DNA from: Ylistrum balloti
Lineage: Eukaryota
DNA length: 64,000 bases
Assembly: GCF_031769215.1 (NCBI RefSeq)
Contig: NW_026781981.1
Span: 62,001 to 126,000, forward strand
Reading direction: 5' to 3'
Shown: positions 1 through 64,000 of the stretch, one piece after another
How the letters are laid out: each line of letters opens with the position of its first letter
How positions within the stretch are numbered: the stretch's first letter is position 1
The notes under the pieces: model-generated
Databases searched by the model: none
Told to the model about the DNA's origin: nothing
The model's input: only the letters and a program-made list of their open reading frames with translations
Translations under genes and position numbers: made by a program

Positions 1-395
1 TCCCTAGTAACCAACAAAATACTAACAATACAACAACACAATATAGCAATACTTTATGTGGGAAAAGGATATTGCTTTCTTAATTCGTCAGGTTTGTTGT
101 TACATTTCTCTTGGGAATATGTGTCTTGGTCAAGGTTTCTAGGTCACCAAAAGGATTTATCTTCATGACTGCCCTAATTACATCCATACATTAGATGATG
201 AAACCATCACCTCCTATTGAGTGAGAATGGGTGGCTTCAGTCCGAGGGTTGTCAAGTGATTGCCAGCTTAATAATCTTCCCTCGATGATTTGATCTGTTA
301 CCCTCTGACCTTGTATACATGTAATGCTGTTGTTTTGTCATTGCTGACGAAATGTCAATGGATTGTTGCTGTGGTATCAAATCATTGTCTCCTTA

Positions 396-650
396 CAGTC
401 GTTATTTCGACATGAATATTCTCGTTATTACGTGTTACCCCATTGTTACGACTTCAGGTTTCTCGTTATTACAAGTTAGTTAGCTAAAAGCCGATTAGTA
501 CTACATAAAAATATTTTTAAAAAATCGTCTTATATAGCTCAAGTCGAAATAACGAGAAAACTTGCTTAATAACTCGTTATAACATGATAACGAAACTCGT
601 TATAACGAGATAAGTTTTATTTCTCTTATGCTACTAATCGGCTTCAGTAT
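396..650. mobile_element. MITE-like relic (Tc1/mariner-pogo type)
   Basis: Starts TA-CAGTC. Internal inverted pairs TCGTTATTTCGAC/GTCGAAATAACGA and AGCCGATTAGTA/TACTAATCGGCT, plus palindromic CTCGTTATAACGAG. Confidence 0.4.
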
Positions 651-805
651 TATTATGTGTAAAATTAAATGCGTAAAGCGCCTTGAGGCGCAGGAATCGT
701 CACTGTTCATACACCGTCCACGTGTTTTTGTTTACACACAATACGCTTCGTCTTGCACTTGAACAAGGAAAACGGTATAGGAGAAAAATAATCATTCGCT
801 TCCTT

Positions 806-924
806 AATGGTGAGATGGGGATCTCAACCCTCGGGGGACGATTACTGAGCTATCAAATTCTCGGCAAGTCTCGTGTTTGACAAGTAAATAATCCCCTTGG
901 GTTTGAATCCGATATTTCACTATA
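806..924. repeat. Imperfect palindrome/hairpin of about 120 bp
   Basis: The left arm aatggtgagatggggatctcaaccctcggggg..gatta resembles the reverse complement of taatccccttgggtttgaatccgatatttcactata. Confidence 0.4.
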
Positions 925-2595
925 AAGGGGGATAACAGATTCTATTTAATCTCACCCTTACGATAACTTTGATACGTGTACCTGTCCAAGTAAGGAGAAA
1001 GATTCGTATACACAATATCATACAAATAAACACGTATATACAAACCACTAAACATCAATTAACCAGAATGTGTACTCCATTAAAAATATCAGATGTGTTT
1101 TTTTTTAAATCATTGTTTAAAACACTCTAACATTATTTATGATCCCATATTAACCTGCACAGACATGCAAACAGTTCCATGTCTTGTTCAAGAAAGTGTC
1201 TATATATAGATTTCACTTTTAAACCTATAGGAAATGTTTTCCTTCAACCTGATCAATACGACGATAATTTACTATGGCCTTGTAATGCTCCCGACAAAAG
1301 CTGGTTTATGTACGGAGACGCCATCTTTACTATATATACGCTGTTGCTCTAGCATTAAATTTTATATATCAACCAGACTACAGGGGAAATTGATTTTAAA
1401 AGTAACTATCTGGGAAACGTGCCTTAACATACTGTCAATTTGTGACTATATTTGAAATTAGAAATATGAGTTTAAATAATTAATGTGAATTGCTATTTCC
1501 TCTATATTCGTAGTCATAGTGATGAAATGATCATGTGACCTGTCACCATGTACAGTACTGCAGCACGTACGTCTACGCAATTATATATTTACGAAGACGA
1601 AAACACAAAATACTGCTCATTAAAACTGAGAAAACATGAACTATCGACATTGTAAAAGATAAAACAAAATCAACAACAACTCATCATACTCCAGTAAACA
1701 ATCATTTGGTCTAGCACCAAATGACTCAGAACTTTGACAACTGCTTTATTAGTCGTCACATCCGGTACTGCACATGGAAAAGGTATTTGATGGCATCCAT
1801 GCTTTTGTAGGGATTCAATGGAGTTAATAAAAATCTCTTCGTCCGGTAATTTTGTTCAACATAACAAATACTTCTTAAGGAAAGAAATGCAATGTTAGTA
1901 GAATTTTCTTACCAAGATTACGAAAAAAAATTATTCACTTTTTAGCTAAGTCTTTTCTTCTGGAAAAGAAAATATTTTTTGTTTTAGCTGGTAAGTATTC
2001 ATCATTCACGTTATCGCTAAGTATTGCATATCAGTATCATAGCACTGTATATTCTAATTATTTCGGTGAAAATAAAAAGATTTTAAAAGATTTTTTTTTT
2101 CATTTTACTTTGGAAACTTTGCTGATTATGTTCAAAATACATTTTTGTCTTTTCATTTTTATGATACTGTATTACATACTAGGGTAAGATTGATATGTCC
2201 TTATAACTTGCAACTTTCAGAAAGACAATTACCATCCACGCCATGTAACAGACGATCACACTGTATAAGAGAACACATGCTATCTTTCCATTTCCTCGCG
2301 CTGAGTAAATTTGTAATATATGGTGCCTTTTGTTCAATTTTCTAAAAAGCCTCTTAAAAACCATAAGTGATGTCGGAATATTCACATGTTCTAACAAACA
2401 GTCGGATATTTGTTTTCTCTTGAAACATTCCCGCCATTACTATTTGTGTTAGGAACAAGAAAAAGTCTCTTAGATCTTGTGCGCTTTTGATTTTAACAGC
2501 CAACTGTTCTTATGGTAACCTATTAACTCGCCGAAGGTGTTTATTCTCCATAGGGAGCATCGTCTGTCAGTGCAAGAAAATGGTGCTATTCAAGT

Positions 2596-4812
2596 CTGTC
2601 AATACACTCGTGTAAGGAGGTGAACCACAGGTACATTGTACTAGTCTCGTCTGTCAATACACTCCTGTAAGGAGGTGAACCACAGGTACATTGTACTAGT
2701 CTCGTCTGTCAATACACTCCTGTAAGGAGGTGAACCACAGGTACATTGTACTAGTCTCGTCTGTCAATACACTCATGTAAGGAGGTGAACCACAGGTACA
2801 TTGTACTAGTCTCGTCTGTCAATACACACATGTAAGGAGGTGAACCACAGGTACATTGTACTAGTCTCGTCTGTCAATACACTCATGTAAGTGAACCACA
2901 GGTACATTGTACTAGTCTCGTCTGTCAATACACTCATGTAAGTGAACCACAGGTACATTGTACTAGTCTCGTCTGTCAATACACTCATGTAAGTGAACCA
3001 CAGGTACATTGTACTAGTCTCGTCTGTCAATACACTCATGTAAGGAGGTGAACCACAGGTACATTGTACTAGTCTCGTCTGTCAATACACTCATGTAAGG
3101 AGGTGAACCACAGGTACATTGTACTAGTCCCGTCTGTCAATACACTCATGTAAGGAGGTGAACCACAGGTACATTGTACTAGTCTCGTCTGTCAATACAC
3201 TCATGTAAGGAGGTGAACCACAGGTACATTGTACTAGTCTCGTCTGTCAATACACTCATGTAAGGAGGTGAACCACAGGTACATTGTACTAGTCTCGTCT
3301 GTCAATACACTCATGTAAGGAGGTGAACCACAGGTACATTGTACTAGTCTCGTTTGTCAATACACTCATGTAAGGAGGTGAACCATAGGTACATTGTACT
3401 AGTCTCGTCTGTCAATACACTCATGTAAGGAGGTGAACCACAGGTACATTGTACTAGTCTCGTCTGTCAATACACTCATGTAAGGAGGTGAACCACAGGT
3501 ACATCGTACTAGTCTCGTCTGTCAATCATGTAAGGTCAATACACTCATGGTGAACCACAGGTACATTGTACTAGTCTCGTCTGTCAATACACTCATGTAA
3601 GGAGGTGAACCACAGGTCGTCTGTCAATACACATTGTACTAGTCTCGTCTGTCAATACACTCATGTAAGGAGGTGAACCACAGGTACATTGTACTAGTCT
3701 CGTCTGTCAATGAACCACAGGTACATTGTACTAGTCTGAGTAAGGAGGTGAACCACAGGTACATTGTACTAGTCTCGTCTGTCAATACACTCATGTAAGG
3801 AGGTGAACCACAGGTACATTGTACTAGTCTCGTCTGTCAATACACTCATGTAAGGAGGTGAACCACAGGTACATTGTACTAGTCTCGTCTGTCAATACAC
3901 TCATGTAAGGAGGTGAACCACAGGTACATTGTACTAGTCTCGTCTGTCAATACACTCATGTAAGGAGGTGAACCACAGGTACATTGTACTAGTTTCGTCT
4001 GTCAATACACTCATGTAAGGAGGTGAACCACAGGTACATCGTACTAGTCTCGTCTGTCAATACTCTCATGTTAGGGGGTGAACCACAGGTACATTGTACT
4101 AGTCCCGTCTGTCAATACACTCATGTAAGGAGGTGAACCACAGGTACATTGTACTAGTCTCGTCTGTCAATACACTCATGTAAGGAGGTGAACCACAGGT
4201 ACATTGTACTAGTCTCGTCTGTCAATACACTCGTACTAGTCTAGTCTGCCCAAACACTCATGTAAGTGAACAACAGGTACATTGTACTAGTCCCGTCTGT
4301 CAATACACTCATGTAAGGAGGTGAACCACAGGTACATTGTACTAGTCTCGTCTGTCAATACACTCATGTAAGGAGGTGAACCACAGGTACATCGTACTAG
4401 TCTCGTCTGTCAATACTCTCATGTTAGGGGTGAACCACAGGTACATTGTACTAGTCTCGTCTGTCAATACACTCATGTAAGGAGGTGAACCACAGGTACA
4501 TTGTACTAGTCTCGTTTGTCAATACACTCATGTAAGGAGGTGAACCATAGGTACATTGTACTAGTCTCGTCTGTCAATACTCTCATGTTAGGGGGTGAAC
4601 CACAGGTACATCGTACTAGTCTCGTCTGTCAATACTCTCATGTTAGGGGGTGAACCACAGGTACATGGTACTAATCTCGTCTGTCAATACCCTCATGTAT
4701 GTGAACCACAGGTACATTGTACTAGTCTCGTCTGTCAATACCCTCATGTATGTGAACCACAGGTACATTGTACTAGTCTCGTCTGTCAATACCCTCAAGT
4801 AAGGAGGTGAAC
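2596..4812. repeat. Minisatellite, 55-bp unit, about 40 copies
   Basis: Unit GTGAACCACAGGTACATTGTACTAGTCTCGTCTGTCAATACACTCATGTAAGGAG, with 51-bp variants (lacking GGAG) and scrambled units near 3520-3740. Confidence 0.97.
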
Positions 4813-4819
4813 CAATGAA

Positions 4820-5650
4820 ACACCCAGAATTCGAGATACCTGTGAATGTTCACTAAACCAAGATATTTCCCTGGAAGAGGTCTGATTCGACAGGTAAATA
4901 GGTTTTCCTGTAATTCGGTATAGAACTTATTTTTAATTATGCCATAAAACTGTCGCCAGACTTCGTCAAACATTGTTGTCAAATATCAGATAATCGGAAA
5001 GTCATATGACAGTGAATAAGACCTTGAATCCCTATAAACTACCTTTAAAAACACGTTCACAGACATGTACATAATTCAACTTCAGTTCCAATTTGTGGAA
5101 ATTTCGATCCATATCCTGTGAAATATAGCAGCTTAGATTTAAATCTCCTGTTACACATTATTAATGAAGTCGCCATTTTGGCACGATGAAATTGAAATTG
5201 GTGTACCCAGAATAACGTGACAATTAATGCCGAATTTTCATGAGTTTGAGCAATCAACGCCGAGTTTACAAAAGTTTATGTTGCCATGAATCAAAATTTC
5301 CGGCGAAAACTGTGTACCGGAAGTTTAAATACGACCTGCATTTCAAAATGTACAAGGTAATCAGGAAATGGCTTCTCAAACACTGCACTGAAGTCAAATC
5401 GTTTGCATGTCATGTGAAGTGTTCTCGAAGCTTATTTGTATGGATTCTGTGTCTGATTTCTCTGCCAGACGACTTTCCGACATAAATTTTACCATGTTTG
5501 ATGCAGTCTGGCGACAGTTTTAGGGCATAAACCATATAACAAATAACAAATAATAAAAATCATCTGTCGATCCAGATCACAACCAGACTCCTCGAACGGT
5601 TTAGTGACAAACACAAGATTCTCTAAATGAGGTCGTTTCTCTGGGTCGAT
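4820..5650. mobile_element. Foldback/MITE-like non-autonomous element with imperfect inverted arms of about 200 bp
   Basis: TTATGCCATAAAACTGTCGCCAGACTTCGTCAAACAT (4937) matches the reverse complement of ATGTTTGATGCAGTCTGGCGACAGTTTTAGGGCATAA (ending 5530). Further matched blocks: TCGGAAAGTC, GAATCC, TCACTAAACC, TCGACAG, ACCCAG. Confidence 0.7.
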
Positions 5651-8600
5651 TGAGTTTCACACCAAAACGAGATTAGTGCTTGAGAGTGAACCCGGTAGAT
5701 GTTTAAGGCAAGCAACAACAGCAAATATTGTGTCTCTTGACCGAAGTTCAATCTTACACTTAGCATTTTCTCTATAATGAACCTATAAATAGCGCGTTAA
5801 CCGACTTTAGGTGACCTAATTCTGTTTACTTCTAAATTTCTCAATGTTATATTCATTCCGCCGGTATCAAGGTTCGACCACCTCTGTAAAACATAACGGC
5901 CTTTATTCACAGAAATTTAATCAGAAGCCAGTGAAAAGTTAACATTACAAACTGTTCGTGTGAAGTTATATTTCCCTGAAAAACTATTCCATAATGAGTT
6001 AAATAGAGCTAATTAGCTGAGTCCCAAAGCCGTTGCCTTTACAGGAAAGCGTTGATTACATCGTTCATAGCTTCGTGTTGAATTTCCAATTACTTCAATG
6101 AAAAATTTGCTTTTGTCGGAGCGCCAGCTGGGGTTTTGCTGTAGTTTATAGCTAGTTCCTATAATTTACACGACGCATTTCATTCGATAAATAAATTCAC
6201 CACAAGAAAATGTTATCTCGTGTGTCAGAAAACAGGCCTGGTTATATATCCAATGATGCATTTTCAAGAGGTATGTATTGTTCAATCTGATTTTCTGTTT
6301 CATTGCCCGAGAAAACATGCCTGTATTTCTTGGTTAAGGATAACAACCAAGGATAAACATTATACGTTTTTAATCGTATCGAGGGAACAGATTAATGTTT
6401 ATAAGATTCGTGTGCATCGACCATTTCAGTAAAACGAAAGGAAGAAAATATCGGTAAATAAACTTGAAATTGTAGTCAAAATTCAAAATCGATGAAATGA
6501 GATTAAAAATTCATAAGGAGAAAAAGACCAGGCGTCCGTAAATGTAAACCTTTTCCGCTAAATCGACCATCACCTTGGTCAACTGGAATATGTTAATATC
6601 ACGTTATTCAATGAGAAAATTGTAAACAACGACGAAACCACAAGACACATTAACGGGTCTAACTTAATATCACACAACAAAATAAAATATTTACAAATGA
6701 GGTCACGGTGGTGACCAAAATTATGTCACATTAATATATGTAGCTATCGACGTCTTTTTTTATCTAAATAATGATATTGGGAACAAAGACTTCAACATCG
6801 AAACAACTTTGACATGTAAATACCATAGGCTAAGAAAGAGGGATGTTACTATCTAAAATGGGAAAGTTGACTCTCATATATCATACAACATGACAGCCAA
6901 ATGTTATATTCGCTGTCAGAAAAAGGTGGAGATTAGCGATATATGAAGAAGAGTTTGTCATGTTCTTTATCTTTGATGGACATGACTAATACATTTCTTG
7001 TTGTTGAAAGACATTTCACAAATCGAAGGACTATGAATGATTTTTGCTCTCTGCTTTGATACGTTCTTCTATCTAAGTCAAGTTGTTTACTATATACGGT
7101 TACATATGTCGATAAACACCAACCAATGACTGCCATACTGCCCTATGATGACGCATGCTTACACGGTCTCTGGTTTAACCAAAGGACACATTGGTTGTAC
7201 TACAGTTTTCTACACATTCGAATCATGCCTTATGTGTTTCAATGCATTTTAAGCTACTTAAACTCAAATCACATTTATCAAACTAATATACAACAAAACA
7301 TCACTATGCGTTGCATAGCAAACGCAATTTACTTAACATCCATAAGCGTTACGATGACACAAAAACTAGTTGACTAAGTTTGAGAGGTTCGTTTTGCTAA
7401 TGTCATAGTGAACTACATTTTTCGTATCAGCGATATTACCACGATAGAAAGAGTACATCGAACGATAGTACACGATAGTGTAGAATATAGAGTTTGAAGA
7501 GAGTGCACACAGTGAACAATATTATATGATATATTGAGAGTAGTACCACGAGAATGTTTAGAGTTAACATCAAAGTTGTGTCATCTGGAACGAATATGAA
7601 TGCCACACTATATCGTTCAATAAGGAAACAAATGCCTCATTTATTTTTAACGTTGTGACGATAGCTACTTCTCCTTGGTAATCATAAAGAATGATAATAT
7701 GGTGACAGAAGATGTGCTTTTATCCACAGTAGTGAGAGCAGGAAAGTTTCGTGCAACGAAAATGTCTCTGTGGTGCCTGATTGCTCTCACTACATACACT
7801 CTAGGATAGAAGTCAGGAACCACCCATACCTTAGAGTGGGCTTAATTTTGCTCTCTGTATTTAAGAACCTTATAAGATTATTCGATTATTCAACAGGATA
7901 TACAGGAATGTTTTTGGCTTTTTACGAAACACAGCCGACAGGAAATTAACTTTATGGAACCGGAAGTACTGTATCATGTTAAAAGACGTGCTCAAAAATG
8001 CATTCCCCAAGTCCAGAACAAATGTTTTACTCAAACTGCCTCTTATTGTCACCAAATCACCAAATCATGTTACTTGATATAAGACTAACTAATCAACGAG
8101 TGTTATTGGGTGTGAAAATATCAGTATCGCCTCTAGTGCAATTCTTGCACTCGTCGACCGATACCATTGACTAGACGCCGAAGCTTGTACTGAGGAAACC
8201 CCTGTCACTTCTGAATCAATGCTGCACGTAATTCTCCAATTGTTTGTCAAATTTGGATCCACGTGCTTTGACTTCTTGTCAGAGAAAATCCCATACTTGC
8301 TTAATTGGAATCATTCTTGGTGACACTGAAGGTCACGGGAGCATCTCTATAACTTTTTGTCGGAGATAGTCTTATGCTTGGCCCTGTGTGTTTTTTTTGC
8401 ATTGCCGTCTATAACTAAAAGCCGATATGCCAATGGATGCGCGTAAAAATGCGCAACAACCAAAGGTAGAAGGATCTTACCACGATATCTATGCCCATTC
8501 AGATTAATATAAAGCATGCAAGTGAAGGTCACGGTTTAGAGAAAAGCATCACCTAAACACTAACACCGCCATCATCAAATCAAATACTGCTTGTGCCTTC

Positions 8601-10111
8601 CAGTCAACAGATGAAGTTTTAATGGTTGGTAAGAGCAATGTCGACTATTGTTCATTGACCTTCCACTGTCCTCTGAGCCTGTTGGCAGTGGCGGATGGGG
8701 TTCGCCTGTCTACTAGGATATACAGAAGTGTCTATCTGTAGTCTTTGATGTCTATCAGACCTGGGACGCTCGTCGACACGAGTTCAGACGCTGCATTAAC
8801 CGAAATTAGACAAAAAAGGAATGACATTGAAATGTGCAGCAACTTGCCTGTATGCCATACCACATCGAATCATTCCAGAAGCTTGCCATCAGCTTTTGAC
8901 CATTTTCGACATGCCATTTTTAAATATAGTACGATCACGTGCATGGTTTAAGCAGCAGTAATACATGTGCAGACGCTGCTTTAGGTGGCAAAGCAAGCTT
9001 TTTAGTGTTAGTGTACGGGTACTCGCTTGGTGGCATATGGCACCAAACAGAAAAGGAGACAAGGGATACGACAAGGCTTATTCTAACAAACAAAAAATTA
9101 ATTTTGATTCAAAGTTTTCTGATTGAAATTGAGTCCTTACCTTGTGGCCAAGACTAAGACTAAGAAATACAGTGTAACATGTTTACATATACATATATGT
9201 ATATCTAAATCACAATAGGCAGGTCTCGATTGTCAACATTGAATTATTAGATTCAACAACTATTCCAACGAGACCAAATATTTCATTGGAGATAGCATTC
9301 GTCTCAAACACCGACAAGTGAAGATTTTTGTGGAATTCCATTGGATAAATCTGACACACAGTTACATCACATCCCTTGATCAGTCTCGCTTTGTAACATT
9401 TTATTTATTGTTCTACTATATCAACCTGAAAAGGAGTTAGTGGGGTATGGTTGGTGTCAGAGTAGATATATATAAACCACTGTCACCTTGTCCTGGTGAA
9501 GGCCCTGACCTACCAGTGAATTGTAGATCAAAAAGGCTTAAGCTGTCATTCTTTATTGAACTACAGAGAGAAATGTACTCGGTAATATGGTGTAAAATCG
9601 TGATAAAGACGGGAAGCTATGTTTGAGACGAATGGTCTTCACAACATTCATGGTTATATGGCAACCGTTGTGTGTGTGTGGTTTTTATCTGAATAAATTG
9701 TGTTATTGACAGAAAGACGGAATTTTTTTCATATTTTAAATGTGTCTCCGTAATATATAAGATTGTCCAACTAAGATCCGGTACAGGCAAAAAAATCTTA
9801 ACACGACGAACTAAAGTACAGACAAAAATGTTCATCACATTAAACTGTGGTATAGACACACATATGTACAGTCAGACAGAGGAAAAAGCTAGCTCGGAAG
9901 AGAAATGCAGAAGAGCGTAGATTATACACATAACGTAGACGGTTATGGACGAAAGGCTACATTTCTTCATCCTGCCTCACATCAATAATGTAGAACATCC
10001 GCAAAGAACAAAATTGATGTTAAAAAATGACAAAGAAATCAAACAAAAGCAAATCTTTCCAATATTTACCATACAAAAAATAGAATAAAGGTCCATATTT
10101 ACCGAATACGG

Positions 10112-10752
10112 GTGTTGACAAATTTACCGGGTTAGTGTGTTGACACATTTACCGCGAAAGGCTGCTAACACATTTACCGGGCAAGGGTGTTGACACGCGT
10201 AAGGTTGCTAACCCATTTACCTGGTAAGGATGTTGACACGCGTAAGGTTGCTAACCCATTTACCTGGTAAGGGTGTTGACAAGCGTAAGGTTGCTAACCC
10301 ATTTACCGGATAAAAGTGTTAACACGTTTTCCGGGTAAGGGTGTTAACCCATTTACCGAGTAAGGTTGCTAACGCATTTACCGGGTTAGTGTGATGACAC
10401 ATTTACCGGAAAGGCTGCTAACACATTTACCGGGTAATGGTGTGGACACGCGTAAGGTTGCTAACCCTTTTACCGGGTAAGGGTGTTGACACGCGTAAGG
10501 TTGCTAACCCATTTACCGGATAAGGGTGTTGACACGCGTAAGGTTGCTAACCCATTTACCGGATAAGGGTGTTGACACGCGTAAGGTTGCTAACCCTTTT
10601 ACCTGGTAAGGGTGTAGACAAGCGTACGGTCGCTAAAACATTTATCGGGAAATTGTGTTGACACATTTACTGGGTAAGGTTGCTAAAACATTTACCGGAT
10701 AAGGGTGTTGACACGTGTTAGGTTGCTAACACATTTTACCGGGTAAGGGTGA
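10112..10752. repeat. Minisatellite with 25-bp and 18-bp subunits (43-bp composite)
   Basis: CATTTACCGGRTAAGGGTGTTGACA + CGCGTAAGGTTGCTAACC repeated with variable subunit order. Confidence 0.9.
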
Positions 10753-11039
10753 TGAATTAATGAAGTCAGAAAAAGAAATGTCATAATTCTGACAGCAAAA
10801 TAAAGAAGGAAAACATGAAACTGATTCGACTTACTAACGAGGTCACGTGGTCAGATATTTGATTACATTAACATCCACGACGGAAGTTCATTTAGTATAC
10901 GAGCACTAGAAGAACATCGTCTTATCTTTAATCAGATGAGTAAGTTTGGAGTATTCAAAATAAACGTTATTACTGCAGTCTTACCAATATCTGTTCAGCG
11001 ATAATGATCAAACGCTACTAGAGTAGTCCACTGATACAA

Positions 11040-11600
11040 ACACTGTTAATGTGTAGTTATACCAAATGTGTACACAACGTTAATGTGTAATTATACTAAA
11101 TGTGTACACACCGTCAATGTGTAGTTATACCAAATGTGTACACACCGTAAATGTGTAGTTATACCAAATGTGTACACCTGTTAATGTGTAATTACATCAA
11201 ATATTTGCACCTGATAATGTGTAATTACATCAAATGTATACACCTGTTAATGTGTAATTACATCAAATATTTACACCTGTTAATGTGTAATTACATCAAA
11301 TGAATACACCTGTTAATGTGTAATTACATCAAATGAATACACCTGTTAATGTGTAATTACATCAAATGTATACACCTGTTAATGTGTGATCACATCCAAG
11401 TTTAACACACCGAAAATGTGTAATAATTCATACCAATGTATACACAGCATTAATGTGTAATCACACCATGTTTTCACACATTTCATTCAGAATCTCGACC
11501 AAATGTACACACCGATAATTTATAATCCCACTCTATGTATATAGAAAATAATATGTAATAATCACTGCCATTGTGTAAACACTGTTAATGTGTCATTGCT
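11040..11600. repeat. Minisatellite, 33-34-bp unit, degenerating distally
   Basis: CTGTTAATGTGTAATTACATCAAATGTATACAC and variants. Confidence 0.9.
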
Positions 11601-14600
11601 CCTCATGTTTACAAAACGTTCGCCCCCATGGGAACATACTGTTAATGTATTATTCTAACCAGACTTGTATAATGGCTGTTATACAGTAACAAAATAAATA
11701 TGACGAAGGCTGGGTTTGTTACAGCGACAGATATTTGTGTAAGGGAGACAAACAGTTTAAATGAGAAATAGTTTTGTTACAAATGACAAAAAAAAAGTAT
11801 TTAGGACGACGGCAGATAACCACTACACATAACAAGAATAGAGTAAATAGCGTTCAACCAGCATCATGAGTTGGAATTTGTCTCGGTCATTCGGTTGTGA
11901 AATGGAGATAATGTTTATGTCGTAACCATTTTTTCTGGCGCAAAACAAAAGTCGAAAGAGATTTCATAAATCATATTCTGATATATCTGAAACTATATAG
12001 TAGTAGCAACAGGTCGTACAAAAAGGCTTTGATGTTGAGTGAAGTAAGATACTAGTTAGGATCAAGCACGTGCATCGCACAGGTGTAAAACGTACATGCG
12101 TCTACGTATCAGTGCAGACTTACCGTATGTAAACAGAAGTGTTAATGACAGCAGGTACAAACTCCGTAATTCCATAATTCCTGTGTACAATAGGCAGTTA
12201 TGTGTTACGGTGGCTCACAGCCACTGAATCACGCTACACTACACTGCAGAATGGAGCGAATCTGTGACGAGCTATTTAGACCTCGCCTGACACATGCCCG
12301 ACCTAGGAAACTAATTAGATTTGCACATTTCTCTGTAGATCGTGCTTATATTGACTAAACTCACGTTCGCTCTCTCGTGCTCTCTATCTATAATGGACAA
12401 TCCTTAACGTACATGTGGTTGACAGTTGGAGTACGGGAGTTGAACGAAATCTTGTTTCCACCAAATAGTCATCAGCGTCATTGGAATTAACTTTGCAGTC
12501 TAAAGTTTCCCTAAAACAACGGCACAGATATGTGGTTTGTAATTAAGTTGTCTGAGAACATCGCTCCCCTACAGGAAATATTGGACAGAGTGACTAATTC
12601 CATTCCGCCTCTTTGGTAAGCCTCACTGTCGCGCATTCCTAGTCTCTGGTCAATTTCACTGTGTTTTGATACATACAAATGTATATTGTATATTTCAAAG
12701 CCTTACAACACATACATGTAAAGGCATCTCTGCGATTTGGTTTAGACGTTTCTGCTGGACGAATCCCACCAGTGTTTATAGAGGAGATTTAACAGTACAT
12801 CGACGGCTTATTCATGGGGTTTGGCGTGGAACGAATTTGAAACTGATTTTGAGATGTAGTATTTCCGTCCCCTTGGGACGTGTTAGATGTGAAGGCATTT
12901 GACATGTGCCTCTGTCACGTTGGACGGGGCGGTACCCAGGGGACAATATGGTACATAGTACGTGAAGCTAACAAACATTTAATCGATTTTTCATTTTATA
13001 GAAAATATTTTGAAGAAGGAAATCAATGTCCGATTATGTGATGTTTCTTGTTGATAGTCCGTCGTTCATGTTGTCATTGGGGAATTTAATCTCGGCGTAG
13101 AATAGGCAAGGGAGATATGGAGATAGAAATTAGGAATCAGACATGAAGGCGAGCGAACCACTAGCTACAGTCAATAAAAACAAACAGCAACCTAAACAAT
13201 CGACGATAAAAGTGTCATGCAATTATGCCGGTGTAAAACTGTGTTGATACAAGCCATTACGGCAATGAACAGCGCAATATCTCCGGGATCACCATCAACA
13301 CTGCCAACAGATAACAGCGGCGGAGTTAACAGAGGGGCGCCTCTCCTGGCTTTAAATCTTAGAAAACATAATTGTATAATAAAAAATATTTGGAGATATC
13401 TAAATGTGTGATTTCGTAATGGCATCATTTAAACAGCACTCGGGGAGAGCGTTGCTAATGCACAACTCCGGATCTAAAGCATTTCCTTACTATAGAACTT
13501 CGTTTCAGTGACCGAAGTAGGCGGTTGTACGGTACCTTAAGAGCTCCCTCTGAGCCTCTGTTCTGTTGGTCTTAATAAGTAAACAATAGCATTAGGATCA
13601 TGCTTTCAGTACTTTTGTTCGACGGCAGTAACGTAGATTTGAGAACTAACGGAATACCATTGGATTAATGTAAATAAAGATATCAGGAGATTAAGATCGA
13701 TGCTGACATTTATGTCTGTAAATGTACGCACACATTATTAGAAGGAAAACCTTTGATATCCTTGTTATCCTTGCTACTTCATAAATCAGTTTTATTTCAC
13801 AGAATTTCAATTCCGCAAGATCTCGCGAGAACCGCTAGATTAGGATAAAACCGAAGTCATAACGTTGTACGCACCTTGACACAGTGATGAACAATACATA
13901 AAGTAACACACGAGAACAACGCGTCTGTCCTGAGAGTCGAGCAGATGTTAAAATGGCAAATATGTATTTGCAAAGAAGAATGAAAAGATTATGAAACGAC
14001 AACTACGAGTCTGGTCTTCCGTATCAGATGATACAACACGATAACAAAAGATATAGGGATCACAGGACAATTAGATGTGTCTCTACCGAACAAAACAAGA
14101 TGACTTTGAAGAATTATGGGCCAATTTGCATTGCTGACGAACAGCGGGTTATAGCATTAGAGAGTTTTCGCTATTTATCATTTTCCAACAAAGCTAAACA
14201 TCGGAATACATTTCAATACTGACAGCAATAAGACAATTCTATATTAACACTAACTATTGAGATAATTTTCATTATCGTCTATAGTTGGACAATCCTTCAA
14301 CATTGCTAACCATTGAGATAATTTTTATTTATGTCTGCAGCGGACGATCGTTCAGCTATGTTAAACAGTGCACATAAAAGTAATTTCCATTGCTCATATA
14401 ATTGAACGATTCTGCATAAGAAGGTAAACATCAAGATTGATTTCGCCTTTTTTGTCAGCCATTTGACGATTTCGGATTATCCCCTAAGCTACACAGTAAA
14501 AGAAAATCTAGACATGAATCCAAAGACACAAAACTGAATTGTATTTTTTTTTCTAAATAAATAAATTCTTTTGAAATAATATAAACAGAATGCAACACAC

Positions 14601-14860
14601 TGTGTGTTGAAAGCATTTACAACATTTTCTGTAGTCAGATTGTGTTCCTGCCAATCCCATTGATTTCTGTATATCACAGCTACGGCATGGATCAATCATA
14701 TTTACAGGCATGTGTAGATAACCCTCGAGTTGCTTGTGACTTCACGAGGCATTGATTCGTAAAATATTCAATTGGCTTCGACTTTCAATTCCTGTAGACT
14801 CTAGATAAGGATAACAGAATAAATTGACCATGGTGAAGTAGGAAACTATTTTCCGAAATG

Positions 14861-15120
14861 AAGCAGAAGTTTGAATCGCTATTTTTTGTGAACATCTGAA
14901 GTTTTCTAGAAATTGCCAAATCACGCACCTTATCATATCTTCCTCAGCCAGACGGTGTGGTGGAACGTTGTAATCGGAAACTGCAACAGATGTAAGCGAT
15001 GTTCGTAGACATCGAAGCAACTGGGACGACCGTTTTCTGATGAAGACATTTCGTACATCGGCAATGCTAATTACAGTAAAGAAAGTAAATCTCCCATAGG
15101 TGTGATGATAGGTCAACCTT
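14861..15120 (+). pseudogene. Gypsy/Ty3 LTR-retrotransposon integrase relic
   Basis: Plus-strand translation KQKFESLFF..LEIAKSRTLSYLPQPDGVVERCNRKLQQM*AMFV, then after a frameshift HRSNWDD. This matches the integrase core QFES..KTRTTPYHPQSDGMVERFNRTL..ML..WDD, with stops and a frameshift. Confidence 0.8.
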
Positions 15121-15243
15121 CTGCAAATAATTGCTAAATCGTATATGTTGAGAGGATCTATGATACAATGCAAAGCGCCTTTGATTTTCACAAGAAGGTC
15201 ATCGAACCAGTTTTAGGAGGCAAAAGTTGCTACGTTGTTAATA

Positions 15244-15627
15244 TGTTACAGCTTACTGATCACTATATCCGTGCGTTTGTTTACATGGCGAGGTTAGACC
15301 GACCTTGCTAGATATCCGGTCAAGCACGAGGGAGCTGCCGGAGTAACAGTTGCCATGTAAATACGATGCACGCGCATATAATCCATTAGACTGTAGTCGG
15401 ACGCAGAGGCCGAGAGTAATTAAGACAAAGATATTAGATCGAGAGAGCGAGGCAAAGAGGAGAAATAAGGCGAATCAGATGGCAAGTGATACATTGATTC
15501 GGATCAAAACTAAGGAACAGGTCGTTTCAGATTGTATGTAAACAATAACAGTATCGATTATAAGTTATATTAAACTTAAACTTTGACTTAAAAATCACTG
15601 AGAAAGCGAGAGGAAATTCGCGTTACA
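15244..15627 (+). mobile_element. Putative LTR downstream of the integrase relic
   Basis: Bounded by TGTTAC..GTTACA, carries an ATTAAA signal near its 3' end and lies directly 3' of the integrase fragment. No second LTR or TSD was found. Confidence 0.35.
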
Positions 15628-17301
15628 CATATGACACACACACGGGAACATTCGATGTGGGTACTTATTATTTTGATAAGATCTCTATCCGATCCGGTTC
15701 CATTGTTGGCAATTATCGTGACAGGCTTCATAAGGGACTCCACTAGATCAATACATATATGCTATTGATTAGCATTTAAGCAAATAACATTATTATTCGT
15801 TCAGTAATATATGTTCAATACACGTGACATATGTCTAAATTCATAGAAACAAAGTTGTCAAAGTCTGCAAATGACATAGTTTCGTAGGTTAGTTGGATCT
15901 CGGACTGTCATCGCCTTCAGATGTCAACAACCGGAAGTTTGCAAGTGAACAATCCACATATGGAAAACTCCGACGTTTGACATCTGTCTAAACTCGCCCT
16001 CAGATATTGAAATGTGTTAAAGCTCTATGTTTTCATGAAGCCAAATCAATGCGAATTTCTTTAATCTGTCACGTACAATATACTGAAGTCCCGAAGGACC
16101 GCGATCTTTCATCAAATCCCAGCCGCTCATTGTCGAAACGAAAGCCACACGGCTTTGTTGAATTTCTACGAACCATCATCTCAGGACCAATGAGGATCAG
16201 CATCCTACAACCAGCCTATTAAACGTTCCCAAGATACCTCATACAAGATGGCTACCCTTTATTGCCCATCCTTTATCACACTTCTCCATGTCACACAGCA
16301 CTGTCACTACAAAGTTCCAATTTTCGAACTATGGGCAGTTAATGAAAACTGAATCACAATATAAACCCTACCTTACACTGTCACATGATATCCGTCTACT
16401 AATCATATTATAATGAATTTAACAGTGAATTACCCGTTTATCATTAAAGTCCATGAGTGATCAGGTACGTTTAGGGCAGAAATCATGTTTGTTTAGTAGG
16501 TAAGTAGAATGGTTCTCTACCTTTAGGACGTGACAAGGAATTCTCAACTTCGAGTGATGAGATTCTTCATTGCTTAACTCGAGGCTCATTCAAGGATTGG
16601 AAATTCAAGAATGTCACCTTGATTTTCTGTTGCCTAATTTATTCCAACTGCATGACCATCTTTGCCTGTTTGTTAGCATGAATATCACTTGTTCATCCAC
16701 CTTTGAAATCTTCATAGCAATAGCATTACGCAAGAGAATGTAGGTATCATTTAATTCTTATCTACTTAATTAAACACTTTTATTGCCATTTGTATGATGT
16801 ATCATATATGTATATGTATATATGTAGGGTTAAGAAAATATCAAAGTATGTTTAACGAGTTAGATTTGTTTACCGTTACTTTATTAACTTCCGGTTCAGA
16901 AGATAAACACGTGCTATCTGTCTCACCTTGGGTATTGATAGAGAATTATTGTAGCGGTGAATCAGTGAATGGTTGGAAATCAGGAACATTTCAGTGACAT
17001 ATCTAAATAATATTGATATGTTTATAATGCATTAACTTCCGATGCATACTTGCTATCTTACCTATTTCTTAACCTGGTAAGTTTGCATTGACCTTGATAT
17101 TAAAGGCTATTGACTAGTGAAGGAATTATGGGTACATGTCGGAGCGTACTGGCGAGTCTGAGATTACGGGTACCTGTCGATATGTACACGTGTATGGGGT
17201 GAGAGATAACACACATTGTACCAACAGTGATTAAAGTACCTACGTCAGGGGGTCACAGAAACGATACAAAGAGGCCCGATACCAACCCCGACAACAATCT
17301 C

Positions 17302-17338
17302 GTTGGTAGGCAAATTACGACTCGGTTGCTAAATGAGC
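17302..17338 (+). promoter_or_regulatory. X-box (RFX)-like elements upstream of RSPH4/6
   Basis: GTTGGTAGGCAAA (17302-17314) and the half-site GTTGCTA (17325) are imperfect matches to GTNRCC-N0-3-RGYAAC. They lie just upstream of a possible non-coding exon with donor GTAAGG at 17386. RFX control of motile-cilia genes is established. Confidence 0.3.
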
Positions 17339-17551
17339 AGTTGAAAATAGTTACTAAAGGACCATGATGTTTCACTCTCAAATAAGTAAGGTATATATAC
17401 ATCGTCTACATACGCCTCGGAATTATGAGGAAAAAACATCTATAATACAAGTTAACCTTGATTAGGACTGCCACGATATTAGATGAAGACATAAAGACAT
17501 CAGTGGTGTTGTCGGAATTTCGGTGTTTCTGCTGCTGTCGTTTTATTCAGA

Positions 17552-20500
17552 ATGAAAAATCCACCACCCCAAATCCGAGGGAGGAGGGACCTCCCATCAC
17601 GTGAAGAAGAAGCGAGCGAGCTAGGCGAGCATGTCTTTGAAGAAGAGGAAGAAAAAATAGTGCCTGTTTCTGAAGAGGAAAAAAGATTTATCAATGCGAA
17701 GATGTACCTGATGACGTCATCTACAGACACGGACAAGAATTTGTGAGTTTTCTGTTTGATTAACGCTAGTATTGTTTTGAATTTTGAAATATTATAGAAG
17801 AATATTTTTATGTAACTATAAAAAATAGTTTCAAAATCAAATTCACAGAATAAGATAATTACAACACAACCTCTTTGGATGTTTTAGAAACATGACGTCC
17901 TTCTTACCCGATGACAAATTTCTGGTTGTAGATATAACCACTTAAGCAGTATCCTAGGTGATATCTTGTATGACCAACCAGCTGATGCGTTTGAGGGTCT
18001 AGAAGAAAGGAGCGTAGACCGAAAGAGAGAGGCTCTCTCGTATGACTCCACAACTCTCCTTGACAAAACAGTGACGTCACAAGAACAATACCTCGCGCAT
18101 TCACAGTGGAGAATATTTCAGGTTAGTGAAATAGAGTTGAATGAAATCCGGAAGTACTACGAACATTGAATATTTTATCGTAAACAGGACATCCTTCCAT
18201 TACAGACATGACGACTGGACGACGTGAACCCTAACATGGTAGACCTGACCTCCGAAAGACACGCCTTTCATTGTAAATTTAATGAAAAGAGGTATGGCGC
18301 TTTACCATGACGAAGCACCTATTTCAGTTTATCAAAAAACGTGCATCCGATGTCAGTGTCAAGTTGTTAAATGTTGAACATATACGTTGTAAAAGTGTAC
18401 AAGAAATGACAGAAAAATTCTTGATTTCTGCTTAACACATGACTTATGGTGATCCTAAAGATACATTGAACATTGAGACTACATTCTACCATGTTGTAAA
18501 CGCTAAACAGTAGGATTCTATGTTACTAGAAATATCAGGTAACACATCTGCTGCATTCTTATCACTTGAGTTAATAGATCGGGGTTTTGGCCAGTAATCG
18601 ATGCAATGCATAAAAATATGAATAATAGAATTAAATGACACCAACTGCACTAGAATTGATTTACTAAAATGTGTTGAAAATGTCAGTAGTTGAGATCGAA
18701 CTTGTCACGCTATAGAAAAGCAACTTACGTGGAAATAACGTGTGCAGAGACTGACGCAGAAATCAATCAATATTTCAATGCAAATTTAAAAATGGAAAGC
18801 ATAAATACGTATCGTTTCTTATTTTTCAATTCTTATCACACTGGATAAGGTTCAGCTGCTATAAAGTTGGTACATGTCTGCGCTTTGTGTCCAAATAGCA
18901 TTAGAAGCCAGGGAAACCCCCATGTCTTAGTGTATATTGCTTAGGGAAGTAACTCTGATCATAAATACCGAAAATATTTTCTGAAAATTAACACTTGGAC
19001 ATAATTCATTGAAATTACCTTTTCGAATTCGCCTGAATAGAAAATTAATTTCTCTAATTTGTTGATGATCACATTTAGATTAAATCAAACACCATACCTC
19101 TTTGACTCAAGGACAACATAACTTTTCATGAGAAACTTGACCTCTTTTCGAAGGACGTTAATCTTTCGTTGTAAACTTGTTTTCCGGAGGTCGTGAACCT
19201 TTCGTTGTAAACTTGTTTTCCGGAGGTCGTGAACATTTCGTTGTAAACTTGTTTTCCGGAGGTCGTGAACATTTCGTTGTAAACTTGTTTTCCGGAGGTC
19301 GTGAACCTTTCGTTGTAAACTTGTTTTCCGGAGGTCGTGAACCTTTCGTTGTAAACTTGTTTTCCGGAGGTCGTGAACCTTTCGTTGTAAACTTGTTTTC
19401 CGGAGGCCGTGAACCTTTCGTTGTAAACTTGTTTTCCGGAGGCCGTGAACCTTTCGTTGTAAACTTGTTTTCCGAGGCCGTGAACCTTTCGTTGTAAACT
19501 TGTTTTCCGGAGGCCGTGAACCTTTCGTTGTAAATTTGTTTACCGCAGGTAATAAATCATTTCTTGTAAACTTTTCATTCGAAGGTCGTGAATCTTTCAT
19601 TGTGTAGTTTTCTCTGAATGGCGTGAATCCTCCACTGTAAACATGACACGACACATGATTAACCTTATCATAAAGATATCATTGAACTAATAAACAAACC
19701 GTATCTTATTTCGTATGTGAACAGAAAATTTTAAAAAAGAGTTTCTCGATTTTAGAAATCTATTTCAAGTAAGAGAAAGTCATGAACACCACACACAATT
19801 CCATTAAATTTTTGCTATGCGAGCCTTTGATTTTACCCTTCCTTGATCTCATTTGCAATGTCCGCAATGCTGTAATGTCACTTATCTTTATAGATAAACA
19901 CATGCAGCGTACACCTATCTGTTTCAGTAGGCTAACACTAATAGTACTAGGTATGATAAAAACGATGCATTGCTGGTATGGTTATGTTTTCAGAATGCTG
20001 GGGAAGACACAGAGGAGTACAAAAGGTCGTTCCGTACAGAACATGGTAAGATACCGAGGATTAAAGAAAGATCGTTCCGTACAGAACATGGTAAGATACC
20101 GAGGGTTCCATAACCGAGGATTATGAAAGATCGTTCCGTACAGAACATGGTAAGATACCGAGGATTGTAGAAAGTTCGTTCCGTACAGAACATGGTAAGA
20201 TACCGAGGATTATAGAAAGATCGTTCCGTACAGAACATGGTAAGATACCGAGGATTATAGAAAGATCGTTCCGTACAGAACATGGTAAGATACCGAGGAT
20301 TATAGAAAGTTCGTTCCGTACAGAACATGGTAAGATACCGAGGATTATAGAAAGATCGTTCCGTACAGAACATGGTAAGATACCGAAGATTATTGAAAGA
20401 TCGTTCCATACAGAACATGGTAAGATACCGAGGATTATTGAAAGATCGTTCCGTACAGAACATGGTAAGATACCGAGGATTATAGAAAGATCGTTCCGTA

Positions 20501-23500
20501 CAAAACATGGTAAGATACCGAGGATTATTGAAAGATCGTTCCGTACAGAACATGGTAAGATACCGAGGATTATAGAAAGATCGTTCCGTACAGAACATGG
20601 TAAGATACCGAGGATTATAGAAAGATCGTTCCGTACAGAACATGGTAAGATACCGAGGATTATAGAAAGTTCGTTCCGTACAGAACATGGTAAGATACCG
20701 AGGATTATAGAAAGATCGTTCCGTACAGAACATGGTAAGATACCGAGGAGGATTATGGTAAGATAAGATCGTTCCGTACAGAACAGAACATCGTTCCGTA
20801 CAGAACATGGTAAGATACCGAGGATTATTGAAAGATCGTTCCGTACAGAACATGGTAAGATACCGAGGATTATAGAAAGATCGTTCCGTACAAAACATGG
20901 TAAGATACCGAGGATTATAGAAAGATCGTTCCGTACAGAACATGGTAAGATACCGAGGATTATAGAAAGATCGTTCCGTACAGAACATGGTACAGAACAT
21001 GGTAAGATACCGAGGATTATAGAAAGTTCGTTCCGTACAGAACATGGTAAGATACCGAGGATTATAGAAAGATCGTTCCGTACAGAACATGGTAAGATAC
21101 CGAGGTGTTTAGAAGATCGTTCCGTACAGAACATGGTAAGATACCGAGGATTACATGGTAAGATAAGGATTATAGAATGATCGTTCCGTACAGAACATGG
21201 TAAGATACCGAGGATTATAGAAAGATCGTTCCGTACAGAACATGGTAAGATACCGAGGATTATAGAAAGATCGTTCCGTACAGAACATGGTAAGATACCG
21301 AGGATTATAGAAAGATCGTTCCGTACAGAACATGGTAAGATACCGAGGATTATAGAAAGATCGTACAGAACATGGTAAGATACCGAGGATTATAGAAAGA
21401 TCGTTCCGTACAGAACAAAGATCGAGGATTATAGAAAGATTCCGTACAGAACATGGTAAGATATCGTTCCGTACGAACATGGTAAGATACCGAGGATTAT
21501 AGAAAGATCGTTCCGTACAGAACATGGTAAGATACCGAGGTGTTTAGAAGATCGTTCCGTACAGAACATGGTAAGATACCGAGGTGTTTAGAAGATCGTT
21601 CCGTGCAGAACACGGTAAGATAACGAGGGGTAAAAAGATGAATTTGTAAAGAACACGGTAAGGTACCGACGAGTACAAAAGATAGATTTGTACAGTACAC
21701 GGTAAGATAACGAGGAGTATAAAACATATTTGTATAGAACATGGTAAAATACCGAAGGGTACAGAAGAGAGATCTGTACAGAACATGGTACGATACCGAG
21801 GAGTACAAAAGATCGACTTGTTTAGAATACGGTAAGATACCGAGGAGTACAAAAGATCGGCTTGTATAGAACACGGTAAGATACCGAGGAGTACAAAAGA
21901 TCGACTTGTATAGAACACGGTAAGATACCGAGGAATACAAAAAATAGATTTGTATAGAACAATGACAAAGACAATGCGGAATACATAAAATATCCTTGTA
22001 GGTAGAATTACAGTCGAACATGTCTTGAAGGCCATCTTTGGTTCCCTATGTAATGCAATTTATAGTAATTGAACCTCTATATAAAGGTCACCTGTGTATA
22101 AAGACTTTTCTCTGCTCTCTGTTGGCCTTTATTGACAGTTTTAACTCTACAGACGACCAGTGAATCCTAATTCAAATGCGAAAGCATGTCGTTGTGGCTG
22201 ATTAGTGATTAAACAGTCAGAAATACGTTTATAAAACCAAATGGGATCCCTTGGTGCCAATATGACGCTAGAGTGCTAGAGAACTATATGTTGCTTATCT
22301 TTCTAAATTATGTACTATTCAATCTCCTCTTGTTGACATTTCACACTATTCACCATGGAATATAAACAAAATATAGGGGAAGTAAATGGAATAACAGTTT
22401 ATTGAGCATTGTTTTTTTTTCTCTGTGTGTTACGGTCATCACTTTCGCCGTGAGTCCCCCAGGAGGCTGTCTAGGCGTCCATCTTACAGTAAATTGTGGT
22501 TTAAAGAGACATTAACTCTGTCTGGTCGTCATCAGATACCATGGTGATAGACAGTCGTTAAAACTCCCAGTGACAGTCTGTAAAATGATAGGTCATTTCT
22601 CCTTTTAGGTAAATACTTAATGAATTCAGAAATTAAAGATATAGCGTGAGAGGGTTTGAGGAGTGAGCATGGAGCAGGATCTCCCAGAATGCACAGCGGG
22701 CGTAAAGAGCCGCAATGACCATAGGAAATATTGCGTTGGCGAAGTATGTACGTGAAGAGTCTATAGGTTAAATTAGAAATATTTGTAAAAAATGGAATGA
22801 AGAAATGTGTAAAAGGAAAATAGAAATCAAGTTATAACGTGAGAGGTTTTAGGGAGTGAGCATGGCACTTGCTTTCCCAGAATGGAGCACTGACTCCCAA
22901 TTAGTCTATCTGTAAGACTAAAAACACAAACGCTTAATAGCATTGCAGTTCTTGAATTTTAACTAATGTTTTACGATGCGACGTGGTGATTTTCTGTGTG
23001 GGCTTGTTGTACTCCTGTGGTGAATATTTTCAACCTGATCCTAATCTGGTTGAACAATCACACTATATATCTACTTTAACTCCCTGACAACTATAACTTT
23101 GATTTCCACATGGATTTGTATCTGTGCCGAAGAGACATTGCGTCTTCAGTATCTGTATTTAAAGTACAGATATATCTTGATAAGTTGTCTTACAGTTTCT
23201 CAGTTTAATTACATTTACTCCACTTAATTAAGATCATCTATAATCAATTTTGTTTTATTAGTTTCCATTTGAACTGAATTCCCCGAATTGAAATTCCCAT
23301 CAGGCCCATATTTCTTTCTTTAATTATAAATCGTCAGGCGTGTAAACGGCATGTAAACGAGGTCTAAGTGAAATGAAAGTTACCTGATCTCCCGTTTATG
23401 ATATCGATTTATTGAGTTTTTGAGTTCGCACTCAAATATCAGCTTGAGTCGATCTCAAATACGTTTGTGATACTGAAGCCAGGAGAGAGAATGTGCTGTC

Positions 23501-26500
23501 TCCTCGTCACATTTGATGCTTTATTCGTAAACATACACGTATTTTTGTTTATCACTAAGATGTAAATTTGAGATAGCATACTTTGTCACTTCATAAGACT
23601 ATTTATGTGCCGCCTTAACTACTAATTTATATCTGAACTCAGTATGAAACTAACATATATTATCAACTCCATATCCATCTTCCCTTTCTCATAAATACTG
23701 AAACAGAGCTTATTAACTCGATATATTTCTTTCTTCATACAAAATCCATGTCCTTCCTATTTCTTACCTGTTCCCCGCAAACCTATAACTGTTTTAACTT
23801 ATTTGTTATTTTCATTTTTTTCAGTTGACCCATCTGAAAATGATAAATTTGCTGTTCTTCCTAACCTTTTACGACAAGCCTACTTCTTCGAGCAAGTCGG
23901 ATTCGGACTTCCGAGAGAGGAGATTGTTAGAGTGTCAATTGCCATGCGCGATATCGTGGAACAATGGCCGATAGAGAACGTCCGGTTCTGGGGAAAGATC
24001 TTCGGAATACACCAGAATTATTATGTAGTTGAGACCGATTTTCAAGAGGGGGATTATGAGAGCGATACTAGCGATCTAGGACTGGAAGACGACATAGACA
24101 TCCCAGATGAAGGAGTATGTATAACTGATATAAATATTTATTCACTTCATAACTCTATATGTACCGACCCGTCTTCATTGTGAACTCGAAGTGATGTTGT
24201 CAGTTTATCAAGGGACACACTTCATCGTTACTTACAGAATACTCTAGAATTCCACTTTTAAAATAGCATCTTTAACGCAAGATAACATCTCCGTTTGAAT
24301 ATTTTCTCATCTTTGCTTAAATTCTCGAAAAAACTGAAAACCCTCTCGTCAACCAATTATCTTCCCTGTAAAAGTCCAAATTCGTAATGCTTTCAATCGT
24401 AACCATACTGATTATACCTCTTTTCTTCCCTACAGACCTCAGACAGTTTGTTTGACGGTAAGTTGATGGCAGCCAATATATTGATAGGTTATATGAAGGT
24501 TAATCCTTCTTGAAACGCAAAAGCAAATGGGTTTGACGGCAATTAGACAGCAGACAATACGCTTACAATAAAATGTGACGTCAGACGGCCTGTTGAACAA
24601 AAAGTTAACACCAGACGGCTTTTTGAACTATACGATAACATCAGACGCCTGTTTGACAGTAAGATGACATCAGGCTGTCTCTCGAACAATAAGTCAACAT
24701 ATGTCGCACATTTAACAATACGCGTCAGACGATCTGTTGAACAATTAGGTGACATCTGAGAGTCTGTTGAACAATGATAAGACACCTGAGTGTCTGTTTC
24801 GCTATGATATGACACCTGAGTGTCTGTTAAGCTATGATATGACATATAAGTGTCTGTTAAACAATGATATGACATCTGAGTGTCTGTTGAACAATGGTAT
24901 GACATCTGAGTGTCTGTTGAACAATAAGATGGCGTTAGACAACATTTTGGACAATAAAATGACGTCAGACACCTTGTAGAAGAATATAATGGTGATAGCC
25001 TTAATGACGATTAGTTGACGAAAGACACCCAGGCTACTCCTATATAACAACTAGTCAGAACATTTCTGTATGACGTTTCTATGACCACATTTTCACCATT
25101 ATCAGAGTAGTGTGAAGCGTATCTGACCAGGCTTGAAATAAAACACAGCCTAATCGACTTACATGGGAAATTACATGGTCTAGTGTACGTTTTCACAGCA
25201 TTTCTTCATTTTGTCACACTAATTTTTCTTTAGTGTACATAAGATTATACTAAAGCTGTATTACCATCCCGTGAACATCAGTAATCCAATGCCCTTCATA
25301 TTCATATAAGTCCTGGTTGGTTGTAAAAAAGCCTGTTGGACACACCAGACAGTAAGATGACTACAGACAGCCTGTTGGACGGTGAAATTACTACAGACAG
25401 CCTGTAGGACGGTGAGATGACTACAGACAGACTGTAGGACGGTGAGATGACTACAGACAGCCTGTAGGACACACCAGACAGTAAGATGACTACAGACAGC
25501 CTGCAGGACACACCAGACAGTAAGATGACTACAGACAGCCTGTTGAACGGTGAAATTACTACAGACAGACTGTAGGACGGTGAGATGACTACAGACAGAC
25601 TGTAGGACACTGAGATGACTACAGACAGCCTGTAGGACGGTAAGATGACTACAGACAGCCTGTAGGACGGTAAGATGACTACAGACAGCCTGTAGGACGG
25701 TAAGATGACTACAGACAGCCTGTAGGACGGTAAGATGACTACAAACAGCCTGTAGGACGGTGAGATGACTACAGACAGCCTGTTTTATGGTAAGATGACT
25801 ACAGACAGCCTGTATGACAGTGAGATGACTACAAACAGCCTGTAGGACGGTGAGATGACTACAGACAGCCTGTAGGATGGTGAGATGACTACAGACAGCC
25901 TGTAGGACGGTAAGATGACTACAAACAGCCTGTAGGACGGTAAGATGTCTACAGACAGCCTGTAGGACGGTAAGATGACTACAGACAGCCTGTAGGACGG
26001 TAAGATGACTACAGACAGCCTGTAGGACGGTTAGATGACTACAGACAGCCTGTTGGATGGTGAGATGACTACAGACAGCCTGTAGGATGGTGAGATGACT
26101 ACAGACAGCCTGTAGGACTGTAAGATGACTACAGACCGCCTGTAGGACGGTAAGATGACTACGGACAACCTGTTGGATGGTGAGATGACTACAGACGGCC
26201 TGTAGGACGGTTAGATGACTACAGACAACCTGTTGGATGGTGAGATGACTACAGACAGCCTGTATGACAGTGAGATGACTACAAACAGCCTGTAGAACGG
26301 TGAGATGACTACAGACAGCCTGTAGGACGGTAAGATGACTACAGACTGCCTGTAGGACGGTGAGATGACTACGGACAACCTGTTGGATGGTGAGATGACT
26401 ACAGACAGCCTGTAGGACGGTAAGATGACTACAGACAGCCTGTAGGACGGTAAGATGACTACAGACAGCATGTAGGACGGTTAGATGACTACGGACAACC

Positions 26501-29500
26501 TGTTGGATGGTGAGATGACTACAGACGGCCTGTAGGACGGTTAGATGACTACAGACAACCTGTTGGATGGTGAGATGACTACAGACAGCATGTAGGACGG
26601 TAAGATGACTACAGACAGCCTGTAGGACGGTTAGATGACTACAGACAACCTGTTGGATGGTGAGATGACTACAGACAGCATGTAGGACGGTAAGATGACT
26701 ACAGACGGCCTGTATGACAGTGAGATGACTACAAACAGCCTGTTGGACTGTAGAATGACGTCAGACAGTCTGTATGACTGTAGAATGACGACAGAGAGTA
26801 TGTTGGACTGTAGAATGACGTCAGACAGTCTGTATGACTGTAGAATGACGACAGAGAGTATGTTGGACTGTAGAATGACGTCAGACAGTCTGTATGACCG
26901 TAGAATGACGACAGACAGTATGTTGGACTGTAGAATGACGTCAGACAGTCTGTATGACTGTAGAATGACGACAGAGAGTATGTTGGACTGTAGAATGACT
27001 GAAGACAGTCTGTTGAACTGTAGAATGACGACAGACACTATGTTGAACTGTAGAATGACGACAACCTTTCAGACGAACGGTTGATGATAGATAGACTGCT
27101 GTCATCACTGTTACATGATCGGTTTTCGGCAGATCTTTGTTGGACTGTAATATGGCAATAGGTTGGCGTCAGCCATATAAACGGTTAGTAAGGGAATGTA
27201 TTCATTTTAATATAAATCTTCATGTGTGTTGACGTGAAGCTGGCTAAAGATCGGTTGAATTTATTGTTTAATGTTATCGATTTATACGTCTCACACTATC
27301 AAGGCGTCGATTTTAAACTGAATTTAGAAACGTAATTTTCCTTAAACCTTTCACTCGTATCTGTCTGTCCTCAGTTTTCAGCGATTGATCATTCAATAAG
27401 TCTGTATTACCAACACCATGGGGTAAGACAGGGGGAGTACACACGTTAGGTCAACATAGTTTTATATTGGCGGGATTTAATAATATTCATTCGATTTCAA
27501 TACAATTGAATATTGTCAAACCTCTAGAATCGATCCGTCTGTTTTCATTCTGATGGTGTTGAGGTCATTTACTTAAGATTATAGCCACGTGTCATTTATA
27601 GGTAAAGTCTGCAATTTTGTGTCTGTGTTGATTTCAGATCTATCTACATCTGATGACATCAAACCCACGTATAAACCACAGCCAAAGATTCCATGCGAAC
27701 CTCTCGGAACTGGCCTCAATAGGAAAGTCTACTTTGTGTGTTCCGAACGTAAGAGCTTTATGTATGTTTTAATGAAGTTTATTATTTATTCATAAAGGAA
27801 ACATTCTTACATGTCTCTGACGTCACCGTCATGTTCGCCGCCATGATTTTAATACAGAATTCAAGACATAAAATAGTTCTATTTTGACAATGACAAATAA
27901 ATTGACGAAGATAAGAGAATGATATACTTTGTGTGTCTGTGTCTATGTGTCTGTGTCTATGTGTCTATGTGTCTATGTGTCTGTGTGTCTGTGTGTCTAT
28001 GTGTCTGTGTCTGTGTGTCTGTGTGTCTATGTGTCTATGTGTCTGTGTGTCTATGTGTCTATGTGTCTGTGTGTCCAGCTGTGTCTGTGTGTACAGCTGT
28101 GTCTGTGTGTCTATGTGTCTATGTGTCTGTGTGTCCAGCTGTGTCTGTGTGTCTATGTGTCTATATGTCTATGTGTCTATGTGTCTGTGTGTCTATGTGT
28201 CTGTGTGTCTATGTGTCTGTGTCTATGTGCCTGTGTGTCCAGCTGTGTCTGTGTGTACAGCTGTGTCTGTGTGTCTATGTGTCTATGTGTCTATGTGTCT
28301 GTGTGTCCAGCTGTGTATGTGTGTACAGCTGTGTCTGTGTGTCTATGTGTCTATGTNNNNNNNNNNNNNNNNNNNNNNNNNNNNNNNNNNNNNNNNNNNN
28401 NNNNNNNNNNNNNNNNNNNNNNNNNNNNNNNNNNNNNNNNNNNNNNNNNNNNNNNNNNNNNNNNNNNNNNNNNNNNNNNNNNNNNNNNNNNNNNNNNNNN
28501 NNNNNNNNNNNNNNNNNNNNNNNNNNNNNNNNNNNNNNNNNNNNNNNNNNNNNNNNNNNNNNNNNNNNNNNNNNNNNNNNNNNNNNNNNNNNNNNNNNNN
28601 NNNNNNNNNNNNNNNNNNNNNNNNNNNNNNNNNNNNNNNNNNNNNNNNNNNNNNNNNNNNNNNNNNNNNNNNNNNNNNNNNNNNNNNNNNNNNNNNNNNN
28701 NNNNNNNNNNNNNNNNNNNNNNNNNNNNNNNNNNNNNNNNNNNNNNNNNNNNNNNNNNNNNNNNNNNNNNNNNNNNNNNNNNNNNNNNNNNNNNNNNNNN
28801 NNNNNNNNNNNNNNNNNNNNNNNNNNNNNNNNNNNNNNNNNNNNNNNNNNNNNNNNNNNNNNNNNNNNNNNNNNNNNNNNNNNNNNNNNNNNNNNNNNNN
28901 NNNNNNNNNNNNNNNNNNNNNNNNNNNNNNNNNNNNNNNNNNNNNNNNNNNNNNNNNNNNNNNNNNNNNNNNNNNNNNNNNNNNNNNTGTCTATGTGACG
29001 TATTAGTGTCCCCTGTGTTAAAGTTGAATAAACAATCGAATTATAATTGACATTCAGCTCTTAACCGGACGCCATAGGAAATATGATTTGAGGTACTTGT
29101 GCTTCTTATCTATTCAGTCATGGTATATTAAAACGGAAGGTAGGGTCCTTCGTGGTAAGTGTCGACTCTCGAGTGAGAACAAAATCCTCCAGCCTTATTG
29201 ATACGTGAGAAGGAATAAATAGCGGAAGTGCGCATTGTGATTTTGAACAATCATTCTAACCGACCCCTAACCCTAATCCTAACCCTAACTAGGACATATT
29301 TTGTTACATTTATGGTACACAATTTTCGCTGTTATGTAAGTCCGTCACAATTGCGTTCTACGACGTTCTATAAGGTGTCCGCTTACATCGAAACGATACA
29401 GCCATCCTAATGATACAACCATTACAAAAAGATACAGCCCTCTTAATCCCAATACATGCTTTCCAAGGTTTCAGCCACCTCCCATCAATGATAAAGCCCC

Positions 29501-32500
29501 TCCCAAAGATATACCCTCCAATGTTTACTGTTCCCACAAACCCCATCCTCTCTCCCGCCAGTCATAAAACCTTTCCGAAGATACAGCCTCCAATGTTTAC
29601 AGTCCCCACACGCCCCAACCCTCTCCCCCGCCAATGATAAAGCCCCTCCCAAAGATATACCCTCCAATGTTTACAGTCCCCACACGCCCCCCATCCTCTC
29701 CCCCGCCAATGATTAAGCCCTTCCCAAAGATATACCCTCCAATGTTTACTGTTCCCACCAACCCCATCCTCTCTCCTGCCAGTCATCAAAACCCTCCCGA
29801 AGATATAGTCTCCAATGTTTTAAGTCCCCACACGCCCCCATCCTCTTCCTCACCAATGATAAAACCCCTCCCAAAGATATACCCTCCAATGTTTACTGTT
29901 CCCACACGCCCCCATCCTCTTCCTCACCAATGATAAAACCCTCCCGAAGATACAAATTGCAACGTTTACAGTCCCCACACGCCCCCATCCTCTCCCCCGC
30001 CAATGATAAAGCCCCTCCCAAAGATATACCCTCTAATGTTTACTGTTCCAACAAACCCCATCCTCTCTCCCGTCAGTCATAAAACCCTCCCGAAGATACA
30101 GCCTCCAATGTTTACAGTCCCCACACGCCCCCATCCACTCCCCCACCAATGATGAAACCCTCCCGAAGATATACCCTCCAATGTTTACAGTTCCCACAAC
30201 CCCATCCTCTCTCCCGCCAGACCCTCCCGAAGGTACATGTTTTAAGCCCCCCCCCCTTCTTCTCTCATTATTGAAACATTTTTGTCACTGCTAACTATGT
30301 CTGGGTTAATGGTCTGTGAGGTAGACATTGGAACACAGAGAACTGTGATATACCGAAACGACTGGCATTCTGATTTGTCTCTTTGCTAATGGCTTTATCT
30401 ATAATAGTCAAAGAAATGTACTTAGTATCACTCCAGTTCAGTGTTCCCCATGAGGAAGTGTAAAGCCGTTTCTGTAGACTGGTTACCAGTAACGACAATA
30501 TGTATATATACTTAATTTGTAGATTCAATAACAACCTATCTTTTTTATCAATACATTAAGAAGGTTTATCCGTTTCGTTCGGCGCTCGTTTTGTTTTCCT
30601 AACAAGCAGTATAGTTCGGACATGTAAGGAGAGATATTCATCAATAATTTGTTACTTTGTTTACGTGTCTCTTTCCATACTAACATTAATGTGATTTCCC
30701 ACTTAGTCTCTGTTTAATGGGGGACGCACTGGGCACCATTGTGTACCTAGTGTATGAGAACCAACCTGAAATTAAACTCTACCTATTAAGTCTCCCATCT
30801 GACAAAACAATGACGCCATCACAGAGAAGGTCGTTGTATTATCATTGAGAAAGAACTATGCTTTTAAACAGTATAAACCCCATTTCGGTTACGAGTGAGA
30901 AAACCTGTAGATATCAATAATAGATGAGAGTTGAAATTGAGAAGACGCCCGAGTTTACTTTTGCTGTATAAAATTTCGTTTGTATAAGCGGCAATGTTAT
31001 TAGAAGACAAGCTATATTTCGTGCCAACTGTTTCATGCGATCGAAGGTGTAGAACTCCAATTATAGAGGCGGCCCAACTTGCTGTCTACAGTTCAGATGT
31101 GATGTTTCGTGTATTTTGAAATATTCGTTGATTTTGACAGCTGGATTACCATGGGAGAGATTGCCTCATATCACTCCGGCCCAGGTGGTGGCTGCGCGGC
31201 AAATCCGCCGATACTTCACCGGCACTCTTGATGACCCGGTAGGTGGCACGCATCATCGGTAAAAGTAAAGGGCAAAGGTCAGCTAGGGACAGACTTCTGT
31301 CTGTTTTATGTCGGGTGAGGGTTATATTTCGACTACGACCAGTGAAAGAAAATAGATATTCTCTCTCAACCATTCCGTCGACAACAACAGCTATTCTTAT
31401 CATTTCTTTCATTATTTCTTTAAATCATTTAAAAATACGACATCTTATCCAGACCACGATGAAATGTGAATATGGATCCGTTCTAAAATGGCTCACAACA
31501 AAAATGGATCACCTCGATTTCAGCAATGATCCATACCACAAATACCAATCCACTCGACCATAGCGTTAAGTCGGTTAGAACGATGCCTACGTAACCGCAC
31601 GTAAAGGTCAAAGGTGCGTGATTCAATTCGCCCTACCCATGGCGTTTTGTCTTTCTCATGAAGCTGAGCAAATAAGCCCCGTCTGTGCTGACGAGGTTGT
31701 GTCCATGGGCAAGACACTTTACCCTTATTGCTCTGGACGGCAAGCGGCGGGCCTCCGGCATGTTGTTCAATGAAGCAGTCTTCAGCTATTGCATGGGGAT
31801 TACGCCTCAAAATGACCCCACCTGTTCACGTGATGATAAACCTATCAAAGAAACAACGAGCAATCGACTTTAGTAATGAACCATACAATTGATTTCCATC
31901 CCCTGACCGGTGCAATCTACCATGTAACTTAAATAAATTAACAAGACGTTTGTAAAAAATTTGTTCATCAAAGTCGATATCATCGTAGAACATTTGAATT
32001 TGTATGGATCACGTAATGACGTGCACATTTTGGTTTAATTATTTACACCATAGAGACAATTACTGGATGCATGTACAAATGCATTATGCAGTCTTGGACA
32101 AAAATAGTATATCTGCAGCTTGTAAGTCATACTCTGTCTGACTAACGTAAACAGTCTAGCAAGATATTCATGCATTGGTTTACTAACAAATTAATAGATG
32201 ATTTTATTCTATTCTTTTTATAAGCAACATAAAAGTCTGTTTATTTATTTATATCATTTTATATTTGCTGTAAATCAAATCATTTCTAGTACAAGCTGGC
32301 CTAGAAACTGACATCAGCATGGTAATGAAATGAAAACCAGACATCACTCGACAAATCTTTGTGTATGCAAATTAACAACCTAATTTAAATATTAACTTAT
32401 AGATTGTCTAGGTCACGCGACCTTACAAGCAATGAAACCGACATGAAAGTGCATTTTATCGCACGTCTATGTGATAAAATAGATGTGATAAACTTATTCC

Positions 32501-35265
32501 TGTATATCAAGGCTGAACGGAGTTTTTTCCTGCCTGTGGTTTGTATATCTTGGAACGATAGTTGAAGCAAAGTAAAGCTGGTGTTATAACATGCAGTCTC
32601 CGTAATATGAATCATTCAAATATGTCGCACAGACAATCAAAATTTGTATTTGTCTATTCAATTACTGTATGTAACAGATCATCGCTTATCCACCATTTCC
32701 TGGCGTCGAACGAAACTATCTGCGTGCGCAGATTGCTCGTATAAGTGCGGCAACAAGTGTGTCTCCCATAGGCTACTTCCGGTTTGATGATCAAGAGGAA
32801 GAGGAAGAGGCGGAAGAGGCAGGTATGGAATCTCTGAAACCAATGAAAATTCACTTGTAAAATTATTAAAGCGACAAATCAGTACTTCAACCCGAACAAA
32901 CAAATGCCACCTGGACATTGCTAAACCTGATTAAACTTAAAGTGCTGACAAGGTCAGGGTCCCATGATCTTGTTGAGTACAATCTATTTATTTAATGGAC
33001 CATCAGGTAGTTTTATTGGATGTATTTGTATATTATACATACAACATTAGTAGACAACATCAACAACTTTCTTCTCCATGAAAGAGTATGCCAATATCTA
33101 GAGAATTGGAGAATTTCGAGGAATTTTGTCTTGTTTGAAATGTCAGTAGTTTGTATTGTCAAGAGAATCAACATGATTATAACAATATAGATTCTGTCTT
33201 CATATATAATGGATGTCTTTGTTCAGCTATCTCGGTATAGTCATCTGGGAGTTGAAATTTGATGCGGCGTATCCAGATGTCTATATTAACAAGCCGCTTC
33301 TAAAAGTTGTTTTTTCTGTCTATCATTTTGTAATTTCCCCACTCAATGATATAATTTTGCTATGTGGAATGATCTGTAAGTGCAGATTTACTGATCTAGG
33401 AATGAGAATGTTTTCGCTCTGATCAAGTGATTTTTTTTCTTCTTGAGATTCCGCTTCTTTCTGATGTTCATGACGTTGGACCTCGACTTTCCTATCCGTT
33501 CCACCTATATACAATGCGTTGCAGTTCATGCGCAGATTCGGTTTATTCTCTTCCTTGCTGTTTCGGAACTAAGTCTTTCTGCTTCTATGAAATACGTTGT
33601 TAACTTTCTAGATTGCCCAACCAGGATATCCACATGTTTTCATGGCGCTATGGATAACATTTTGTTCTTGCTTCTTGTCTTGTTCTGTGACAATTGTTTC
33701 ACATCTGTTTAGCAAGGTTGGTACAACGCCTAAATTCTGGTGTAAGGGATGGTGCGATCGGAAGTTGAGGCGTTGATTCCTGTGCGTTTTTTCCTACAGA
33801 CCAATACTTTGATAGTGTCGTCATCTTTCTTTACTGTGAGGGTACCAAGGCATAGTGCCATTCAAAATATTACGAAAGGCAACCTTAAATTTTGCATAAA
33901 AACAAGTTTAAATTTTGTCAGAGGAAGAAAGTAGTTTCAGAAAATTTGTTCCTACGGAAACGAAGAGTTACTACTCCAATCTCAATTTGTTGAGAATCCA
34001 TTGTTGGAATTCAACACTGTCTGTATCTGTGTTACAGCGGCAGGACGAAACGCGTGTGTGATTGATACAGAGTTTGACGGCCTACCCCTCCGGGAACTAG
34101 TAGATCCTACCCTTCAGTCATGGTGTCACCATGTTAAGTCGATACTACCACAGGTAAGCATTAACGCGTCACTTTCAGCTTTCTATGATATATTTAGGAC
34201 AAAGATATTCATCAATAACCATGAATTTCCACGTGAAGATTTTGAAATCATAACTAAAGGCGGTATATCTGGAGAAGAGTGTAAACATGGCTATAGTTTA
34301 TTTTTTTAACATTAAAATTCGCTTGATATTGTTATTAATTATTTACCGTAAATGATGTATAGGGCAGGAACACGTGGTACAATCCTGTCATGGCTGGTGT
34401 GGAGGGGGAAATGGAGGACAGTGAACTAGAGGACAGAGAGGAACCCGACGAACCGACACCGGAAGTTGGTCCGCCACTACTCTCACCTTTATCAGAAGAT
34501 CAGAGTGAGTACTATTCTATTTAAATTAACATGTGTTACAGTGTATTGTTTCAGTGTCACTTCGTCTTCCAAAGTTTTACTCAAAGATTTTTATATCGGG
34601 ATGAAATATCGCCAACATAACTTTTATAATGTAAAGCATCAAAATTCAAGATGTTGCCACGATGTCTACTGTTTAAAAGCTGTGAACAAGAATCGCCCGA
34701 AGAGAAATGGGTTTTTGTCATTAGAAAAAAGACGAATGAAAGGGAAGCGAGGTAACTCATACAGGTCTTGTTAACAGGTATCGGCGAGAGTCCGGCGTGG
34801 ATTGCCCGTTATTCCTCCAAGCTGGTGCCCGAGTATTCTATTGCCATGTTGCAGTCCAACACTTGGCCAGGTGCCGTCACATTTGGAGCTGACAAGGGCA
34901 GGTAATTACTTTTGCAGGTAAAATAAAGAACTGACACGACACAGAATCGGGGCTGGTTATCACATTTTATAATTTTTATAGATTTGATTTTCCAAGAATT
35001 AAATTTAACCAACCACTCAAACTGAAGTTTTTGTTCCAGATATTTTGAAACGTTATACGTGGGTTGGGGGTTGAAGAACCTCCCAGCGGAATATGATCCT
35101 ACCATTCCATCAACTGCCATGACAGAGTTTCCGAGCGGACCGGAAGTGACGGAAGCAGATGACCCGACTCCGGAAGAGGAAGCCGCGTTCAAAGCAGCTT
35201 TACAGGAGAAGGAAGTGGACGACGAACTGGGTGGTGACGAGGAGGGAGAGGATGATGAAGACTAA
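17552..35265 (+). CDS. RSPH4A: Radial spoke head protein 4/6 homolog. Coding exons: 17552-17742, 17932-18121, 19994-20045, 23825-24114, 24436-24457, 27638-27748, 31141-31238, 32678-32822, 34038-34153, 34363-34504, 34778-34901, 35040-35265 (1707 nt, 568 aa)
   Basis: All introns are GT-AG and the phases chain to one stop at 35263-35265. Family motifs: [124 protein letters not shown], acidic tail. The 52-nt and 22-nt micro-exons were inferred because the flanking exons need phase 0-to-1 bridges. RSPH4A versus RSPH6A orthology cannot be resolved (probably a co-ortholog). Confidence 0.93.
19160..19535. repeat. Intronic minisatellite, 36-bp unit, about 10 copies
   Basis: CCTTTCGTTGTAAACTTGTTTTCCGGAGGTCGTGAA; it explains ORFs 19085-19654 and 19177-19497. 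Confidence 0.95.
20012..21960 (+). repeat. Intronic minisatellite, 45-bp unit (44 bp distally), about 43 copies, containing the exon-3 end and splice donor
   Basis: Unit GAGGATTATAGAAAGATCGTTCCGTACAGAACATG|GTAAGATACC. The first copy is the 3' part of RSPH exon 19994-20045. Confidence 0.95.
22630..22890. repeat. Degenerate direct duplication of about 65 bp, copies about 190 bp apart
   Basis: GCGTGAGAGGGTTTGAGGAGTGAGCATGG..TCCCAGAATG versus ACGTGAGAGGTTTTAGGGAGTGAGCATGG..TCCCAGAATG. Confidence 0.6.
24560..27062 (+). repeat. Intronic 30-bp minisatellite family: degenerate block 24560-24980 and homogeneous block 25340-27062 (about 57 copies)
   Basis: ACAGACAGCCTGTAGGACGGTAAGATGACT grading into TCAGACAGTCTGTATGACTGTAGAATGACG; gives the 10-aa periodic ORFs [10 protein letters not shown] and [10 protein letters not shown]. 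Confidence 0.95.
27927..28356. repeat. Compound (GTGTCT/GTCTAT)n microsatellite
   Basis: Seen directly; it runs into the assembly gap. Confidence 0.95.
28357..28987. other. Assembly gap (631 N)
   Basis: Run of N flanked by microsatellite on both sides. The RSPH exons on either side join in phase, so no coding exon needs to be hidden in it. Confidence 1.
29062..29385. mobile_element. MITE-like element with internal telomere-like (CCCTAA) hexamers
   Basis: TAACCGGACGCCATAG versus the reverse complement of CTATAAGGTGTCCGCTTA; CCCTAACCCTAATCCTAACCCTAAC at 29265-29289. Confidence 0.4.
29478..30235. repeat. C-rich minisatellite, unit about 73 bp, about 10-11 copies, two interleaved variants
   Basis: CCAATGATAAAGCCCCTCCCAAAGATATACCCTCCAATGTTTACAGTCCCCACACGCCCCCATCCTCTCCCCCG interleaved with a ..GTTCCCACAAACCCCATCCTCTCTCCCGCCAGTCATAAAACC variant. 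Confidence 0.92.
31552..31866 (+). mobile_element. tRNA-derived SINE with a CORE-like central domain
   Basis: A-box-like TAGCGTTAAGTCGGT (31561), B-box-like GATTCAATTC, central GTTGTGTCCATGGGCAAGACACTTTACCC (31696-31724) and an A-rich tail AAAGAAACAAC. Confidence 0.7.
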
Positions 35266-35909
35266 AAGAACGACACGATTTTAAAAAAGTCAACTGATGA
35301 TGTCAGTGAACAGTGACATAAAATCTGTTTGATTGTGTGCAGGTTCGACGTAAACGAAATACTTGTGTTTCTCAAATCGTTTTAAAAAATATAAAACAGA
35401 ATTGATGTGAGACACTTTTTATGTTATCTGGCTTTTGTTTTATGGACTGAAAAGTTCCATATATTCAAACACGTCCAGTGTATAAACTTACACGTTCACT
35501 TATTTCAAAGGTTTTTGTTAATATTTTCCGTTGTAAGTTAGCATATGTATTACCAACCACATATGTTTATAACAGTGATAAAAATCAGTGAAAAACTCTT
35601 TCCTATATTATATCTGTGTTTTCGACCATCACATCTTCGTAAACACAAGACTCTGCGAATAAAAAGGAGAATGACACCATTATCACGGCTACCTTTATTT
35701 TGACCTCTGACCCGACGTAGATACATCAAAGTTGGAGGAATCATAAAGTTGGCGGAAGGCACATGAAAATTGACATATAAACCCGTGTTTTGTATCTGCT
35801 ATGTCAGACTCTCGCTATCGTAAAAGACAAAATAATACATTATTTCTCTCACTAGCTGAATACAAATTCATCTATCACAAACAGAAAAGATCATCTATTA
35901 CTAACGCAA

Positions 35910-35910
<1 letters not shown>

Positions 35911-35944
<34 letters not shown>
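35911..35944. repeat. (TG)17 microsatellite
   Basis: Seen directly. Confidence 0.98.
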
Positions 35945-35945
<1 letters not shown>

Positions 35946-36450
35946 AAATGGCAAAGTTACTAATTTCACCAACAAAACACAAACTCCTCTAAAACTACCG
36001 AAGTAGGCAAAATCTTCTTGGTGATATTTTTAACGAGAAATACAAGGGGAGTGAAAGATATCGTCTCGCCTCCGTCTGGAATAATTGTGAAGTATTTACA
36101 CTAGATTAAAATAGGTCAATACGCCCAACACGGCTGTCCAGAGATGAGATCAAGATATCCAATTCAAACAGTTAGTATAAAATATGATAAAATATCAATG
36201 GTGAATATTAATTTTATAACTTTACACAAATAAGCTGCTTCACAATATTAATCAGCTCTTCATACATTACACACCAAAGTAACATCTAAGTTTATAGCAA
36301 TTACCTGTTTTGGTATATTTATAACTGTTAAAAGGTGAGAGAGGATGTGTGTACGTTTATCGAGATGATCATGTGCTACTTACACGGGGTCGATATATAG
36401 GACGGTAAACAGCACTCTGCATATTGACTGTGACTGGACTCGGAGTTAGG

Positions 36451-39400
36451 ATGAATTCAAAAAATCCTTGGACAGCACGGTAAGTATATTAGGTATAATG
36501 GTATATATTACACATGTTTCCCTCATGATAAAATGAAAAACCAAAACAATACAGATATAGTTGTGCATGCAAACTTGACAAAACGTCAGTGACATGTCAG
36601 CACATACATACTAGTAGTATACATACATACTAGTAGTATACATACATGATATAAATGTCTTATAGGTTTTCTCATCTCTATATCCATTTCCAAATGTCTT
36701 TATAATGCTCAAAATATGACTCTAGTCCGGTTTTTCTCTGTTTAATCCAAATTACAAGCTGTCTTCCTGATGCGTATGTGTCATACAAGTTGTGATCGTG
36801 TTTATAAACTCATTTCAGCCGTGTTGCTGGTTTCTTTTCTTTACATATACACCCTTTTTATATCCTTGATTAAGTGAGGGTTCCATAAAGTTGTATCATA
36901 TTGTCTCGAATTCTGCGGTACATTCGTGTTGAAGGCTTAAGTTTCAGTCTATCCTCAAGGGAGGGTTCCGTACCTGACTCTCTTCATATTCAGGATGTGG
37001 TTGTAATAGTGCTTTGTATAAGAGACACAAAGTTGTGTTATCCAGGTATGGGGTTGATCTTGTTAGCAATCCGATTTTGTTTGTTTGTTGTAATATGAGT
37101 ATAATTGTCATATTTGTGTGGATTATCCATTTCAGGACATCTCTTCATTGATGTCAGATATATTGGTTCATTCTCAGCCTACTGATTTGACTTTGTATAG
37201 AAAAAAGCTGATTTTCCGGAACAGAATCTATATGATATTCTTCAGTGGACTAGCACATGTTTTTATGTCCCCGGATCGAAAGATCTGGGGCATGTTGTAT
37301 TTGTGCTGTCTGTTTTTTTCTTTAACCTTACCCTACATTTGAAACGGTAAAAACATCATTACCACAATGAAGAAAACACATGCCTTACACAATAGAGTTT
37401 TAATGTCCCTCTTCGGAATTTTGTTTCAACCAGGGGCATACTGTTTCATAAATACACCTTGCTTATTATGTATTATCATGTACACATGTATGAAGGTTTG
37501 GGTATGGATATCACATGTTTAACAAGCTATGTTATCTTTGTAAGTATCAAAAAACTTCTGATCAACCCATACTTTATTAAGTTTGTCCTTGAATTAATTA
37601 TTGATGGTGATGATGTTTTTTCTTACTCCAGTTTATGAATGTGGTGGTTCATTTTTTGTAGTATCTCCATTTATCATGTGTTTCGGAACAGCCATGTCAC
37701 AATTTAAGGAAATCTTAGGTGTTTCAATCATTGACACCGTTCGTCTTCTTGTACATTTGTAACATAGAGGGGGTAGATTTAATCTTTCATCTGATCCCGC
37801 TTTGACAGCTCCTAAATCCGAGTATTTGCTTTGTTGCCCTTCTTTGAACCCCTCCCGGTTAATCAATATGTATAACTTTACAAGGGTACCAGACCACGTT
37901 TGAAAAATTCGTCGAATGACAATTATTTGGTCTTCAAATGTTGGAGTATTATCTCCGATCAATCCAAGTCCATACTCACGGACATTCTTCTGTGATTGTT
38001 TTGTTGTTTAGGTGATGTGTTCGTTCCTTTGACCGACAACCGATGAGAATAGATTTACATTTGCCATGATGAAATTACAGAAAACATTTGTCGACTCCAC
38101 TCAGAGAATCTTTTCATATCCATTTGTACATCATTTGTATCTTTAATTCAACGTCCACGTGTCATTTTGTACATTTTGATAGCTGATAGAGATGATACCA
38201 TCTGGAAGATAATGTATGTTTTGTCATGAACAGAACAGATGACGTCATCGTAGTCAAACTTGAATTATTTCATTTTTTGATGCCATTTGTTCGCTTCCTC
38301 AAATGAAATTTAATATCCCATTCATTTAACCCGTACGATAACATTCTCCTTATAAGTTTTTCATGTAGAGCCGTATTGAAGGCTTTTTGAAAACACCAGC
38401 CATAGATAAAACGTGATGCGAAGCATGTGTCCATTCGTGTTGTACCTTAGAATATCTATAAATATCGATAAAATATTGTACAATTCGTGTTGTACCTTAG
38501 AATATCTCTAAATATCGATAAAATATTGTAAAATTCGTGTTGTACCTTAGAATATCTACAAATACCGATAAAATATTGTACAATAGTAACAGCGTTATTG
38601 AAATGGAATCTGCCGTCTTTCTGAGTAAGTAAGTGGATGTAATTCTTCAATTCAAGTCTGTTTTAACTCTACAAGTTATTTCCTTGCTTGTTACTTATCG
38701 GTAAATTTAGGCAAAACATTGGTACCGATATTTTCCTTCTTGTCATCTCAGGAATATCGCTTTCATTTGACGTTTCTTGTACTAACACATTTCTAAGATA
38801 TTGCAAATATATCCTGTTTCTTTTTCCGTAACCGTTTTGCACGACCTTGTCAATTACATATATACCGGGCAATATGTAAATTACAACTAATCAGAAGATC
38901 TCCGTGACGGCCTATATGTAGATTTATCAGAAATGTGTCAGAAACCTCGCCATTGGAGGAAGAAATCAGAATTTATAACTACGATTCGTTTGATGGGGGC
39001 ATAATGATAAGAAACGGAGCAAAGGGGCTTTACTGCTCAATATTCATTTCCATTTCTCATCATTCGTTTGTTTTGTTAAATCCTCTCAACTGGCTTAGTG
39101 TTCTCTCATGTAGGTAAAGGAAAGAATCCCTGTCTATATGGAGAAATATTCTGGTAAAGCCGCACTATCTCCATTAGAACTTTCTTGATATTAATCAGCA
39201 GTCACCTGTTTTTGTTATTTTCGAGTTTTTGGAATATACAGTAAAATTATCTCCTAGGTAATACTAGGTTTCTGTAACTATGAATATTCGCATCTAACTC
39301 AGTTATACCATTTATATGCGGGTTTTCAATATTAGTCCCAATCGAAAGTATATCTGATTCGTTCCTTTATTGATCCGCGTTAGAGTAAAAAACAGTTCAT

Positions 39401-41850
39401 TCGTTCGAACATCAATTCTTTTTACTTCTTGGAAATGCCACTATCCGCCTCGCCCATGGTGGACCGAGAACTCGTAAGGCGAATTCCTCGATGATTTTTC
39501 TCTCTCTTTTTTCATTCTTTGTCATATCGTTGCTAATACCTTCATGGAATTCTTTGTTCTCCTTTAATTTGCCAGTGTTCCTTGGCAGGTTCCTGGAGTG
39601 GTCCTATCATCATTGCCTCGGTCTCTTGCCATCCTGTTCCTTGTATTGGCCTACCATTGATACCCAGCGTACATCCTTATCTATGTATCGTTGTTCTTAT
39701 TGTCATAACTATACATTTATAACGGAGAAAACGCAATAATGTCTGATCATTCATGTATTATATCTTGACCTTCCAGTATACATCTCTGGTTCCATATTAT
39801 TTTTATCACCTGCGAAAAATAGCGTCATAGTTTCGAGACAATACGGAATATCCTTGATATCGATGAAAAACGATAAACAAAACCAAGGTCTTAGAACGCT
39901 CCGTTGTGGGGTTCCGTTTGTCACTCTGTGGCCATGATGGCGTAACGTGATGTACGTAGACGCGTGTATATGTTACTTAGGAAATATTGCATCCAATTTA
40001 TCATTCTCTTAAAGAATCCACATGATTTTAACTTTCCAGTCGAGCTGTTATGGGAATTGTGTCAAATGCTTTTATGAACTCGTGACAAATACATATAGTC
40101 TGGAGAGAATCGCCATTATCAAGACTTTCTTTCACGTGACCAATGACTCCACTTGATAAATCAAAATATCTGTTTACTTAATGGATTGATGGTATAAAGG
40201 TTCTCGTATTTTGTTTTCTTGTGCTTTTGTTTTGTCTTCTTTTGAAATAATGTCACAGTTTATGTTTTCCAAAAAAAAAAAAAAAAAAAAATGGTAGTTT
40301 GCAATCTATGATCAATTGATTGAAAATTATGGGGTTTTTTTGGGGGTGGGGATTAGCTTTTCTGCTCCACGTGATTATGACATATCTAGATTAATGAAAC
40401 TTTAATTCTTTCCTGTGATTTTTCAACAAATTTTTGTATTATTTCCCTGTTCTTCAGTTTTGGAATTTTATCTGACCGTTTTTGTGAAAGCACTACCAAG
40501 GAATTCTAAGAGAATATTCGTGATATTCCTGGATGGGTTTCTGAATTTGAATGGACATACCTCATTTTTTTCGAGATATCTTTAGCCCTTTCGAATTAAG
40601 TATACAACTTCATTTCTAGATACATTTAGTATATATAGGCACATTTTGTCATTTCTTGTGCTATGCTAAGTATTACTGCATTAGACCATGTTTTGTTTAT
40701 TTTGATGTATTTTTTCGTTCAGCTCTGTTAATGAAACTCCTCAGTACAAGATCATATACATGTCCTCCCACAACGGACTGGTGTTGTTCCGGGGAATTAC
40801 GTCCTCTTTCTTTAATCGAACAGGTATGTTTACCCGCCGATACACTGACACGAATCAAGTTTATATTATATTTTGTTACCAAACCTCATAGCCTTCCAAA
40901 TTCAGGCCATTAGTATCACTGACGAGTCGTAGGACGAAACAGTTGTATGATGCAAATCAAAATTGGTATTAAACTGTGTTATTTACTTGTTTACTTAATG
41001 CACGATCTTCGTACAATTTTCCATTGAACATGAACATCTACTACCATTCTTTCTTCCAGGGCATATCGGAGTAGCGTCCCTGAAGAAATTCTTTATGCAT
41101 GCGGCAATGGTGGCATTCGGGGATGGATACTTTGACCGTACTAAAATTGATACTGATTCTACCCGTGCTTTTCTAGTTAGTCAGGGAATGAGAATGTCAT
41201 TACAACTTTACTCCGATATAGCTCATCTATCTTCGTCAAACCTTCTCGTGGAGGTTCGAGCAGCTGCAGTAGGGCGCACGTCTATGACCAATCTCTATAT
41301 CCTGTCATGCGCAGACACTAAAATAGAACTTGCCCGGTGCGTGACTACTCTCGTTTGTACGAGTGTTGATTCCAGACGCCCAACTCCACTGCCAAAATGG
41401 TTCACGGAAAAGTATAAGTCTGTCACTGACACAAATTTGGATATTTTGAAAGATGGAGTAAAAACAAGTCGAGAATTTAGACACGTTCCTCAAGACTGTT
41501 TCCGAATAGAAATAAAAACAAGATATAGTGATACAGATTTTAACGACCATGTCAATCAGTCAGAATATATCCAGTTCTGTCTCGAGAGTGCAACAGGAGC
41601 AACACGCTCCGGGTACTATAGGCACTTTACGTCCGACATACTCTGGTATCCAGTTCTAGAATCAGATATTATACATCTCGGCGAATCTCGCGCCTGCGAG
41701 ATGTTGACTATTTACACATGGCAAGACAAAACGAACATTCAAATAATACATTTTTCTATTCATAACAAATCGTCGTCAAAATGTGTCGCTGTTGCCACAA
41801 TCAAGTTTGATACAGGATCACTGAGACCACAGGCAAATTCAAGTTTGTAA
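36451..41850 (+). CDS. Double HotDog-fold thioesterase-like protein (acyl-ACP thioesterase/4HBT-like). Exons 36451-36479, 40723-40823, 41060-41850 (306 aa)
   Basis: Terminal exon of 791 nt with TRYSDTDFNDHVNQSEYIQFC (D-x-D-x-N-x-H-V-N motif of acyl-ACP/4HBT thioesterases) and an N-terminal HotDog-like stretch VGRTSM...LVCTSVDSRRPTPLP. Upstream exons join in phase (cg|gtaagt, ttcag|c, g|gtatgt, ccag|g). The last exon is secure; exon 1 is less certain. Confidence 0.8.
36870..37350 (-). mobile_element. CR1/L2-like LINE ORF2 C-terminal relic (copy A)
   Basis: Minus-strand translations TTLCLLYKALLQPHPEYEESQVRNP and EDRLKLKPSTRMYRRIRDNMIQLY, compared with CR1 LLYKALVRPHLEY..VWNP and RL..L..YRR.RGDMI. 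Confidence 0.65.
37600..38420 (-). mobile_element. CR1/L2-like LINE reverse transcriptase relic (copy B)
   Basis: Minus strand FQKAFNTALHEKLIRRMLSYGL, YLPDGI, DMKRFSEWS..FHHGKCKSI, IRRIF..LVKLY, ERLNLPPL..MIETPKI; several frameshifts. Confidence 0.7.
38433..38585. repeat. 50-bp tandem repeat, 3 copies
   Basis: TTCGTGTTGTACCTTAGAATATCTATAAATATCGATAAAATATTGTACAA. Confidence 0.9.
38950..40200 (-). mobile_element. CR1/L2-like LINE reverse transcriptase relic (copy C)
   Basis: Minus strand ESLDNGDS..EFIKAFDTIP (40061-40130) and VTNGTPQRSVLRPW (about 39885-39925), which are degenerate DF.KAFD and VTSGVPQGSVLGP RT motifs. The 3' boundary is approximate. Confidence 0.7.
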
Positions 41851-43129
41851 CGTGTCATTGTTCAAAGATTAAAGTGCATGTACCAAAGCCTTATATGTCT
41901 GTTGTGATGTAGCGGTTGTGCTTTCGGAAAATTCCACTGGCTGGTATGTAACGGTCAGTTTGTATGTTGTTTAATGAGGTTACCATCATACTACACTTTA
42001 ATTACAAAGAGATCCTGACTCAAAATTACCCTTATTGTTGACCAAGTGATAGGCCAATCCGACAAATAAATTAATCTTTTGGAAGTGAAAATACGTAGGC
42101 TGACTTCTCAATGACATGTTTGTAGCTATATCTCTATCACGCTATATTTTCATCTCACCAATCACGAAACATCTTCCCCTACCCTTGTTGTGACACATGT
42201 CTAGCCAATGTCAAGTAATACTGTGTACCAAGATACAGTCACACAACACGACAAACTATGTCGCCTCGACAAATTTGGATCAGCTAGGTCTCTGAACAAT
42301 CAGTTTCAATACGTTTGTAGTCTGTAATATTATTCATGTGTTTCTGTCCATATATGCATACTAACTTCAAGCAGATAACTTCCTAGCTTGAGTCTGACCT
42401 CAAATGCCAATTTCTCGATGGGTGCTAAGCGGGGCGTTCAGCGAGATTGTATCACGTGACAGAACGTGTATTCATATATGCTATTAATCATTTAATCAAC
42501 AAGAGTTCCCAGATGGGTCTTGGTGCCCGCCATTGTTTGATCTTTATTTGTATTTTGAAAGTTAAATAGTTACCTTGTTATCTTTGTTTTCGCTCTTTAT
42601 TATCTGAAAATTGAAAAAAAAATTTGGCAAACTTTCATTGTCAAAATTCAAGACAGACATTTTGTTTTTACTGATCATACCTAAAATCAAAAAGACACAG
42701 AGAGGTATCAAAGGAAACCTACATATTAGAAAGTTTGGGAAAGAGTCATCAAGTGCTTATCAAGAAGTAATGATAACAAAGTATGACTGTCGAAATACAA
42801 GATGGCCGCCTGCCGGATTAGTCCCAAAATGGAACAATGCACACTAGGGACAAAACGGTTCATACTTATAAAAGTTGAAAACCGTCCATCCTGAATCCTA
42901 AAATAACGATAAGAAGTATTGTTTACGGAAGACTGGAGCCGGACCACGGTCGAAGGATGATCTGAATAACCTACCATCCAATGGTAGAAAGCGATTCACT
43001 TGAATTTACACCCTGCCTTGATTTCTGAAATTCCTCTAACTGTCTGGTGATGGCAATGTTTTTTCATATTACACATATTAATATATCTACAAAGGAGCAT
43101 ACTGTAAGAAGAACAAGCTATGAAGGCAT

Positions 43130-44600
43130 ATACTGCCCTCTCCCAAAGAAACACTGTTACATGTCCTCTCCCCCAAAAACAATGCTACATGCCCTCTCCC
43201 CCGAAACATTGTTACACGCCCTCTTAACCTAAAACACGCATTCTCCCACAGAAATATTGTCACATGCCCTTTCCCAAAGAAATTTTGTTACATGCTCTTC
43301 TCCCCAAAGAAACATTGTTACATGCCTTCTCCCAAAGAAACATTGGTACATGCCTTCTCCCAAAGAAACATTGTTACATGCCTTCTCCCAAAGAAACATT
43401 GGTACATGCTCTTCTCCCCAAGAAACAGTGTTACATTCCCTCTCCCAAAGAAGCATTGAAACATTGTTACATGCCCTCTTCCCAAGAAACATTGTTACAT
43501 GCCCTCTCCCAGGAAACATTGTTACATGCCCTCTCCCAAAGAAACATTGTTACATGCCTTCTCCCAAAGAAACATTGTTACATGCCTTCTCCCAAAGAAA
43601 CATTGGTACATGCCCTCTCCCAAAGAAATGTTGTGTCATGTCCTCTATCCAAGAAACATTGTTCCGTGCTCTTCTCCCCAAGAAACATTGAAACATTGTT
43701 ACATGCCCTCTCCCCAAGAAATATTGTTACATACCCTCTCTCAAAGAAACATTGGTACATTCCCTCTCCAAAAGAAGCATTGAAACACTGTTACATGCCC
43801 TCTTCACAAGAAACATTGTTGCATGCCCTCTCCCCAAGAAATATGGTTACATGCCCTCTCACAAAGAAATATGGTTACATGCCTTCTCCCAAAGAAACAT
43901 TGTTACATGCCCTCTCCCAAAGAAACATTGGTACATGCCCTCTCCCAAAGAAACAATGTTACATGCCCTCTTCACAAGAAACATTGTTGCATGCCCTCTC
44001 CCCAAGAAATATGTTTACATGCCCTCTCACAAAGAAATATGGTTACATGCCCTCTCACAAAGAAATATGGTTACATGCCTTCTCCCAAAGAAACATTGTT
44101 ACATGCCCTCTCCCCAAGAAATATGGTTACATGCCCTCTCACAAAGAAATATGGTTACATGCCCTCTCACAAAGAAATATGGTTACATGCCTTCTCCCAA
44201 AGAAACATTGTTGCATGCCCTCTCCCCAAGAAATATGGTTACATGCCCTCTCACAAAGAAATATGGTTACATGCCCTCTCACAAAGAAATATGGTTACAT
44301 ACCCTCTCCCCAAGAGACATTGTTGCATGCCTTCTCCCAAAAAAAATTGTTACATGCCCTCTCCCCAAGAAACATTGGTACATTCCCTCTCCCAAAGAAG
44401 CATTGAAACACTGTTACATGCCCTCTTCACAAGAAAAATTGTTACATGCCCTCTCCCCAAGAAATATGGTTACATGCCCTCTCTCAGGAAACATTGTTAC
44501 ATGCCCTCTCCTAGGAAACATTGTTACATGCCCTCTCCCAAAGAAACATTGGTACATGCCCTCTCCCAAAGAAACAATGTTACATGCCCTTTCGCCCTTG
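43130..44600. repeat. Minisatellite, 28-29-bp unit, about 50 copies
   Basis: ATGCCCTCTCCCAAAGAAACATTGTTAC / ATGCCCTCTCCCCAAGAAATATGGTTAC; it accounts for all ORFs at 43229-44641. Confidence 0.95.
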
Positions 44601-45814
44601 TGGAACAAATGGTTATTTACGGTAATCGTTTAGGCACATAAATACACTGACACAAAGCCACCTGTGAGAACTGGCACGTTCAATTTGTGTTGACCACTTG
44701 AATGGTCGTAGTTAAATGTCACTATGCACTCGGTCGGCTTTAACATGGTAATTAATATGACCAGTTTTATCTAGAGTACTAGAATTTTAATATCTACGTT
44801 TCTCCTGTACGATTCGTCAGGACAATCCAACAGACATTCCAGTACAAGGCTTGACATGGTAATATAAATCGACTGGATTAACCTACAAATGTATGAAATA
44901 TACCAGGTTTAACTTAACGTTTCTTCACTCGCGGGTCACTCTCAAGTTTGAAACCGTGTTTTGAAGGAATAAAGATGTGATATTATTTTCATTCCCTTTA
45001 TGTCGCAGTGCGATTATTTCATGTCCTTCAGTTATTAAGCATATCGGTAAATAAAATTTATTTGTTTCAGTGCAACATAATGAAAGATAAACCAGTCTAA
45101 AGCATAATGGTAACACTTACTATACTAAACTGAAACGTGATCTAGCCGGTAGTGGGTTCTAGACACTGGACAAAGTCGTCTTACATGTACGTGTTAGTAA
45201 TGATATCTAGATATTTTTTTAACTGATCCCAATCGACACGTGGGCTTTAAAGTTGTGGTGGGCTGTACAATTATCTGTATATACATGTATTCATGTTCCG
45301 ACCTGGATATCGGCACACAACAAGGCACATACCAGGTATGTAGGTAAGACTGGCATTACAGGTGGGTATTGAAATGTATTATTGACAGTGCAGAATGCAT
45401 TGACGACAAACATAAATGGTTTTCGGATATTTATTTACATGATCTACTATATGTTCATTGTCAACATTTATGTCAAGTAAACAGACAGTGGTGTTAGTAA
45501 CAAGAGACGAATTGTGTTTCTGGTAATCGCTAGATTTAAATTATCAATAATTCAAGCGCGAACAACACTGCTCCCTGTTTAGGTTTACTGTGCAGCGTAA
45601 TTATAGCATTGTTAATACAGGCTTGTCAACAACACGAGAAAACAAATATACTTATGTGTTTTAGTATACAACCACTTCTTGTTACAGATAATTTGTGAGG
45701 TAGCTACATATATATTACAAGTAAATCCTTGTTAAATACCAGTGGACTTAAACACACGATACATTTATACATCTACAGGATGGTATCCGAGAGATTATCT
45801 TCAACATTGAGTGA

Positions 45815-48294
45815 ATGGGCAATGTGGTAAATCCGAACACCCGGCACACCAGTGTCGGTAAGTTATGTCAGTGTAGTAACAGACTTTCATGTTTCCTGCG
45901 ATTTAAGATAAAAAAATGTTTTAATCTTTTTTAAAATTGTGAGATATGTTAATGTCTTCTTTGATTTTGGCATACATTCACAAATCTGTAAATCTCTATA
46001 TTATAATGTTTAAATCTATCCTATCTGTCTTGGTACCTGTAAGCACTGTGCTCAATGTTTCTTTTGTTGGTATTTCTAAACCGTTTAGCGGAATATATGT
46101 GATTTACTGATCTAAAACCAGGAACGGGATTCATAAATAAATCTTATTTAATTAAATGAAGTTTTATTTTAGGTAATAAACTTTAGATTTTTCATGAATC
46201 CCGGTCCTGTCCACGATCAGGGTTACTGACGTTAAATAACTAAATAAAATTCCTTCTCGTTATGTTTGCCATAGTTTGCGATATAAAAATAGACTTTCTT
46301 AACTACAACTTGTATGTAGCAGGCTGTATCTATATTGCCTACAAGTTCCGTGATTCATTGGAAGTCAAAAACATTTATGAATACTGGCTTAGTCTAACGA
46401 TTGACTTCAATAACATTTTATCACATGCATTGGCCCTTATTTTTCATTTTATTGATCAGTGTTCTATATACATATGTAGATAATGTTAGCGGTGAGGATC
46501 CCGCTCCTTGGATGTCCACGACGGTCCGCTCCAATAAAACATGGAACGACCACCTTATCGTGAAGGCGACAGGTTTCAGGAAGATTAACGACAACACAGT
46601 GGTTAATCAGTCAAAAGGCAAGTAAAATCAAGGGAGACAACTCCCATAGCTTCCCGTTTTAAGTGACTTTATTCCAGTTACACGCAAGAATTATTATGTT
46701 TCAGAAAGCCTTGCTGTAGAAATCGCTTTATGAGTGGTCAAATGTTAATACAAGTATATTGTTTTTACGTTTATGAATCAGATTATTAATGTAGGAAAAT
46801 CTATCATAGGTATGAACGCACCGTACTGTCTGGAAACACACTTTATATACAAGTATATATGAAAGACCTTATTTACCAAATTTAGATGACAGGAATATTG
46901 ACCTTTATCAGTATTTCAGAATGAATAAAAAGTATCTTACTATTTTCTTTTTAAAAGCGACTATATGATCAAACGAATTAAAACTCCCAGAAAATTATCT
47001 CTTACATTTAATTGAACGGGCTTTTGCTTTTAACCGTTTTTGGAATGGAACTAGACAACAAGAACAGATCAGTCTACGCATTCCAAACTTCCATGATAAA
47101 AACTTCAATCCTAGTTTTCTGATGACGAGGTGTGCACGTGTGTCGGCATACAGTCAGCAGGGTTCCTACTGTCATCTGTGATAGTTTTGTTCGTAAATCG
47201 TGGCATGTTCACGACAACAAAGTCAAAAATAAATAGATAAGAATAAATAAATTCTCAGAAAATCAGAACCCTCTCAGACTATTTTTAGACCAGGTAACAT
47301 TTAATTATTATGTATTACCGTCATTAAACACTTTGAAACAGAGAATCATGTAAAGATAACTATAATAATGATTTTTTTGTTTATTTCAGACCCGGAGAAA
47401 ACATATGGAATAAAGTGGAGTCGAGGCTTTTCTAAAGGCCGTCATATATTTGAAATAAGTTTTCCGACTTGGATGCGAGGAAACCATGCAAGTGTAGGGA
47501 TTGCAAACGAAATAGCACCGATCTACCATCATAAAAGTGTTGCCCTGGTAGGAGAAACGCAGGACTCTTGGGGCATTGATCTTGTGACGTCACGAACAGT
47601 TCACAAGGGAAAGGAAATATCAAAATATCCCAAGGGAAATAGATGTCAATTACCGGATAGGTTTTACATGTATATCGATATCCCTGAACGGAAACTGTTA
47701 TTCGGAGCTGATGGGGTATTTTACGGCAGTGCATTTTCCGGTATGGACATTGAGGGACAGACTGTATATCCTATGATATCAGCTACGTCACCAGGGGCAA
47801 CAGTCACCATGGTGTACAGAGGCAAAGGTAAGAGGTGTTAATGGACATACAAGTGAATAACACCTTTTCTTACAAAATTTATGAACTAAACAGCACCACA
47901 CAGCTATTTCGCCCTTATAGGGTTCATTAGAGAGGCTAAATCGTTGAAACAAGGATGCGATTGAGGAAAAACAAAATTGGCTGAAATGAATGTTAAATTG
48001 AAAGGGAAGCGTTTTTTGCCCCGAATTCAACAAAATTTATGAAATCTCATTATTTTCTTATGACGCATGCCACTATTCGAGTGAGTCAAAACAATGCATG
48101 CAGGTTATTACATGTAATAAATTTATTTTGGATCTAGTACCATTGATGCTTTAAATAACAGCATTTAAATGACAATTAATTCGATATTTGCATGGCTCAA
48201 CATTCATTACTTTGCCATAAACTGATGGTTTCACTAATCATCTTTTCCTTTTGCAGGCATTATTGTGACAGGTCCTATCCGCAAGACAAGATGA
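45815..48294 (+). CDS. SPRY-domain protein of SPSB/gustavus type, no SOCS box seen. Exons 45815-45857, 46480-46617, 47390-47827, 48257-48294 (218 aa)
   Basis: Exon 47390-47827 reads GFSKGRHIFEI..RGNHASVGIA..APIY..LVG..QDSWGIDL..YPMISA, which parallels SPSB1 GYTRGLHVWQI..RGTHAVVGVA..APLH..LVG..ESWGWDL..YPVVSA. All junctions are phase 1. The N-terminus MGNVV resembles the MG start of SPSB proteins. Intron 2 uses a predicted GC donor. Confidence 0.8.
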
Positions 48295-49550
48295 CATTAC
48301 AACTTCCGGTTCAACTGCGTTTCTCAGTGATAAAATATTTTCTGCGCGCTGAAACCAATTTCCTTTTGGGTGATTGAGCACATGATAACCGAACAGTAAA
48401 GCAGGGTTTGTGACGTCTGTGGTGTCATAGGATTGAAAAGATATACGCATTGAGGAAAACATGAGCCGGAATCACTTCAGCTTTTCCTGTTATTGAAAGA
48501 GTTCTGCCTGGTACCAACCGGGCTAGGCGAAGAACATTCTAAGTCATCTCCTTACAATCAAACGTGCTGTGTCCTCTCCATTATACTGAAATCCTACATT
48601 TTACAATTCATTCATTAAAATGCTATATTTACTTTATTAAATATTTCTTTTGAATTTTACCATGGACTGTAGATATCACTGGTGACCTTTACATGAAGGA
48701 CAGGATACGGGACATGGTGTAGGAGAGAAACCGCTGTCACTTGTATTTCTGGTATAATATGAACATTAGAATTTGTATTTAATAGAAATTACTCGTTTTC
48801 ACAAAACCATGTATAAAACAATAGCTGCTGTACAACTGACGATTTATTAATTTCAAGAGCAATTGTCCGGCATCGCCTGTCAGTAAAACCTTTCCGCTAA
48901 ATTACCATGGTGATGACTATGCGTTGTCCATTTAGTGGAAAGTATTTTATAATGAAATATAACTGCAACTATGGAGATTTTGCACAAGACGATATCTTCA
49001 ATTCTTCACAAAATCTACTTTCTTGAAAAATTAAATTATGTACATTGTATACAGTAAACGACTTCTACTTGGCGAGTTGCTTCAAAAACCCATACCTCAG
49101 AGGAGAGATTGAAACGCACGCACATTTGGCTTACTAACCATAGATAAACCTTGCATTAATTCAAGCTAGTGCCTTCATAGAGTCTAATACATCTATTACC
49201 ACCAAAGAAAACATAAAGTGGTAGAAAATATTGAACCAAGATTCTCAGTCGATATGCTGTAGGCCAAGATGCCTAGTCAGATCACCACCTCCATCATTCA
49301 TGATAGATTTAGCCTACATCAAATACTTTGTGAAACAAATTCAAGTGGATATTGCATTCGTTTTACTATTAATTACAGTTGTTAGGATTTCTCTCCCCCC
49401 CCCAACCCCCCAACTTATTATTGTTCATTTCAGTGCTTTGTATGTTATATAAGGGGAGATAATCGATTTTAAAAAATATTCATCGCAACGGAATTACAAA
49501 AAACAAAACAACATGCATACAATTGGCCAATTTTATTGCCGACTTTCATT

Positions 49551-49700
49551 TGATACAATCAGAGAGGTACCTGATAACTGACTATTTTTGTCAGACATCT
49601 GATACAATCAGAGAGGTACCTGATAACTGACTATTTTTGTCAGACATCTGAGACAATCAGAGAGCTACCTGACAACTGACTATTTTTGTCTCAGAGAGGT
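49551..49700. repeat. 49-bp tandem repeat, about 3 copies
   Basis: TGATACAATCAGAGAGGTACCTGATAACTGACTATTTTTGTCAGACATC. Confidence 0.9.
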
Positions 49701-51649
49701 ATATAAAACAGACCATCATTCTTTATGTCCTAGGTCATTTATCTTACTTCACATTAGCTTTATCACAATAAAAATAAGTAAATGTGAAAATGTTTATATA
49801 TATTTGCATTGTAAAATTTAAAAAAAAAAAGGAAAAAAATCCAAATTTATCAACCTCTACCGACAAAAACATCTATCTTCACAGTGATAATGAACCACAG
49901 TCTCTAACTTTATGTAAATAAAACTGTATATAATTTTGACCTGGTTTCCCTTTTAATAAAACCATGTGAACATTTGCCCTTTTTCTAAAACTAAAAATGT
50001 TGAACAAAGGACTTTATTTGTGTATAATGGTGGACAAATTTGTGCCGCCTTCAGTTTGGCTACTTCATTTTCTATGTAGTGAATATAGACCAAGTCGGAG
50101 AGATGTTATACTCCAGACATACAACCAAAAGGGCTATAATAACAATCGGCCATAAACATTTCAATAATGCAAAACTAAAAAGCCTTAAAAAGTCATAATA
50201 TTATGAACCATATATATGTACAACCTTTCCCATCATAAATCTACAACTATTTCCCTAACTGCTCTCGGTATTTAAAAAAAGTCAAAGAACAAGTAAGCTA
50301 TTCTTTGGTATTGAATACTAAACAAACAAATATACCACAGAGACAAAATTTTTATACAAACTAAACAGATATAGAAAACTTTTATCATTACTACAAAAAT
50401 TACAACTATTTCTCTGACTTGGGACAGGAAAAAACAACACAAGACCAGAAAAAATTCATGTCTATCACACACGGCAAAATCCATTTTGACTTGTTGTTGG
50501 TATAAAAAATAAACAAATTATATCAAAACATTGATAAGTGATTGAAACTATAAACAGTTGGACTTTCCAGACTGTGCAAGGAAGTACCCTATAGACAAAC
50601 CATGACTAGATCTGAACGTGGTCAGTGGTAATATGCATGGGTGTATATTGGTGAAACGGTAAGGTAGAAAAACTCAAAGAAAATTTTGAAATGAAAAATT
50701 ACCAAGGGTTATAATTTTGTTGAAATTTGATGGAAAATATTGAACTATTTGTAACCTGATTTATCAAGCACATCCATTGAAAAAGACACAACAGTGAGAA
50801 AAATTGGCAGATGGACGGATGCTACAAAGTTTATATACCATGATAAAACCCATTGATACTATAACAAATCAAAGTTCACAAAGTTATAGTTAAATATAAA
50901 TACAAAAAGTATCCTGTAAAGGGTATACATACAATAGTCTTTGAGCCCAATCCAATAACATACTGTTAAATTAAACTTGTGTTTTCAGGGTTTTTTGGTA
51001 ATATGTTTTAAGAATATTATAGATCGGAGTCAGAAAATAAACTTAATTTGAAAGTCAACATGACTTCACAACAGATTCATTATGGAACAAAGTGATGCCG
51101 GTAAGCTTCCTGACCACTCCATCTATCAATGTGAAGCTGATTCTGATTTCGTCATTTCGGAATGTCCATGTTACATTTGGCTACGTAAAACATTGTGAGA
51201 TTTCCCAGATGGTGAGAATATGCATATCTTTTATATGCAGTATGTAAATACCCAAGACTTTGATCTGTTGGAGAGCCAATCATTTTTGCAGGTCAAAATT
51301 TTTGCCATTTTCAGCTTGAACAAGTAAACTGAACTCTTATGAATTAAAATTTTGCAATTGTGATGGAAGAAGACATTAAATTTATAACAATAAATATACA
51401 TGAGACCTGATTTATAGGTCAAATACTGATAATATTCATAATAATGATAATAATTGGTGCTTACATATGTTAGTATACTCTGTACCATGGAACAAGTGAT
51501 CCGTATCATCATAACATTTCAATTACATTTTTTGAAATACCCTTGTATAATTGAAAAACAGCCAAGTCAAAAATAAGTACAAACACCCGCCATATGATTT
51601 GGTCAGTTAATATTTTTAAAGCTCATATCATGTTGACAGAAATTGAACC

Positions 51650-53689
51650 CTAATCCTTCAGCTGAAGAGCCTTGTATGCCAAGTGTATCCTAGTAGTCAG
51701 GTTTTGTTTGTCCTGTAGGAGCTGGTCCAGGCCAAGACTGCCCGACTCCATCAACATACCTGTGAACAGTGAAAAAAGAGATAATGGTTTAGACTATTCC
51801 ATCAACAAAAATTGCTGACTAGACTATTACATTCACAAAATGTTGATGACTAGAATATTCCATCAACCAAAGTTTGGTAACTTGACTTTAGCAATAAATA
51901 TCACCTAATGTGTGTTTGTCATATTATACAATTCATCTAACAGTGTCAGTATAAGAAAAACATGGCAAATATTTAACTTCACCTTTTTTCACCCATTAAG
52001 AGTGAATTTACTGGTATTATGATCGAACCTGTAATTTTGGAAGCTGTATCTGGATCAGGATAAATGTTTTCCACTGCCTCAAACAACTGATCTCCTATGG
52101 AATCCTCGGAGACTGAGCACTCATCGCTTTCATTATCAGATACCTCCTCGGCTACTTCAGACTCTGTAGCTGACAGTGACAGTAATGCTTGAGATACTGC
52201 CTGTTTCAGGATATTTGAATTTTGTAACATCATTTCAACTTCCACAGATTCTGCTTCTAGTAACATTCCTTAAAGGAGAAATAGGAATATCATAAAACAA
52301 GAGGTTGGGAAAATCTGTATGTACATATCACAGGCAAAAAAATGTATAAAGTGCCTGTATGTATGTATTATCAGCACTATGAGGTGTTAGAACCTGTATG
52401 TATATTATCATTGGTAACAAGAGGCAGGATAAAGAGTCTGTATGTATGTATGATAGGCAACAAGAGGTATAAAGGGCCTGTTTGTATGTATTATTGGTAG
52501 GATGAGGTGTTAAGAACCTGTATGTATATTATCATTGGTAACAAGAGGCATAGATGAAGAATCTGTACGTATGTATGATAGGCAACAAGAGGTATAAAGG
52601 GCCTGTTTGTATGTATAAGAGGCACCAAGAGGTGTGAGGAGCCTGTATGAATGCATTATAATATATGTGCACAAAGAGGTGTTAAAGACCTGTATTATCA
52701 TTGGTACCAAGAGGTATATATAAACAGTCTGTATGTATGTATTAAAGGTAACAAGAGAAGTGAAGAGCCTGTTTATATGTAGTGGTAGGTATTATAGGCA
52801 CCAAAAGGTGTGAAGAGTATGTATTAGAGGCAACCAACCTTACCTGTAATCTGGCAAGACAATGCCGGCTCTATTTCACTGACTTTTTCAAACAATTTAT
52901 CAGCAACAGAAAGAGGAAGAATTTCAGAAGCTGGAAGTGCCTTGACTAATTCATTTCCGTTTATGTAAGACCCACTACAGCAAAAGAAACAAACAATGTA
53001 TAGGACTATAGAATGCTACACTGCATTATTCTCTAAGGTCAGAGATATTCTACCTTACAAGCATGCATTTCCTATTTTTGATTTCTGGTCGTAGCATCCA
53101 TTCTTCATCATAACTTAACTATTCATCTAATTGCAAAGTACTTCATAAATACATGAACAATAATTGCCAATATGTTAATTTATCAATATGCTTACTACCA
53201 GGTTGTTTAAAATTCCTATTGCATTGAAATTTTACTGTACTAAAAAAAAATATGTTATCATTATGTAAAAATCTGCCAAATTATGAAACAAACTATCAAA
53301 CAATTAGCCTGACTATGACTCACTGGTATAATGAAGACAATTAACAATCTTCTTGATTCTTATTTATGTAGAACTGGGACAGCTATCACATTTACATACC
53401 ATTCCTTCAAAGTATTTTCAGCTAAACGGATTCTAGATCCAAGGAAATCTTTGTCCTCCAGCAGACGAAAGGCTTCTTCCTTCCCACATTCCAGTAATAT
53501 TCCTGTAACTTTCTGAGCATGTGATTCATTTCTACAAGACTCGAGAACCTTACTGTACAGATGTTCACCTACAACTTCCCTGAAGTCTAGCAACTGGGGA
53601 TGTTTTCCGTTGTAAGATTTCTTCTGTGACATTTTGGAGATGTACACATTGACGTAGTCTAATTGTAATATTTTACTAATTACCATCAT
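51650..53689 (-). CDS. Protein with three tandem MLLE (PABC)-like domains. Exons 53689-53400, 52974-52844, 52268-52029, 51759-51650 (256 aa)
   Basis: Spliced product has three copies of the MLLE pattern: VVGEHLY..AQKVTGILLE..LLEDKDFL, VADKLF..SCQITGMLLE..MLQNSNIL, IGDQLF..ASKITGMLME..LLQDKQNL (PABPC1 consensus LGERLF..AGKITGMLLE..MLES). Phases are consistent. The donor at 52028 (GTTCGA) is weak and the start codon is uncertain. Confidence 0.85.
52340..52832. repeat. Degenerate intronic tandem repeat (units about 40-45 bp)
   Basis: Recurring CCTGTATGTATATTATCATTGGTAACAAGAGG and AAGAGGTATAAAGGGCCTGTTTGTATGTAT blocks inside an intron of the MLLE gene. Confidence 0.7.
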
Positions 53690-54675
53690 CTGCTGCCATG
53701 ACGTTGATGCTTTAATTGATTATACTAACATTGGGGATGTGGAACCTTGTGATGGTAGGAGGGGAAGCGCCATACATTCATCTACGTCATTTTCTGTTAT
53801 TTTGGCAAGATGTTAGACTCATAACATCAAACATTGCCTTAAATCTTGATGAATCATCACTTTGATTTTCCAAAATCAAGTTTTAGAAATTGATTTTTCC
53901 TCGGGAACTGGACAGTATTTAATTTTTCAACTCTTGCATTTTCTGAAATCAATCTTCTTGAAGTTAATGTTACCTGAAAAGAGAGACAATAAGAATTGAT
54001 AAAGTTCTTCCAAACATTTCAATTTCAACTTTCAATTTTCAACAATGGTATTGTCATGATACATATGACACAAGGATTGGACTTTAAACAGTTAACATAT
54101 ATACATATAATACTTCTGATTAGTCAAGCATATTTTAATCGAACTTCATTCTTATTTCAAGTGTTTTGAACAAAATCATAAAGCTATAACATAGTAAATA
54201 TGGTAGACCAAATATAATTAGCTATGTCACACCATTGACTAAAACTAAAGACTCTCCAATCATAGCCTTCCCTTCTTTGGTAACTACAGACTCTTTTGTC
54301 AAAACTCTGGCTCTAAGTGTTAAATTCATATTCATTAACACAATTCTGGACCTGATGGTTCCATTTCAATCATAGCATTATTCAAACTGGAATCTATGCA
54401 ATACTGATAACCCTTCCCAACCTAAAACTACTGACTTACATTTTTTTCTTGGCGTGAACCATAAACCAAAATCTGTAATATCAATGTGGATTTGGTCTAA
54501 AAAAAATCTTCAACAATTAGCAGTTATCTCCCTTTTGCCGATCAACCACGCAAACTGAGAGTTTTATACAACACATTTTTTCACATCGAAATTATTGAAA
54601 TTCTGAATACTGATGTTTAACGTGATATCTACAAATGTACATATGGCATCTTGGTGCATTGAAACACTTATTTAC

Positions 54676-54760
54676 CTGAGCTATTTACTTTCCGTAAATT
54701 TTAGTGATCAACCTGTCGTATTTCCTTTTTAGAATTTCATCTGTTTCCGGCGAAGAATAT
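54676..54760 (-). other. Putative non-coding 5' exon of the triple-MLLE gene
   Basis: Minus-strand donor CAG|GTAAAT at 54675 pairs with the acceptor tctctcttttcag ending at 53974. An ETS-like CCGGAA lies near 54745. The upstream boundary is approximate. Confidence 0.4.
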
Positions 54761-54946
54761 TATTCATCCGCTACCCAAAAGAGTTCTGTATTGTAGCTAT
54801 AATAGTAATTGATTTCCTCCATAATATGTCACATGCATTATCACTAATTTGATGAATACTATCCGTTTAATAAAAATAATATTAAAATGTCAAAAATACG
54901 TGTGTTAGTCTTCGATCAAATCATTGCCACGAACTACTTTAATATC

Positions 54947-54971
54947 CTCTTTCTCGCTGTAACTTCCTGAG
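54947..54971 (+). promoter_or_regulatory. Putative TCT/5'TOP initiator and short non-coding exon 1 of RPL28
   Basis: CTCTTTCT at 54947-54954 fits the YYCTTTYY TCT motif typical of ribosomal protein genes. It is followed by the donor GAG|GTGACC at 54972; the matching acceptor tttgcag ends at 56341, just before the ATG exon. Confidence 0.55.
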
Positions 54972-56356
54972 GTGACCATGCTTTCTTTGCTTCTTCATTC
55001 CATACTTCAAATACCCTGACCAAACGGTTTTCAAATTGATATATGTATTAAAAATAAACATTAATATGACATGGTTATTGTTAATGTTTATATGCAGTCA
55101 CTTTGAAACTACTTTCCATGTGTTTTAACACGCTTGCGTTGTCCCCCTTCCTTCGAAACAGACACGTTTTGGAACGTGTGATAAATAACATACGAGACTC
55201 TGCACAATTACAACAGGCACTTTAATGTAATTGTTGATAATTATGATGTGTCGAATCTTAAACTAAGAAAAATATATATGTTAGGCACAAACCGATCACC
55301 ATAGCCTATATTTCCGCCAACTGTGAACTGTCTTCATACGTTGATCAAAGCCGCCCCCCCCCCAAAACCTCAAATGCAATGCAGAGGGAAGTGATTCATG
55401 CGTAATTCATTTGATATAAGCTGTATATTGTGTCGAAGTTATAATTTTTACGATTTAGCTCCGCCCAGACCCTCGAAATCGATGCTGACTTTCACGGCTT
55501 TATTTTAACATGACCAAGTCTCCATCCAAAATAATCCAGAATGTTGCTTATAGTTAGAGAAACTGACCAGTTATAGATTGATCTTACAACTTCAAATTTC
55601 GGACTATCGAAGTTGTTTGACCTCAGTTTATCAGATGTTGACATTACAATGAATGAAGTAAGCTAAAATAAATGCCAGGCATAGGAATATGGCTTAAAAC
55701 CTCGAAGATATTGCAGCAAATTTTATGTACCCTCACCAACCTTATATTTTAAGATCAATTATACATAGTTTCTACATTATATCACAAGTTTTGTTGCAAA
55801 GGGAGGTAATCTGAATCCCTTCTGTTGGTAAAAGAAAATGAAGAGTACCAGGTATTTTACAAATGAACAATTATTGGTCTCTTTGTGTTATATTCATGCT
55901 AACATTATTAAGTGGCAGTGGTTGCCTCAAAATGTTGATCCAAGTCCATTGTATCATATAAGGTTTAAAGTTTTTAATTTTTTTCTTGGCTACATGCATG
56001 TTTTCGATGACAAACCCCTGTATAGATATTTGTTGATATTTGCACTATAGATTCACATCATGAAATTTTACACCAGATTAGATTTTGTGGTAATCTGTCA
56101 ATGGAGAATTCACCCTAAAATGCTCTGGGGCAACAACAATGCTTTGTGGAGCAATGCAAAATATTTTGTTCTAATCCTTATAGAAATGGGCACAGATATA
56201 TCAAGAAATGTAGTTCTGATATAACAACTTGCTAAATGTCTGGATTGTGTTTGGTAGTTATTTCTCAGTGCATCTGCAACTAAAGTACCATGTATACATG
56301 CTCTTTGTATAATCTACTGTATTGATATTTTGTTTTTGCAGACTTAAGAAGTCACC

Positions 56357-58736
56357 ATGTCAGCCGATGTACAATGGGCCATCATCAGGAACAACTCAAG
56401 TTTCCTGTTGAAGGGAAACAAGAGAACCTTTAGCATGGTTAGATTCAACTTTTCATAATTCAATAACATTGATAATGTATCACCATGACATGAAGTTTTG
56501 GTTACATGAACAACATTTTGATTTTGCTGGCTTTGGCAGAGTTGATGCACATTGTTAGTGTTCATAATGTACATGGATATATTGTCCTGCAATCTTCCTC
56601 TGTTTCAACAAATTTCTTTCAAACTTGGTAGGTTTTATAGCTATGACATGAATTTGTGTTTTGGCAATTAGATTCAACAATTTTTTTCAAGGAGTTCCTT
56701 CCCTTTGAATTTTTTTTACTTTGAGCCAAGATCTCCTTCCTCAGTTTTTCTCCAATGGATTTTAAGTTGTTTCCTTTGTCTAGATGTCACGTGTTAATGA
56801 TATCATATTGCATTTCAGGAGCCCAACAATTTGAAGGCTATCAACTCATTCCGCTACAATGGTCTGGTTCGGCAAAAGACCATTGGTGTAGAGCCAGCCA
56901 AGGATGGCAAGGGTGTGGTCTTGGTCACACGAAACTCCTCTGGTAGGTATATCAATCAGAGGTATATCATCAACTTGAAAAGTTTTCAAATTTTCAAATT
57001 GACTGTATTTGGAAGATTACTGCCCTTTGTTGCTTATTTTGAAATCTTGTCTCAGTTTTCAAACGATTCCTCTCAAACTTGGTAGTCTGAAGTCACTATG
57101 ATATGAATTGGTGTTTTCCTACACAGCAGATTGATTCAGCAATGTTTGAACGAGTAATTACCCTTTGCTGTTTCAGCATTTTAATTTTGTGCTTAGATCT
57201 CCTTTCTCATTTTTCACCAATTTCAATGAAACTTGGTAGATTTTATAACCTTTATATGCCATACTGGCATTGTGATTTTACAATTCAAGAAAGAGTCATT
57301 ACCAATTTGTTTCTGTTTTAGTTTTTTTACTTCATTATTTTTCTCTAATCCAGATACCTCCTCCCTCAGTTTTCAACCAATTTCCACAACAGGAGAACAT
57401 GAGATTGTGTTATAGGAAAGCATTATGATTAAAAAAATATTTTCCAAAAGTTGATGCCCCTTGTCATTTCCAGCCTTGTAATTCCACCCATCTCTTCAAA
57501 ACCTTTTTGGTTTGTTTTGACTAATTATTAAAAACCTGTTTTGTCATTTTTACCGTTTCCATATTTGTAATTGTTTTGAAACAACAAATCCTGAATAATT
57601 CCTTGGCATGGGACGGGCATGTATTGTTCTGCCCTGTGTTCTACCTGAGTTTACATAATTTTACACCTCATTGTTTATGTGATTCACTGGTCAATTGCAG
57701 ACAAAGTTAACAACAGAGTGTAATCACTGTAAGGTCTTAAGTCATCAGACATGGCATTTTATTCACATATGTACTTGTCAGTCTGAACATAATTCATAAT
57801 ATACAGACTAGAACTTTAGTTTAGTTTAAGTTTTTTGTCTGTATATCAGTTCATATAAAAAGTTTGTAGAACCTGTGAATCAGTTCAATGAATGTGCACA
57901 CTATAGGGGGAATAGTCCAGGGTCAAAAGTTACACTTAACCAATTTGGAAGAAAAAAAAGATAAACTGTAGGCCTATCCTTAGTACAGTAATATAACATT
58001 TTTATTCAATTTACGTTGTCAAGGTTGTAGGGTCAACTATTTGAATTTTCAATGAATACTCCAAAAGAAACTTAGAAAGCTGAAATAGTTCCTGTTAGAC
58101 ACCATTTTGGTACTGACCTAATGTTATTTATGGCATTGTTAGACAAGACTACTGACTTGGAAACCAGGTTCTGACAATGTAGTTGTCAGTACGTGTGTGT
58201 AGTTTAATTGGTTAATGTAGAAACATGTAGTCAATACAAATTAATCTATTTTATTGCAGGATGGAGGAAGCCCAATAAGAACTACACGAAGATGGAACTG
58301 AAGAGAGATCCCAGGCGTGTACTGGGCACCATCAGGAAGACTGTTAGAAACAACAGATACAGGAAGGACCTGAAGATGGTGAGTCAGGATTTCTTTTTGT
58401 CAAAATTCCTGTTTTTGGACAGTGATGATTTAGGACATATTCCAAGTCTTGAACTTAGTTGTTTGTTATTGAGTTTTTCCCTGTGGCATTTTATCATACA
58501 TTCCCTAGATATGTTACAAAATATATTGCCATACAATTTGACTATCTCTGTACAAGTTAACAGACTGTCCAATGAAATAATGTGTGTACTATACAGATAT
58601 ACAACACTACTTTCTCGAGTTATACTTGGTTCTCAGTAACAGTTTAATATTGCAGGCTGCTATCCGACGTGCCAGTGCCCTCCTGAAGAGCCAGAAGCCA
58701 GTGGTCGTCAAGGCAACAAGAAAATCCAAGAGTTAG
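56357..58736 (+). CDS. RPL28: 60S ribosomal protein L28 (eL28). Exons 56357-56437, 56819-56942, 58260-58378, 58656-58736 (134 aa)
   Basis: [74 protein letters not shown]; canonical GT-AG introns in phase; AATAAA at 58754-58759. Confidence 0.98.
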
Positions 58737-61517
58737 AAATGTACATAGCGGCTAATAAACGTGGAAAAGAAATTTCATGCTTTGTGTGGTTTATCAGTAT
58801 TGTGTTCATTAGCATTCTTTGTAGCTCGCATTTTGCAGCAACAAAACAAATTCGTGTTGAAATGGGTTATTAGCTTTGGATGTTTTTAGTATAATCGTTA
58901 CAGTTGCAAGTGGTAGACACTGTTGGTGGACATTTTGTCCCCAAGGCTTCCTGTAACAAGTGTTTAATGTATTTAAATAGTCATATTTAAGATTTTACAC
59001 ATGTACTAGACTTTTTTTTTTTAAATTGAAGATACTATACATTAAAATCGTGAAATTTATCTAATTAGAGGGCCTCCCAATCTTTTGATCAGTTTTGCTT
59101 TCCTCATTTACCTCCTAGGTTGAAAATTTAAGCCTGTAGTATCACTGAGGAGTCCTGAAGACACAACAGCTGTATGAGGCAGTTAAATTCATTGTTAGGC
59201 TCTACTGTATCTAACTCTGAAACTGGATTGAAAAGTGCTATTCATTTGTGTGTCCTTTGCACAATCTTCAGAATGTATAACTTCATCACTGATATATGGA
59301 AATATTTTTTTGCTGTTGTACAAAAAAGTAGATACTGATAATGCCATACTTGGATATTGTTTTATGACCAGATAATAACACCAATAAATCCTACTTCTTT
59401 CCAGTAGGAAATTCACTAATTTTTTAATCTGATTTCAAGTCTGACCTGTGAAGTCTCCGATATGAATGCTAGATACATTCCACAGCTTTCTGACAAGATT
59501 TTAGAGTTTAGGATTGGCTCAAGTTTTGAATTGGATATAAATTAAAATCAATATGCTTCAGACCAATATAATTATGACCTTAAGAGAGAGATACAGCTAA
59601 TGTCATAATTCGTATCAAATATATTGGATGTCTTGTTCTGGGTATGAATACAGAAATTAGGCAACTAGTATTGGAACATGCCAATAAGTGAGACAAATTG
59701 ATACATTTACTTGATATTTTCATTTCAACATTGCTAAATGTTACACAAAATACAGTTTTAAAGGAATTCAAATTACAAAAGATCCATAAAACTTGATTGG
59801 GCAATAAAACCACAGTCAAACTGGTGATATCAGATCTAAATCGTAACTTGACCGTAGCTGTGATGCATTACCTTATGTCCTAAGTTTTCCTTACCTTACC
59901 AGTATATCTGACTTAATACAATCAGTCAGAACTGATATTACTAGGGATTCTGACCATCCTATACTTTTTGATAGCACAGTATCTCCCTTTGTATCCTACA
60001 GTGATGAACCCACAAACAAACAAACAAGAATTTATTGTACATAAATATAATTTAATCATGACTGCTTAGTAATCATGTATGCAAGGGTTTATAAAAAAAC
60101 AAGCGACCCTCTTAAAGGGCTGACAATATCACAATTAATAGGATACCTACGCCCTACTAACATGGTATACATGATAGCTACAACTGATGTCTGGGATTAT
60201 TACACAATCCATACATTTACACACCGATCAGAAACAAAGTGTTCCACTATATGAAATTACTATTGATGCTCATTAATGAGTAGTATGTCCAATATTTATT
60301 GCTAATGACCCTATCATAACTGCATTATATTTAACCAGACAGTGCGATACATCTAGTTTTTCCGTATTAACTGCTGGTATACATATCTTGGTGTGATGAA
60401 ATTTTAGTACATCAAGTTTTAACAGATTAAATATGTTGATAAAATTGGTGCATCTACAAAATTTATTATAGAAAATTGTAGCCAAAAATACGATGAGTGC
60501 AATTATAAATTAAGATTACCACGTATTGATATATATTATAAGTACAATTACTGTATGTTAAAAATTTGGATGAATGGACCTCTTGTACATATCTTAAAAT
60601 CAATTTTACCTTTGTAAACATAGTTGTAAAAATTGTCTTTCCCAAGCATTTACAAAAAACCTGTAAATATTGGTACAACAGCACAGGAATAACACATTTA
60701 CCTTTGTATATATAATAAATGGGTACATTTTTCTGTACGGACACATTTCTCATTAACATCACAATTAAGTACTGATGAATTTAGAAGTAATGAACCTACT
60801 TCTAGAATATGTTAGTATGAAATCATTTAATAAGAATTAATTTTCTCATTAGTTATGTATAAATGAATTCACTAACATGATGAAAACAGATCTATCTGAC
60901 TTCATACCCATATTATAAAGTATGCACGATTTCTTTCCAAATACTATTCAATGACTTCCAATGAAATATTGCTGTTACACACAACATCAACAAACCTATC
61001 TATAATATCAAAATACAATCAATACCACGATCAGAAGTTATCTTTCCTAGACAGTATAATGGCAAGACACCTGTACATACTTGTGACCTTATTAATTACT
61101 AGGATATTTATACTCTGTTGATTGTTATAATCAAACCTTACTGAATTTGTCAGTATGAAGTTATTCAAATGTCTTGTTTGCATAATTAAAAATTAACACA
61201 AACCTCTCAAAAAACTTTCATAATATTAGTTTTACGATTAAAAAAAACGAGATTTTCATAACACACATTATCAAAGGAATTTTAAATGTAAATTTTTCTT
61301 GCAATATATAAAATTAAAGAAAATAAAAAGGTTATACATGTATAACTATTGGAATTCAGATATACCATAAAACTAAGACATTCCAGTACTAAATGTTCAC
61401 TTATGTATATAGTCAAATGAACTGTATGTAAAACAGAATATTTGTGAAATACAGTAGACAACGATCAACTAATCCCTGCAAATTTTTAGCACTGGGATGT
61501 GATTCTAGTTCTACTCA

Positions 61518-61867
61518 GGACGGTTACAACACTCTAAAAGGAGGGGAGAGTCGGGGACGGTTACAACACTCTAAAAGGAGGGGAGAGTCGAGGATGGTTA
61601 CAACACTCTAAAAGGAGGGGAGAGTCGAGGACGGTTACAATACTCTAAAAGGAGGGGAGAGTCGAGGACGGTTACCACACTCTAAAAGGAGGGGAGAGTC
61701 AAGGACGGTCACAACACTCTAAAAGGAGGGGAGAGTTGAGGACGGTCACAACACTCTAAAAGGAGGGGAGAGTCAAGGACGGTCACAATACTTTAAAAGG
61801 AGGGGAGAGTCGAGGACAGTCACAACACTCTAAAAGGAGGGGAGAGTCGAGGACGGTTACAACACTC
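61518..61867. repeat. Minisatellite, 37-bp unit, about 9.5 copies
   Basis: GGACGGTTACAACACTCTAAAAGGAGGGGAGAGTCGA. Confidence 0.95.
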
Positions 61868-64000
61868 AAAACAAGTGGTGGGACGGATATAAAGTACAAA
61901 ATTGTATAAGTAAATCACAGTTCTAATTATTTGATCATGTTTGCTATAGGACGAAAAAAATAAATTGGTACGTAAAGAAGATACATACAACATACAGTAC
62001 AAGTAAAACCAATAAAAATTATATCACAGTTTTTTTTAAATTTCTCCATGTGCAATTATCAATAAATATTGTACACTTTGTATAATGTAAGAGATATGAT
62101 CTCCATATGATTTGATTTATATACGAATAAAACTTGGGGTCTCTGTTGATGTTTATCATGTGCTAGAATGGGAAGCAGTTGTTACACACGACCTCAAAGT
62201 AATATAACAAAAATATACTAACTGAATTTTAGTTTATAAATTCTACAACCATGTGCTGCGGTTATAATAACAGTGCTGTTCAGTTATAGATTGATCACCT
62301 GATCATAGTTAAAATGTTAATTAGTTCAATATTAAATAACTTAAACCCTTTGATTTAATGTTATGAAAAACTTCACAAAAATACATAAATATGTATGTAA
62401 ATATTAACACAGGACTTCAGTACTTGATGTACATATCACATGTATTTATATATATTTAATATGTTATACACACGATTATTGCTATTTCTATGTACATTTT
62501 GATATAAACATGTTATATAATTCGTATACATGATTTACATGTTTAAATATACAAAAGATTAATATGTTATTTACATGCACCATCTAATGTTCATCTCTTC
62601 AACACGACTTCATACACAGATCTACTATTGAGGTATTCTGAGAACGTACCTACATGTACCCAAGTTAAAAAGTATCACAATAAAATTTACTTCACAACAA
62701 TAGAAACTATAAAGAAACAATAAATATAATGTATCACACTTCTTATTAGTAAAAATCAAAAAGTAAATGTTGGACTTCTATATAGAAAGTGGTTTGCAAG
62801 GAGATCGCTACTTTGATAGGACAAATAAATAGTATATTCTTTCAAATGTTCATGACTTTTCCAGCTGTTAATAATCTTTCCAAACGACAAATAATGTTCC
62901 AATGTACAAATTAAGCAAAAGTAGGTCAGTTATAAGAACAGAGGTACAAAAAACTGTTTAAATTAATAAATAAAAATTCAACTTTTCAGATTCTAAGGTT
63001 AGTAATGACATAAATATATCAAGGATGGGTCTCATGGACATATGTATGTAAAGTGGATTCGAATGAAAGGAACACAAATATGCCTTTCCACTCCATAATG
63101 ATGTTAATATTGAAATGAAATCAGTTCTTCTGATTTAGACTCATGCAAGGTACTGGCTCTAATAGTTGTATTTATAAATAATAATCTACTTATATACTAT
63201 AGATATTCTCACATGTACACATATTAGTAGAAGGTCAATCACATTACAAGTTGAATACAGTAGGCATTTGTTTAGAACAGTATTTTTTTCTTTATTTCAC
63301 AAATAAATATTTTGTTGATAAGTTAACTGAAAGAAGACAATAAAAAGAGACCTTGAGTCTCTTTTACAAATTCTCTTGTCTCTGTGTAGACTTATACTGA
63401 CCACCATAATTAGTATTACAATCTTATGTGTTAATGAAACAGAGAGTCAGACGAAGCCAAGTTACTATCCAATCTGATATGTTGTGCTCAATATTAATTT
63501 TACTTTCAGTATAATGTGTCACTCAAGTTTGTGCTTTGTAATGATTTTCCTGCAACAAGAGCAGCAACATAGAGACCCTGATACAGAATTCAATGGAATT
63601 TTTTCTCTGAAATCTTAATGTAATGCAGAGTTATCTGCTCTTGTGGGCAGATATTGATCATTACACCATTAGTTTTTGTCAGAAAATTCGACTCTCACAA
63701 ACAAATGGGGTGACAAGGAAAACCTGCTCACAAGAGCAGATAACTCTGTAATAAGAAAAGAGGGATTTGAAACTTAACAGAAATTATCACCAGGTACGAC
63801 AAATTTAGATGTTATGCTTGATACATACTATACAATCATGTATACCTCTCCTATTCATTTTTAAATGAGTATAGTTCCATATGTGCATGTGCACTCAATC
63901 TATTCTCATCTCATCTAATCAAATTTAATTATTCATTGGATATAAAAACTATTATGTAAGTTTAACGGGGCCATATCTTGTCCGATATCATTCACATACA

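What the first reader, a model, noticed from the sequence alone, without database searches (positions are those of the whole stretch)
51650..53689. Stand-alone animal protein built from three tandem MLLE (PABC) domains, with no RRM or HECT domain
Seen: the spliced 256-aa product is a short leader followed by three MLLE-like repeats (KVTGILLE, QITGMLLE, KITGMLME cores), with an acidic linker between domains 2 and 3. Known: animal MLLE domains are described in PABPC (with four RRMs) and UBR5/EDD (with HECT); they bind PAM2 peptides of eRF3, PAIP1/2, TOB, LARP4, ataxin-2 and GW182. A tripartite MLLE array is described for fungal Rrm4 (Ustilago). Inference: this could be a multivalent PAM2 scaffold or PABP decoy, meaning an uncharacterised translation or mRNA-decay regulator.
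Basis: partly seen in the sequence, partly recalled or inferred. Interest (0 to 1): 0.72.

Follow-up and report, generated by a model that had tools for sequence, protein, structure and literature searches.

The report
Conserved animal protein of three MLLE domains
This scallop gene really does encode a small protein made only of three MLLE (PABC) peptide-binding domains. It belongs to an unstudied family found from sea anemones to fishes, and in many of those animals it sits head-to-head with the ribosomal protein gene RPL28.

Summary
Four minus-strand exons with GT-AG introns (53689-53400, 52974-52844, 52268-52029, 51759-51650) splice to a 256-aa product. That product is identical to RefSeq 'uncharacterized protein LOC132544685 [Ylistrum balloti]'. 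Pfam MLLE scores 123.9 bits in three stretches, and AlphaFold gives three confident helical bundles that superpose on PABPC1 and UBR5 MLLE structures.

It is not a PABP or UBR5 fragment. There are in-frame stops upstream, both neighbouring genes lie on the opposite strand, and every ortholog is MLLE-only. A spliced mRNA contig from a related scallop matches all four exon junctions, and dN/dS against it is 0.10.

The family has 3 or 4 MLLE domains and no other domain. It occurs in cnidarians, molluscs, a brachiopod, an annelid, a nemertean, echinoderms, hemichordates, amphioxus, lamprey, sharks and teleosts, always labelled 'uncharacterized'. I found no paper on it.

- The bilaterian invertebrate members checked share introns inside the 'TG|MLLE' motif of domains 2 and 3.
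- A head-to-head RPL28 neighbour is present in 7 of 11 species, from mollusc to shark.
- The 19-aa leader is not conserved, so the true start is probably M20 (237 aa).

Residues that contact PAM2 in PABPC1 are kept in all three domains, so a multivalent PAM2 binder is plausible. Binding itself is untested, and no RNA data exist for this species.

The parts
53400..53689 (-). Coding exon 1. It holds the model's ATG at 53689, the conserved ATG (M20) at 53632-53630, and all of MLLE domain 1. It ends at a GT donor (53399-53398).
   Evidence: ortholog starts; L001 mRNA block 373-622 aligns to 53652-53400
53402..53584 (-). MLLE domain 1 (aa 36-96, core KVTGILLE)
   Evidence: Pfam 47.4 bits; family HMM 68 bits; pLDDT 86-97
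52844..52974 (-). Coding exon 2. It encodes linker 1 and the N-terminal half of MLLE2, up to ...QITG.
   Evidence: L001 622-754 aligns to 52975-52843
52168..52916 (-). MLLE domain 2 (aa 117-174), split by intron 2 inside the ITG|MLLE motif (phase 1)
   Evidence: the same intron position occurs in Pecten, Lingula, Lytechinus, Patella, Owenia and amphioxus
52029..52268 (-). Coding exon 3. It encodes the C-terminal half of MLLE2, the acidic Ser/Glu/Asp linker, and the N-terminal half of MLLE3 up to ...KITG.
   Evidence: L001 752-982 aligns to 52270-52028
52111..52167 (-). Acidic, serine-rich linker between MLLE2 and MLLE3 (aa 175-193). It has low pLDDT and is the fastest-evolving segment (dN/dS 0.27).
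51659..52110 (-). MLLE domain 3 (aa 194-254, core KITGMLME), split by intron 3 at the same motif position and phase as in MLLE2
51650..51759 (-). Coding exon 4, with the TAG stop at 51652-51650
   Evidence: L001 978-1087 aligns to 51763-51654
54722..55044 (.). Conserved non-coding block in the RPL28/MLLE intergenic region. It is 70% identical to Pecten overall, with two sub-blocks above 90%. It lies in the only CpG-rich patch of the spacer and is a candidate shared bidirectional promoter or first non-coding exons (inference).
56357..56440 (+). Start-codon exon of the divergently transcribed ribosomal protein L28e (RPL28) gene. Further exons lie near 56816-56944, 58280-58375 and 58661-58736.

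Best explanation
What it is. This is a real, selectively maintained protein-coding gene of the scallop Ylistrum balloti (RefSeq LOC132544685). Its product is three MLLE/PABC helical bundles strung on flexible linkers and nothing else. It is the scallop ortholog of an ancient metazoan family of MLLE-only proteins with 3 or 4 domains, found from cnidarians to fishes. In the bilaterian invertebrates checked the gene has the same exon structure. In molluscs, a brachiopod, an annelid, amphioxus, a shark and a teleost it lies head-to-head with RPL28.

Most likely mechanism (inferred, not shown). Each domain keeps the PAM2-binding groove of PABPC1 and UBR5, so the protein would bind PAM2 or PAM2-like linear motifs at up to three sites at once. 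Likely partners are eRF3, PAIP1/2, ataxin-2, GW182/TNRC6, TOB, LARP4 and PAN3. Having no RRMs, it cannot sit on poly(A). It would therefore act away from the tail, either as a competitor that titrates PAM2 factors off PABPC, or as a scaffold that bridges several of them. The conserved divergent pairing with a ribosomal protein gene suggests its level is coupled to the translation machinery.

Confidence by step:
- Real stand-alone MLLE x3 gene and family: about 0.95.
- Binds PAM2-type peptides: about 0.6.
- Decoy versus scaffold: open.
For: Gene model and identity to the RefSeq protein.

Three MLLE domains:
- Pfam 123.9 bits in 3 stretches.
- Per-domain PDB sequence hits to PABP and UBR5.
- AF2 model with three bundles at pLDDT above 90, linkers below 50 and pTM 0.40.
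- Foldseek top 30 hits are all MLLE structures, with rmsd 0.5-0.9 A and TM (by target) 0.7-0.93.

Not a fragment:
- In-frame TAA 11 codons upstream of the first ATG.
- In-frame stop upstream in the ortholog mRNA contig L001.
- RPL28 (+) upstream and an SPRY gene (+) downstream, both on the opposite strand.
- No Pfam domain above its gathering score in upstream minus-strand ORFs; the one sub-threshold hit was Rota_NSP4 at 18.7 bits.

Spliced and expressed in a relative: L001 (1325 nt, run SRR23580857) is collinear with the four exons, with the junctions exactly at the predicted splice sites.

Purifying selection: dN/dS is 0.105 overall and 0.07-0.14 in the domains.

Family:
- 65 cluster representatives, mostly 200-260 aa with 3 MLLE stretches.
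- 1099 proteins at E<=1e-10 with the family profile. The named ones span Cnidaria, Lophotrochozoa, Echinodermata, Hemichordata, Cephalochordata, lamprey, sharks, sturgeon, bichir and teleosts.
- Among the 178 fetched proteins, 106 have three domains and 55 have four.

Position-specific domain orthology: domain labels need 24 changes on the tree, against 81.6 for shuffled labels. PABP-type MLLEs form a separate clade with 99% support.

Shared TG|MLLE introns.

RPL28 head-to-head in 7 of 11 species.

PAM2-contact residues conserved in all three domains: with the residue list from PMC2854688.
Against: - No RNA data for Y. balloti. The only public run holding this locus is DNA.
- No binding, localisation or phenotype data exist for any family member.
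- Gly579 of PABPC1, whose backbone approaches the PAM2 Phe, is not Gly in this family. It is Q, C and S in the three Ylistrum domains. UBR5 shows 'ASKITG' at the aligned place in my reading of its sequence (from memory, not tool-verified), and PMC9249222 reports that UBR5 binds PAM2.
- Domain 2 has Ala for Gly563 and Gln for Lys580.
- Domain 1 has Ile for Met584.
- Residues lining the Leu pocket (K606, E609, V613, H617) differ, so specificity may have shifted.
- No AATAAA or ATTAAA lies within 1 kb downstream of the stop.
- RPL28 linkage is absent within 10 kb in Lytechinus, Nematostella, Patella and Ptychodera.
Confidence: 0.6

Rival explanations
1. The MLLE domains have diverged to recognise ligands other than canonical PAM2. 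These could be acidic PAM2-like motifs, as for Rrm4 MLLE3 and the UBR5-HECT contact, or unrelated partners. The protein would then be an adaptor in a pathway unconnected to the PABPC partner network.
For: - Non-Gly residue at position 579 in all domains.
- G563A and K580Q in domain 2, and M584I in domain 1.
- Divergent Leu-pocket periphery at K606, E609, V613 and H617.
- PABP-type MLLEs form a separate clade with 99% support.
- PMC9249222 shows that Rrm4 MLLE1/2 are non-canonical and that MLLE3 binds PAM2L but not PAM2.
Against: The residues forming the Phe pocket are strongly conserved across about 94 family members in every domain: G563, E564, F/Y567, T582 and L586, together with M584, L585, E587, A610 and L614. 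The UBR5 comparison at position 579 rests on my memory of its sequence, but PMC9249222 reports that UBR5 binds PAM2.
Confidence: 0.3
2. The model is a truncated piece of a longer PABPC-like or UBR5-like gene, with RRM or HECT exons missed upstream.
For: No RNA reads for this species. The 5' UTR and transcription start site are unmapped.
Against: - In-frame stops upstream in the genome and in the ortholog mRNA.
- The upstream neighbour is RPL28 on the other strand. The same arrangement is seen in Pecten, Lingula, Owenia, amphioxus, shark and mackerel, where the MLLE gene models are also MLLE-only.
- No RRM or HECT hit in upstream minus-strand ORFs.
- Dozens of independent transcript-sized contigs encode 200-260-aa MLLE-only proteins.
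Confidence: 0.02
3. It is a decaying duplicate (pseudogene) of PABPC 3' exons with no function.
For: No canonical poly(A) signal nearby. No expression data in this species.
Against: - Intact ORF and canonical splice sites.
- dN/dS of 0.10 against a scallop that is about 1.2 synonymous substitutions per site away.
- Orthologs with the same exon structure across phyla.
- Synteny conserved since the bilaterian ancestor.
Confidence: 0.02

Closest known systems
[quoted passage not shown]
   Same: Same Pfam family (PF00658) and the same helical-bundle fold (rmsd 0.6-0.9 A). It shares the KITGMLLE helix 3 and most PAM2-contact residues.
   Different: - No RRMs and no proline-rich linker.
- Three domains instead of one.
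- Gly579 is replaced.
- PABP-type MLLEs form a separate clade in the domain tree.
UBR5/EDD/HYD MLLE domain
   Same: Four-helix MLLE. In my reading of the UBR5 sequence (from memory, not tool-verified) it has Ser rather than Gly before KITG, as in domain 3 here. PDB chains 3ntw and 1i2t superpose with TM 0.85-0.93.
   Different: UBR5 is a ~2800-aa HECT E3 ligase with a single MLLE. Nothing else of UBR5 is present here.
Ustilago maydis Rrm4 tripartite MLLE platform (PMC9249222, PMC11572963)
   Same: Three tandem MLLE domains on flexible linkers forming a multivalent peptide-binding platform.
   Different: - Rrm4 carries three N-terminal RRMs and is fungal.
- Its MLLE1/2 are degenerate, with Ser or Arg at the Gly563 position.
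- Here there is no RNA-binding domain, and all three domains keep a near-canonical groove.
- No evidence of common descent of the arrays.
Arabidopsis MPC (MATERNALLY EXPRESSED PAB C-TERMINAL; Tiwari et al. 2008, cited in PMC4307191)
   Same: A stand-alone protein consisting of the PABP C-terminal domain without RRMs, proposed to regulate translation.
   Different: It is a plant protein with a single domain and is an imprinted endosperm gene. I did not compare it by sequence here.
Database entries 'PABC domain-containing protein' / 'uncharacterized protein LOC...' (for example Pecten maximus LOC117316855, Lingula LOC106168265, S. purpuratus LOC100892654, Nematostella LOC5510140)
   Same: True orthologs, with the same architecture. 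The bilaterian invertebrates share the exon structure, and several share the RPL28 neighbour.
   Different: Nothing essential; they are only annotated, never studied. Cnidarians, amphioxus, sharks, sturgeon and bichir have four domains.

Membership tests
MLLE/PABC domain (Pfam PF00658) | Profile match above the curated gathering score | tested here: met
   123.9 bits in 3 stretches against a cutoff of 27; exon 1 alone scores 47.4 bits
MLLE/PABC domain (Pfam PF00658) | KITGMLLE signature on helix 3 | tested here: met
   KVTGILLE, QITGMLLE and KITGMLME
MLLE/PABC domain (Pfam PF00658) | Four- or five-helix right-handed bundle | tested here: met
   Predicted only. The AF2 bundles have pLDDT above 90 and superpose on 3kus, 3ntw and 6h7a at 0.5-0.9 A.
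MLLE/PABC domain (Pfam PF00658) | Binds PAM2 peptides (xxLNxxAxEFxP) | not testable with these tools
   Only the conservation of contact residues could be scored.
Cytoplasmic poly(A)-binding protein (PABPC) | Four N-terminal RRM domains | tested here: not met
   No RRM in the protein or in upstream ORFs. In-frame stops lie upstream.
UBR5/HYD E3 ligase | HECT catalytic domain and UBR box | tested here: not met
   The only Pfam family above its gathering score in P0076 is MLLE; the related PABC_AtC3H46 scores 24.1, below its cutoff of 27.
Rrm4-type RNA transporter | Three RRMs followed by a tripartite MLLE platform | tested here: not met
   Tripartite MLLE is present, RRMs are absent.
Metazoan MLLE-only (3-4 domain) family, unnamed | 200-350 aa made of 3-4 MLLE domains with no other domain, and reciprocal best similarity | tested here: met
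Metazoan MLLE-only (3-4 domain) family, unnamed | Phase-1 introns inside TG|MLLE of domains 2 and 3, with domain 1 in one exon | tested here: met
   Ylistrum. The same holds in Pecten, Lingula, Lytechinus, Patella, Owenia and amphioxus.
Metazoan MLLE-only (3-4 domain) family, unnamed | Head-to-head neighbour RPL28 | tested here: met
   Window RPL28 ATG at 56357 (+) against MLLE ATG at 53689/53632 (-). Six other species share the arrangement.

The most novel reading that the evidence does not exclude
RPL28 and the MLLE x3 gene form a bidirectional unit that dates from the bilaterian ancestor. The MLLE-only protein would be a dedicated, dosage-coupled regulator that buffers the pool of PAM2 factors (eRF3, PAIP, ataxin-2, GW182, TOB, PAN3) against the ribosome and PABP supply. 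That would be a third class of animal MLLE protein, overlooked because it may be missing from tetrapods and from the ecdysozoan model species.
Probability: 0.25. Interest if true: 0.8.

Novelty: new variant of a known kind. Interest (0 to 1): 0.62.

Why it matters
The PABP field treats MLLE as a domain of PABPC and UBR5, plus fungal Rrm4; PMC9249222 says so explicitly. A conserved animal protein consisting only of three or four near-canonical MLLE domains would be a ready-made multivalent PAM2 binder that cannot bind poly(A). That is the kind of factor that could titrate or bridge termination, deadenylation and miRNA-silencing factors.

The family occurs in experimentally tractable groups (teleost fishes, sea urchins, Nematostella, amphioxus), so its function can be tested directly. 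Its linkage to RPL28 over more than 500 million years is one of the rarer kinds of conserved microsynteny and points to shared regulation with the translation apparatus.

Tried and rejected
- Word search with exon 1 (96 aa) found nothing. Its length window of 53-168 aa excludes the 237-256-aa family, so this is not evidence of absence.
- RNA evidence: the look-up of sequencing runs returned one run (X1). Its contigs cover the introns, so it is DNA. Expression in Y. balloti therefore remains untested.
- I looked for a 5' UTR exon by aligning the L001 5' UTR to the window and to Pecten, and found no match. The idea that conserved block 54722-54787 is the first MLLE exon is thus unsupported and left as a guess.
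- An Rfam scan of 51000-59500 found nothing, so the conserved intergenic block is not a known RNA.
- A search for AATAAA/ATTAAA within 1 kb downstream of the stop found none.
- P0009 (1414 aa, '9 stretches') is a repeat-sequence false positive with no MLLE by the family HMM.
- The fragment and pseudogene readings were considered and rejected (see rival explanations).
- Literature searches for multi-MLLE, MLLE-only or 'PABC domain-containing protein' in animals, and for six ortholog LOC identifiers, returned only the Rrm4 papers or nothing. The library holds open-access papers only.
- Absence from tetrapods, arthropods and nematodes is only suggested. None is among the 120 listed of 1099 hits. 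It was not tested.
Full report
**1. Observation.**

Reading the minus strand of 51650-53689 gives four exons with canonical GT-AG introns: 53689-53400, 52974-52844, 52268-52029 and 51759-51650. The spliced CDS is 771 nt and encodes 256 aa plus TAG.

The product is identical over its full length to P0076, NCBI 'uncharacterized protein LOC132544685 [Ylistrum balloti]'.

Evidence for three MLLE domains:
- Pfam MLLE (PF00658) scores 123.9 bits in three stretches, against a cutoff of 27. Exon 1 alone gives 47.4 bits.
- Each domain searched alone hits PABP and UBR5 MLLE chains in the PDB. Domain 1 hits yeast Pab1 (1ifw) at 7.5e-6, domain 2 hits Leishmania PABP1 (6h7a) at 1e-5, and domain 3 hits PABPC1 (8smo) at 1.2e-3.
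- The three repeats align to each other at z = 7 to 14.5 over shuffled sequences.
- An AlphaFold2 model built with a 21-sequence family alignment has three helical bundles with pLDDT mostly above 90. The linkers (107-113, 184-192) and the first ~30 residues are low, and pTM is 0.40, so the domains behave as beads on a string.
- The best 30 Foldseek PDB matches are all MLLE structures of PABPC1, PABPC3, UBR5/HYD, Leishmania PABP1 and U. maydis Pab1. Rmsd is 0.5-0.9 A over 53-62 residues and TM by target is 0.7-0.93. E-values are weak only because the domain is small.

**2. Not a fragment, not a pseudogene.**

- A TAA lies in frame 11 codons upstream of ATG 53689.
- The upstream neighbour is ribosomal protein L28e on the opposite strand, with its ATG at 56357 and Pfam Ribosomal_L28e hits on two exons. 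The downstream neighbour is an SPRY-domain exon, also on the plus strand.
- Ten minus-strand ORFs between 55.5 and 61.2 kb have no RRM or HECT hit, and no other hit above a gathering score.
- A 1325-nt Logan contig from run SRR23580857 (L001) encodes the Argopecten-type ortholog without interruption. It aligns to the window in four abutting blocks whose ends are exactly the predicted splice sites. It also has an in-frame stop 12 codons upstream of its MSQK start. This shows a spliced mRNA with the same exon structure and a closed N-terminus in a related scallop.
- Nei-Gojobori dN/dS between the Ylistrum CDS and L001 is 0.105. By segment it is 0.07 in domain 1, 0.105 in domain 2, 0.137 in domain 3 and 0.27 in the acidic linker. 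dS is about 1.2, which is near saturation.
- No RNA run exists for Y. balloti. The single run that holds the locus is genomic DNA.

**3. N-terminus.**

The Pecten maximus (237 aa), Argopecten irradians (235 aa) and Mizuhopecten orthologs begin at the equivalent of M20 (MSQK.../MAQTK...). The 'MAIT' of P0001 is a GTG start chosen by a prokaryote-style gene caller. Nucleotide conservation with Pecten and L001 starts only about 20-27 nt upstream of the M20 ATG (53632), just after an AG at 53661-53660 that could be an acceptor. The 19-residue leader is therefore probably not part of the conserved protein.

**4. The family.**

An exhaustive phmmer search with exon 1 over 1.84 billion cluster representatives gave 65 hits. 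Most are 200-260 aa with three matched stretches.

Names retrieved for representatives and for a profile search (1099 proteins at E<=1e-10, 120 listed) cover:
- scallops, Pinctada, Mytilus, Patella and Haliotis;
- Lingula, Owenia and Lineus;
- sea urchins, starfish, a brittle star and crinoids;
- Saccoglossus, Ptychodera and Glandiceps;
- Branchiostoma and Lampetra;
- several sharks, a sturgeon, Polypterus and many teleosts;
- the cnidarians Nematostella, Exaiptasia, Actinia and Desmophyllum.

Every one is labelled 'uncharacterized', 'hypothetical' or 'PABC domain-containing protein', apart from two similarity-based PABP-like names. No tetrapod, arthropod or nematode appears among the 120 listed; this is suggestive only.

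With a family HMM, 106 of the 178 fetched proteins have three MLLE domains and 55 have four. The four-domain forms are in cnidarians, amphioxus, sharks, sturgeon and bichir.

A tree of 123 single domains is poorly resolved because it has only 59 columns. Even so, the labels cluster strongly, needing 24 changes against 81.6 for shuffled labels. PABP-type MLLEs form one clade at 99%. Invertebrate domain 2 forms a 96% clade together with vertebrate domain 3 and amphioxus domains 1 and 3. The array is therefore old and position-specific, not a set of recent duplications.

**5. Gene structure and synteny (new here).**

tblastn mapping of orthologs onto their genomic loci shows a shared layout in Ylistrum, Pecten, Lingula, Lytechinus, Patella, Owenia and amphioxus (the last two domains). 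Domain 1 lies in one exon, and introns sit inside the TG|MLLE motif of the later domains. Shark and mackerel have that intron in every domain. Nematostella has introns between domains instead.

Gene tables and my own tblastn with the window's RPL28 exon peptides show RPL28 on the opposite strand, start to start with the MLLE gene, in seven species:

| Species | Start-to-start distance |
|---|---|
| Ylistrum | 2.7 kb |
| Pecten | 6.0 kb |
| Lingula | 1.3 kb |
| Owenia | 1.2 kb |
| Branchiostoma | 2.0 kb |
| Heterodontus | 1.5 kb |
| Scomber | 1.1 kb |

It is not within 10 kb in Lytechinus, Nematostella, Patella or Ptychodera. An SPRY gene follows in both scallops, and an ODR4-like gene follows in amphioxus and Ptychodera.

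Within the Ylistrum spacer, the only CpG-rich stretch (54.6-55.5 kb) holds a 323-bp block conserved with Pecten, containing two sub-blocks above 90% identity. Read on the RPL28 strand, one sub-block contains a pyrimidine tract (CCTCTTTCTC) and an ACTTCC motif. I take these as candidate TOP-type start and ETS-type sites. That reading rests on general knowledge of ribosomal-protein and bidirectional promoters and is not tested.

**6. Mechanism.**

Kozlov and Gehring (PMC2854688) list the PABPC1 MLLE residues that hold PAM2:
- The Phe pocket is formed by Gly563, Glu564, Phe567, Thr582 and Leu586, plus the carbonyl of Gly579.
- The Leu pocket is formed by Met584, Ile588, Lys606, Glu609 and Ala610.
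- Val613 and His617 make a further contact, and Lys580, Gln560 and Glu587 make polar contacts.

I mapped these onto an HMM alignment of all domains, with the numbering checked on a PABP-type sequence. Across 93-94 three-domain proteins, G563, E564, F/Y567, T582, G583, M584, L585, L586, E587, A610 and L614 are the majority residue in each of the three positions, mostly above 85%.

In Ylistrum the three domains read as follows:

| Domain | Conserved contacts (G563 E564 F567 T582 G583 M584 L585 L586 E587 A610 L614) | Notable change |
|---|---|---|
| 1 | G E Y T G I L L E A L | M584I |
| 2 | A D F T G M L L E A L | G563A; Lys580 is Gln |
| 3 | G D F T G M L M E A L | L586M |

Position 579 is never Gly here (Q, C and S). 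UBR5 shows 'ASKITG' at the aligned place in my reading of its sequence, which is from memory and not tool-verified, and it is reported to bind PAM2 at 3.4 uM (PMC9249222). The periphery of the Leu pocket differs from PABPC1.

The simplest reading is that all three domains are competent peptide binders of the PAM2 type, possibly with shifted preferences. Three such sites on flexible linkers would give avidity for partners with several motifs, or allow bridging of partners. One linker is acidic and serine-rich, with many S-x-x-D/E sites; these could be CK2 targets, which is inference. Without RRMs, the protein would act off the poly(A) tail, as a competitor of PABPC MLLE or as a scaffold. None of this is shown.

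**7. Known versus new.**

The domain is textbook. The locus is already a RefSeq model, and UniProt labels the orthologs 'PABC domain-containing protein'. In the searchable literature, the phrases for multi-MLLE proteins occur only in the Rrm4 papers. PMC9249222 states that only PABPC1, UBR5 and Rrm4-type proteins are described with MLLE domains. Six ortholog LOC identifiers appear in no paper. A plant single-domain analogue, MPC, exists (PMC4307191).

I therefore file this as a new variant of a known kind: a third, unstudied class of animal MLLE protein. It has a conserved exon structure and an unusually old linkage to RPL28.

**8. Verdict.**

The main uncertainties are expression in this species, the true start codon, the actual ligands, and the taxonomic limits of the family.

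Noticed in passing
window 52312-52660 (intron 2 of the MLLE gene): Minisatellite with nested periods of about 40, 83 and 125 bp (2.7-8.4 copies, 68-85% matches). A smaller 31-bp repeat lies in intron 3 at 51790-51871.
   Followed up: partly
window 43230-44640: Dense tandem array that stays open in several frames on both strands, with units like ...PLPKKHCYMPSPKETLLHA.... The Pfam hits are spurious low-complexity matches. It is probably a satellite rather than a gene.
   Followed up: no
window 41095-41850 (+): Single uninterrupted 251-aa ORF with thioesterase-like hits: 4HBT_2 at 28.9 bits and Acyl-ACP_TE_C at 28 bits.
   Followed up: no
window 47368-47841 (+); L002 22547-23898: SPRY-domain exon downstream of the MLLE gene on the opposite strand. 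The same neighbour is present in Pecten maximus.
   Followed up: partly
window 50600-51649 (-): No AATAAA or ATTAAA hexamer within 1 kb downstream of the MLLE stop codon. The 3' end of the transcript is undefined.
   Followed up: partly
window 51768 and 55617-55998 (run X1 against the window): Structural polymorphisms in the only public DNA run: an 18-bp insertion 9 nt upstream of the intron-3 acceptor, and a 380-bp deletion/replacement in the RPL28-MLLE spacer.
   Followed up: no
P0016 (Babylonia areolata, 1573 aa); P0013 (Blattamonas nauphoetae, 406 aa); P0036/P0043/P0059/P0062 (metagenome and Logan, 300-600 aa): Other multi-MLLE architectures exist:
- a gastropod protein with 7 MLLE domains;
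- a protist protein that UniRef names 'Protein kinase domain-containing protein', with a 3-MLLE tail (the kinase domain was not checked here);
- an unnamed family with a basic N-terminal region followed by 3-4 MLLE domains.
   Followed up: partly
L006 14273-22145 and L010 14238-21932: An ODR4-like gene lies tail-to-tail downstream of the MLLE gene in both amphioxus and the hemichordate Ptychodera. This is a second conserved neighbour among deuterostomes.
   Followed up: no
P0076 aa 97-116 (window 52917-52974 plus the end of exon 1): Linker 1 (...NELVKALPASEILP...) is as conserved among scallops as the domains (85% identity, dN/dS 0.11), yet it is not alignable across phyla. Its ASEILP stretch loosely resembles the AxEFxP half of a PAM2 motif. 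It could be a helix-1 equivalent of domain 2 or an internal ligand.
   Followed up: no
L008 6572-17877 (Owenia fusiformis): The deposited gene model fuses EF-hand exons with RPL28 across the MLLE gene. It is probably an annotation artefact, because the RPL28 exons map to 7218-8825 only.
   Followed up: partly
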